Assembly: GCA_021613535.1 (NCBI GenBank)
Contig: CP075496.1
Coordinates: forward strand, 8,432,001-8,496,000
Reading direction: 5' to 3'
DNA: 64,000 nucleotides
Source of the DNA: Adineta vaga
Taxonomy: Eukaryota; Animalia; Rotifera
Shown here: piece after piece, positions 1 through 64,000 of the stretch
How the letters are laid out: every line of letters begins with the position of its first letter
How positions within the stretch are numbered: the first letter of the stretch is position 1
Translations under genes and position numbers: made by a program
Notes under the pieces: generated by a model
What the model saw: only the letters and a program-made list of their open reading frames with translations
What the model was told of the DNA's origin: nothing
Database searches by the model: none

Positions 1-240
1 AGCAATAGACTTCGTCTCTGATTCATAGATGTCAGAAGAATTCCTTTGGAGGTATATAAATATCATTCGATTGGTTAAACAATGAAATGAATTAAACTGA
101 AAAGAAAATCAAAGTGATAAAAAAAACTGTTCATTCATTACTATTTACTAGTCGATCGACCTTTTTCTTCCGGTGATGTTAGTAATATTGATCTAAGTCA
201 ATTGATTGTTTTGTTTTGTTTTGTTTTATTTTATTTCGAA

Positions 241-2262
241 ATGTCAGATAACGGTTAGTAGAAATTAACTTTTTTCTTAAATAAAAAAAATTCTTTGAAT
301 AGTTGAAACAACTTTATCTACTGAGGATAAAATTGAAAAAGAGATTAAATCAGATGTTTCGTCATCTACTACAAATGGGTAAGAAAATGAACAAAAATGA
401 ACTATAATTAATTATTAATTCACAGAGAAGTAACTCCATCCACATCTGTTCGTTTATTTGGTCAATTTAAACAAAATGGTTTTGGTTTTAACAGTTTATC
501 ATCATCATCATCATCAACAACACCATCAACACCATCAACATTTGGTCAGATAGGATTCACGGATAAAACAGATGACAAAAATTCATCATCAACATATTTT
601 ACAAATACACTTTCAAAAATCTCATCGACAATAACCAGTGGGTTTGGTTCTTCATCAACGCCTTTAGCTGCATCACTCGCTTCGCTTGGTGCAAAGTATA
701 ATAAAAACGAATACATCAACAATATATCTAATCTACTTTGATTTTCTCTTTTAGTAAAGCATTATTCGGTGGTGCAAGTGGTACAACTCCAAGTTCATTT
801 ACAGATCTAAAAGCCTTGTCAGCAAATCCATTGGAAAGTAAAGTTTTTATTTGAAAAAGAAACAATCGTCTATGCAATAATCTTTCAGGTAAAACAAATA
901 CTGAAGAAAAAGATGATGAAAAAGAAGATGAAGAAGAAAATAAAGTTTCATTATTGGAAACAGTTGCTGAATATGAAGCTAAACGTGCATCAACACATCC
1001 AGCGACGACCATTCAAGGTGATACATCAACTGGAGAAGAAAATGAAATGACCAAGTTCCAAGTTAGAAATCTTTGTATCCCTTTAATTTTATATATAAAT
1101 AGGATCGATTTCAATGTTTAGATGGCTGGTAAATTGTTTATGTATAATGCTGAACAACAGCAATTTGTCGAACGTGGTTATGGTATTTTGAAAATTAATG
1201 AAAGTCATGATTCAGTTGATTGGGATCGATTACAAGCTCGATTAAGTAAAATTATTCTATGAAGATAGAAATTTTACTAATGATTTCTTTTGTTTAGTTA
1301 TGAGACTTGATAAATCATTTCGTGTCATTCTTAATTCACCTATTTTTCCCAAAATGACAGTTGAACGAGCAACGGATCGTTCCATACGATTTGGTGCTCA
1401 AGATGAATCACAATTACGAGTATTTATTATTAAAGTAAACGATTTACTTTCTTCTTTACCTAAAATCAAAAAACTTTCATATTTTTTCAAAAAGGCATCA
1501 GCAAATGATTGTAGTAATTTCTGTCGAGAATTACAACTACGTGTTCAAATGCTTGAACAACAACAAGCATCAACACCAACATCAATTACGAATACACCTG
1601 TATGTAAATTTAATTCTTTTTCTCCTTGTCTATCTTCATAATTTTCTTTAGATAAAAAGTAGTAATACAAGTACTTCATCAGATGTCGTTGCTCTCGATG
1701 ATACTTCACCAAAACAAAATTCATCCATTAGTAATCGTAAACGATCTCATTCAAAAAGCGATTCAGATACATCTGAAACGACTAATGATATTTCAAAAAA
1801 ATCAAAGTAAGTACATATTACTACGCATGTCTTGAAAATAATTTTCATGCCTTGATGAAAACTGCTATTTTATAAATTGTAATAAACATCAATGATCAAG
1901 GAAATGTTTCTTCAGACGCTGAGATTTTACTTTTCGTTGTTATCTGTTCGAAATCCTTGATACATACAAATATCGATACTATCTGTCTATGGTAAAGATA
2001 AAATCTCATATAGAGAGAGAAAAAAACACACTGACAGAAATCTGAAAATGATTGCTCTAAGATATATCAATGTAGATATAGACTGATAGCAATACATCGA
2101 TTCAGTAGATCAATAGAACATTCAAGATTATATTTAATAAACTTTCTTATTCGAGTTTTCTTTTCATGTAGACTGGTTGAAGGCTATCGAGAAATCAACA
2201 AAGATGTCAATCAATCAACTAGTGGCGATGATTCTTTTGAAAGTGGTAAAACAAGTGAATAG
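241..2262 (+). CDS. RANBP3: Ran-binding protein 3-like (FG-rich N-terminus plus RanBD1 domain), multi-exon
   Basis: Spliced exons give TGEENE..FQ/MAGKLFMYNAEQQQFVERGYGILKINE..LQARL/MRLDKSFRVILNSPIFPKMTVERATDRSIRF, which matches the RanBP3 RanBD. Upstream exons are FG/S-rich and the tail is basic (RKRSHSK..SKKSK). The start at 241 is tentative. Confidence 0.8.
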
Positions 2263-2419
2263 AAAAAGTTATGAATAGTGAAAAGCAGACACAACCAAGC
2301 CAAAAATTCTTAATTGTTGTTCTTTCTTTCGTTTTTTATCATTATTATTATTATTATTATACTGAAGAGAAAAAAATAGATTATCTACAAATAGATTTTT
2401 GAGCTTTTTCTTTTACATA

Positions 2420-2767
2420 TTACACGTAACATGGTCCATGTCGTCGTCGCCGTTGTCGTTGTCTTTGTTTAGATAGATGAAAAAGATTAAAGGGCAAACA
2501 GAAGAAAATATGTTGTTGATTATTATGAATTGTTGAGTCATTATCAAAGTGATGCTGTCGATTAATAGCTGTACTAGCATTGGATTGTTTTGAATGATAA
2601 CGATGACATTGTTTTAATGGACGACAAGACGACGGATTAGTTGATTTAGCTAATTGTCTTTGTTTTTCAATGTTAAATGTAACGGGTGCTGCTAAGATAA
2701 AATGCGATGGTTGATTGATAATGGGAACGAATTTTGGTGTACTACATAAACATGGTGTAAATGCCAT
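2420..2767 (-). CDS. Hypothetical small basic protein
   Basis: Open frame from the ATG at 2767 (MAFTPCLCSTPKF...RQRQRRRRHGPCYV). No recognisable domain. Confidence 0.3.
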   Translation of the reverse strand: MAFTPCLCSTPKFVPIINQPSHFILAAPVTFNIEKQRQLAKSTNPSSCRPLKQCHRYHSKQSNASTAINRQHHFDNDSTIHNNQQHIFFCLPFNLFHLSKQRQRQRRRRHGPCYV

Positions 2768-4025
2768 TTGGATCAAATGTTTTTTATTGAAATAAATTTC
2801 TCTCTATTTATATACATATCTACACATTGGATATGGGGAAGACGAGAAAAGTATATATCCTCAGCATGTGATCGATATGCCGGCATAATATTTTATCTTC
2901 TTCTTCTTCTTCTTTTTCCTTCGAAATTATGTTATTCACATCCACCTACTGAGCTAATTGAGTTTCGGTGAAGAAATCATTCGATCAACCATGGTAATGT
3001 CAAAGAGAAAGCAAGAAGAAAAAAAAATATATGCTATTAAATCAATGTTGAGTGCGAAATTCACATCGAGTTAATTATAGATGTTATCTCGAAGAAATCA
3101 AAGTCAACGAAAAACGAGAAGAAGAAGACGAACAAAACAAATGTATTAAATGTATGATAAGATATATTCTGTATGTCAAAAACAAGTTGAATAATATGTT
3201 TATCACATGTTGATAGACTGATTGCAAACAGAATAGTAATCCTTAAGGACAACAAAAGGTAGATAGGAAGAGACTTTTTGTTTTGCTTGAGATTTTATTA
3301 TCACTCGTAGAAATGACATTTTGTTAAAGTATAAAACAAGTTCTTTTTTTCTTTTGATGATAAATGTTTTGTGCATATCTAGTTAATCACTGTCGTAAAT
3401 ATACTTGTACTTTTCTTCTTCTTCTTCTTCTTCTTCTTCTTTTTCGATCGCTTGATTATTATTAGATCCTTCATCATGTTAGCAACATCTCCTTAATATC
3501 ATATTGCTGTTCTATGTATGTTTATAAGAAAAAAAATGTTAGTACGTATATCTAATGCAAAAAAATGCATCATTCTTTATTAATATATGTACATATCTAC
3601 AACTGTTCTGTACACACGCATGTCATAGAAAAATGCGCCATGGTAGTCCTTCAAAAAATTGCCAGACTGTCTATTTTTTGTGTCTTTAAAGGAATAATTA
3701 GAATCTATGGAGAACAGAAATAGAAAAGAGAGATATAGCATACATATAGTTGCATCTACTCTTCCAGTTGGATAATAGATGATTCTCTCTATATATTTTT
3801 TTTGCTTGCTTTCTTTCTCTTCTCTTTTCCTCGTCTCTCGACCTCAACTATTGTTCTGTTTTTCTCTCGTTCTATCCTTTTCGTTGGTTGAGTTTCGTTC
3901 GTTTGTTTAATGAAGGAAGGACAGAGAAAATAAATGATGTTCTCTTCTTTTTTCTCATTCGTTTCGTTTCATTCTTAATATTATTCGAGTAGACGAAGAG
4001 TAAAATTCACTTTAGACACAACAGC

Positions 4026-6731
4026 ATGTTGGTCACTTCTTCGCAACCATCAACTCAACGCCCACTGGGTTTATCGATTGAGGAACTCTACGCATTAGAT
4101 CGTCAATATCGTCGGATTGAACAACAACAACAGCATTTATCTCAATTACATAATTCAGCACATATAAAATCATCGAATCTAAATCGTTTAGCTAGTCGTT
4201 CACTTGATTTTATTTCACCAAAACAAAATCCGACTTCTAACCTTCCATCACTGGAAGTGCATGGTCATGCATACAGTTACCGTCCACATCCACAACATCC
4301 ATCATCATCTCTCCTAAACTATCCACGATCACAATCAATTGATCAACTCAGATATATTCCTCCTGTACTACCTACACCGTCTCCATCACATCTCAAATCG
4401 ACATATCATCATCGATCCACTCCTACGAACGATATTCTTTATCAACGGTCCACTCCTACGAACGATACTCTTTATCAACGACCGGCTACTACAAACGATA
4501 CTCTTCATCATCGTTATCATACCAGACATCGAAACTATTTACAGGTAAATAATTTCAATAAATAAGAAAATGGCCGACTCATATACATATACTTCTATTA
4601 TATAAGTAAAATGTCAGAGAAAAAAATTTGACTATTCTTTCCTTTTTCTTTTCTCAAACATTTGATTATTACTCGACGGAAATTGACGTTTCAAAGCACG
4701 CACAGACACATACTTACTGACAGAAAAGAAAAAGAAAAAAAAACATTCGCACATTGTTCTTTCTTTTTTGACAGCATCCGAGCATGGCTACCGGTAATAC
4801 GCCATCTTTGGGAAATAAAACTTCGTACAATATTCCTCCACAAACAACTCTATTTTGATGCACGAAATACTTGTAAACTTCGTCGACAACATCCAATTAA
4901 ACGTGAATCATCACGTCGAATTCTTGTTCGACCTGCCGTACAACGACGGCGTGAACCCTCAATCAGTTCGTCATGTGAATCATTAGATGAACAATTTTCA
5001 CCTATTCGTTCTATTCCACCTGTACAGGTAATTTATTTTGAAATAAAACTACTAAGAATTCCATCGTATTTCTATTTTAGTCAAATATTTTTGATGAACC
5101 TGTATTATATACACCTTCATCATCGTTAACAACCGATGTTCTTGATGAATTAAATAAAGAAACCGGAACTTTAATATGTACAACATCGAACAATGATTCC
5201 TTATCTGATGATAGTGATATAAATTTATATGAAATGCGTATTTCCATTGGTAAAACATATGATACATCAGATATTAGTGTTCAATTAGAAGGACCTAAAA
5301 TATTAATACATTGCCATACAATTGAACCTACTGATAAACGTGGAAATTATCGTAAACATGAATTTAAAACTGAATTATTAGTACCAGATGTTGTTGATGA
5401 TGAAACTATTGTTGCTTACTTAACTGAAGATGGTCAATTGATTGTTGAAGGCAAATATCATCTATGGGCATGGAAAGAAATTCGAAAGAGAAGAAAATTT
5501 GAACAGCAAGAAGCAAATGTTCCTTCGTCATCATCAACACCTCCACCATCCAAATTAACTGAATCTTATTCTCGATCGACGAGAAATGAAGGAGGTATGT
5601 TAAAATATAGAAAATAAGAAATAGATTTCGAGACATTTTTCGACTGATTAGCTATCTTGATTTCATGTCTACTATTGTAAGCTAATTAAGAAAGAATTCT
5701 ATTATCAATGATAATATAAATGTCCTAGAAGAATACTTTTTTTTCTACTCATATGACTAATCAATTTTTCTAAGACCTTATCTATCGAAATTATGGACAC
5801 GATGAACCATCAAGCAGGTAGTTATTAATCTGAATTAAATCTAATTATTTTTTTAAAATCTATGTGTGTTTAATTTCTTGAGTGAATTCTTTTTTCAGTA
5901 CTGCTAAATCAACTCAAAGCTGCTGTGAATTGGTTTAGTAGGGCAATATCGTTTTAAATAAAGATATATCTGTTCTTTTCTAACATGGTTCGTTGATATG
6001 TGTGTTTATTTATGCATGATCATTTTAATCTTCATCAGCATGATCAATCTTTTGTTTTCTTTTTCTATTCAATGATTTCAATTGAAATTCGTTTGATAAA
6101 TTTCGTGTTCTTTTTGAATAATTTAGATGTGGAACAAGACCCGATGACAACGTCACTCGCATCTAATACTCCACAAATAATGTCTAATAATAATAACAAT
6201 CTCAACAGTAATAATAACAATAACAATAATAATAATAATAATTATAATTACAATTACATTGCTCCGATAAATAAAATTGAAAAATTAGACAATAATCGAA
6301 CTGTAATTCATGTTACTGCACCACCATTATCATCTTCACCAACACAGCAATATACGGATACAAGAAGTGTGAGTGATATAATTAATCGTTTTAATACTTT
6401 AAATACAACATCTACATCAACGATATGGGATGGACAGTATAAATTTACCAATGATTATCCGCCTCGTCTTATATATCATGTACGTTTACCATTTGAAACA
6501 TCTACAGATGCTATTCGTATTCAATCAGATCCACAATTAAATACTTTGAAGATTTTCATTGAACAACAAGAGAGAAGTTTATTACCACATCAAAAGCAAA
6601 GTAAAGTTATTATTCGTTCAACATCACGTATATGTCGTTTACCAAGAGATCATATTTATGATTATACACGTTTACATGTTGTATTTTTAAAAGATAATTA
6701 TCTTCGTATTGAATTACCAACATTAAATTAA
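4026..6731 (+). CDS. Large small-heat-shock-type protein with two alpha-crystallin/HSP20-like domains
   Basis: Exons at about 4026-4544, 4774-5027, 5081-5594 and 6128-6731. Domain 1 is YEMRISIGKTYDTSDISVQLEGPKILIHC..HEFKTELLVPDVVDDETIVAYLTEDGQLIVEG. Domain 2 is LIYHVRLPF..RICRLPRDHIYDYTRLHVVFLKDNYLRIELP. Linkage of the last exon to the same gene is inferred. Confidence 0.7.
4410..4508 (+). repeat. 33-bp x3 coding tandem repeat (HRSTPTNDILY / QRSTPTNDTLY / QRPATTNDTLH)
   Basis: Three adjacent units: catcgatccactcctacgaacgatattctttat, caacggtccactcctacgaacgatactctttat, caacgaccggctactacaaacgatactcttcat. Confidence 0.85.
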
Positions 6732-7949
6732 ATTCATCCTTTTTTTTCCCCCCTTTTTCTATAAACACCGGTGATAAGATTTCTCTCTCTTACGTATATA
6801 TGTATCTGTGTGTATATGTTTGCCTTTATACTGATATATGTATTCTGATTTAATGGATTATTGTATCAATTTTTACTATTTGTATTTGTGTATTTTTTTC
6901 TTGAAAATGTGTGATAAAAATAATGATTTTTTATTATTATATTATTACTAATCTTTCTTTCAAAGAGACATACAACAGTTGATTCAGTTAACATTTCTTA
7001 ATATCTATTCCCTGATGCAAAACAAATGTTCTCATTCCAGGAAATCAGTGTTACATGATGTCGGCAGACGAAATCTTTTTAGTTAATTATTATTTTGTGC
7101 TAGAAAGAAAAGTCTCTTTCAGACATGATTGCATGACTGTTACCAACTCTGTTTGATTTCAAATCAATATTATTCTGTATTGAAAAAGAACAGAAGCGCT
7201 TTAGTTATTCTCTCTCTCCCTCATGTGCATTAGTTGAACATATGTTTTTGTGAATGAGTGATGGTCATGTGTAGTAATATGCATACGTAAATTTGATCTC
7301 CTTTCAATTGTTTCGTATTATTAGATTAGTCGATTCTGATCGAGTACATTGATAATCTAATTTAATAGAACAAACGTTTAGATAAATGCAATAATAGTAA
7401 TCGGGTTTATTTAATTATATAAAGCAATGAAAGATTCAGTAATTGCAAAGTTACTTTTCTTTTTCACACCCACCCTCTCATTTTCAAATAAAAACAACTC
7501 GCCCAACGAAAAAATAGTATTCAATATTTAATGACAACGAAATCACATAGGATAAGTTAAAGAAACTATTCTATTCTTTGTGGATATGATCAGTAAAGGT
7601 TGAAGGTAGAAAGATGTTTACAATGATAGTAATAAGCATGTAGATGATGATGATGATGATGATGAAAAGTACCTTAGGGATTAATCAGATTCATAATAAG
7701 CCACTATCTTAAATGTACTTTATTTCAAATTTCAATAAAATTGGAAAAATGTCAACTGACGGTATGACTTACTTACTTATTCGATCGGATATTGAACGGA
7801 ACACGTTTCTTCTTTTTTTATAAAAGGATTAATAGTTAAAAGAAACGCTCACAGTGTCAATAAGTACCGTTTTTGTACGATCGATTATAATACGTCAATT
7901 GACTTTCTGCTTGCATATACTTTTACATCCCGTCGCTAAACAATATGTC

Positions 7950-8707
7950 AAACTATTATTTCCGGTGTAACAATTGATCTTGTTAATAATCGTTTAATGA
8001 ACTTTTAAATCGATTTTATCAATTCTGTTAGTACGAGACAACATACAAAATAACTTATATAATTCAAGTGATCAACTATAGGTAAATCAGCCATGAATAT
8101 ATATATATCAACCAACAAAAGTTCCAAAAGTTGGTAGACCCCATTTGAATCTATGAAGTGAAGTGATAATCAATAATTCGAATACTAATTTTCTTTCACT
8201 CTTCCAAAGAAATGATTGTTTTCGTTGAACTTTTCTTGATGAATGTATCACTCGAACTATCAAAATTATATTCGCTATAACAATCATCCATATTGGTAAA
8301 ATCGTATTAATTGAGGATGTGAGTAATAATTGTGGACAAAATATTAATATATGTCGTTGAATACTAGCAGTAGCTGCAATTTATAGACTAGTTACTACTA
8401 ATGAATAATCGATCGAATATCACCAACGACAAAACGAAAATGTTTTCCAACTATCATAACCAAGTCGAAATGAACTGATAGAAAATGAAAGATCAAAAAT
8501 AATATGAAGAAAAGAGTATATTATTTGAAGAAGAACAGAATGATTTCGTAATGATTTTGCTATCATCGTATGCAAATGTTGATTGAAATAGATGAGAATG
8601 AAAATTGAACATGGAATCGCAAGTATTTCAATGATTAATAATAGAATAAATTGTATATTTTGAGGAGAAAGTACAATATTTACTACATTGGTATTATCGT
8701 CTTCCAT
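7950..8707 (-). pseudogene. Rhodopsin-like GPCR pseudogene, tandem paralog of 9302-10273
   Basis: Similar to the neighbour (SLRNHSVLL, FCRW*YSIDYSL, ATASIQRHILIF, LWKSERKLVF). It has in-frame stops at about 8420 and 8383 and has lost the TM4 region. The 3' limit is approximate. Confidence 0.8.
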
Positions 8708-9301
8708 TAAAACTAAAGTAATAAAGTGAAAGATGAACTTTTCCTTTTGCTTGATGAGCGTTAAAAGTAATGACCACATCCGAAATGTTTTTCAATGGTT
8801 CATAAAAAGGTTTTTGTTCTTATGTTATAAATATTTTTTCTCCAGAGGTAACTAACGAATTAGCCCTATATAATTGCCTTATCACTATTTTTGAAAATTC
8901 TCCTCATTCATTCGTCTGATTCAATCAATCTTGTCCGTCAAAAGATAGAATTCGAAATTCTCTACAAAATCATTTGCATCTAAAAACCAAGACTTTTTAA
9001 AATATATTTGATAAAGGTAAAAGTTAAGAACAGACAAAAAAAAGTTCAAAAAATGTAATAGATCGAATACAATCAATAGTTGCACTTTCAATCCCATCTA
9101 TTCATCATTTAGTTCGCTCTATTAGGGTAACAATCTTCTCTTCCCAACGCTTTACTCATTTCTAGTGAAGAAATATTGCGGAAGTAATTAGCCATGTCGC
9201 ATTCGTTCGTAGAAGACAGCAGCATACGATGTACTTTTATTCTTTTGTATTTAGAATATCGTATATAAATTTACTACAATTATTGTTTAAAATCTTTCGT
9301 T

Positions 9302-10273
9302 TTAATGAGGAACAAATATCACCGCTGTTTTCCTTGGAAATTTCCGTATTAATTCTTTAGATTTCATTTTAATAAAACGAATTGGTTCTGGAATAACAAA
9401 TAGACAAATAAATGGTTGTAATGGACAAATAAAATAACTCATACCGTAAAGAAATATAATAGCAGATTGATTTTGATTAAAATTATTCAAAGAAAATGCT
9501 TGTAGAACAGACACAATGATTGATGGTGACCAACCAATCACATAAAGTAAAGAAAATGCAAATATTTGATAAATTAATTTCTTTTGTCGTTTCCATAGAA
9601 GTAATTGTCGACCATTCAAACGCCACATTGAACGAATCATCCAACAAACTAATATAACATGAGCTGATACGGTAACAACTAATGGCAATACTGAATGTAA
9701 CACAGAATCAATATTGAGTAGAATAGAATTTGTAAAATAACAAGGAGCTGAACAATACAAACTCTGGCCAGAATAAGAATATTCACATGGATAAAAAACA
9801 ATCATAATAAAATAGAATAGTGATGGATAAACTATAGATATAATCAATGGTATATAATGTAATATCCATCGTGTTCGACGAATACGTAATAGATATGTTT
9901 TGAAAAGAAAAACATATCGTTGAACACTTGCTGTTGCAACTAAGAAAAGACTAGTACATATTAAAGTATAATCTATCCAATACCAAAATAAACAAAATGA
10001 TGATGTTCGAGGATAATCATATCCTAAATAATAAGAATTAATAATAAATGGAAGATCAAATGTAATATAAATAAAAGAAATTATAATCAATAGAAGAATT
10101 GCATGATTCGATAAAGCTTTAATAACCATTATTTTCCAATTTATGAAAACGAAAATTAACAAAAAAAGTGTACATATAAGAGATATAATTTCAATAATCA
10201 ATAGTAAAAGAAATTCATAAGTCAATAGTGATGATAAACTATCATCTAGCGTGATATTAATATTGTGTTTCAT
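9302..10273 (-). CDS. Intronless orphan class A (rhodopsin-like) 7TM GPCR
   Basis: 323 aa with seven hydrophobic segments. TM3 reads FCLFWYWIDY..ATASVQRY (DRY-like), TM6 has GWSP and TM7 has PLQPFI. Confidence 0.85.
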   Translation of the reverse strand: MKHNINITLDDSLSSLLTYEFLLLLIIEIISLICTLFLLIFVFINWKIMVIKALSNHAILLLIIISFIYITFDLPFIINSYYLGYDYPRTSSFCLFWYWIDYTLICTSLFLVATASVQRYVFLFKTYLLRIRRTRWILHYIPLIISIVYPSLFYFIMIVFYPCEYSYSGQSLYCSAPCYFTNSILLNIDSVLHSVLPLVVTVSAHVILVCWMIRSMWRLNGRQLLLWKRQKKLIYQIFAFSLLYVIGWSPSIIVSVLQAFSLNNFNQNQSAIIFLYGMSYFICPLQPFICLFVIPEPIRFIKMKSKELIRKFPRKTAVIFVPH

Positions 10274-11148
10274 CTGTATGAAAGTAATATTGAAATAGAG
10301 AATTAAATCTGTTTAATTAATATACTAATCGTAATTTTCATGGTTAAACTTCTTCACACTTCTTTTTCATAAATGAAAAAGATACAAAGAGAATATCTGA
10401 AACAAAAAGATCTGTTTTCTCTTCTAATTATTTATTTCATTCGTAGTTTGAAATCGAGAAGAGAAACTATGAGTTTTAGAAATCTCATAGATAATGATTT
10501 ACGTAGATCTTTACATTTATCGAGATTGAGATACTTGATAACAACAATTATTTCTCTATTGAAATAGAATCTGATATAAATCAAACCTAGATTTATTCAC
10601 GATACGTCATTCATATACAGTCTAATTATCTTCAGAAGAACTAATACTTCTTTTACTGTCGATATTCAAATGTCAATTAATATATATCATTTGACTTGAC
10701 TAATCGTTGTTCATCCCACACCGTAATTTCATCTTTGAAATAAATATATGATTCCTTTTTCTCATGAATTTTACAAATAACATCATACAGATCATATTCA
10801 TAATATTATCGCGTATATTTATAGCTAAAAGGACCTTTCGAATGTCAGAAAAATATCGATGATTGAGTATTTGATTAGATTGCATCTGCTTATTCGAAAG
10901 TATAATATTTCATTCGAGCACGTTTATCTAACATGTGTACAATCATACGTATAAAGACAATGATAGTATTGTATTAATATATTCTACAGTAAAGAAACAA
11001 AAAAAAAGGTACATTCAAAAATAATTGCCATGATGATCATGAAGGACGTATACATTTTTTTCTTCTTTTTCTACCTTCATAGTTGTTAAATGTATATATG
11101 AAGACATATATGTATGATTGATAGTAGTATTTTGAAAAGAAAGTTCTC

Positions 11149-11652
11149 TCAAAGAATTAATTGCGAATTCGAATTGCTTCGTTGCCATTTGGTTTCGAGT
11201 TCATATTTATATAAATACAAATCTTCTACTTGAGTTAGTAAATTATCTTGTTTATATTCTAATTCTCGAACTTGTTCTTCTAATTGTTGTCGACGAAGAT
11301 CTTGTTTAATTTTCGATTTTCGTGTTAATTCATTCGATCTTGTTAATTTGGAATGGTGTCCAGTTCGTATAGTTGAACTTAATACATGAGGTTTCTTCAT
11401 ATATGAAAGTCCATGTTTGACTATCATAGAAGATTTTTGTAAAGGGCGATAAATACGATTTATTTTTGAATGTCTATCCTTTATTTCAGAAGAATTTAAT
11501 GTCGTTTTTTGTACAACATCGGTAAGAATCGATATCGGATCATTATCATATTTGTCGTGTAAACATGATAATAACTGATTAGTTTGCATATAAGTATCAT
11601 TCGTCATTGGCAAGAATAATGATAGTGATGATAATGCATTAACTATACTCAT
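11149..11652 (-). CDS. bZIP-like leucine zipper protein
   Basis: A degenerate basic region (RSNELTRKSKIKQDLRR) is followed by five heptad leucines: LEEQVRE-LEYKQDN-LLTQVED-LYLYKYE-L. Confidence 0.6.
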   Translation of the reverse strand: MSIVNALSSLSLFLPMTNDTYMQTNQLLSCLHDKYDNDPISILTDVVQKTTLNSSEIKDRHSKINRIYRPLQKSSMIVKHGLSYMKKPHVLSSTIRTGHHSKLTRSNELTRKSKIKQDLRRQQLEEQVRELEYKQDNLLTQVEDLYLYKYELETKWQRSNSNSQLIL

Positions 11653-13441
11653 TTTTAACCACTGTTGAATTGTAAAATTTCTTCGATGAACTTATCAGTA
11701 TAACGAACGAGGAAGGAAATAACGTATGTCTTGTTTTTTAATAGACAAATAGAGAAGAAACGGGTTCTTATATATTCCTGGTTATTTACACCCAGTCAAC
11801 TGGAAAATGTGCTGAATGAAAAGGGAACATGCATACACATTCACATACCCATTAAAATAACTTAGACGAACAGCAATAGTATCCAATCATCATTGAGTCA
11901 TATAGAATGATTTTACAATTTTTTACTCGTTCTGCCAATGATTTCATCAATAATGTCCTAATAAACAAGAAGCTAAGAATGACATTATGTCACGTAGAAT
12001 AACTTCTTTCCAATCATCCTCACCTGCACTTTTCATCGTACTTGTTATTTTAATGAATATAAACAGACGATGTATGATTTAATCTGACAGAAATTAATCG
12101 TTTCTTTACTGAAAAACACACTGGACATGTTCTTATACAGAATTTTACCAAGATATGAAAGAAAACAAATATGAATTTATGTATTTGCCGTACCACATAT
12201 TTCCTTCTTTTTATATTTCAAAAATCAATAGGTAGATTTTAATCAGACACCCACTTTTGTCATCTAGTCCTCACATTTGAACCCTCGTTCCATTCAAAAT
12301 ATTTTTGACTATATATTCGTCAATATATTCATACTATCTGATTTAATATATTGCATATATATTATTCAGATATTTACAATCATTCTATCTTCGAATAAAA
12401 GCGTCTCCTATGGTATTTATCATCAATCATTTGATGTAAATGTCTAATGAAATCGAAATGAAATGTATTTTAACGAGTTTATAGTTTGAATAATACTATA
12501 TTTTCCGATTTCTCATCGAGACATACGTTGTATATTAGAATTTCTGTTGATTTTATCGGTATTTATTGAGTAAAAAGATGTATTTTTAATAATAATAGCG
12601 AATAAAGCTAAAGAATAGAAGTTATACTCATGTATAATACAATGAAAATAGTCCAACTATACTAAACCTTTACATGTAGACAGTTGATTGAATCAATGTC
12701 CGAAGAAAGTGTTGTTGTATAGTTTTAAAATATATCTTATAAGAATGATTGTAAACTGGAAATAGATATCTATCATGTATCATGATTATTTTTCATAAAT
12801 TTACTACAATGAACATCAATCTTATCTTCTTCTTCTTCTTCTTCTTTTTTCTATGAATACGTACAATATTTACTGATATTAAGGAAAGTGAACAATAGTC
12901 AATACTCATTTAACGAAATCAAAATACAAATTTCCCGACGTTTATAAAATGAATATAAACAAAACATTAAATTATCTCTAGATTGTTACGATAAGATGAA
13001 GAAAAGATCAAATTTTGTTGTTTGTTATGATTATCAAAAACGTTCTATGCATGAAATAGTTATATGTGTGACCTACTGATCTATTACAGATGAACATTGG
13101 ATCTTAAAACATAGAATAGATGTTTATGATATGTCAGTGCAAATTATATAATTGTCTCTTTTCACATAAATAAGATATACATGGAAATTATTTTGATGAC
13201 TTTGATGTGATGCCAAAGATAATTTATATGTATTCGTAAAGGAAAGGTTCTTCAGTACAACGCATATATTTGTAATGGTGTCTTTCTCTTTCTTTCTTCT
13301 GACTCTTTTTCACTCGAATATAAGATACATATTCAAAGCTGTTCGTCACATGTAATAGAGAAAGAAATCATATTTCATTTGTTTACTAAATTCAACACGA
13401 AAGGTGATGCTTCTGCATAGCTAACGATTAAAATTGATATT

Positions 13442-14281
13442 ATGATTGCAATTATAATTAGTTTAATTCTTCTTGGAATCAGTTGCGTGATTTTATTCTT
13501 CACTGGTGGAATGTTTGTTCTTATTGATCCTTTACTTCGTCTAGCATATGCTCGTCATAAGAAAATTCGTCGTAGTGGACGTCCGCAACATATTTTTCTC
13601 ATTCGACATGGAGAATCACAAGCAAATGTCGATAAAAGTAAGTACTCAATTCTTCTCAATTTATTTACAGAAATTTCTTCGTTTATCATAGCGTTATGTT
13701 CTCGTATAGCTGATAGTCAAGTTGAATTAACTGAACGTGGTCATCAACAAGCTGTTGAAGCTGGTGAAAAACTTCATTCTATTATTGGAAAAGAATCGAT
13801 GTATGTTTATTTGAGTCCATATAAACGATCAAAACAAACATGGATGAATATTCGAAAAGCATTTTCACCCTTACAAATTATTACTGAACGTGAAGATACA
13901 CGTCTTCGTGAACAAGAATTCGGTAATATTGCTGATCTTCAAAAACGACCTCAAGAATTAGAAGATCAAAAACGATTAGGCGAATTTTACTACCGTTTTT
14001 CTTGTGGTGAAAGTGGTGCAGATGTATGTGATCGTGTTTCATTGTATCTTGATACATTATTTCGTGAAATGGACAATGGACATCATGATCCAACACAGAA
14101 TATTGTGATCGTTTCACATGGTTTATTTATGCGATTGTTTTTAATGAGATATTTCCGTTGGAATGTCGAGGATTTTGAAAATATCAAACAATTTGGTAAT
14201 TGTGAAATTTGTCAATTAACCAAAGTGAATGGCGTATATACACTTGATGGACATACAAGACCACCTACAAAATCGTCATAA
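13442..14281 (+). CDS. Histidine phosphatase / phosphoglycerate mutase-like protein (DET1/AT74 type) with an N-terminal membrane anchor
   Basis: Motifs IFLIRHGESQAN, LTERGHQQA, SPYKRSKQT, RLREQEFGN, FYYRFSCGESGADV and IVSHGL. There is a 54-nt in-frame GT-AG intron at 13638-13691. Confidence 0.9.
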   Translation: MIAIIISLILLGISCVILFFTGGMFVLIDPLLRLAYARHKKIRRSGRPQHIFLIRHGESQANVDKSKYSILLNLFTEISSFIIALCSRIADSQVELTERGHQQAVEAGEKLHSIIGKESMYVYLSPYKRSKQTWMNIRKAFSPLQIITEREDTRLREQEFGNIADLQKRPQELEDQKRLGEFYYRFSCGESGADVCDRVSLYLDTLFREMDNGHHDPTQNIVIVSHGLFMRLFLMRYFRWNVEDFENIKQFGNCEICQLTKVNGVYTLDGHTRPPTKSS

Positions 14282-14813
14282 AATAAAAGAGATTAATATA
14301 ATTCGTTTTTTTTTCTTTGAATGTAAAAACTCTTACATCGTAATAACTAAATGAGAACGAAAACTATCAAATGTTAGTAATGCGACTCTTTTCGCTTCAA
14401 TATTGACAATCTTATATATTTCGGAGAAATGAACGTAAGACTCTTGAGAATTAGAGAATACTGATTGTTTAACAACGACGAAAACTAATAGTAAAAATGA
14501 GGAGGCGAAATCGTCATGGCATGATGAAAGAGTAAGAGGAAGAAAAAAATATATTGTTCTGTACAAAAAACAACTCTTTCATGACATTCTAATGTTATTT
14601 TTGAATTTTGATTGAATAAATATAAGTAACTCGTTGCTGTTCAGTGGTTTATTCATATTTTTTTCTTCTCTGTTTTTGAAAAAATAAGTTAGAAAGATAT
14701 TTTATTCATCAAATATCTTTCTTATTCTAGTCAATCTCTCAAATTTGTGTATAAATTTCTCGGTATATTGATTATAGATTAACTTTCGACTATTCTATCT
14801 TTCAAAAATAAAC

Positions 14814-15496
14814 ATGGGTTTTTCGGAACGATTTCCTCGATGGATTACAGGAATATTAGGTGTGGCTCAAGTTGTTATCACTGCAGCTATTGTTGGTTTA
14901 GAATTAGGATCATCATATATTGATCTTGCGCATGGTACTATATGGGCTGGATATTGGTGTAGTATTGTTTTCATCTGGACATTTCTCGTTATGCTATTTA
15001 TCAGTAAGGATTACTTTGCTTTTTGATAAAATAGTTCTACAATTCGTTTTCTTTATCTAGCTTGCTGTTGTCGAGGACGTTGTTATGCATTTTATGTGCT
15101 TATTTTGAACGGTAAATATTCTGAATCTTTGCTCATTATCATCTTATGGATTTCTAATCTTTTTCAGTCTTAAGTGGTTTATTGGCTTGTGTACTCATTT
15201 ATTTTGATCAATTATTTATGAATGATCTTTGTAAATGTTATTTAGGTGATCAGTTATGTTGTGCAGTTCGTGGTATTCCATCATTAACATCAAATTATAG
15301 TGGTATTTTGGACGATTGTGCTACAGCTATTCAACAAGGTACAATTTCAACACGTATTTGTCCTAGTATCCCAACTGATAAATTAGTATTAATTAAAGCA
15401 CAATTAGGTTGTGCTGTCGGTATGTTGGTTAGTTGTGGACTTTATGTTGTTCTTTTTATATTTGCTTGTGCTGGTGTTTGTTTTGGACATGATTAA
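14814..15496 (+). CDS. Four-pass membrane protein (MS4A/CD20-like topology) with a Cys-rich second loop
   Basis: Three exons (about 14814-15004, 15061-15111, 15168-15496) encode four hydrophobic helices and an IWAGYWCS motif resembling the MS4A WxG motif. Confidence 0.55.
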
Positions 15497-16237
15497 AATT
15501 GTATTTTTTTTCATAATGAATCTTTGTATAAAGACTGATATTCTTAAGTTAATGAAAAAAAAACTATGTGTTTTCGAATTTTATGTTATTAAGAAATATT
15601 AACAACATCATCTGTATTTGTTTGTTTTGTTAAGCAGTTTCAAGGCGTAACTTTACAAATTGTCTGAGAAAGTAAAGTTGATTTTTGTCACAGTTGAACT
15701 TAAGTTAGTTACAAAGAAAGAAATTTCCATAATGTAAACACACGACATCATGATTTTCTTTAGCTTTGACAATCTGATCACTATTTGCCCAGAGAGTGAA
15801 AAGAAGTAAATAATATTCTGTTATTGTGAATTTGAAGGTAACAAAATGCAAGAATGTTAATATAACCAAAACAGATTGAAGAAAGAATCCTTTCCCTCTT
15901 TGTATGTGCTGTTCTTCGATGTAGGAGTGCAAAGATTTGCTAATGAAAAAGAAAAAAACAATTTTGAAGAACCTCTTGAATCTACTAAAAATGTTTACAG
16001 ATTGAATGTCTCTCTAGATAGACAAACCTTTCTATTTTTCTCATGTTCCAATTGTAGTATAATACGTCCAAAATAAGTCGCTTTGCAAGAGTGACATCTG
16101 CTTGCAAGTCATAACTCATATTGTTGATATGTTTCTCATTCGTTCGTTCACTCATGTCGTTTTTTCGTTATCTTTATTCATCACATACATACTTCTATTC
16201 TATTCTATTAACAGCAAATTCCAATTAAAAAGTCAGA

Positions 16238-16897
16238 ATGATATCTATGCCTTTAACCGTATCGATTGATAATACTCGAATAATTGATCCAACCAATGGT
16301 GATGAAAAATTTACTGTAAAATCTTTCAATTTATCTATTTGTAATTCATTTTCTAGTATTCTTATATGCACATAGGTTTATCAAGTCACTGTACGTGGTG
16401 GTTCAACTCCAACATTTCATACAATCGATCGTCGCTATCGTGAATTTGAGGCTCTACATACACGTTTATCATCAAGTGTATCCCTTCCACACTTACCACG
16501 TAAAGTTTTATTACATCGTCGCAGTGCAAAACTAATTGAACAACGAAGACAATTACTTGAAATCTATTTAAATGATTTATTACGACGATGTCAACAACAA
16601 TCAATCATGCCAGAAGAATTAGCACGATTTCTACAAATTGCACCCTATGATGATGAAAATCGAAAAGATCAAGAACAACAAGATTTTATTATGAATAACA
16701 ATAATGATTATGAAACGAAATATATACTTGAACATGCGCCATGTATTTCTATAAGTGATCATTGTCCATGGAATAATGATAATCGAGGTGAGTTTAATTT
16801 TTTAATCTTATGAAAGAATAAGAAGTTTTTTTTAATTTTAGAAATATTAATGGATTCTATTCTTTCTGGTTTAATGCATGCGATGTATGATATGTAG
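16238..16897 (+). CDS. PX-domain sorting nexin (SNX22/SNX24-like)
   Basis: Three exons give EKFT/VYQVTV..HTIDRRYREFEALHTRL..LPRK..LIEQRRQLLEIYL..LARFL, a canonical PX motif set. Confidence 0.85.
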
Positions 16898-17139
16898 TTT
16901 AGTTGATTGAGATTGCATGAGAAAAAAATCTAATTTTTTAAGTTTATGTTTTAATAAATTGCGTACGATGAATGAAATCATTTTCTCATTCTTTGAACAG
17001 TAGTATCTGTTATGCAGTTGTTCAAATAAAGAATTCATTTCATTCTCTTATTTCGTAATTGGAGAAGATCTTTATTCATGCGTTACATAATAAAATAATG
17101 AATATCTCAGTTGAAAGAACAAGAAAGAAAAATGTTTGA

Positions 17140-17211
17140 TGCCTACTACAGGGATTGAACCTGTGACCTTCGCTTTACGAGAGCGACGCTCTGCCACTGA
17201 GCTAAACAGGC
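17140..17211 (-). tRNA. tRNA-Thr (anticodon CGT)
   Basis: The reverse complement is GCCTGTTTAGCTCAGTGGCAGAGCGTCGCTCTCGTAAAGCGAAGGTCACAGGTTCAATCCCTGTAGTAGGCA. It folds as a cloverleaf with a TCGCT/AGCGA anticodon stem, a CTCGTAA loop and a GTTCAATC T-loop. Confidence 0.95.
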
Positions 17212-17526
17212 ATATGGATGAAAATACGAAGAAATCTTCTTACTGCTTGTCCTCTTCATCTCCATATTTCGAGATTACTACATGTCTTTTTTGTTATGTG
17301 GTAAGTACATTTATACGGCTTAACACATCAAGAGAATGAAAAATTTCGAAGAGAGAAGAAAAAAGAAGAGAGAACTACCCGCTGTATGACCTTCTTTTTT
17401 TCGTAGACGTATGTATGTATGTATATATATATATATACACAACTACTCAAACAGAACAAGTAAAAGTTCGTCTAACTACACAAAACTATTGTTGATATTG
17501 TACAGTTGAGATAAATCTTCAATACA

Positions 17527-17913
17527 ATGAAAAACGTTCTACTTCCTCTTCTCCTTGGTCTTCTTATTTTAGGTAAGATATGACTTTTAAGCAATAGATT
17601 AATGATTAACTTTCGTTTTCTTTCAGTTACTGAATCTTCTCGGCATCGTCGACAATATGGTGGATATGGATATGCTCAACAATATGGATCACAATATGGA
17701 CTTTATGGACCAGGTGGGCAAGGTTGGACAAATAATAATAATAATAATAATATGAACAATCGTTATCCAAATCAACAAGGTTATGGTTGGAATAGTAATA
17801 ATAATTGGAATCAAGGTAATCGACGTCCTGAATGGTACTATAATACAGCAAATACAATTCAATATTCAAGTCTTTGTTTTCTCTCTCTTGTATTTTATCT
17901 TTTTGTTATCTAA
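17527..17913 (+). CDS. Small secreted G/Y/N/Q-rich protein, probably GPI-anchored
   Basis: Exon 1 (17527-17572) encodes the signal peptide MKNVLLPLLLGLLIL, followed by a 54-nt intron. Exon 2 has an RHRR/Q cleavage site, a low-complexity body and the hydrophobic tail SSLCFLSLVFYLFVI. Confidence 0.75.
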
Positions 17914-17951
17914 ATAAATCGAATAGGCGCGTCGAATATCTTCTAGAAAGC

Positions 17952-20900
17952 ATGAAAGGTGTAATTAATTTAACACGATGGATATTATCAATATGTTTAC
18001 TCATTGCTAGTCTAGTTCATGTTGATTTATTCTCAATTATCTATACTTTACTCTTTTTGGCAATCCCGTGGGCGATTATTTGTTCAACATTTATTCGGTT
18101 ACGATTCTTTCTTATTTTATCTTTGATTGCTTTAATGACTAGCAGTGTTTTTCTTTTACTCATTAGTAGTCTACATATTTTTACTAAAACAACAAAAGGC
18201 AAAGATGTCTTTAGTATGAAATGTTCATTAAACGTGAGAATTTTACAACATTTCGGATTTATTCTATGGTCACAGACAACAAACAAGGTTTTATTTATCG
18301 TCACATTGATTATAAACGTGATGATTGTTTGTAAGAGAATGTATTTCTTTTTTCGAAAGTTTGGTAAACAGAAAAATATGCACCGATAGAAATTGAAGAG
18401 CTTATAAAAATAGACTGAGTAAGATGTGATGACTGATTGAGGGAATGAAAAATAAATGGTCTACCCGTAAAAAGACTGAATAATTTTTCACCAAGGTCGA
18501 TCTGAGTATGACTTGAGGGGATTTCAAAATAAAATGTAAATATGTGTATGTTAATATTCTGTAAACAGAATGTGTGCTATGATGCATAGAAAAATATGAA
18601 TTTGTATAGAATAAAAAGGAATTCTGTGAAACCAGATTTTGTGATTATTACAAAGGCAAGACGATATTCAAGTTTAACAGAGATTTAGTGTATCAAGGAT
18701 GCATTGAATTTAAAATACTCGATCTTTATTCATAGCACGCTAATTAGTACAAGAATTCGTTATTCTGATCTGTTTTTTTCTCTAGGTATTAGTCTCATTA
18801 CATTGATTAATTATAAACGTGCAAGTTCAGAAAACATACATTTCCATAAATATTCAATTTCTTCTGAAAATACTATTGATCATAGATCAAATCATATTGC
18901 CTTCTCTACCCATTTTCAATCGATTCCAATACGTATTCGACCAATATTTATCTACATTCGTTCAATGGTACTATTAGTACTTATTCATTGTTGTGGTTGT
19001 CTTATTCCATCAATTCTATCAGCTATTTATTTTCTTGTTTCACTCGGACTAACTTTTTGGTGGACATTAGGAAAACATTTTGGTCAAACATATTTATACA
19101 TCATTCGTTCCTTACAAATCTATTCACTTATTCATCTTCTTCTCATTTATATCTATCAGCTACCAGTAATTCAGCAATATTTATTAAAACCAAATGCTCA
19201 ACTCGTACGACTGTTAGGTTTACAAATATTATATCCATCTTTTTGTTTTGAACAATCATCTGTATTAAATCATCATTGGATTGTTTATTTACATCCATGC
19301 ATGCTTTTAATATTCTATTGGATTTCTATATATGAATATCATTTTAGTCGAAAATATCATGAACGATTGAAAATATTACATCGTACACAAAATAATTCGG
19401 AAAATTGTTCAGCTACAAAACAACATGATAGTTTTCATCTTCAATCACTTACTGATCTTTTCTGGATGAGCTCATCGAATGATACTGCAAGTAAAACTCA
19501 TGAGAAAGTTTTCTATAAAACAAGTTCCGTTTTCATTGCATTGATTTCATATGTACTAAGTAAAGCATATATGCTTTCAATTATTTCGATGCTTCTCTGG
19601 TCAATAACTTATCATTCATATGTAACGTTTCCTTTTCTAATTCTATCCTGTTTCATTTGGTTATTACCACAAACAAAATATTGGTGTCATTTATTTTCAC
19701 CCGTTTTCTGTTTATATGCATATATTTTATTACTTTTGAATTATATTCAATCTTTAAACTTACTTCAAGAAGAATTTTCATGGTATTTACATGAAATTGA
19801 ATTTCTTCATTCGAATAATAAATCTTCGAATCATATAACGATCATTGTTCTATTGGAATGTAGTATTAAATTTATTTATACATTACTACTATTATTATCA
19901 CTTCGGCAAAGAACTAAAGATATATCTTATAAACAACATCAAAAGAGTAAGATTTTTGATTAATTCTTCGAAGTTTTCGTTGCATTCAGTGACCACTAGA
20001 TTTAACATTTGATAGTTTACGACATATATTAAAATATATTTAGATTCTTCTACATCATCATCCTCATTGAATTTATATGAACATATTCAATTGATTTCAC
20101 CAGTTCATCCCGAAACTCAATTACAAAAAGATTCTTCTATGTCTCGCTTAAATCGAATGTACAATTACTTTCAATCACAATACCTATTAATATCTTATGA
20201 AATTCATTATATCATCTATACAGGATATGTTCATATTTGGTTCTATAAATTATTCTTCAATTGGTCTCGTTCATTGACTATTACTCTCATTTTTGTCTTA
20301 AGTTATAATTTCGATACATCACCAGTTGCTTATCGTATAATATACATGGCTTTTTTTCTTCAATATCATTTATGTTATTCACTAAGTAGACGTTTATGGA
20401 ATATATATCTATTTCCATTTTATATTACCATTATTATTTATTCAATGATTGTTCTCTTTGCAATTTATATTTATCAATTTGAAGAAGTACAAACATTTAA
20501 AACAAAGATTTGTTTTGCACATATACCGTGTGAATTCTTCTTCTCATCATTAGGTATACGTCATGCTTATAAGAATATTTTAGGCAAAGAATTATTTACT
20601 CCAACAGTATCGATTATTTGTATTGTTATGCATATACATTTTTTTCATCGACATCAAAGAAAATTTGAAAATTTGAATTCATTGAAAGAAAATCAACAAC
20701 ATTCAACAATCCGTATTCTATCAATTATTCAATGGTTACAAATTCGATACAATAAATTTCAAGCTATTCTTTGGTGCTTATGTGAATTACATATTTATAA
20801 AATAGTATTAATAGTTATATGCATGTGTTTAACTAGACAAGCAAACATCTGTATAATCAATCTAATCTTAGTTGTTATATTTGTAATGTCATTGTATTTT

Positions 20901-23900
20901 TCGGTATTACAAACGATAGTTCTGGGTATTTATGCACTCATATCAGCATTACAAATCTTAATGATTATGATCGTGAGATTAGAATTATTTGCTTCTTTAG
21001 GATATATTAAAAATGTTTGTTTTCAATTGTCGTCCAGTAAGTATTAGAAATGAATGTTATATGTTTATCAAATTTGTGTTAGATTCAACTAAACGAGGTT
21101 ATTTATCGGATATAAATCCATCTCTTTCATTACGATTAATTGCACCATTGGAATGGTTCGGTTTATGGACAAAAAGTACATCGAATATAACTGTTGGAGA
21201 ATTGATCAGACCGTGTAAGTGTCGAAATGGTTGCTGATGTTGATAATTGTATTTTGAACTATTTTCAATAGATTTAATAGTAGTTTTAAGTATAGCTGTT
21301 CTACAATTAGTACGTCGTCATTGTCTTTCTTCTTTATCATTGAACGAATTATTAAATTGTACAAAAATTCAACTTTTTTCGAATATTAATATTCAATCAA
21401 TGAATGATTCATTATCGAATAATTTAAAATATCTTTGTAATTATGGTTCCTATCGATTTGGTCTTGAACTATCTTTATTTGCTTCATTGTGTTTAATTTT
21501 ATTGAGAATGGATGCTATTGCATTGCTTCATGCATTTATTGTACTAATTTTCATTCTTTTACCAAGACATCAAGTAAGACGATTTTGGAAATTATATCGA
21601 ATCTTAGCATCAATATCTACTATATGGTTGTATCTCAATGCACTTGGTAAATATGTTATATTGAAGTCGTTTAACGTACAGTATATTTCATTGTAGGTCT
21701 TCCATCAGTTCTATGTCTAAGACATGTATTCGATCATTTCGGATCTATTTGGTTTCCTGGTCGACTTTGGCCACAAATGAAAATTTATTTCCATCTTGCC
21801 AATTATTTTGAATGGCAACCTATAGCTGAATATTTATTTCCTGATTTCGTTTTACTAATTATTCTTACTATACAAGAAAAGAATTTTATATTAGAACAAC
21901 AACAAACTAATGTTATGGAAATGGGTAGCAATGATTATGATGAAGTTACTCAATCCTATTATCCTAATCTTTTACATGATTTTATTACTACTGCAACATT
22001 ATCATGGAGCAATCGTTTTGTTTCAGTTTTTTATTCGTATATCTATTGGTTCATTATTATTTATCTCTACATTCTAGCTATATATCGACAATCATTACTT
22101 TATTTATTGATATTACTCACTTGTTTTTTTCTTATTTGGCATGGACAAGCATTTTTACAACGTCGTTCATTTCATCAACAAAGATCATTCTTACACTTTC
22201 TTTCTCTTACATTTATCACACTGATAATTGCACATTTATTTATGCAACCATTAACATGTATTTTGATTCATTATACATCAATACGACATCGTTGTTTCTT
22301 AATCAATCTTTTCAATGTTCCTTGTTTCATTAAACGATTTCAACAATTATACGGTATAGATTGTCTTGAGAAAAGTTTCTGGACTCGAATACGAGGTATA
22401 ATTAGATCATTATTTATGTCAAACGAACAGATTGAATTATTTCTTATTTAGAAAAGCATCCTCAAAATCAATATTGGAAAGATTATTGTCAGAATAGTTA
22501 TAGAAATGAATCATTAGCAATCTTATATACTCAGCAAGCATTTTATTGTCATTCTGATTATAACCAATTAGTTTTCGATGCTTTTGGTTTTCTATTTGTT
22601 CTTCTATTTATTCGAATTCTTAGTTCATATTCATTCTTTTATGTTCGTTTGGAACTTCAAGTACAAGAAGAACTATCACAAATGGGTGCTTCATTGTTAT
22701 CACAATTAAATTGGCTTAAATTAGTTGAATATCGTCAAAGAACAATGAAGGAATTAGAAAGTATTAAAGCAAGAGTTACAAAACTTCGTCAAAGACGTGT
22801 AAGTATCAGTTACAGAGCACAGAACAAAGATGAAATGAATTTATATGATTTAGATAATAGAGAAACGTGAAATTGATATCGATGAACCAATCTATCATAA
22901 CTCAGCAATACTTTCTGGTGATTATTATATGTTTGATTATTTATTTGATACACAAGAAAGTTCAGATACAATTCTTCAGTCTATGATTCATACAACAGAA
23001 TCTGAACATTCGATTAGATTGTTCGATCTATTCGAAGGAAAAGTTCATAATCAAGTCAATGATCTTGAAATAGATTTGAAATCATTATCAATGAATAACA
23101 ATACATATGAATGGAATCATTTTCAGTGGGATAATAAGTTTATTGATAGTGAAACATTTCAACAACTTTCGAATAGAACAACAACAACATACAATGAATC
23201 GGAGAGACAATCATCAATAAACAATCCAGAAACATCGATTGGTATCGATCTTTCTTCCTTCATGACATTTTTTAGTTTAAAACAAAATTTCATTAAAATT
23301 CGACGAGTTTTGGTAAATAGTTTCTCGTTTGTCTCTTTTCCCTCTCGTATCTATGAATCTATTAAAAGAACACTATGAATTCTCGTCTTCTCATCTATTT
23401 GGGTCATCAAATTCGCACTCTTCTCATCACCCGTCAAGTCATTTCAGATGCTAAACTATGTCTCAAATATCCGCATGAATCGACTCGGTTAATTACTACT
23501 GCAGTTACAGCAGACATCAATGATTATACGAACCAAGCAAAACGACAAACGAACACAACAACAAATCTTTCAACGGCTAATTCAGAAGAAATCCTTTATC
23601 AAACACCATTATCCTCTTCGAAAAGTTCGAATACATTTAACCAAAAAAATTCTCTCGCTCGAAATAAAGAAAATAAATCTTCGTATGAAAATCATCTATT
23701 CCAAAGATCATCATTGATTACTCAAAAGTATTTTGAAAAACTAAAACTTACTCGTCTTCGCATGGAATCGAAAACTATATTGATTACTTTTATCATATCA
23801 AAATTTGATTATATGACTTATTCAATGTTAATTCTAAACTTCTTAACATCCGGAGGTGCTCTCATTTGGTTCCCTCTTTTAGCTTCTATTTATTTTTGGG

Positions 23901-26761
23901 CAATCCTTACATTTCCTTATCCGTCTCGACGATTTTGGTATGTTATTACACTTTCATCGATGATCATTTTATTTCTTCAGTAAATAAATTCTGTCTCTCT
24001 CATCTATTTCATCTCATCGAACTTCTTTAGATATAATATAACATTTATTTCATCACTATCGAATAAACTCTATATCCGTCATTCATTAATTGGTCACTTA
24101 CATATTCTTGCAAATGTGTTACTTCTAGGTACTCTTTCATTTCATCGAATTGTTCTTCATCAATTAGGTTTATGGGATGATTTCCATCCTCCAATCGAAG
24201 ATTCGTTAATCTATCAAACAAATTTCATACCATCTGATATAAAACTTGTTCGCAATCAAATTATTCGAGGAATTTATACTGTATTGAAAAATGGAACTAA
24301 ATATCGAAAGAAAATTGAAACAAGTAATTCAAATGCGGTCGATGAAGTAACTCTTCAAGCACCTTCGTTAACATCTTTACTTCCAAATGAAGTTGTTACT
24401 CGACTAAAATCCGAAGCACACTTATCGAAAACGCATTTTCATCAGAAAATTTCACTTTCAATTGGTACTTGTATCGAAAATTTCAAACGATTTATTCAAA
24501 CAATAAGACATTTCTATGATTTTGCCATTGGTAAGTAAGAAACTTCTGATAAAATATTTCTATCACATTTCTTATTTTTCTAGCATGTCCAATCGTACCA
24601 AAAGTTGATTACTATTCTTCAATATTTCTCTGTGATTTCATTGTTATCTTTTTAATCATTGCTGGACATCAACGATTTTCACATTCTGAATCCGTAGAAG
24701 ATAATATAATTTATCGTTATATTCAAGGTTCATCATCGCTAGATATCACACCTATTCTAATGTTATTAACACAATTTCTATTAATTATTGTCGATCGTAT
24801 AATTTATTTAAAGAAAAATGTTCATGCAAAATTTCTATTTCTATGTTTTCAATTTCTTGTTTTACACATCTGGCTTGTTATTGTCTATCCTATATGGTTT
24901 CAACGTGAAATGTCAAAAAATTGGGCAGCTATTTCGATTTATATTTTTAAATCAATCTATTTCATGTTATCTGCTTTGCAAATACGAAATGGGTAAGATA
25001 TTACTCGAATTTGTTTCTTATTCTAACGATTAGAGTCAATGGAAATACTTTTATTCAAGGTATCCAACAAGAATCTTAGGTAATTTTTTAACTACTCACT
25101 ATTCAATATTACGATTATTATGTTATAAACTTTATTGTACTATTCCATTTCTTTATGAAATGCGTGTTTTAATGGATTGGATGTTTATTCCAACATCATT
25201 ATCATTAACATATTATTTTATGATGGAAGAAATCGCTCGAAATGCATGGACACAAAAATGTTTGCAAATGATGGATGAAAGATCGCCAAGAAAACGAGCA
25301 TTAAATCGAAATCGTTGTGAACTATGTAAGCATTGAAAAGTGATTTCTCAATCAGAAACGGAAAAATACTGCAGAAAAAGGAATATTCTCGATTGTTTAG
25401 ATTGCATTGGTGGTTGGATTTTATTTGCTATAATATTTGTTATTTGGTTCCCATTGATATTTTTCAGGTAAGACTTGTATATTACAAGCAATTGAAATGT
25501 GAAATAATTTCTTTGTTATGGTTTCAGTATTAGTGCTCGTTTTGCTGATCCAATTCCAATTGATCGTTGTGAGATTAAAGTTCGTTTATCAACTTATAAA
25601 GAATTGTGAGTTATCTTGTTTTGTATTTTGAATAAATTGTACACTTTTAAATCATCAGATATCAATTAGTGACGACAAATGTTCGACAATCAACAGAATA
25701 CGAGTTTTCTAAGGATATTTATCCATTAATTATGAATTCATCATTTGCATCTGGTCCTCGAGATTTGACAGAATCTGATGTTGCTTGTATTAGTGCATTA
25801 GGTCATGTTGGTGCACAATGGACTATTTCGCTTTCAGCATTGAATCAATTGAAAATAGAATTAAAGCAATTTACTGATAATACTACATATAATATACCTC
25901 AAATATATTTTGATTATTCTTTTATACGTAAAGAACAAACGAGTGAACAAGATGATTTACCTTCAGGTTATATCGTTACTCTTTCCAGTACACATAATGT
26001 TTCTTTAACAAAAGAAAATGCTTTGACATTATTAACGATGCTCTCATTCGATAATCAAACACAAGTAACTAAACTATTTGATGCGATATTTCCTTCAAAT
26101 AAGTTTCTTTTAGGCAACAATTATTGTTTCACAACTAATGCCTAAATTTATTCATTTACTACCTGATATGATTGATATAAAATCTCCTACATATCCTCAA
26201 GATATTCAGTTAACATTACGACGAGAAAGGCAATTGTTATGGTGGGATATATCAGAAATATCTACAAATAATTGGAAAACGAAATGTTCTTTTGATACGC
26301 AAGCACTTAATTTTATTGTTATATCAGAACGATCAGGTGCTCAATCAAAAAGTTTTAATCTAATTGCAAAATTATTAATTGGTTAGTTTGAAAAAAGCTT
26401 TACAATTTCAAATTTTTATTATTCCAATTGCCATTATCTAGGTAGTAATGCAAAATTAACATTAATTGGCGTTTATGCTGGTCTTGTTTATGTTTTATGG
26501 TTAACATGTTTTCGTCAGACACTATTTTCAGATATTCAATCGATTATGTATCATGAATGGCCATTTGCTGATCGTATTCAACGATTATGTGAAGAAGTTT
26601 ATCTTGTACGAGAACTTGGAGAATTACAATTAGAAGAAGAATTATTTGCTCGATTACTTTTTCTTCATCGTTCACCAGAAACACTTATTCGATTCACTCG
26701 ATCAAAAGAAACAGCAAGAAAACAAGAACAATATCGAAATCAACATCTACATCAACATTAG
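17952..26761 (+). CDS. PIEZO: Piezo-type mechanosensitive ion channel, multi-exon
   Basis: Many transmembrane exons. Hallmark segments are LLTQFLLIIVDRIIYLKK, ALQIRNGYPTRILGNFLT, IPFLYEMRVLMDW and the C-terminal DRIQRLCEEVYLVRELGELQLEEELFARLLFLHRSPETLIRFTR. Confidence 0.95.
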
Positions 26762-27236
26762 ATGAAAAGAAAAGACTCTAAAAATAATTACAAATAATAT
26801 GAATACTGAAATATCGGTAATATATAGAACAGAATTCAAATAACATATTCATTGTGTTGTTTTGCTTATCATCTGTTATCACTGATGTCTCATTCTACTA
26901 TCGCTATGATCTTTGAAGTACGTTAACAAATATAAATGAATAATATAAGTGAATGAGAAAGAAATGATAGTGATTCATCATATTAATGAAGTTCAACGTT
27001 CTGGAAAGGAAAGGAAAGGAAAGAGAATAGCATTTAATTTTTCCTCGATTATTTCTATGAAATACTTTTATTGTATGTTCATAATTTATTTAACAGATAA
27101 AATCAAATCCAATACCAGAAACTTTCCAAAAAACAAATCAATCACAACTTATATTATGCCATTCAATATAAATCATAGAGAAAAAAACTTTGTATTATAC
27201 AATAAAATAGAAAATGATTCTATGAATCAATAGATT

Positions 27237-28392
27237 TTATCCATTGGAGGCAAGAAGTCGATTGAAATCGTTGTAACAAATTTCAAGATCCATTTGAAAT
27301 TGACGCGCTTGATCGTCCGTAATTTCTTCAGCAGCATTCATGTTTGTTAATGTATTCAGCCTACAAGAGCGATTGATACAATCATAAACTAAACATAGAT
27401 AGAGATATTTACCATTTTGGAATCTTCTCTCGACCGATATAACTCGAAGGAATAATGTTCATTCTATTGATGACATCTAACAATTCACGAACATCTGTTT
27501 GAAGCTAAATATTACAAATATCAATTTATCTACTTTCCGGCAAACTATCAATCTTACCATGTCGTTAGCTCGAATATTTAATTTAAGTTTATCCATAACA
27601 TTGATAAAAAGCTAAACAAGATATTTGATGATATGAAAGACAAGAATTTTTCTTTTCCATTTCATACCGAGACAGTTTCTGCAATTGCTTTGCCCATATT
27701 ACCACGATCATCCCGAACGGTAATAGGACGACCTTCACGAATACGTAAAAGAGCAGCAGGACAATCGAGCTAGAATATAAATATAAATATGTGATTAACT
27801 ATAGATATGATTTTTACTTTATATTTATGAGCAAAATCTTCAATTTGTGGAAATTCACCTTGAATTTGACGAAATGCCGCTGTAAATTTTGCTAATAATT
27901 TCTCACAATTTTTCGTATATCTAAATAACATGATTGTCAACTGTTTTTTCTGAAAAAAACGAAACGTACTCGGCCGGTTCAACAACATCCTTAATGTAAG
28001 CTTTTTCTAATGCTTGTAATGTTGTGATGATTGAAAATACATCAGCCATATTGTCATATCTAGATAGACGACGAGATCAAATCATAGAGATTAAGTAAGT
28101 TTTATTATTAGAAAATACCTTTCACGTTCACGCGGATTTTTCCAAAGTCGAACTTCCTATTTAAGAAAACAAATTATATAATAAACTCAAATAATCTAAG
28201 AATCAATTACCTCATACATATCAGCTCTGGTATGATCTAGAAAATGAAAAGAATCTGTCTATTATATTTGAAACAAAACAAAAAGATTCTTCTCATTGAT
28301 CTTGTTATGACAGTATAGTATCGGTCGATTTTGATTAGAAATTTGAAAAGAAAATTTTGTAACTTACTTTGCGAAGATTGTCCAAAGCTCAT
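27237..28392 (-). CDS. VPS28: ESCRT-I subunit VPS28, multi-exon
   Basis: Spliced translation includes [60 protein letters not shown] and FINVMDKLKLNIRAND. Confidence 0.95.
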
Positions 28393-28563
28393 TTTTGTTG
28401 ATTAGAAATTTACTGAATAATAGAAAATCTACAATAAGAATGATTATCATTTATAATGAATGAGTAAAAAAAGAAAGAAAAAAAAACGCATTTCGTATTA
28501 TATTTGATATATGACAGATATACAGATGAAGAAAAAAAAATCTGACTAGAAATAAGATGATCA

Positions 28564-28953
28564 TTAGTTGAGTGTTTCACCTTTGCTGACCTATATAACA
28601 AAATATCAATAGAAGAATCAAATATAGGGATATTCTGTTTTGACATACTCTCGCTTCAAGATAATCAACATGTCGTTCCAATGCTGTTAATTTTTCATTT
28701 AATATTGACAGGCGATATCGACATGAAGATTCTAATATAAGTATAAAAAATACTAAAAAATAATCAATTTAAAAAATTAATTACCAAATTGATTGAGAAA
28801 ATCAACAAGGCGTTTAATTGCAGTGGTCAGTAATTGAATGTCATCACGGCGTTGCCAATCATCTTGAATATTTCGTCGAACTTCACTTGTTTCACCATTA
28901 CTACCATTTTCACTTGGTGGAGATCGAATACTACCCATACCATAATGAGACAT
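28564..28953 (-). CDS. BRK1: BRICK1/HSPC300, WAVE complex subunit
   Basis: Three exons give [65 protein letters not shown]. Confidence 0.92.
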
Positions 28954-29159
28954 GATTTTAACTATCTTTGTGAATTGATTCTATCAATATTAGTGATTCA
29001 AACAAACACATAAATATATATGTATGTGATGTGATTAAGCTTTTTCCAGAAAACAAATAACAATAGACGACTGTTTTGATAGGTAATAGAGGTCACTATA
29101 GTTTTCTTCCATAGGAGAGAAACGAGCAACCAATCAAAACTTTTCATTGACATTTTCAC

Positions 29160-30022
29160 ATGAGTCATCAATCATCGTGCATGAGAAACAAATCCTAGTT
29201 GTTCTCTAGTCTAATTATTTTTTTCAAGGATAATATTTCAATTACCTATAGCATCATCCTGGATCGACTCATATTACTCTCAATAATTTTATTTGGTGCA
29301 GCTGGTTTGCTTGTTCTCATCAGCATATCAAGACCACGATGGATATTGTCAGTTAATCAAGGTATACATATAATAAGTATTATTATGATACTTCAAATTG
29401 TTTTCGAGTGAAGTTTAATTGAAATATAGATTCTTATGTTCAATCAATTTCTATAAGGACTTGTTGATAGAGCTTATTCTATTTTATGCTAGTACTAATG
29501 TTGCTGTAAATCGTTTTTCATTTTCATTGAATTTAGATGAAACATCTCTTGGTCTCATTGAAATGTGTATAACATCATCATCGAATGTGAATGAACATAA
29601 GTGTTTTATTCCACATCATGTTCGTTCAGTATGGATCGTTTCATTTGGTTTAGCAATTGGTGCACTTGGTCTCCTTGCATTAACAATTCTACTTCTTCTT
29701 GCCTCTCAATATACAGAAGCAACTACTGTTGAATATGGTCGATTAACTGGATTTGTTGCTAGTATGTGTTTCATTCGATTTGAATATAAATGATTGATCA
29801 TATTCTTGTTTTCTTTTCATTTTTATAGTGATATTTTTATGTCTTTCGACAGTTCTTTTTCCAATGGGTTTTGATTCAGAAATTATCGGTGGTTCACCAT
29901 TTCAATTACCAGCAGATTTTCGAATAGGATCAAGTTATATTGCATTCGTTGGTGGAACATGGTTAACTGTACTATCAGCATTAGTCACTGGAAAAATGTG
30001 TTTACCACGTTTTGTTACTTAG
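29160..30022 (+). CDS. MOSMO: Modulator of Smoothened (claudin-like tetraspan, C16orf52/Atthog)
   Basis: Segments LDRLILLS..ISRPRW, SLGLIEMC and LFPMGF..IGGSPFQLPADFRIGSSYIAFV..GKMCLP parallel MOSMO along its whole length. The start codon is tentative. Confidence 0.85.
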
Positions 30023-31454
30023 CCGATAGTTTCTTTTCTTTTTATGTACATATAATCATTCCTCTCATCTGTTTTAAGTTTATTATATACTTTTATTGTT
30101 TTCATAGATGAAATATATTTGCGATATAAATTTAAAGAGGTTTACTACTCTATTGTATTCATACAAAAGTCACATATGATAGATCTGTTGATGAAATAAA
30201 TACATACGTGTGAAAGAATGGAAATTAAAATATAAAAGATTAGTCATAACATTCCTTTTTTTTGTCGAATAATACTATTCGCGTGATAGAGAAATCAATT
30301 TCTTTCGTTCTGTTCTCTAGTTCATATGTACATATTAATGTTACCCAAAAGTAACTTGCTCATGTACTGCCGTTTTAAACGAAATTGTACACAAGTAAGA
30401 TGGAAGCATTGAATGCACCAGGTTTGAATATGCATCCATCTGATATCGTTCAATACCTAGCTAGAAATACAGAATGTTGGATTCAATGTGTAACCTACAA
30501 TATCTATTGTTTGACAAAATCAACTGATAAATACATATTTTGTTCATAAACTTTTATGACAACTTCTACAACATGTCTTAGTGTAGCAAAAATGTCGTGA
30601 TTATTTTTACATAACACTTCCATAAGATTTAAAATTGAAAAATAGTTCTTTATCAGTTTTTCTTTTATAATAGATAAGTGTACAGAATAATAAGAAGTAG
30701 TCTTAAAAAGTAGGGATTTTTATAGCTGAAGACGGTATATCATTAATTCTAATAATAACTTTTTGAGTATTTTCAAGTTGTCCGTTACGCTAACATAATG
30801 ATATTTTAGCACTGTCTTCTTAGATAGATGAGATTGATGCAAAAAATATATGGAACGTCTTCATCGAAACATTAATTGATATTGTCAAAGTTACGTGATG
30901 TCGTCTAAGAGCTAGCAGTGACATACGAAAACAGGATGAAAATATGAATTTAGCAAATTAATAGTTTTAAAGAATTCTACGATTTTCCGCAGTCACTATT
31001 CAATAATTGAACATGGGTGTCTTTGTAACATTATGTGTCTCCTCGATCGATGATCATCCTTATATTCACGGTTTAATCAAAGGATAAATCACAACTATAA
31101 ACGTATATTTGTACGACTCAAAATTAACTTTCAACATTTAACATGTAAGACAAGCCAAAATCATATGATGTTTCCATATAAAAACTATTCTGCTTAATTG
31201 TTGATTTTTTTTCCAATCAGTTGTATACAAAAAAAGTGATTCTAAATAAACTTCGTTTTTCCATTCGATTTATTCGTTTAGAAATACATGATATCCGTTC
31301 TGAATTCAGTGAATTTGTTAAGTGATACTCAAAACATACACTAAACGAAATGAAATATATATAAAGAATTCTCAATATGAAATCAGAATAAATTGTGTGA
31401 AAATTCATCATGAATCTGTTGTTCTTTTCATATGTTAAACCAAAATAATGAGTA

Positions 31455-33859
31455 TTATTGAGCAGAGATTGGTTCTGTTCTAGTTTGCTTTTGTTGAGCA
31501 ATTGCATAAGCTCTAGCAGCACATAATGTTAAACCATGTGGTTGATAATCCATACGGTAGTTTGTATTAAGATCTTGTTTTCCTACTTGATTTAACATTC
31601 TAACTTCAGGTATATATGGATGTGCACGTTGACCTAATTTTTAGAACATTGAATGTATCTATTTTTCTTGAAAGAATTGAATTACCTCGTTGTCCCCTAT
31701 AGGTATCACCTGAAGTAGTTGAACCTTCGAATTTACCTAATGGTGGTATATAGATATTAGGAACTGGTTCACCATATTGTCGATTTGTTTTTACAAATTC
31801 ATGTGGTTGATAAAAATGTCGAGATGTTGTCATACTTTCCATAGGTATATGTTCATCATTCAAAGGGAGTGCATCTTTCATCGGTAATGCCCGAATACGC
31901 GGTAGAGCACTGATATCTAAGGGTTGAAAATCTCTCTAGACAAAACAAAACGATTAAATCGACTTTTTAATCATATATGAATACTCTACTTGTGTAACAG
32001 TCATTGCATCCATCTTTTGAAGTGTTGGTACATAAAATCTTTGACGATCTTTAGGTGCTATCGCTGGTGGACGATGATGTCGACTAGTATCAATACCTTC
32101 GTAATCCGACTGATATTGACTTTTACTATATAGATTAAAAATAAATTTAATATGATGATTTTTCTTCATCAGTATGAAATGTAAAACTAACGTGACTGTT
32201 GATGTTGATGAATTGCCTATTTTAATTTGGGATGAAAATGGTTCGAGATCGGCAGGTAATGGTGGTCGATGGTTAGGATATGGACGAAAGTCAGCGCTTG
32301 TTTGTGATATTGCATCCATAGGACGAAGAAGAGAAGCATTTTCTTCTGATAATTGACCTTTTCGATCAAATGGAGCACTCCGTGGAGTTAATTCATGTGG
32401 AATATAAGTATCGCGATAACTTGTATTTAAGTTCATCGAGCCTATATGAATATATCAATGTGATTGAGTTAAAAAGAGAAAGAAAAGCCCTTATTAGTAC
32501 GCACCTGTTGGTCTGAGATTACCACGATTTTCCAATCGAAGAGCCGGTTTCACTTGAGAGGCATTTGGAAATGGCACAAATGTACTACCAGATGATGTAC
32601 TAAAATCACGACTTGTATCAGGAAAAATTACATGACCTAGAGCAAGAAAAAAAATCCACATCTGTCGTCACTTTTTAATCGATTCTTAAACGATTTAAAT
32701 AAATCATCTAATTTTCTCTTCAATGTCTCGATTATGAAGCCTACAAATGACTGACGGTATACATAATTTCGACTAACAGTTTCAAAGGTTTCACTTATAT
32801 CTTTCGTTGTCTACAATTAATGAACATTCAAACACATTAACTATTACATCGCAATAATTTCTCTGTCTCTCTCTTTCTATTATTTATGCAAAGGAAAAGA
32901 ACCATGTCACACTTATTTGTTTTTGTCAAAGAACAAAAAATTTACTGTCAATGTTTTTTCTTCTTACTATTCTATATGTATTATAAAAGAAAACATTTGA
33001 AAACAGACATGCAGAATAAGTAAATAATTTGTCTTTTTTTCGAACTCTCAAGTGATTTCTGAATAACAAAAAAATAGACTATTCTGTTTTCTCACCTGCT
33101 ATAGAAGGAGTTTCTGCATATGATTCTGATGGTGTAGATTGCCATGGTTTAAAATGTGTTCCACTTGTTGTTTGAGATGATATCTTTGGTGCTGGTTCGT
33201 TTGAATTAGCACTACAAACAAAATATAAGAAGATCATATTAAATGCTTTGATAGAAGACGAAAAGCAATTTACTAAGGTGCCATATTAGTAGTATTCGCT
33301 GGACGAAGTACGGGTGGTTTAACTGGTTTTTCTACATATTCAGCTTGATAATGACTTTTCGTTTCCATTGGAATTGCTCGTAGAAATGCAAAGTTAGATT
33401 TCTATACAAAAAAAGAAAGAAGATTTAGTTGTAGTATATACGGAAATTGAATACATAAAATCATACTTGTTTGAAAGAATTAGTCGACGCTCTTTTAAGA
33501 CTATTTTTCGGTGGTGGTTGATAATGATCACGTTGTGAAGTAAGACCAGACATTGGTACATTTTTGAATGCAATGGGTATCTCATTTTCAGGTGGAGGAG
33601 AACATGCTTTTCGACGATGATCTGCTGGCTTACCAGATTTGTTTGTTGGTACTTGATATGTTGCTTTATAATGTGAAATTGGACATGGAAATTCTAAAGG
33701 TAGTTTATCTTTTTTCAAGAATTTTCGTTGACAATCCGGATGATGTTCATAACCAGCTCGATCAAAACAACCATCATCACATAATTCACATGGACATTTA
33801 TTGAATTTTGGTACATCAGAAAGTTGCAATTTAGCAACGTTCACATTCTCCAATTTCAT
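31455..33859 (-). CDS. Stabilizer of axonemal microtubules (SAXO/FAM154)-like, multi-exon
   Basis: N-terminal CPCELCDDGC motif and repeated Mn-type motifs (SHYKATY, TSQRDHYQPP, SHYQAEY, TSYRDTYIPH, SQTSADFRPY, SQYQSDY, TTSGDTYRG, YRMDYQPH). Confidence 0.8.
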
Positions 33860-34816
33860 TTTCTCGTCACCCGGCAATCAACAGAACTAGTCAATGAATG
33901 ATGTCGGCAACCAATTTTCAGTATATTTATTTTGTAACAACAAACATTAACAAGAGAAGAACAGAGTGAGATGAAAGAATGAAGAAAGAAAAATCTATAA
34001 CTATTAAACTTCGAAATTGTACATTTTGACGACGATAACATATGATAACGTTCAACAATTTGCTTTGAAGTTTATTACTATCAATATCTATCACATTATT
34101 TCACATAAATTAGCTTTGAACAATAACTATGAGAAATATTTCATTTAGAAAATACATATATCTATGTAATGCAAATGATTAATCACATTAATTATTTAAT
34201 ATGCATGAAAATTCAAACGATAAATTATTGAATTTAATGACATACTCTTAACTAAATGTAACTAACTCTTATTTAATTAAATTTTTGTTCCAATACTCAC
34301 GTGCTGATTGGACAATGATACCCTAAGGAATTATGTTCTCAAATTTAAAATAACAATAGATGATTAAAAGTGTTGAATACTAGCGGCGTCAACTGCTTTC
34401 ATGCATTTGTATAATTCAATCCAAATCACTACTAGTTACATGAGTTACTAAGTGACACCTTTTTTTATTTATTAAAACGTTTTCTCATCGATTAACATGA
34501 ACTTGTTTATATCCATGAGCTTTAACAAAAACTTGTCAATAAAATAAAGTTTTTGTTTTTCTTGCATATTAGATAGATATATATGTGAAATATTTTATTA
34601 CGAAGAATTTTCTAACAAGTAAAGACGTAAGTTGTTCCGTCATTTGTCGTTCATGGCTCAGCCGATTGGTTATATTTCTAGGAACAACAGAGAATGAAAT
34701 GTAGACGAAGAAAAGAAGAAAAAAGAAGACATCTTCTAACTACTAGATGTTTAGAGAACGAGGAAAAAACATCGTCCATTTAGTTTTCTTTTCTCGTTTA
34801 TTCTTATAAGCACACA

Positions 34817-35371
34817 ATGCCATCGTCAGGAGCAAACTCACTGTTAGCACTATTTTATCTGGTGATTTTTCTCTTTGCTGCATCTGATTTAAAACGATTT
34901 ATTTTTCATGTACATATTTCACGTGTTGATCGTGCACCGGTAGAAATCTATATTGATACATCATCATCATCATTATCATTATGGTATCCAATATCTATTG
35001 GGATTATTTTTAATGTAATTATTTTAATTTTTTCAATGATTAATTTAATCATCGTTGTATGTCGACGAAATTTATTCGGTCAACTTTGTTTTTCAACATC
35101 GTTACTATTATTTTTATTTACGATTCGATTTATTATTAATGTCGTGATTACTAAATATCGAAATGGTCTTTCTACGCCAACGTTGGTTGAACGATCATTT
35201 TTTGCATCGTCACTATCCTTAGAAGAAGAACTTACAACATTGACTTTGGATTGGTTAATTAAATGTATTGGTTTCATTGGTACCTATATCATGCTGTACA
35301 AACAAAAACAAATATATGCAGTGAATAATGAAAGACGAGAAGAAGTGAAATTAATGGCTAATTTTGATTAA
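34817..35371 (+). CDS. Hypothetical multi-pass membrane protein
   Basis: Intronless 184-aa ATG-initiated ORF with about four hydrophobic segments. Family not recognised. Confidence 0.55.
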   Translation: MPSSGANSLLALFYLVIFLFAASDLKRFIFHVHISRVDRAPVEIYIDTSSSSLSLWYPISIGIIFNVIILIFSMINLIIVVCRRNLFGQLCFSTSLLLFLFTIRFIINVVITKYRNGLSTPTLVERSFFASSLSLEEELTTLTLDWLIKCIGFIGTYIMLYKQKQIYAVNNERREEVKLMANFD

Positions 35372-35489
35372 CATATGTCCTTGAAAAATGACGACATTTT
35401 TCTATGTTTTTCGTTATCAGTGTTGTTATCATTTGAGTCATCTCACTATATATTAGCGCATCTAATGTTTAGTATGCATTAGTTCGAAA

Positions 35490-37713
35490 ATGTTGACCTT
35501 TACCTTTGTTGTATTTTGCGTTTTAATTTCAAATATATGTTCTCAAAATCTTCCATTCCGATTTGATCATGCAATTTATCGATTGAGTCAATATCAGAAG
35601 TTATCTCCTGAAAATTTCATTCAGAATGTACAATACAATCCTACTGCAGAACAAATGTTACAATATATGAATATAAATAATAAAACTAGTGAATGTGAAC
35701 AAAACTTCGATACTATAATTCAAGCAGCCACAGAAGGTGAAATCTGGGCTATTAAAGTTCTTGATGCTTGGGGAAAACCTTTGCCATCAGGTGTATTACA
35801 AGGAAATACATTTTGGGTCGGTAGTTATGATGAATGTATACATCCAATGTATTGGCCTGCTAATAAAACATTTCTATCACAACCATTCAAGACTCAACAT
35901 TGTGAGCATGAAGGATTTATATTGTATAATAATTAAAATATGTTTCTAGGCACTATCATACCAAAAAACAAGACAAACTGATCCAAATGCGATGCCTGCC
36001 ATTGTTCTTGGAATTTGTGTTCCATCATCATGTGATCATCAAACTATTGTTTCTCTGCTTCATAAATATTTGAAGAAGACAAATGTCACAGCAGATGAAC
36101 TTTTATGTTCAAATGATCCTGCCAACGGACAACATGGACTAACTAATGGAGCAATCGCTACAATTGTTATTCTTTCACTATTAGGTCTACTAGTACTTAG
36201 TGGAACGATAGTTGATCTACCTTTTAGTATCCACAACAGATGCAATTGTTGATGCCACTACACATATCAATGGTTATAATCCTTCAAAAGAATTTGCTTC
36301 TCAAAAATCATTTCAATTTTGCCTAATTAAAAGTACGCATCCAATAGCTTTTCTCAGTGATTTCTCTGCCATACGATGTCTCCGTCGAATATTTACATTG
36401 AAACAAAAAAATACGGAAGAATCGTTTTTATTTATTAATGGTATTCGAGTTTTAGCATTATTTTGGGTTATTATTGGTCATTCGTTGGCTTTCGGTTTGG
36501 GCTATTCTAGTAACGTGCTGGACGTACTTGCTTGGACTCAAGATATTTCATTTCAATTGCTTATCAATGCTGTTCTCAGTGTTGATACATTTTTTGTCAT
36601 GAGTGGTTTTCTAACTGCTTTTCTATTCGTTCGACAAGTACAAAAAGAAGGTAAACTATCTGTACGTACGATGATACTCTACTATATTCATCGATATATT
36701 CGACTTACACCAACTTTTCTTTTAATGATTCTTGTAAGTATCAATTTAACACCATATTTTGGTCAAGGACCTATTTATCCTACACAACAAGGATTTGAAT
36801 CACAAGATTGTCGTACACGAGATTGGTGGACATCGATTCTTTATGTAGGCAATATTGTCAGAAAAGATGGTATGTGTTTAGGTATTGCATGGTATCTCCA
36901 TAATGATATGCAATTTCATTGGATTGCACCTTTATCTTTGATACCTTTTGCTCTTGGTCGAAAATTTGTATCGATTTTTATTGCAACAGTTTTTGTTTTC
37001 ATTGGTATTATTTCTATTCTAACTATACTAATTTATTATCCAGACATGCCACTCAATTCTTTGATTGCATTCAATCCTGTTGTAAGTTTTTCGTCATTCT
37101 TCATAGAAATTATATTTGAAATTTCCTCACTTTCTTTTATATGTAGCCTGGTCCTAACTTCTTTGACTATATTTATATAACACCATGGTGCCGTATATCG
37201 GCTTATGCTGTAGGTCTTTTAGCAGGATATTTCGTTGTTGATACCGATCGACATTACCGAATCAATAAATATGTCAAACTTTTTGGTACGATATTGATGA
37301 TTGTAGTCGGTTTAACTTGTCTATTTGCTACGTATCCGGATTATATTCTTCCATCTGGTCTAAATCGAACAATACTCGTTATATATCAGTCCTTTTCACG
37401 TACACTTTGGTCTATGGCTATAGGATGGCTTTTAATTTTGTGTAGTATAAATCAAGGTGGTATAGTCAATCGAATCCTTTCATGGCCGATCTGGGCTCCA
37501 ATGGCGCGTTTAAATTATTCATGTTATCTTGTACATGCAACGATAATCTTTATTAGTTTATATAATCAAAAATTACCTCAATATTACCAAGGACATTTAG
37601 TATTAAATAATTTTGTTTCACATATATTTTTCAGTTATGTAGCTGCTATTCTAGTAACAATCTTTTTTGAAACACCATTCTTTATTATTGAAAAGAAATT
37701 ATTGAAACGATAG
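35490..37713 (+). CDS. NRF-6-like O-acyltransferase (NRF domain plus Acyl_transf_3), copy 1
   Basis: Signal peptide, WAIKVLDAWGKPLPSGVLQGNTFWVGSYDEC, LGICVPSSC, NGIRVLALFWVIIGH, SVDTFFVMSG, HRYIRLTP, WYLHNDMQF and ARLNYSCYLVH. There is an apparent +1 frameshift near 36220. Confidence 0.9.
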
Positions 37714-38477
37714 GTTTCATCATTGTAATAAAGATAACCACATGCACATCTGACATGACATAGCGAATGTTTAACTAAAGATAAAACAAATGATATCATT
37801 ATCTATCCATACATTGATGATACTACGTCACCTCGACTTTATCATTATATTTCTTCAACAGTTACATTTAACGTACAATATATATGTCTCTTTTTGACTG
37901 ATTGGAAATGCGATTTTTAGCACTAGAAAATTCATTACTTGACAATCGAACAAAGAAGAAAAAGTGAATTTTTCTCTGATACTCTTCTATTTATATTTGC
38001 CGATACCTTCGATTTACAAAAATTTGTCATTGTGCAGTATTTGGAAATCTTCTACTATGTTTTTCAATTTGATATTCAATTGTCAGTTTAAAAGAACACA
38101 TTATCAAACTATTCCAGCATATACACGCTAGTTTTTCTATGAATTATAAATTCATTTTGACCATTTGTATCATAACAGCGATTTCATTCATTTTCATCGA
38201 TATTTTAGTCAAATAATCGAATAATAGTCTTATCTCAACTAACAACGATATATTCTTTGTTGTTTATTAGTCAAATTTATAGTTGAAATATACGATCTGG
38301 AATTATTTTGATGTTTTCAATTCATTTATCGATCACGTTCTATGTCGAAACTAGAGACTAAAGAATCTCTGCAGTTCATCATCACCCATTCCTAAAAAAA
38401 TGAATATCTCAATATTGATATCTTATTGTTCAGTATTTGAACATATGACAAAAGTTTGCATTTACGTATCACGATGA

Positions 38478-38564
38478 TCATTCACATGAGACCCGTTAAG
38501 TGACGAGCTTCTGAGTTTATATCTCTTACAAAAGTTCGTTACTAAGCGGGTCACTGATGAATGA
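38478..38564. ncRNA. Candidate pre-microRNA hairpin (miR-10/100/993 family-like)
   Basis: Arm 38490-38513 (gacccgttaagtgacgagcttctg) pairs with arm 38529-38552 (caaaagttcgttactaagcgggtc) at 22 of 24 positions on the + strand, including 3 G-U pairs. The loop is 15 nt and there is a basal stem tcattca/tgaatga. Confidence 0.6.
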
Positions 38565-39799
38565 ATATTTGAGAACACTTACAGTTATGAATCGTTTTCC
38601 TATTAATATCATCATTTACTCACTTGAATAAAACTACTTCTTCTTCGTCATCATCATCATCTTCTTCTTCTTTTTTTTTCTTTTGTCATTTTCTCATTCG
38701 ATCGATTGGTAATGAATCGTGCTTATGCATTGTCAATGTATGTTAGCAAGACTTATACTCGGCACACGTTCACATCAAATATTCACTTTGAATAATGGGC
38801 ATAAAAGAAAAGAGAAAGAGAGAGAGAGAGAGAGAAAGATCGTTTTTGAAGACGGAGAGAGTGAGATCCGATCTGTCTCGGGAATGGCCGACAGCTGATC
38901 ACTCTTATAGAGATGTATGTATGTGTCAAATAAAAATTAACTTTTATGTTAGTCCCTCTTTCTCTCTTTTTTCTTCCATCTTGAATCACTCAATCAAGCA
39001 ATCGAATGATAAGGTGTGGTGACGGCAACGACAATCACCATACATATAAATCGTTTCTATCAGACATGTGAATGCATCGACAATTAGAGGCAGTGAATGA
39101 ATGAGTGAATGAATGAATAAGTAAGAAAAAAAGAAGAAAGATCGAACGAACGAATGATGTGCAATCGACTATGGAAGAATGAACATTTACTGATGGAAAA
39201 GAGAAAGAAGAATATGTGTAGGCGCAGCTGGTACCTCATACTACAGTCAATCTTTTATGTCCCTAAATAGAATATGCATTGTCATTTGATTCTTTAAAAG
39301 AATCAAAGTACATATAGATGATAGTCTGTAAATGATGTTAAACTTTTTCATAAACTTATATGTTTCTTTCGAGTTAGGAAAACACTACGGGCTGTCTGAT
39401 ACCACTGTAAATCATGAAACTTGAATTATAAATTTTCTGTGAAATAGAAATACATTTCCTTTTAGTTATAATTCGTATATGACGTTTTCCTATAAGAGTG
39501 AATATAAATTTATTTCGATTAGTATGAATTGTTTCTGTTGAGATGGTAAAGCATTTTAAACTATCATTCAAACATATTTTCTCATATTTTTACTTTTCAA
39601 AATAACAAAATTTTAGAGAATACAAGATCTATTTCAAAAATAGTCTCTGCATGAATATAGACTATCAGGAGTGAAATTATGTATTCGATTGGTGGTATCT
39701 CGGAATAGAATTGTACATGGTCTAATTTTACAAATCATTTTGATTGATCCATCTAAAATCAAACGAGTAAACTAAACGTATAAATGTGAAAACAAAATA

Positions 39800-40352
39800 A
39801 CTCACGACAGTCTCGACAGATACGAAGCTTTTTTGCGATTTGAATCATTGTTGGTTGTGCTGGGTTGAATGAAATGAAAAGCGATAGCTAGTTTTTTACT
39901 ATGCCCACAAAATATTGACTCAACATCTCCATCAATCATCAAAATACGTGTGTTCGAACTTGAATCAAATTGATAACCATTTTGAATAAGTTCCTCTCGT
40001 ATTCGATCGAGCTCAGTATAAATTATCAATGCTTCAAAATGAGATCGATCCTGAACACCAAATTTTTAAATAGATATTTTTTCTTTTCGTCAAAATAAAT
40101 AAAAAAATCTTTTAAATTACATAAATTTTTCCATTTAATTCTGTCCACTAGATGGCTTGTTCTTTTATACTACCCTCATTTTTCAACTTTATATATATAT
40201 ATATATATGGCCTCTTCTAAGTGACCGGATGATTGATAAGTATTAGCAGGAAGAATTGCAGCTGGAAGCAGTTCTTGTTTACAATTCGTAAAATATCTTT
40301 AGATGAGAAGAATTTCGTTGGTTTCGGGCACCAGATAAGAGTGACACTACGG
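39800..40352 (-). pseudogene. Decayed PPR-type E/E+/DYW deaminase gene fragment
   Basis: The minus strand reads VSLLSGARNQRN, AILPANTYQSSGHLEEA, AI*WTELNGKIY, KFGVQDRSHFEALIIYTELDRIREELIQNGY, CGHSKKLAIAFHFI and, in a shifted frame, IQIAKKLRICRDC. It carries a stop, frameshifts and an HSE>HSK change. Confidence 0.8.
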
Positions 40353-41812
40353 GACAAAAACAAACAAATGAGTATAATCATCATTCTATTTCTTTTCCAT
40401 ATCGTCGAATCTTCTTATTTCATAAGATATTTTCATATTCTCAAAGAATTTTATTTCAAATAGCTGAAAAAAGTTATTCTTCGTAGAAAAATTCATCAAT
40501 TAAATTGAACATATTATACATCGGTAATGATGGAGGATGACAACATTCACATTCATTAATGATTGTTCCAGCTTCATTCCAAAGAAATATGTTCGACTAA
40601 AGCAGTGGACCTAAAAGAACATATTAAGACAATTATCAATGAATTAGAGCATTTCGAAAAAGATGTTGAAGAATTTTTTGGATTGTGCTACGACAAACAC
40701 TTTCAAGTTCAGTTCGACGTGCCGCATTAATTAAGAAAAGAAAAGCTACTCAATCCGGTTTAAATCTATCACTAATCATTTGATTGTACAAAGTAAACGC
40801 TTTTTCTGATTCATTATTCAGAATGATGAAGCCTATTTGCTTGAATTTTTAAAACGAATAGAATGAAAGAGAAAACCACTGAATACAGCTTATTTTTGAA
40901 CATCTAAAAATTCGAATATTTATTTTGATTGAATTGAGTAGAAATTTTATATTGAAGATATTCTTCGAAATAGAATTGCATTATTTCTTATTCGCAGATG
41001 ATTATTAATTTTCACGAAAAAGTAAATTTCTATAATAACATTTCATAGAGGAAAATCTGCTCTTATCTCATGAAATATAAGCTAATCATTCTTTTCATTT
41101 TACTCGGATACCAACTAGTTTTAAATAGATGTTTTTGAAAGAATCCATGTATGAATGATAATCTGTAAATGTTGTTCAGCTTTCTTATGAACTCATATGT
41201 TTCTTCACATGGAAATGTTCCTTCCAAACTAGAAAATAATATTGAAACTTGTTATATGAATAATAGATTTTACTACAACGTAGATGCTGTTCTAAAAGAT
41301 TATGATCAATACTTTGTAGGAAACGAAACATAGAAACATCATGAAACATTAAGTATAATACTTTACATTGCAGTTATTATTGTAATGCATACTATAACTG
41401 CTCATTGTATTATGAATACGTGATAGTTTGTATAATATTTTCATGATTTCTGAATTATTGGTTCATTGCTTGTCTGAATTTGATGAGTTTAATATTATAT
41501 CACTCAATCTCACCAAACGATCTGATAAACAGCTTTTGAAATAAAAAGAAATTAGATAACGACTCAACACATTTAACCTTGTACACAAATATAATTAACA
41601 AAAAATGGTTTTCTTCTCTACCGTTAAAATATCTCTCTCTATCATCTTTCTATTTATCATAAAAGACAAACTTCACAGTCGCACGTACATATATATCACT
41701 ATAAACAAACATACTAGATAAGACTACGCACTAAAAGTGTGTGACCTCGATCGCCACTGCATGTATATATATAGTCAACAATTCATTCGTAAACTTCTAT
41801 ACAATAGAAAAG

Positions 41813-44074
41813 ATGATCATGTATCGTTTTCTTTTCTTCGTTCTTCTAATAAACACGTTATTAGCTGATCATCCATGGGTATTACCACGAAGTTCTAGTT
41901 TTCATCATTCATTAGAATTATTTCATGCACGTACAAAACATTCTTCATCATCGATTTCGTTAACATTATCATCTTTTCTACCATTTGTTATTAATGGATC
42001 AATTTGTCGTGATGATCTTTTACTATTAGTCGATGGACTCGAAAATCAAGAAAAATGGGCATTAAAAATAATTGATTCATGGGGTACAAAGGTTCCACCT
42101 GGTATTCTTGAAGGATCACATCTTTGGTATGGTTCATATGATGAATGTCTTCATCCACTCTATTCACCAACCAATCAAACTTATGTTCAACAACCATATT
42201 CAACAAAATATTGTACGATTTCAAGTTCAAACTCTACTGATGGTGATGATATGAATTTTTTTCAAAAACCATCGTTAATTGTCGGGATTTGTTTACCAGA
42301 ATCTTGTCGTTCATATGATTTTCAATCGAAGTAAGTTCTTTTTTTTGTACGAACAAAAAACAACAATAGTATAATGTGATAATCATTTATTTTCAGATTT
42401 TTGAAACTTCATTGCAGATCAGAAGAAAGACATTTTTCTATCGGTGCAATATTAACATTAAGTTTAATTATCTTACTTAGTTTATTTGTATGTTTCGCTG
42501 AATTTATTCCTCGTCTGAAGGAATATTCTGTAACATCATCATTGAAAAAAATCTTTTCATTAAATCATCATCATTCAACATATTCATTTTTAAATGGAAT
42601 TCGTGTACTTTCCTTACTATGGGTTATTTTTGGTCATACATATGTTTTTCAATTGACTATTGCCAATAATCCTATTCATATTATGGATAATCTATATAAT
42701 TCATGGCTAGCTCAATTGATAATAGGTGCTGTATATGGTGTAGATACCTTCTTTTTCATTAGTGGATTTCTAGCAGTAGCAGTTTTTCTCAATACATTCA
42801 ATGGTCAAAGTAATTTCTTTTTTTCTTGTTAAATCCAATAGATTCATTTCTTTTGTTTTAGATGTCTTTCATATTCGACATTTATTTCTTTATTATTTCC
42901 ATCGATATTGTCGTTTAATTCCAACTTTAGTATTTGTATTACTAGTTAGTATGTATCTATCTCCATGGATGGGAACAGGACCAATCTATCCAGCATCGAA
43001 CGGCTTTGAAGTATCAGGTTGTTATCGATCATGGTGGAAAACCGTATTATTTATTAATAATATGGCATCATTCGAAGAAGCATGTTTACCTGTCACTTGG
43101 TAAGTAGATGATTAGTTCATTATATATAGTTCTATGCATAATATGATTAGTTAATTTTGTCTTATGGAAATCTAATACTTTTAGTTTATATCGTAATGTT
43201 AATATCTATTTTGTAATGATTAAAATACAAACAATATTTCGAACTAGTATTATTTTTGATTTTCTTTCTTTCTTTCTTTCTTTCAAGGTACATTGCTAAT
43301 GATTTTCAATTTCATCTATTAGCTCCTTTACTTCTTATACCATTTATCTTGAATCGTCGTCGATGGACTTATGCTTTATTAATTCTTATCCTATTGATAA
43401 ATATAATTACTACAATTAGTTTAGTTAGTACTCATCCAGGTTTCGAGGGCGGATTTATTACAATGGATCAAGCACCGTTAGATTTTGCTAACAAAATCTA
43501 TATCACGCCCTGGTGCCGAATTGGTGCTTTTATTATTGGCATGATAACCAAACTAATTCTCGAACAATACCATCCTATTTTATCATCGATTAAAGTAATT
43601 CTATTCACCATAATTTCTATTCTTCTCGCAATCATCTGTATATATTTACCATTTTATTCGAATTATTTTCCTAAATTTATTCTTATTTTACATCAATCAT
43701 TATCTCATCAATGTTGGTCCATTGCTATCGGTTGGTTAATCTTTGCTTGTTCTACTAATCATGGTAGATTGATAAATAAAATTCTTTCATGGCCATTTTG
43801 GATGATCGTTGCTCGTCTGAGTTATTCAGCGTATTTAATTCATGCAACAATTATTCTTGTTCATGTTTACAATCAATTATCAACAATTCATTATCAAACA
43901 AGTGTTATTTTCAATAATTTCGTATCATTAACAATATTGTCATTGTTTGCATCAATCTTTATTGTTGTTCTCGTGGAAATGCCATGTAGTTTAGTTGAAA
44001 AACGAATGCGAAAATATTGTAAAGATAGAAAACAACTCTTGATCAATCAACGATCCTATGGAACAATCAGTTAG
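41813..44074 (+). CDS. NRF-6-like O-acyltransferase, copy 2
   Basis: Four exons give WALKIIDSWG..GILEGSHLWYGSYDEC, GICLPESC, NGIRVLSLLWVIFGH, GVDTFFFISG, HRYCRLIP, WYIANDFQF and ARLSYSAYLIH. Confidence 0.9.
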
Positions 44075-44772
44075 ATTTTCATAAATATTAATATGTGTGG
44101 GTTTTTTTTGTAAAACTTTAAATTTATTGATCTTAATAATTATTAGAATATAAAAGAAAATGATTGAAATTGAGATTTCTTTTCAATTGCAATAAACGTT
44201 TCCTATTCTGCAGTTTATTCGAAAGTATCAATCCATGTTTTCAGCAACTTTTTCTTTGTTTTTCTCGTAACTATCGAGTATAAATTTCGATAGGTAAGCT
44301 TCGATTATATATGTGTCAATACTATAGAATATCTGAGGTTTTCATAAATAAATTACATGCTGAAAAAATGATACACATCACCAATAATTCGTTTTTAATG
44401 TTATAATTATTCAATTCGACGACTGAAATTTTGTAAGATTGATTTTCATCATTAATATACGTTTACCATTGATGATTCATCTTTCTGTATATTAGTAGCA
44501 ATCATTCTCTCGTTTTCTTCTAAATTATTTCATAATATTAATGTGTCGTTTTGTATAAACAAATTCGTTTCATGTAGTCATTTTGTTTTTCTTTTTGCCG
44601 TGCAAAACGACGTCATATACCTTTGCGCAGTATGATTGATGCAATATCAATACAAATCTATTTTTCGTATGTAGAAAATAGAACAAAATTATTTTGAAAA
44701 TTTAAGTTCTGAATAAATCTAATGGTAGATAAATATATGTCAAATATTTATTGATATATAAGATCAACTTAA

Positions 44773-45482
44773 TTAGATTCTTTTACTAGTAGAATGAGAA
44801 AAAGTTGTCGTTTGCCTTTGCATAGTATACTGAGGTAACGTCCCAGGAGCAGGAATAGGAAGAATATATTGTTGTAACTGATGTGCAATATTCTGATAGT
44901 GACGGCTGCTAGGATCAACTACATGTTCGGTTGCTTCAATTGGATAGCCCATCACAAATTCATCAAATGGTCGCGCTCGTAGACGGAAGTGGTTGATATA
45001 GCCAGCGTTTCTCATGGACGACATTTTCACCACTGATTTCGAAGTGTTCGTCAAAATGAAACAGAACTTAAAGGTAGTGCTATTTATATATACATATCAC
45101 CTTATTTGATTTGATTTTTCCCTTAGTAACAAAATATGACGTCTCTTCTTTTTGTATAATTACAAATACATGATATTTATTTTTCTTTCGAATGACAAAA
45201 AAGTTTTTAATAATATACTTTACGCAGAACGCGATATTCGTGTGATGGTGACGAGTATAAACCAAAATGTGTATGATGGTGCTTAGGTGTATGTGCAAAA
45301 TGAAGATAGTTAAAACCGTTTCTCATCGGATCTTGTCGTTCATAGTCATACCAATAGTCACCGACTAGATCTGGTTCTTCATATCTATGTGGATTGTTGA
45401 TGTATTTTATCATTTTATTCGCTACATTATGATATTGAATACTTGTTTTCGTACCCATACCACTAGTGTTGAGTGCTGCCAT
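44773..45482 (-). CDS. Hypothetical protein, probably spliced
   Basis: Two coding-like minus-strand ORFs with higher GC than their flanks (45482-45224 and about 45080-44773). A GT donor follows YRVL. The splice structure is unresolved and no domain was recognised. Confidence 0.4.
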
Positions 45483-47382
45483 GTCGTGTTTATATCTTGT
45501 TTGTAGTTAGCGAATACTTTATTGTAAATTTATACAAAAGACCAGAAGTTATGGTAAATAGATAGTTCGTTGTTGTTATATAACATTGAATGAATATATC
45601 ATGAATGTACTTTCTCTTATATAGAAAAACAAGCAACGTCATGAACGGAGGTAGCATGTCGTGTGGACATTTATGTGATGTTGTAAATGGAATACTAAAA
45701 AAATTGACGAAATATTATTAATTGAAGTATAGAAAATATGTTTTGATATAGAAAAATTTACCTAGAAATGCTTTCCTGTGACTTATGGCGTAAAAGATGT
45801 GAATAATTTCTCTTGAAATTGAAGGGTGAGGTTGAAGTTGAAGGCTTCGTCATCGTTTCTCTTACGTTTAAATGTTATCAAACACCTACATTGAATTCAT
45901 CAATGTCGTCTTTGTTTTACACTCAACTTATTTTGACTTTTGTGAACAATGATTATATTCTGTCGAGAATTTTAAGCATACAAAATTTCGCAGATAACAG
46001 TTAACATAATCAGCAATATATCAACTCTTAGTCCATAGAGATATACAAAACTGGCTGTGATATTAAAGAAGCATTTGCCGATTCTTCCATAACATTTGAT
46101 ATGGATTGTGTTTTAGTCGTTAAACTTTCCTCGAGCATCTCTAATGCAATAATTACAGTATACTCGAGAAGAATATTATCTTAGAATTCAGTGTTCAATA
46201 ATCGTCGGTATACATTCAAAAAAGCAGTTATGTCCATCAGTTGTATCACTATGCAATTCGAAGAGTACCATTGAACTATATTTACCACAGGTAACAGGTG
46301 TTTTAGTGTTTGTATATGTTCTTTATATATAGGGCGGAACTATTCTATATTATCATTGATGGATGTGCATAGATAGGATATATTTATTTCAGAACAACAG
46401 CTGCATGTAATGGTTGAGCATTGATATCAAAAACATTCATTAATAGTGTCATAATAAACAGTGACTTGAAGTTGAACAAGAGCAATTGTAGATGAGTGAT
46501 CGTATCCTATTTTCAAATTTGACTCCTTTTTTCTAAACACCACATTATTCCTTATCACATATCAGGTGGTGTATTCACGTTGTTGTTCTGTTCAGTAGTA
46601 GTTCGAATAAACAAAGTAATATATAATATTTCATTAAATTATATTCAATCTGTTGCAATAAATAGTTTATTATCTAGTTACTCCTTTGGGAAATACATAC
46701 GATGCAATATGATAATATCTTCGATTGTTAATCTATCGAACGTGTTTGTCAACTAGATATTCGATTAATTACTTCTCTACAAATCTATTATTTGATCATG
46801 TAAATACGAAGAATGAACTACTACGCAGAAAACCTTAAATCGAAATACATTCGAGTGAAATATTCTTAATAATCCAATTAATTCTACTTTCCGTTGTTTT
46901 ATTGACTCGATTAATAAGAAAATACATTGCTAATATTCAACCGGATCTTTCAATCAATTTCTCACTTTTTACAAACACAATAATAACTGAAATGCACTCG
47001 TTTTATATGATGTTTTGTCTGTATATAAAACACTATTGTTCTTTTCTATTGTTCCTTCATTCAATTGTTCAAATAAAAATTTTGACGTTGTTGTAGGCGG
47101 TGTATATTTAACATAGTGATTCAATACATTCTTATATTGTTTTTGTGGGTGGAAATTCTTTGAATATCTCATTGAAGTAATCAATTCATATGGACGTGAA
47201 AGTATATAAAAGACAACATGGTTTTCTTGTAGATAAACATTGAAATGTATATTCACTTTAACAAATCATTTGTTAGGCGCGTATTAAGAGATTCTTTCCT
47301 TCATTCAGTTATGACAAAGAGAAGAAAACAGTAGTACACACTGTACATTCAAGAAAAAATCCGAAATAAGAAAATTAGAATT

Positions 47383-48233
47383 CTATGTAAAACTTCCACA
47401 ACATGAATTCTGTGAAGTAGTTGAATTTGAAGATGCTGTAGTATATCCAGCTTTGATTGTTTGAACACTATTTTGTTGTAAAGTTGCATTTGATTCCTCT
47501 TTCATTGAATCCATTCTTGCTGCCCAATGACGATAAATATCAGCGATTAATGTTCGAAATGCTTGTTCAACATTCGTAGCATCTAATGCAGATGTTTCAA
47601 CATAACTGTAAATTAAATGAAACAAAAGTATTTCTTTTTATTTGACTCAAATGAAATCTTACTGAATATTTCTTTCTTCAGCATATCGTTTCGCGTCATC
47701 ACTAAGCACAGCACGTATATGCCGTTGATCTAATTTATTCCCCACTAAGATAATACAACAATCAATACCAGCATTAGCTCGTACTTCATTGTACCTATTT
47801 AAAAAAAAAAGAAAGATTAAATTTTCAAGAAAATATTGTGAATAATTCATGTTTTTTACCATTGATCCAGATTTTGGAATGTTGATGCTTTAAGGATATC
47901 AAAAACAACGAGAGCACCTAATGCATTACGATAATAAGCTTTTGTTATGGCCATAAAACGCTCTTGACCAGCTAGAAATATGAAAAATACAATCAATACA
48001 ATTTTTTTAATACAAATCGATTTATCAATTTTACCAGTATCCCATATTTGTACTTTGATCGTTTTTCCATCGACTTGAACTTCTTTTGTTGAAAATTCGA
48101 CTCCTATTGTCGAACGACTTTCTAATGAAAATTCATTTCGAGTAAAACGTGATAATAAATTTGATTTTCCAACACCGGAATCACCCGTCAACACTATTTT
48201 AAATATATAATCAGCTGTCGATGGTTCTGCCAT
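47383..48233 (-). CDS. Rab11-family small GTPase (divergent paralog)
   Basis: Four exons give [60 protein letters not shown] and a C-terminal CCGSFT prenylation-type motif. Confidence 0.92.
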
Positions 48234-50257
48234 TGCTTTCTTTTTTAGTTTTACTTATACTAGAATGAAATACAAACGCATATATATGTATATACTTAAG
48301 GATCAAATCAGCGATCTGACTCATAGCATATGTCAATAGAGAAATATGAAAAAAATAATACATTCTGTGGCGTGATAGAACACTCAAGAGAAAAACAAAA
48401 AGTTTCGAGATGATTAAAATACATGAGAATTGGCAATTTTTTTCAAGCTTCAGCGAGAGATCTGTGTGAGTCAGACGAGAAAAACTAGTTTATATGTTAG
48501 TTTTCGTCACCTAGGCATTCAAGTGTAAAGAATGAGGTTGATGTCTCATCAGAACTGACTACGTGTATGCTCGTTCGTCATCGACGCGTCAATGTTGGCA
48601 AGAGAAAATGAAAGAAAATAGTGGTCGTTTTTTTCTTCTCAACTTAGTGAGTAGAGAGAAAGAAAGAAAGGGAGAGAGACAGCAAACGACAAAGAAAGAG
48701 GTGAGTCACATCATCTCGTCGGAGTTCACTTTGCGCTCTATTATTACTATAATTCGACGACAGACCGAACTGACAGAACAGAAATGGAGACACGAAGAAA
48801 AAAAAATTGACGAGAGGAGGAAAAAGAGAAAGAAAAAGGAATGTATAGTATACATATCTCATTTTGTACAGTGTATTATTCGTTGGCCAAGTAGAGGAGA
48901 ACAAAACAGAAGTCTATTGTATTTTAGTTCAGATGCTGGATTGTATAGATCATCAATAGAAAAAAAACAAATAAATTTTTAATCACGAAAAAGAAAAACG
49001 CTTTTTTTCCAGTGTAATGTTAAGCTTTGTTGTCAAATGATATAATGGTAGAAAAAAAGAATTTCAACCAGGTTTAAATTACAAGCAGTTGCAAATAGAC
49101 CTTAGCCTCTCTGATTAAATTACTTGTTGTAATTATTGTTTTCATGGGTTGATATAGAATTGTTCTCGTTTTTTTCTTCTTAAATTCATAGTATTGAACA
49201 CAACTAGTTGTTCACTTTTATAGTGGCAAGGAATTAACTCAATTCCTCGAGAATAATAATATTACGTCGGAAGGAAGAAAGAGGGAGAGAGAGAGAAGGA
49301 GCGCGATGTCTAAATTTCAGCTCTTAGCATGTTGTAGCATATATTAAGGCAATTATGTTGATTGTTAGATGAGTATGTATTATGATGACCTTGTTTATAC
49401 CATATTCCTTCGTTAGTACATGTACTCTATAGCAATAGATCTCTTATCGTTCTTATGCATATTGAGAAGAAGATTTGATGGTTATGTCTTTCTTTTGCAC
49501 TTAATCAATGTTTGATGGTGTTTTAATTTGTCTGAAGCTTTTGATACTGAGAAAAAGTGTTTTTAAGGTATGTATGATTAGTATCAAATTGGCTGTTAGA
49601 CAATTAGAGAGTTTGAGTATTTGATAGACTTTGATGAATATTCATTGATTAATAATTACGTACTCCTTAACGATAACGTCTAGAAATAGATATATGCTTC
49701 ATTTTTTTTCTTTTCGGTGAAAGAAGTTTGATTCATATATCAATGATAAAGTAGGAGTTTATATAAATGTTATCAAAAGTGTACATGATCTTCCATGAAT
49801 CACGTGTATTACTGTCCTGTACGATATATCAATAATGAATAATAAACAATGAATTATGAGTAAACGTGATATTCTTCTATCGCAAATACAAAGAAAGTTA
49901 TCAATACAACATTGCATGTATTTCGTACATCAATGTAATAGATTTCATTTCAACATGGTAAGTGAATTAGCTGTATACGAGATCGAGTAAATTTATCATC
50001 AATAATTATTTCAATAGGAGAATAACAATCAATGACGACAACTTTTTTGTAATTTTAAAGCATATCGAAATGCGTGACATATTTCATGATGGGCATGAGA
50101 GAAAAATATGTCTGACTAAAATCTTTTCAAAATTCATTTAATTTTTATCGTATAAATCTTTTAGTCAATATTTAATCGTCAAAATAGCCTTTATCTAAAC
50201 ACTCAGTTTAAAATATTTTTGCTAACGTACATGTTTGAATAAAATGATGTCTATTAA

Positions 50258-51696
<1,439 letters not shown>

Positions 51697-52620
51697 CACG
51701 TAAATTTTCAATAACTAATACAAATTATAAGAGAATCTAAACATTCAACTAATATTGGAAAATGATTCTTTTCAAATGCATCTTAAGTTAAGAATATAAA
51801 AATACTTTTTGACTTGAACTACTTCTTATAACCAATAATATTAGACCTCGATATGCTCGCGAGATGGCATGAAACATCTATGACTAAAATCAGTGTAACC
51901 AATAGTGAGTTTTTCAACTAATTAATTAGTTCTTCTTTTTTATATACATAATTGATAAAATTCTAACGTTGATATTTATTGTTTTATCTGCTTCTGTTTG
52001 AAAACTCAAAGCAAATCATCTGTTTACTACAAAATTATTTCATTCAAGCTATACTATGCTTTGTATGAATAGGTGAAAAATTGTAGTATGATAAAGATAT
52101 AAGTAAGAAATTTGATTATCGAAAAAGGTCGAAGTTTATTCTTTCTTGAAAAATCAGATTAAATATATATTAAAGCTGTAAATTCACAATGATTTTTGTA
52201 TCATAGATCAACAAAAGGACAACATTTTGTATAAGTCACCTTGTGTAATGTGTAATCGTATGTTTCGATGTTTTTCTTTCTGTAGCTAATGTGACTCATG
52301 ACGTTACACAACTATAAAGCTTTACCACACTGAGTATTTTGTTGCAGAAAAAAACCCAGTATAGTTTTGTCGGATAATTATATAAATAGAGATGCAGAAC
52401 ATAAAAAACTTTTGTTTTACAAAGTGAAAAATAGTCATCGACAAAATAAGAAAGAAACAGGATCGTACAAATTTTCAAAAAAAAGTGAGTCATTAAATAT
52501 ATACTCAAGCTAAAAGAACATTGTGTAAAGTAGAACAATTCATTTTTTCTGTTAGACTTGCAAAGATAAAATGTGTGCATCAAAAACGAAACTACAAAGC
52601 AAATCAACCAACGTAAAAAT

Positions 52621-55548
52621 ATGAATGTATGTAATATAATACTATTTAAAAAACTTATTCTAACATATGATTTACTTTACTAGATGCAGATCAATCAACA
52701 AACAAATGCGCTTGGTAGATTATCACTTACTTCAGGAAGAGAGTCTAGTACAATTTCAAAGACAAATCAAGGAGGAGCGACATCAAGACAGCAAGAAAAC
52801 ATGAAAAACATGAATGACGTCATTTACACCAATCATTTTCCTTGTCGTTTCGCTAGTGACATTACTTTCTATCAATATGATGCTACTGTTGAACAATATC
52901 ATAACAAAAAAAGCAAATTTATCTATATTACTGGTCGTGAAAGACGTCGTCAGGTCGTTACTAATATGTTCACAGACAAAATAATTCATCCAACAGCTGT
53001 CTGTTGGTATGATGAAGGAAGTTGTATTTATAGTACGACGATTCTCAGCGACACTTTTCCAATGATTTATGAAAAAGAAGATCGAGGATATCGTTATCGA
53101 CTAACAATCAATAGTCAATCAGCTACAAGTAGTACAAATGATTTCGATCAATCATCAATTCGAATTATAGAAACGTTGATCAAACAAGCATTAAAAGAAC
53201 AATTCAAATGTATTGGTTCAGTCTTCTACCGATGGGATGAAGAATGTAAACCAGATGGACCTTATGATCTTCTCAATGGATTTCGACAAGCTCTATGTCT
53301 TACGGAGTCAGATGTTACTTTGAATGTAGATACAACAACGACTCGATTCTATCCACATATGGAACTTTTACCATTTATTTGGGAAAGATTATTGAAAACG
53401 GAAAACCGTCCATTTGCCGGACGATTGTCCGATCAACAGTATCGTCAAATTAGTAATAATCTGAAAGATGTCGAAGTTACAACTATGCAATCGGAAAACG
53501 AAAAAACATATGTTCTAACTGGTGATTTTTCGCAACAACTTCCAGCACAAATTCCTGTTAGAGAACAGAATCTTTTAAACTATTACAAGGATCTTGGGTT
53601 TCCACTTCGCTATCCCAATCTTTACTGTTTGAAGGCATATAAACAAAATCATCAAGAAGAAATAGTTGATTTACCAATTGAACTTTGTCAACTTGGAGAA
53701 TGGCAGCAAGTCAAAGAAGATGAAAATACGAAACCTGTTCCTGCACCACCAGTCAACGCACGTTTCCATTCAATTATGAGAGTCGTACAAAACTGCAATT
53801 TTGATGATAGTGCATTATTTCGAGAAATTCAATTGGAAGTTGGTTGCGCCGAAATGATGGACGTGTCTTATGATACTTTAAGAAGCGTCAAATTAATCTC
53901 AGTCGACAACGCGGTTTTACTAATCCAGTTTCAATTGATAATATGGGATTTATCTATCTGACGGATCAACGTTACGATACTCGACAAACACAAAATAAAT
54001 TCTTGGAACAGTTTTTATGAAGTAGGAGCTATTTTTTATTATGAAGATTGTGTAATTCTTCTTCGTCGTATTCATTTATAGGCTGCTCAAAAACAACGAA
54101 TGGGTTTACCAGAAAATTGCGATGAAAACGAAGTTTTTGCTGACAAAAACATAGAAAGCAATCTTCGACGTCACTTGTCAAAACTTAAAGAAGGTCAATG
54201 TCAATTTGTTCTTTGCCTTGAAAACTGTCAAAATCCACAAATACATGAAGTTTTCAAAAAAATTGCTTGCAACGAATTAGGTAAGCATTGTTTTTCTGAG
54301 AAAATTCTTCTTATCATCTTCTTTCCACTTAGGTCTTGTTACTCAGTGTGCGAATTTTTCAAAAATTCAACGAGCAAGAAATCTAAGAAGCTATTGTGAT
54401 AATATTTTGCTATCAGTAAATGCTAAACTATCTGGTGAAAATAAACAAGTTGCTGATCTACGTACGCAAATCAAAACAATGTATGTAGGAGCTGACGTTC
54501 TTCATTCAAAGAATAACTACTCAGGTGAAATGCCGTCAATAGCAGCCGTTGTTGCTAGTATGAATTCTGAATGTACGTTGACAAATCAACGTGTGTCTCG
54601 ACAATGGCCTATGGATGGAAAACAATCAATAGAGGCAATTTTATTGTTGAAAGATATGATTGTAGATCTTTTATCGGCATTCAGAGACTGTAATGATGGT
54701 ACTCTACCCGAACGTATTGTTTTCTATCGTGATGGTGTCGATGATGGACAACTGGAACGTGTGAAAAATGAAGAAGTGATTGCTTTACGAGAAGCATTTA
54801 GAGGTAAAGAGTAATTTTTTTCTACTAGTTTACAGTAATTTGGATATTTGACTAATCTTGATTGAGAGAATCTGATCTGTTGAGTTGTAATTTGTCGATA
54901 GTTTTGTTAATGTATAATATTAAATGAGAGATATAGTTCTTTCTCTTTGAAGTCAACAGAAAATCACCGAGTATCATTACATTTCTAGAAATAATTTGAT
55001 TACTTTTGTTTTTTTTCTAGCCGTTTATCCACCAAATTCTTCATCTCCTTCTCTAACATTTATGGTAGTTAAGAAACGTCATCATACTCGTCTCTTTCGA
55101 CGAATAACATCAACAGAAGTTGCTAATGTTGAATCAGGTGTCGTAGTTGATAGTTGCATTGTTAATCCAAACTATCCCAACTTTTTCCTCAATTCACATG
55201 AACCCTGTTTGGGAACAAACAAAATTGGCAATTATATTGTTTTGGTTGACGACACTAATTGTTCCTTGAATGATCTTGAAGAACTCACTTACTCTCTTGT
55301 CATGTGGATCAACGTATCAGTAGTCGATCAAGCGAATCAATTCCAAGTGTTGTACACTTAGCTGATGCAGCTGCAAGTAAGGCAAGACAACTATTTGATC
55401 ATAGACAAAGGTAAGCTATCAAAGTTTTTCTTTAATCTTAGCTACTATCAACATATCTGTTCTATTTACTTTTAGAGCACCAAATGCACCTCGTGCAGAA
55501 ATTCATTATGCTCACGAAGATATGCAGAATGCACCAAATATGTTTTAA
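52621..55548 (+). CDS. Divergent Argonaute (N-L1-PAZ-L2-MID-PIWI), about 825 aa after correcting three single-base frameshifts
   Basis: Exons at about 52621-52626, 52684-54021, 54082-54280, 54333-54803, 55021-55410 and 55476-55548. Motifs include YTNHF..YQYD, GFRQAL..LNVD, LRYPNL..LPIELC, LGLVTQC, NAKLSGEN, MYVGADVLH, PSIAAVVAS, IVFYRDGVDDGQ, VVKKRHHTRLF, NVESGVVVDS and a C-terminal MF*. Confidence 0.92.
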
Positions 55549-55784
55549 ATTGCTTTTTTTCTATTTTGCTTACATTACTATCCATCGTTATTTTTTATAA
55601 AATTTTCTACCTTATAAATTAAAAAATCTCTGAGTTCAAAATAAAATCTCAAGTTAACGTCTTACGTATTTTCCAATGAAAGAACGATCACTTCACGTTC
55701 ATATAACGCTTACATTTATTTTTTGTTCCAAGTAAACAAACATCTGAATTGTACAATCAAAACTGTATGAACTACTTAATAAAA

Positions 55785-57685
55785 TTAGATTTTCTGTTGA
55801 TCATCAGAAACAATCTCTTGAAGTTGACGCATCACTTTGGATGTAGCTGCTTTTGCTGGTAAATCAACATAAATTTCACGTCGGAATCCATTTCTTTCCT
55901 GACCAATTTTGATTCCTTCTACTTGGTGACGAATTTGTTCTCCCGTGATAGGTAATTCATAGAGTTCGTTAACGAGATCGAATATATCTTCAGGTTTTAT
56001 TACTTCACTGGTATTTGCCGTATTCTTTTGTTCTTCTGCTGTTCTTTTAAATAGGTCCATTTCTTTTCTATAATCATCTTTTATCTTCTGAAGATTATCA
56101 ATCATTTGCGTATTTTCAGCACCAGCACCTTGTTTCATTCGTTCTTCTCGAATGAAATATTCGAGATAATCTATATAATCATCGTTGGTTGATAATAACG
56201 CATTTACATGAAGAAATCGTACCAATTTTTTGTAAACATTCTGAATTTTTCTCTCTTCCTTTCGTAAATCGCTGATACGTTTATCAATATCATCCATAGT
56301 CATCGTTCTCTTTGATCTAGTCGTAACTGATTTAACATTTGTACGATTTGTTTTGTATTCATATGTAATATGTTTATGTTGTAACCAATGACAATCACAA
56401 ACAAGACAAAAGCCTAAAATGAAACAATCGAATTCATACGAAAATAAAAATTAATTATCATTAGTTTACCTTCATTTGGTTCCATTGCAGTACAATCCTG
56501 TAGTTTTTGATCATATAATGTTTCTTGTTTTACACCATTCAGATAACATTCATCATGACATATACTCAAATATTCTAATTTCTTCTCACCATTGATATCA
56601 ACAACTCTACAACATCTATCACCAACACAGACCGTTCGTGGATGTTTAAGATACACAATTTGTGCATCATTCTGAGGTATACCTTCAGATAAACCTCGAG
56701 GATTAGTAAGCACTTTTCGTTTATGATCTTGGGCAAGTTGAATGTTTTCTTCGATTAATTTAGCGGTTTCCGCCATTGGACGTGGAAATTTTCGAATTAA
56801 TTGTTCAGCTTCATTCAATGACACTGTATTACTAACTGCATGAAGTGAACATGCATTAATACTTTTCATAAGTCGTGCATATTCTTTGACTGAATGATCC
56901 CAACTTTTCGAATAACTTTGTGTTTCTTCAACATTGATATGTATCCCATTTTTACATAAAGCTAAATAACGAAATGCTTCATTATCGAATAGAAAAGAAT
57001 TTTCTCTCGAAAATGGAATAATAACGTTTTGTTCAATACGATGCTTATTTAGAAGACCTTCAATTAGTTGTTTTGAGGGACCAGGTGTGAAGAATGTTGC
57101 GCGAGCACTAGTAAAAACAAAATTCAAATTAGCAGCAGCTTCTATATGTAAATGTCGAAGAAGTTCGTTGACTGAAAATCGAAAAAGAATGTTCAGACGA
57201 TGTTCACCAGGTTTAAGCATAATAAAAATTGCATTTAAATGTTCATATTGAGATATGAAATTTAAGATTTCTTGAAAGTTTTTTTCATCTTGTTCAATAC
57301 CTCGAGTATCACCAATACCAGGTGTATCAATAAATCGCAAATTTCGATTACCGATCGGAAAAAGAAAACTTCGACATTGTTGTGTAGCAGATTGACCTTC
57401 AATACTGAATTTTTCATGTTCATCTTCGCGACCAATGACAATCAATCTTTCGTCAAATGTTTCATGCTCAGTATGAGAGAAGGCTGTTGGAATAACAACT
57501 TGCATATCATTATTGACTGCTTCTTCTAAAGTATCATAAGTAATATAATTAGCAAAAGCATTAATAAATGTCGATTTTCCGACTCCAGTAGGACCAAGTA
57601 ATAATATATTGATTTCACGCTCTCGTGGGCAATGTCGATTTGCTCGAAGAGAAGAACTATTTCGTCTCGAATAATTTGTAGCCAT
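55785..57685 (-). CDS. Septin/AIG1-like P-loop GTPase with a Cys/His-rich domain and helical C-terminus
   Basis: G1 LLGPTGVGKSTFIN, G2 SATQ, G3 IDTPG and G4-like FTSAR. Then RTVC..CC, CHDECYL and, after the intron at about 56469-56413, FCLVCDCHWLQHKHITYEY followed by a coiled-coil tail. Confidence 0.85.
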
Positions 57686-58532
57686 TTTATTACTTGTTTG
57701 TTTAAATCAAAAACTTCCACAATAAAGAAAATGAATGATCTAATTTGAATATTCGACATGAATTATAAATATTTGGGCTTCTTTATCGTGTATTTTGGAA
57801 AAAAACTTCAGTAAGAGAAGAAACAGAACAAAATCAATCTTCATATTACCACTCTTTCCTACCTTACTTCTCTACCAATGTTTTCATTATTGGATTATAA
57901 GAAAAGATAACACTACCAAATCGAAACGTCGATGGTTTATCACATGTGTGCTATGTGAAACTGTCTTTCTTACTACCTCCTTGTTAGTTGTGTTTTGCAA
58001 GAATATTAAAGAGGAAGAAAACAAAAGGTAGAATTATTGACATAGCACACGTGCTTGAAAATAAATGCAGACAATTCTTTTTTTTTGTAATAAAAATGGT
58101 GCAATACAGATGTTACGTTTTTTCCCGGTTTTAAAGTACAGGAAGACAAAAATGTAATGGTTTTTTCCAACATAAATTTCCCTGCAAGGAGAAATTATGG
58201 AATTATTAGAATTGTGTTTACCTATTTTAATACGTACGATTGGATTGTATGATAGATACTCATTCGAACACTGTACAAGTTTCCTTTCTCTGCTCAGTAA
58301 ATTGAATGAATAGTCTACTCAGAGAAATTGCATGATAGTGTCGGTAGATGTTTCTCAGGTCACAAAACATGTCTGATTATTTATCGTTGTCTGTACATAA
58401 ATATTATACGAATTAAAATTTCCTTAACACGAGAAGCTTTTAAACAAGACATTTATTATTTACACATGGAGTATGGATGTACCAAAAAGTTTATTTCTTT
58501 TGAGGGAAACTTTCAATGAAACATTTCTAGTA

Positions 58533-61500
58533 TTAAAAACGATTTGAATCATTGCAAATAACTTTTTCAGTATCTATTATTGAACGTTGTTGATATTGTT
58601 TGATAGCATTCCATTGTTCTTTGATCATAGAATTATTTTGAACTAATTCGAGTACACTATAAATATCAGATAATGACTTATTAGTTTCATTAGACTTAGT
58701 GTTGTAGAATTGTTCATATTGAGTTTTTAATTTATCTAATTCTTCAGCTAATTGTTGATTAAGACAAGTTTGATTTTTTCTATGGTAAATAATGTTTTCT
58801 TCTTGAATCATCCGAACGAAACCTGATAAAAATGGATCATCACCCTGTTCAACTTGAGTTTCTTTTAAAAAGTGTGCAAATTTTGTAGCTGCTTGACATA
58901 ATAACATTGCTTGTTGCTTTAAATCATCGATCGTTTCATATGTAATATTAGCACAATAATTATATTCGAGTCGATATGTCACTAAGACATGTTGTTTCGA
59001 TATACACTAAAAACGTACAAATTAAATCTTTCTTTCATATAGATTGTATTTCAAATCTAACCTGAGTTGTCAAAGAATGTAGATGATCTGTCAGTACAAA
59101 CAAAGAGCCAAACTTTGTTAATGGACGTTCATTTAAATAGCAAATCAACATTGATTGTTCAATTGATATAGCTTTTAATTCAATGGCTGAATGGATGGAA
59201 TGTAAAGAAATATTTCGAATAATATTTCGTATGGCTTCCAATATTGGTAGAATTAATAAATTGATTTGTATTTGAGCTTCTTGTATAGATTGCCATTCTT
59301 TATTTTTACGATATGGAAGTAAGTTTTGATCAAGATATTGTTCAAATCGTTTGGATTGTTGAACAGATTGTGTCCAACTTTTTTCGAATTCTTCTCTTTG
59401 AATTCCTTCAAAAGTTAACGAGTTTTGTAGAGAAACTAAATATCGAAATGATTCACTATCAAAACAGAATGTATTGTTTCTATCGAATGGTATATTTTTA
59501 ATTGGAAATGAATTAAAAAAGGATAATAATGCTGGTCGAGTGTCACCTGGTGCAAAAAATGTTGATCGTGCATTCGTAAAACAGAACATGAAATGTTGAC
59601 GAATATTTTCACCAAAAAATCGAAATAATTGAGTAAAACATGAGTATAAAAATGGATTCAATTGTTGAACATTTGGCTTAAATAAAAAACAGATACCATT
59701 TAAATATGGAAAATGATGAAGAAATGAAAAGATCATTTTCATATTGCATTCATCTTGATCAACTCCACGTGTGTCTCCAAAACCAGGTGTATCAATAATT
59801 CGTAACTTTTTCTTATGAGATATGTTAAAGATATAACAACGACATTGTTGAGTTACGGATTGACCAGAATGACTGTGATCTTCATTGGCATCGACATCAC
59901 CGAATTTAATAAGTTTTTCATCAAAGTTATCATTAATAGTCATTAGAAATGAAACAGGAATAATCACAAAAGGGTCGTTTGATTCAGCTTCTGCAAGCGT
60001 TTGATAGCGAAGATAGTTTGCAAAAGCATTGATAAATGTTGATTTTCCGACTCCAGACTCTCCAAGTAAAAGTATTGAGATATATTCTTCTTCGGGTACC
60101 GGTTGTACTTTCTTTTTCGATACTTTAACAGGCTCTGTTGACCGTGATAGATATCGATCAATTGTCTGTTCCTTTGATGAGAGGATAAATATCTTCTTTA
60201 AACACAAATTAGTATATGTGAAATCTGCATAAATTAAAGTTAGTTGTGGATTTTCCTGTCGTTCTTTTACTAATTGAGATTGCTTTTCATTCCATTTTGT
60301 TTTTGATCTTTGTTGGAGCTGATCGGTTGAACAAAAGATTCGTTTATTTATATCACCTTTGAAAAGTATCTCTTTAACCAGCTCATCCGTAGATTTTTCA
60401 TCAATTCCCAATTCAGTCATTTCATAGTATTCGAATCCATCATTTTGCAGTTGTCTAATTTGTTTTCCTTTCATTCTCAATTCATCTATAATTGCACTAA
60501 ATCGACTTGTAGAATAATCAATTGTTTTTTGATTATCTGAGTTTACTATTTCATCAATTGATTTCATAACATCTCTGTTTTCTCGAATTTCTACGAATAA
60601 TTCACCTATTTGACGGATAATGCTATGACAGAATTGTTTTATTTCTTCAAAACCTTTTTGAACACTGACTAGTCGATCGTTAAGTTTGCCTTGTAATAAT
60701 TCAGGTAATTCATGCTTTAGATAGAACTGCAATATTTTTAATTCTGCTGAATGTTGAAGTAGATAATACTCCAAAGGTTCCATTTCAGATTCTTCGAATA
60801 TAGTATACGCTATATCAGTTGAATTTGGTTCTGATTTGCGCGGTTGAAAAGGAGTGAGTGTATATTTCATTCGACGATGTTCTGTCGAATCTCTTGTGTG
60901 AATTACTCTGTATAGTGTATCGTAAAAATTGTTCATTGATGGTAAAGTAGGAATATTTGAATGGATTGTGATGAAAACGAGTTTATCTAACAGATCCAAT
61001 TCACTTTGCTTCAGTTCAATAAAACATTCATGATTTGCAAGATTGTGACGTATTCGTTCTAGTAAAGTATCAATTTCAACAGCTTGAGCGGGTGGTAATT
61101 GTAAAACGAGAACAGCATGAACACCGTATACAATTTTAGTTATAATATGTGTTGTGGAATTCATGATATTGCCTTTTCCATTCGATTCTATATATTTTAA
61201 AAGATTCTTCTTGTACGATTCGGATCGACTTTCATGATAAATGTATAGAAAGCGAGTATATTGATCAATAATTTGTGAATAATTGATAATAAAAGCAATA
61301 CCAGTTGGTTGAGTCAAGTTTAACATAATACTGAGACGCATAGATGCATCAATTCCGACCATTTTCAGTAGGTTTTGACTATCAATCGTACGTCCATGAT
61401 ATAATTTACATACTATGGGACCATTTAAGTCTTTCGATTCTCTTTTATCTTCACAATGTAATTTTCCTAACATTCTATCATGGTACCTACTGTACATGGA

Positions 61501-61623
61501 TCCAATGTCACCTGATTGATCGATAGCAATGCATTCAATATCGCATTGTTTTGTTTTCTTTTGGTTTAAATTCCTATCTTGATTGGAAAAAAATGTCTTT
61601 AGTGAAGTCAATAGTTTAGCCAT
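58533..61623 (-). CDS. Stonustoxin/verrucotoxin-type MACPF/CDC-like domain fused to a septin/AIG1-like GTPase
   Basis: The N-terminus AIDQSGDIGSMYSRYHD..VGIDASMRLSIMLNL..TGIAFIINY..THIITKIVYGVHAVLVL resembles the stonustoxin N-terminal motifs (ALGRP.LGxLYD, ASLKxS, THVVTxIxYG). The C-terminal half has LLGESGVGKSTFINAFANY, SVTQ, IDTPGFGDTRG and FTNAR. Intron at 59061-59007. Confidence 0.78.
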
Positions 61624-62280
61624 AGTTGATCTAGTAAATAGAATTTTAATACTGATGGTTGATAATTTTACTCAACGAAAGAAAATATTGTGAATTTTGA
61701 GTATATGTCTTACTCGGTAAATATCAAAACTTTTATTTTGATCGATGTTCTTGACTTCGTAAAGTAATATAAATCTTAGACGTTTTTTTTCATTCTCTAT
61801 AAACACTTGCGAATGAGAAGCAGTAAGAAAAAGTAATAGAAAAGAAAAAGAATTTTTTTCCAACATAATAAGACACGTGCATTTGATTGTAAAGAAATAA
61901 AATAAATAAAAGATTTCAATTTCTATAAAGTTTTTCATGAAATATATATAAAAAAATACGTTTTGGCTATTTTTGTCATAGGATTTTTTCTTTGTTTCTA
62001 AATATGGATTTATTTCGTTTAACGAGAAATTTCTTGAAAACTGATAATCGGTAGGTCGATTGAATTTGACTTGTCATGGATTATTGATAAATAAGCTAAA
62101 TATGTTAAATACATGTTAAAAGAATATTGTCTGAGGTGATAAGATATCTTTTCGATTTTTTTGTTTGAAATAACAAGCAAACATGTGACTTGTCGACTTC
62201 TCACGATAATATTTTTTGTTTTTTTAATCTATAAAGTAACGATATTTAAAACAATAGTCATTGTCGTTACAATATAAATC

Positions 62281-63056
62281 ATGGATGCATTTTCCGTTCT
62301 TCAACAACCACGATTATCAATTGATCGCGTTATTAATTTAGAATTTCAAGAGCTTGTAGAATGTGGTGTGTGTCATGGTATCATATTAGATCCTGTTGGT
62401 TGTTACAATTGTGATAGAGCAGTATGTTCAGCTTGTATTCATCAATTGAATGCCCATAGAGAAGAATCTATTTGTCCATATGGATGTACAACATATACTG
62501 AACGTTCTTGTCCAAAAGCAATTGCTCATATTCTCTCTAGTTTAAATATAATCTGTCAATATAAATCAAATGGATGTGATGCAATTCTTTCATACAATAA
62601 TATTATAAATCATGAGAAAGACTGTGATTATCAGTTGTGGAGTTGCATTGGATGTCAACAATTGATAACGAAAAAGAATTTTCAAGAACATAACAATCAA
62701 TGTCCATTGATATCATTAATATGTGATGAATGTTCGAGTTCATTTCAAAGAAAAGATACTAATTCACATACATTAATCGATTGTTTACATATTCAACTAC
62801 AAAACAAATATCTGAAATAGACAAATTGAAAACAAAAGAATCTGAACAAGAAAGAAAAATTGATTTAATGGAACAAAGATTGCAAAGATATGAAACGTTT
62901 TGGTTAGGATTTGTCAAGACAACAAAACAAATTAGGTATATTATGAATACATTGGAAGATAATCTCAATATCACTTCATTTCTAGAGGTATGCTGGATAA
63001 CTCCAACTAAATCAATCAAATACACTAATAAAATGCCAAAACAAGATCATATTTAA
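62281..63056 (+). CDS. TRAF-like RING and TRAF-type zinc finger protein with a coiled coil, no MATH domain seen
   Basis: RING CGVC..DPVGCYNC..CSAC..CPYGC; fingers CQYKSNGC..HEKDC, CIGC..HNNQC and CDEC..H..DC. The coiled coil KQISEIDKLKTKESEQERKIDLMEQRLQ lies in a shifted frame after the A-run at 62801-62804. Confidence 0.8.
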
Positions 63057-63159
63057 TATTTATTAATAATATTCCAAATCAAAAGTTCAACTAAATATTG
63101 AAAATATATGCACATATCAATCGTAAATATATAATTCAAGTTAACGATATACAGAAAAT

Positions 63160-63537
63160 TTACTTTTTCAGAAAAATAGCTTTACATAAAGAGAAGCCTG
63201 ATGTTTTCATTCTATGAAAATAATCATTTGTCATCATTCGTTGCAAGTACTTTTTCGTTTTCCGATGTTTTAAATGTATATCATTGCTGTTGTGTCGAGA
63301 TTTTCTAATAGATTGAATTCGATTTGATTCCGAAGATTTAGCAAACGATTTTACTTTTGTACATTCCTTATATGATTGTCTTTGAACATTGTTTCCAAGT
63401 AATTTTGACCAAAAATCAAGAAAATATGTTCGAATTCTATTCACAATTATCTTTGTTAATGATTTCAAAGTATATGGATTAGTTCTAAATCGTGTCATGA
63501 CAAATTGTTTGAAACGAAAACTTTTTAAATTATTCAA
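63160..63537 (-). CDS. Hypothetical basic protein or exon
   Basis: 125-codon open frame only. No domain recognised. Confidence 0.2.
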   Translation of the reverse strand: MNNLKSFRFKQFVMTRFRTNPYTLKSLTKIIVNRIRTYFLDFWSKLLGNNVQRQSYKECTKVKSFAKSSESNRIQSIRKSRHNSNDIHLKHRKTKKYLQRMMTNDYFHRMKTSGFSLCKAIFLKK

Positions 63538-64000
63538 TCGATCTTTCTGTAGCTTTTATAGGCTTAATTATATATACAAAAAAAAGCCATGACGAATTAT
63601 ACGTCATCATCTTCCACTTGGATATTATATATCCGGTATACATAAATAATCTCTGACGTAAATGTCTGTTACATGAGTGGCAAATATATGCCCTTATATC
63701 ATATATTGACTATGTATATATGTCATCTCGAGATTAATCAGTAAGTTTTTAGAAAGAACAATAGTAGAAGTCTTGATGAGCTTCGAAAGAACTACAATTT
63801 GTATGTACTTTTCTAGATCAAACAATCATTGAGTTCATCAGATGGATGTTAAAACCATTTCAGATATCGTAGAATGAATTACTGAGAATCATATCTAAAC
63901 GATTACTGTCATAAACGCAAGGATGCTGTCATTTATTTAAAACACACATTTGCTCGATTATCAAACTGGTAATATCATTTCTCGTTATTGATGACAATGA

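What the first reader, a model, noticed from the sequence alone, without database searches (positions are those of the whole stretch)
52621..55548. Atypical Argonaute: DEDD tetrad and remodelled 5'-end binding pocket
Seen: the catalytic positions are GADVLH (D), SIEAI (E), YRDGV (D) and VVHLADAA, with D where AGO2 has the H of YYAH, so the tetrad is DEDD. The MID pocket reads IHEVFKK..LVTQC..NILLSVNAKLSG: the Tyr of AGO2 YAEVK is His and the first Lys of LKINxK is Ser. Known: these residues bind the guide 5' nucleotide and phosphate, and bdelloids are reported to have expanded divergent Argonaute clades and RdRPs. Inference: a slicer-competent, non-miRNA Argonaute that may load unusual guides such as RdRP-made 5'-triphosphate RNAs.
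Basis: partly seen in the sequence, partly recalled or inferred. Interest (0 to 1): 0.7.

Follow-up and report, generated by a model that had tools for sequence, protein, structure and literature searches.

The report
Rotifer Argonaute with worm-like guide pocket
A bdelloid rotifer Argonaute gene, intact and spliced once three assembly errors are set aside, carries the guide-binding histidine of nematode WAGO proteins (likely gained independently) and lacks a conserved lysine, so it is predicted to cut RNA and likely grips its guide through a metal ion, which offers a test of whether that histidine selects triphosphate guides.

Summary
All 4 sequencing runs laid restore the frame, and two lack five GT-AG introns. 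The gene is therefore an intact, spliced 825-aa Argonaute, the Adineta vaga locus I4U23_019710. DEDD is ordinary: 34 of 142 other Argonautes have it. The pocket is the unusual part. His for Y529 and Ser/Thr for K566 are fixed in an Adineta-Rotaria clade and absent from those 142. The Didymodactylos sister keeps Tyr and Lys, so the change arose inside a bdelloid-specific family. Grouping with a miRNA-type AGO is rejected. H-K-Q-K is the nematode WAGO motif, hypothesised but not shown to select 5'-triphosphate guides. Against that reading: WAGOs keep K566, a bacterial HKQK Argonaute uses monophosphate guides with Mg2+, and Y-to-H also occurs alone in 4 of 83 other family members. Best reading: a predicted slicer whose pocket likely uses a metal in place of the lysine. 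Triphosphate preference about 25%. New variant of a known kind.

The parts
52485..52555 (+). 5'-UTR intron (GT..AG)
   Evidence: joint 52484->52556 in run X14, 52482->52556 in X9
52621..52626 (+). coding exon 1 (ATG AAT)
   Evidence: joint 52626->52684 GT..AG in X9 and X14; in frame
52684..54021 (+). coding exon 2: N, L1, PAZ, L2 and start of MID; holds two assembly indels
   Evidence: Pfam ArgoN E 3e-7, PAZ E 1e-5 (below curated cut-off), ArgoL1 weak; joints
53885..53886 (+). assembly error 1: one base missing from the window
   Evidence: one extra base in 4 of 4 runs (table 4)
54005..54008 (+). assembly error 2: one base too many, apparently a merge of two alleles
   Evidence: X1 has two contigs lacking one base at 54005 or 54007; X2 lacks 54005; X9 and X14 lack 54008 (tables 4 and 5c)
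54082..54280 (+). coding exon 3: MID domain with His (54244-54246, at AGO2 Y529) and Lys (54256-54258, K533)
54333..54803 (+). coding exon 4: Gln (54344, Q545), Ser (54413-54415, at K566), Lys (54425, K570), catalytic Asp (54494), Glu (54632), Asp (54731)
   Evidence: Pfam Piwi E 4.5e-31; alignment to AGO2; codons
55021..55410 (+). coding exon 5: PIWI C-half with fourth catalytic Asp (55364-55366, at H807) and Lys at R812 (55379-55381)
   Evidence: Pfam Piwi E 9e-19; joints
55297..55298 (+). assembly error 3: one base missing, which puts the fourth Asp out of frame in the window
   Evidence: one extra base in 4 of 4 runs (table 4)
55476..55548 (+). coding exon 6: C-terminus ...APNMF, stop TAA
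   Evidence: joint across 55411-55475 in X9 and X14

Best explanation
This is an intact, spliced AGO-type Argonaute of a bdelloid-specific family, predicted to be an RNA slicer, whose guide 5'-end pocket reads His-Lys-Gln-Lys with Ser in place of Lys566 and likely uses a divalent metal where other AGO-clade proteins use that lysine. Mechanism: the guide's first base would stack on the His; K533, Q545, K570 and the C-terminal carboxylate would hold the 5' phosphate; Mg2+ would fill the space and charge left by the lysine, as in PIWI and prokaryotic Argonautes. The guides are most likely a special class of 5'-monophosphate siRNA- or piRNA-like RNAs, with a different 5'-base preference because the specificity loop differs. 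The DEDD site would cut paired targets, likely transposon, foreign-gene or viral RNA. Shown: gene structure, splicing, residues, clade and conservation. Inferred: slicing, metal use, guide class and targets.
For: 825-aa ORF with five GT-AG introns removed in two runs. His in 10 of 10 clade rows with a residue, Ser/Thr in 12 of 12, last Asp in 11 of 11; the rows include the window and its own annotation P0007. Conserved across Adineta and Rotaria at 64-68% identity, with 333 of 756 columns invariant among 6 members after a long stem. K533, Q545, K570 and a C-terminus of canonical length by sequence are kept, which argues for a phosphorylated guide. PMC4390867 (passages): eukaryotic AGOs neutralise the pocket with a lysine where prokaryotic ones use a metal. 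PMC9360449 (passages): PIWIs and most pAgos use Mg2+, and PnyAgo with HKQK prefers 5'-P guides and needs Mg2+. Human PIWIL2 has Gln at this position. The AlphaFold model of the orthologue (pLDDT 90.8) matches human AGO1/AGO2 best (Z 44.7, rmsd 5.3 over 725 residues).
Against: No metal, guide or cleavage data exist. Ser is shorter than the PIWI Gln and may not ligate a metal; water or a neighbouring Lys could do the job. The structure tools gave ranges, not residue pairs, so pocket geometry was not inspected. The WAGO-like His points towards triphosphate guides instead. The residue at R812 varies in the clade (K 7, N 2, R, T, plus one G from a truncated row), which fits a relaxed pocket.
Confidence: 0.45

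Rival explanations
1. It is a convergent analogue of nematode CSR-1/WAGO: it loads unprimed RdRP products through their 5' triphosphate. The His replaces Tyr as in WAGOs, and the lost lysine makes room for the beta and gamma phosphates with a chelated Mg2+. It slices targets in an amplification loop that replaces ping-pong.
For: HKQK marks all WAGOs of nematode clades III-V and co-occurs with triphosphate RNAs and their RdRPs (PMC12908457 section 13). WAGO-1, PPW-1 and PPW-2 show His-Lys or His-Gln-Gln-Ile-Lys at this place in the Nowell alignment. Bdelloids average 38.9 RdRP copies (PMC7943196), and A. vaga lacks ping-pong. His is absent from 142 other AGO-clade proteins.
Against: The review says the role of His versus Tyr is unresolved. 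The three WAGOs read keep the K566-equivalent lysine. PnyAgo uses HKQK for monophosphate DNA guides. Y-to-H, a single transition, also occurs in 4 of 83 other family members whose close orthologues keep Tyr. The clade is small: at most 2 full-length clusters per species were found. RdRP-bearing Branchiostoma showed no triphosphate siRNAs (PMC6396948). No report of triphosphate small RNAs in bdelloids turned up, but Rodriguez and Arkhipova 2016 could not be read.
Confidence: 0.25
2. The pocket changes are tolerated drift in a fast-evolving family. The protein loads ordinary Dicer-made monophosphate siRNAs with lower 5'-end stringency and no special chemistry.
For: The whole bdelloid family has lost R812 (Ala, Gly or Gln in most rows). 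His appears twice on the tree. The stem branch is long (0.86), and the PAZ domain is also divergent.
Against: K566 is kept in 140 of 142 other Argonautes and in 80 of 80 other family members with a residue there. His and Ser/Thr are fixed across two genera, which fits selection better than drift.
Confidence: 0.22
3. It uses DNA guides or 5'-hydroxyl guides, like some prokaryotic Argonautes.
For: HKQK with DEDD is the combination in DNA-guided, RNA-cutting PnyAgo-type pAgos.
Against: It nests among eukaryotic AGO-clade proteins. The three phosphate-binding residues K533, Q545 and K570 are kept, unlike the hydrophobic 5'-OH pocket of MpAgo.
Confidence: 0.05
4. It is a pseudogene, as the three frameshifts in the window suggest.
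For: The assembled CDS stops at residue 428.
Against: 4 of 4 runs restore the frame, two are spliced, and full-length orthologues exist in four other species.
Confidence: 0.02

Closest known systems
Bdelloid-specific Argonaute clades (BDAGO I/II; Nowell et al. 2021, PMC7943196)
   Same: It belongs to a bdelloid-only divergent AGO family (18 rows, 100/100). A PIWI-truncated R. sordida member of this very subclade, Rd10x_p|g35386.t1, is in their alignment.
   Different: Most family members have YKQKK and DEDH (45 of 83) or a broken tetrad such as DEAT (18 of 83). The paper's main text has no 'catalytic', 'slicer' or 'triphosphate'. Whether it is clade I or II could not be read, because the tree line was cut.
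Nematode WAGO clade, especially CSR-1
   Same: H-K-Q-K pocket motif, in an animal with many RdRPs. CSR-1 combines triphosphate 22G guides with slicing (recalled).
   Different: Likely independent origin, since its sisters keep Tyr. WAGOs keep the K566 lysine. WAGO-1, PPW-1 and PPW-2 lack the tetrad. Guide chemistry is unknown here.
Human AGO2 and miRNA-type AGOs
   Same: Best solved-structure matches by sequence (149 bits against 93 for the best PIWI) and by fold. D597, E637, D669, K533, Q545 and K570 are kept.
   Different: Y529H, K566S, H807D and R812K. The specificity loop reads ENCQNPQ in place of PGKTP. The PAZ domain is shortened. Identity to AGO2 is about 23-25%. Grouping is rejected.
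PIWI-clade proteins and PnyAgo-type prokaryotic Argonautes
   Same: No lysine at the K566 position in PIWIL2, with metal-assisted 5'-phosphate binding. PnyAgo has HKQK and DEDD.
   Different: PIWI has Gln there and this protein Ser. It is more similar to the AGO clade than to PIWIs. pAgos are remote.

Membership tests
Eukaryotic Argonaute | [quoted passage not shown] | tested here: met
   Pfam ArgoN, PAZ (weak) and Piwi; 825-aa ORF; fold match over residues 33-829 of the orthologue model
Slicer Argonautes | DEDX tetrad (X = D or H) | tested here: met
   DEDD in all clade rows with residues; definition in PMC4390867 and PMC12908457
Slicer Argonautes | Guide-directed target cleavage | not testable with these tools
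   needs an in vitro assay
Canonical miRNA AGO | Groups with miRNA-type AGOs | tested here: not met
   AU p 2e-53 against a clade with Cichlidogyrus Argonaute-1 P0111, the only named miRNA-type AGO in the set
Canonical miRNA AGO | YKQK pocket and conserved PGKTP specificity loop | tested here: not met
   HKQK and ENCQNPQ
Nematode WAGO | HKQK pocket motif | tested here: met
Nematode WAGO | Lysine kept at the AGO2 K566 position | tested here: not met
   WAGO-1, PPW-1 and PPW-2 have Lys (3 WAGOs read); the window has Ser
Nematode WAGO | Phylogenetic membership | tested here: inconclusive
   No WAGO sequence was available for my trees; the clade nests among bdelloid proteins with Tyr, which argues against membership
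Nematode WAGO | Loads 5'-triphosphate RdRP products | not testable with these tools
   needs IP and sequencing with and without polyphosphatase
PIWI clade | Gln at the K566 position and closer similarity to PIWIs than to AGOs | tested here: not met
   Ser here against Gln in PIWIL2; 149 bits to AGO2 against 93 to the best PIWI; no PIWI in my trees
Bdelloid-specific Argonautes (BDAGO) | Member of a divergent clade whose named members are all bdelloids | tested here: met
   100/100 clade of 18 rows; names
Bdelloid-specific Argonautes (BDAGO) | Assignment to BDAGO I or BDAGO II | tested here: inconclusive
   tree file cut at 400 characters; figure not held

The most novel reading that the evidence does not exclude
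Bdelloid rotifers have independently evolved a CSR-1-like slicer that loads 5'-triphosphate RdRP products. This would be a second animal origin of the HKQK triphosphate pocket, with a new Lys-to-Ser, metal-assisted solution, and would imply an undiscovered triphosphate small-RNA class that replaces ping-pong in A. vaga.
Probability: 0.25. Interest if true: 0.8.

Novelty: new variant of a known kind. Interest (0 to 1): 0.5.

Why it matters
A 2026 review lists as an open question why WAGOs carry HKQK and whether it selects triphosphate guides (PMC12908457). Here the motif occurs in an unrelated, RdRP-rich animal, beside paralogues and a sister protein that keep Tyr and Lys. That gives a natural comparison and simple reversion tests. 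Loss of K566 in an AGO-clade protein also tests the rule that AGO-clade proteins use a lysine where PIWIs use a metal. Practically, the public annotation of this locus (686 aa) is truncated and gapped by assembly indels, and a weak PAZ score can hide the clade from surveys.

Tried and rejected
No whole genome is held, so paralogue number and synteny in A. vaga were not tested. No listed run is on record as RNA; expression rests on spliced contigs in X9 and X14, and X14 is the same sample as X1. Table 3 shows no allele difference at the key codons, but 29 rows were not shown, and no second set of runs was laid. WAGO and PIWI sequences were not among any protein hits, so they are missing from the trees; three WAGOs were read by eye in the Nowell supplement. 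Motif searches LADAA and QADLA in that supplement found nothing, and no entry named CSR-1 is in it. The structure searches gave no residue pairs, and no WAGO structure appeared among PDB hits, which is inconclusive. The ESM Atlas gave generic Argonaute clusters, some mostly nematode, at near-equal scores; not used as evidence. Literature searches: bdelloid + argonaute + MID domain gave 0 papers; HKQK gave 16 papers, 2 relevant; Entamoeba pocket gave nothing useful. Rodriguez and Arkhipova 2016 is not held. Earlier findings of the scan: none. Rejected: pseudogene; DEDD as an oddity; horizontal origin of the gene (its nearest relatives are bdelloid paralogues).

Full report
Observation. Pfam finds ArgoN, a weak PAZ and Piwi on the exons. 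As assembled, however, the coding sequence shifts frame three times, near 53885, 54005-54008 and 55297. It stops at residue 428, and the last catalytic motif VVHLADAA lies in a different frame from the PIWI part before it.

Gene integrity and expression. Of 24 runs listed, 4 were laid (at most 3 samples). All 4 carry one extra base after 53885 and after 55297. All 4 lack one base at 54005-54008, where X1 shows two alleles that the assembly seems to have merged. X9 and X14 lack five coding-region introns with GT..AG ends plus a 5'-UTR intron, while X1 and X2 keep them. Neither run is on record as RNA, but spliced contigs are hard to explain otherwise. With these differences the CDS is 2478 nt and gives 825 aa with one terminal stop. 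The public protein P0007 (Adineta vaga I4U23_019710, 686 aa) matches the window but starts at residue 97 and skips the frameshifted parts. The window is therefore this A. vaga locus.

Residue assignment. The phmmer alignment of the A. ricciae orthologue P0001 (68% identical) to human AGO2 and AGO3 places His on Y529, Lys on K533, Gln on Q545, Ser on K566 and Lys on K570. It places Asp-Glu-Asp-Asp on D597, E637, D669 and H807; MAFFT auto and linsi alignments agree. An AlphaFold2 model of P0001 (84-row alignment, pLDDT 90.8, pTM 0.90) matches human AGO1/AGO2 best: Foldseek E 1.7e-55; VIA Z 44.7, rmsd 5.3 over 725 residues, against MILI Z 41.8. These tools gave ranges, not residue pairs, so the pocket geometry was not inspected.

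What is unusual. The comparison set was 161 aligned rows, after dropping 8 near-duplicates and fragments under 230 aa: 19 clade rows, and 142 others taken from the 150 best phmmer hits. Among the 142 others, the fourth tetrad residue is His in 103 and Asp in 34, so DEDD is ordinary. DEDD/H is also the textbook definition (PMC12908457 and PMC4390867 passages). The Y529 position is Tyr in 133 of 142 and never His. The K566 position is Lys in 140 of 142 and never Ser/Thr. In the clade, His is present in 10 of 10 rows with a residue, Ser/Thr in 12 of 12 and the last Asp in 11 of 11 (the window and its annotation are both counted). Members are named from A. vaga, A. ricciae, A. steineri and five Rotaria taxa.

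Phylogeny. A FastTree of 140 rows and an IQ-TREE LG+G4 tree of 44 rows that I chose, both with the trait columns removed, agree. The His/Ser clade (100/100, stem 0.86) is sister to Didymodactylos carnosus P0017 (36% identical, YKQKK, DEDD). Both lie in a bdelloid-only family (100/100) whose other members are mostly YKQKK/DEDH. So the Asp came first, and His and Ser arose together on the stem of the Adineta-Rotaria clade. Holding the clade with the flatworm Argonaute-1 P0111 costs 249 log-likelihood units (AU p 2e-53). No WAGO or PIWI was available for the trees. Among 83 further family members, 45 are YKQKK/DEDH, 18 have a broken DEAT tetrad and 2 have DEDD. Four (R. socialis, R. magnacalcarata) have His alone while their close orthologues keep Tyr, and all 80 with a residue at the K566 position keep Lys. 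Nowell et al. 2021 (PMC7943196: passages, supplement 16 parts 1, 25, 55, 64 and searches) report bdelloid-specific clades BDAGO I/II and on average 21.5 Argonautes and 38.9 RdRPs per genome. Their alignment holds a PIWI-truncated R. sordida member of this subclade. Their main text does not use the words catalytic, slicer or triphosphate. The tree file was cut, so clade I or II is unassigned.

Comparison with known pockets. PMC12908457 (section 13 read whole; passages) states that all WAGOs of nematode clades III-V carry HKQK in place of YKQK. It calls the link to 5'-triphosphate guides a hypothesis and lists it as an open question. The window has exactly HKQK. However, WAGO-1, PPW-1 and PPW-2 keep the K566 lysine, so the Ser is not part of the WAGO signature. 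PMC4390867 (passages) says eukaryotic AGOs neutralise the pocket with a lysine where prokaryotic ones use a metal bound to the C-terminus. PMC9360449 (passages) adds that PIWIs use Mg2+, and that PnyAgo, with HKQK and DEDD, prefers 5'-monophosphate DNA guides and needs Mg2+. Human PIWIL2 has Gln at this position. A. vaga lacks the ping-pong signature, and RdRP compensation has been suggested (PMC12256650 passages). RdRP-bearing Branchiostoma showed no triphosphate siRNAs (PMC6396948 passages). PMC10101689 (passages) says WAGOs prefer triphosphate guides and have divergent pocket residues. Rodriguez and Arkhipova 2016, the main A. vaga small-RNA paper, could not be read and may bear on this. 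CSR-1 slicing is recalled, not checked.

Mechanism. Shown: an intact, spliced gene; a conserved DEDD; a conserved H-K-Q-S-K pocket; membership of a bdelloid-specific AGO family. Inferred: slicing (about 0.8), and a phosphorylated RNA guide, since K533, Q545, K570 and the C-terminal length are kept. I rank a metal-assisted pocket holding a specialised monophosphate guide class first (0.45). A triphosphate, CSR-1-like role comes second (0.25), tolerated drift third (0.22), DNA or hydroxyl guides at 0.05 and pseudogene at 0.02. The first two readings share the metal prediction and differ only in guide chemistry, which one sequencing experiment would settle.

Novelty. The family is known and DEDD is common. 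The His-plus-Ser pocket in a bdelloid Argonaute was not found in print, which cover open-licence papers only. Verdict: a new variant of a known kind, interest 0.5, rising to 0.8 if triphosphate guides are found.

Noticed in passing
window 53885, 54005-54008, 55297: Three single-base assembly errors within one 2.5-kb CDS. The public annotation I4U23_019710 lacks the first 96 residues and skips the affected parts, so other genes of this assembly may be mis-annotated in the same way.
   Followed up: yes
window about 53440-53720 (PAZ): The PAZ domain is also remodelled. It is shorter than in AGO2-type proteins, has Asp before the LPxE motif in the 4 clade members shown where the others shown have Tyr, His or Trp, and scores near or below the Pfam cut-off (25.8, 20.8 and 29.7 bits against 28.8). 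3'-end recognition may differ, and PAZ-plus-PIWI surveys may miss the clade.
   Followed up: partly
P0175, P0176, P0181, P0200: A second, recent Y-to-H change at the Y529 position in R. socialis and R. magnacalcarata, with K566 and DEDH kept; close orthologues keep Tyr.
   Followed up: partly
P0234-P0252: A conserved bdelloid subclade with a broken tetrad (DEAT in 18 of 83 rows); most of the wider family has lost R812.
   Followed up: no
model m459d0d218bc6, C-terminus: VIA-align ends the model's last residue on the second-last residue of nearly every target (AGO2 858 of 859), while sequence alignment gives equal length. This may be an aligner artefact or a carboxylate withdrawn by one residue.
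   Followed up: no
window 55785-57706 and 58533-61671 (- strand): Two tandem AIG1/septin-like P-loop GTPase genes lie just downstream, converging on the Argonaute.
   Followed up: no
window 9302-62820: Other neighbours look unrelated to RNAi: 7TM receptor, histidine phosphatase, Piezo, acyltransferase-3/NRF, a Ras-family GTPase at 47856-48254 and a Sina zinc finger. No RdRP or Dicer was found among the 17 window ORFs scanned.
   Followed up: partly

Follow-up and report, generated by a model that had tools for sequence, protein, structure and literature searches.

Can a perforin-type module and a GTPase work within one chain, and does such a protein make pores? This question is raised by a gene of the rotifer Adineta vaga that lies in an AT-rich 64-kb stretch of contig CP075496.1, referred to here as the window. 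A preliminary description had read its product as a stonustoxin (SNTX)-like MACPF/CDC protein with a GTPase in the position of the PRYSPRY domain, possibly perforating membranes under the control of GTP. Intracellular immune GTPases (GBP, IRG and GIMAP) and pore formers (gasdermins and MPEG1) are known as separate proteins. If the reading is true, a family of fungi, algae and animals that unites the two activities in a single chain would be a candidate system of cell-autonomous killing, and would offer a testable answer to what the ancestors of stonustoxin did before venom. Bdelloids are faced with fungal pathogens, and their effectors are poorly known.

Gene structure and relationship to stonustoxin

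The gene occupies 61623..58533 on the minus strand (as do all of its features given below) and has two exons, and its product is I4U23_019712 of Adineta vaga (1011 aa; P0001 in the protein database used here). Exon 1 (59062..61623) encodes residues 1-854, identical in sequence to those of P0001, and exon 2 (58533..59006), recognised by its match to the C-terminus of P0001, encodes residues 855-1011 (157 aa of helical tail) and the stop codon. The comparison with P0001 places a phase 0 intron of 55 nt with GT..AG borders between them (59007..59061), and exactly these 55 nt are absent from one contig of run X3, the one run of four in which this was seen and whose RNA status is a guess. The possibility of an assembly artefact or chance fusion was ruled out, because 76 of 80 long homologs show the same fusion and a single contig from a DNA run covers 60311-61956.

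A protein of about 1010 aa lacking a signal peptide had been described, and this holds: the translation is 1011 aa long, and neither a signal peptide nor a transmembrane helix was found by the Kyte-Doolittle method in 19-residue windows, the best mean being 1.44 for the whole protein and -0.25 for windows beginning at residues 1-22. The protein is likely cytosolic. All motifs cited in the preliminary description were located in the translation, including IGSMYSRYHD (residues 40-49), DASMRLSIMLNL (92-103), THIITKIVYGVHAVLVL (158-174), RIFCSTD (427-433) and LIYADFT (463-469); the G1 (GESGVGKS) and G3 (DTPG) motifs are found at residues 521-528 and 611-614, respectively.

The homology of residues 28-486 to the MACPF/CDC, FAT and thioredoxin domains of stonustoxin is settled. 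A single-sequence Pfam scan of the 1011-aa protein gave no SNTX match at E<=1, and SNTX was also absent from the matches of single-sequence phmmer against PDB and from the best 60 of the 69 matches of a 13-sequence full-length profile. Weak matches to haemagglutinin coiled coils in the phmmer search (E>=0.12) were dismissed as helical noise. An N-terminal profile built from 11 sequences found SNTX-beta (4wvm_B) at E=1.2e-5 and SNTX-alpha at E=0.0048, and with 123 sequences these values became 6.2e-17 and 1.3e-12, the alignment spanning MACPF and FAT. Two relatives, P0002 and P0077, exceed the Pfam cut-off of PF24674, unlike the window protein, and the three best-ranked clusters in the ESM Atlas were all SNTX (scores 0.91-0.92).

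AlphaFold2 (AF2) gave a model with a pLDDT of 90.1 and a pTM of 0.59 when supplied with the 123-row alignment, and a pLDDT of 32 from the single sequence. Foldseek ranked 4wvm as the top match to the model (E=2.4e-11), which together with the profiles bears out the stonustoxin-like N-terminus that had been proposed. With VIA-align, model residues 28-486 could be superposed on SNTX residues 4-500 (Z 16.4, rmsd 4.3 Å, 375 residues); 4wvm scored Z 15.6 in a wide structural search of 48,161 chains, and the CDC-like structure 8g33 reached Z 12.8 against the model. Going by the domain boundaries in PMC8704401, the aligned part takes in the MACPF/CDC and FAT domains completely and the thioredoxin domain for the most part.

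The SNTX-type MACPF/CDC domain (aa 28-262, 60838..61542) is delimited by profile, AF2 model and structural alignment. Its predicted secondary structure includes a bent four-stranded sheet, with strands at about 71-76, 123-136, 159-175 and 217-222, and the two helix clusters TMH1 and TMH2; the sheet, the clusters and the profile match to SNTX are thus all present, as the preliminary description had expected. The helical region and short alpha/beta segment that it had placed after the MACPF part correspond to a FAT-like helical bundle (aa 275-395, 60439..60801), defined by the same three kinds of evidence, and a thioredoxin-like alpha/beta domain (aa 396-485, 60169..60438), recognised by structural alignment up to SNTX residue 500. 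For the thioredoxin-like segment no SNTX match was obtained with the 123-sequence profile, whose alignment ends near profile position 360. At the extreme N-terminus AF2 weakly indicates an amphipathic helix (aa 2-14, 61582..61620; pLDDT about 60), whose hydrophobic moment of 0.51 lies at the 89th percentile within the protein and is similar in many close homologs; these features weakly suggest a possible membrane contact.

Stonustoxin alpha/beta (PDB 4wvm; Pfam PF24674, PF21109 and PF18078) is therefore the best match of the window protein by both sequence profile and fold, with an identical order of MACPF/CDC, FAT and thioredoxin-like domains at 13% identity. The two differ in that stonustoxin ends in PRYSPRY, whereas residues 514-1011 of the window protein form a G domain and a helical tail. 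Neither the venom use nor the alpha/beta heterodimer of stonustoxin is indicated for the window protein, which is known here as a gene and a predicted fold.

The G domain and the range of the fusion

The two halves are joined by a disordered linker (aa 487-508, 60100..60165; pLDDT<50), the length of which ranges from 2 to 522 aa among 167 homologs (median 31). This variation and the pTM of 0.59 of the model fit a tethering of the halves, not a rigid lock. As had been claimed, a full G domain stands in the PRYSPRY position: residues 514-775 (59299..60084), identified by Pfam, fold and conservation as a TRAFAC G domain of the AIG1/Toc34/septin-like kind, are nearest in fold to Toc34 (Z 15.1) and then GIMAP7 (Z 14.1), and Pfam AIG1 is barely at its cut-off (27.4 vs 27). 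Residues 509-781 come closest in fold to the GIMAP/AIG1, Toc34/33 and septin GTPases (Z 13-15), which share G1, G2 and G3; all three motifs are intact and conserved in the window protein (GESGVGKS, Thr at T591 and DTPG). The window protein differs from these GTPases by the fused perforin-type module and by G4, where T/NKxD, the motif of guanine specificity, is replaced by TNAR. The fourth place is Arg in 287 of the 291 G domains of this GTPase family. Since G4 lacks the Asp across the family, the nucleotide may not be GTP.

Position 654, which judging by topology may be that of the conserved-box arginine of GIMAP and the dimer arginine of Toc34, is occupied by Gln in the window protein, as it is in 27 of its 42 close relatives, and by Arg in 53 of 56 G domains of the intact-type set defined below; the profile alignment of the G domain to GIMAP/Toc34 stops short of this position. 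The tail (aa 776-1011, 58533..59298), outlined by AF2 and conservation, consists of long helices and a beta insert that retains three of four family-conserved Cys/His residues. The AF2 model places the last helix of the tail against the G domain, and the structural alignment with GIMAP7 covers residues 513-996. Column conservation is highest in the G domain (0.65, against about 0.5 elsewhere).

A tandem G-domain paralog lies downstream on the same minus strand (55785..57685), identified by Pfam and by 41% identity over 305 aa. It has a G domain, a Cys-rich insert and a helical tail, keeps the Arg and lacks the MACPF part. The gene is spliced, with a 56-nt intron near 56413-56469 that is skipped by contigs from three of the four runs, and contigs from two probable RNA runs start within it at 57664.

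The N-terminal profile found 415 representatives at E<=0.001, 201 of them at E<=1e-30; the named members are bdelloids and many of the others are unnamed metagenome proteins. Among the best 150 of the 415, a G domain is present in 92 proteins, including 76 of the 80 with at least 700 aa, and never lies N-terminal to the MACPF part (0 of 92). Within the same 150, there are 29 proteins shorter than 700 aa that have the MACPF and thioredoxin-like parts and no G domain; these may be first exons clipped by gene callers, and a split form is therefore not claimed.

Several variants of this architecture were observed. A scan of 49 proteins for N-terminal fusions gave one caspase, one ADP-ribosyltransferase and two ADP-ribosylhydrolase domains; P0143, P0021, P0061 and P0128 from that scan, together with P0315, thus have a caspase, an ADP-ribosyltransferase, an ADP-ribosylhydrolase or a kinase domain ahead of the MACPF part. 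The Rotaria proteins P0183 and P0185 carry MACPF..G..MACPF..G repeats, which represent tandem fusions or, alternatively, gene models that were merged. At least four additional GTPase-family genes of A. vaga (P0087, P0228, P0235 and P0269) have the SNTX part whole, partial or absent. Beetle, millipede and mite proteins (P0279-P0290) combine the same G domain and DUF8206 with long N-terminal parts that gave no Pfam SNTX match.

When the beetle G domain was used as query, at least 58 proteins with PF24674 (MACPF_SNTX) were present among the 120 of 562 matches listed, belonging to Glomeromycota, Mortierellales, Chara braunii, Panagrolaimus, Rotaria and Didymodactylos, and all six that were rescanned were over the cut-off. 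These proteins, from Rhizophagus, Glomus, Gigaspora, Mortierella and the above non-fungal taxa, are arranged as MACPF_SNTX, in some cases DUF7656, G domain and DUF8206, which is the domain order of the window protein with a GTPase of one family, and they show about 45% identity to the G domain of the beetle query. The fusion is thus widespread rather than one-off, is readable from Pfam labels and forms a large family in bdelloids. In the ESM Atlas, mostly chordate clusters with SNTX helical/thioredoxin domains, fn3 and G-domain families were found at ranks 5, 6 and 8, with scores of 0.81-0.84 that make them leads and with taxa based on few members. Compared by cluster annotation, they share the pairing of SNTX-like and AIG1/septin-type G domains and are set apart by fn3, and it is probable that the pairing is present in fish. 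Judging from this range, the architecture with the GTPase may predate the one with PRYSPRY.

A full-text literature search gave no description of the fusion, although the original SNTX paper, outside that search, may note it. It is not described in the accessible parts of PMC12373286, PMC3417536 and PMC10566576, and GTPase, MACPF and perforin are all absent from the main text of PMC11258130 as far as it was available. An uncharacterised AIG1-like GTPase family common to nematodes and Rhizophagus has been reported, with MACPF unmentioned in the available portion of the paper (PMC6872716). Within the literature searched, proteins with MACPF_SNTX and a GTPase are so far known as database annotations. 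If the family is the same, the present analysis assigns a fold to part of what that paper calls a 'previously uncharacterized' eukaryotic GTPase family (PMC6872716).

The pore hairpins in the bdelloid clade

As reference for the helix clusters we used an intact-type set made up of 57 of the 58 PF24674-bearing proteins, P0035 being excluded as a member of the divergent set. A G-domain tree was built from 96 chosen rows, 44 of them of the window protein's kind, and these 44 form one side of a branch with support of 100/99; in this tree, midpoint-rooted and without fish, their clade adjoins an intact-type protein of Didymodactylos. A horizontal transfer from fungi is not indicated by this tree.

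TMH1 of the window protein (aa 84-116, 61276..61374), examined by profile alignment, conservation and alternation, has lost the Gly-Gly turn and contains a Pro, with the alternation of its first strand retained. TMH2 (aa 177-213, 60985..61095), delimited by profile alignment and hairpin statistics, has 37 aa, no Gly and a helical amphipathy. Ser222 (60958..60960) aligns with G208/G209 of SNTX in both the 11- and the 123-sequence profile alignments. The beta-4 glycine (G208/G209) is reported to be present in all cytolysins and to be necessary for the SNTX pre-pore (PMC8704401), and the glycine hinge after beta-4 is important for oligomerisation of CDCs (PMC6479001).

These features are for the most part shared by the clade. 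With 119 of 123 clade rows compared to 53 of 57 intact-type rows, the median length of TMH2 is 38 vs 43 aa, its Gly count 1 vs 3 and its helical moment 2.26 vs 1.56; the intact-type set was picked by Pfam SNTX match, which favours SNTX-like hairpins, and is rich in Rhizophagus near-copies, so that the p-values of this comparison are inflated. Among the 119 clade rows, 87 have Ser and 22 have Gly as the hinge residue, which is Gly in 43 of the 53 intact-type rows; because glycine is kept in 22 of the former and missing in 10 of the latter, this residue is not a clean marker. Column-averaged profiles (123 clade rows vs 52 intact-type rows, five Chara rows having been removed) show TMH2 alternation peaks of at most 1.24 in the clade vs about 2.0 and 1.9 for the two strands in the intact type, and a first-strand peak of TMH1 of 2.34 vs 3.26. 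The window protein itself has a TMH2 alternation score of 1.94, similar to the intact-type median of 1.91. Its span from the Gly to the hinge is 55 residues, six shorter than the 61 of SNTX-beta. G167 is invariant in all 123 clade rows, so the MACPF domain is still conserved and therefore appears to be retained for some role.

The relatives from fungi, Chara and other taxa retain Gly-rich alternating hairpins and, in most cases, Gly at the hinge as well as the Arg, while the window clade does not, and the TMH2 of the window protein is likewise shorter and more helical than that of stonustoxin, with Ser at G208/G209. Perforation of membranes by the window protein is thus a part of the preliminary description that is unsupported so far, given the short and helical TMH2 of its clade and mostly Ser at the hinge. 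Judged from sequence, the pore claim would be better placed on the intact relatives than on the window gene, which is of value because it allows eroded members to be compared with naturally intact ones. A functional analogy is provided by astrotactin-2, in which, as in the window clade, the MACPF fold is kept while hairpin alternation is lost; its architecture is unrelated, and the erosion in the window clade is milder (few residues vs more than 30).

Possible functions and genomic surroundings

Because the pore-making parts look eroded, a scaffold or regulator is likelier than a lone pore. With a little under even confidence, we propose that the window protein serves in rotifer defence as a membrane-coating scaffold or regulatory subunit, switched by nucleotide and probably non-lytic. 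Binding of nucleotide would lead to dimerisation of the G domains and concentrate the protein at a target membrane, the role that PRYSPRY has in stonustoxin. The flexibly tethered MACPF halves could then align edge to edge into arcs, which would anchor, nucleate or damp assemblies and form no full beta-barrel by themselves, given the erosion of TMH2 and of the beta-4 glycine. Switched pore formation proper would be left to the relatives with intact hairpins, namely those of fungi, Chara and nematodes and other genes of rotifers.

The main alternative, a self-sufficient, GTP-gated intracellular pore, appears rather unlikely to us for the window protein; here assembly of the G domains on a membrane would free the two helix clusters to form a beta-barrel, with the death of an infected cell or of an invader as the outcome. 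It agrees with the complete predicted MACPF/CDC fold including both clusters, with a TMH1 of roughly SNTX length and partial alternation, with the span of 55 vs 61 residues, with the protein's own TMH2 score at the intact-type median and with intact G1-G3. It is difficult to reconcile with the clade-wide loss of alternation and glycines in TMH2, the Pro within TMH1 and the Ser at a site where the SNTX pre-pore is reported to need Gly (PMC8704401); for astrotactin-2, lost alternation has been used as an argument against pore formation (PMC4892435). A membrane-remodelling or trafficking GTPase of dynamin/GIMAP-like type, whose MACPF half would be no more than a stiff arm for polymerisation or spacing, unrelated to pores or immunity, is a less probable reading still. 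It would account for the G domain being the most conserved part, for the existence of related G domains without MACPF (the tandem neighbour and the beetle proteins among them) and for the helical-stalk tail predicted to fold back onto the G domain, whereas hundreds of diverged paralogs, a patchy range and fusions to caspase, ART and ARH domains suit conflict systems over housekeeping.

GIMAPs dimerise with GTP, and the silent GIMAP2 is activated by GIMAP7 (PMC9111091). By analogy, the window protein could be a catalytically quiet subunit switched by the neighbouring G-only protein, the pair being the working unit, which could be combined with the scaffold reading; we regard this as improbable. 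The tandem arrangement of both genes, with 847 bp between them, speaks for such a pair, as does the Gln at 654 in most close relatives where most intact-type proteins and the neighbour have Arg. However, the putative correspondence of 654 to the GIMAP/Toc34 arginine is judged from topology, beyond the end of the profile alignment, and as a paralog the neighbour is remote and sits on a long branch.

The immune part of the scaffold proposal is suggested by what the sequences reveal of expansion, patchy range and caspase/ADP-ribosyl-domain fusions. Fish SNTX genes outside venom have been discussed as defence genes (PMC12107551), but the expansion of AIG1-like genes in a nematode has been discussed as stress-related, not immune (PMC6872716), which counts against an immune reading. 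A broader scenario, conceivable but doubtful at present, is that of an old class of intracellular MACPF-FAT-thioredoxin-GTPase perforins with a built-in switch, present in early-diverging fungi, a charophyte, nematodes, rotifers and fish. In that case stonustoxin would have branched off late, as a venom protein in which PRYSPRY took over from the GTPase, and the hundreds of copies in bdelloids would include pore-competent members together with eroded ones that nucleate, aim or restrain them.

The other genes recognised in the window are of various kinds. A multi-exon Argonaute/Piwi gene (ArgoN, PAZ and Piwi; 52684-55361, plus strand) is convergent with the G-only gene, and a Cys-rich gene with Sina/TRAF-type zinc fingers (62281-63056, plus strand) lies divergently about 660 bp upstream of the SNTX-GTPase gene. 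Farther away are a rhodopsin-type GPCR (9302-10273, minus strand), a histidine phosphatase (13442-14281), a Piezo channel gene of several exons (18704-26145, plus strand) and NRF/acyltransferase-3 exons (36212-44074, plus strand) that probably represent at least two genes.
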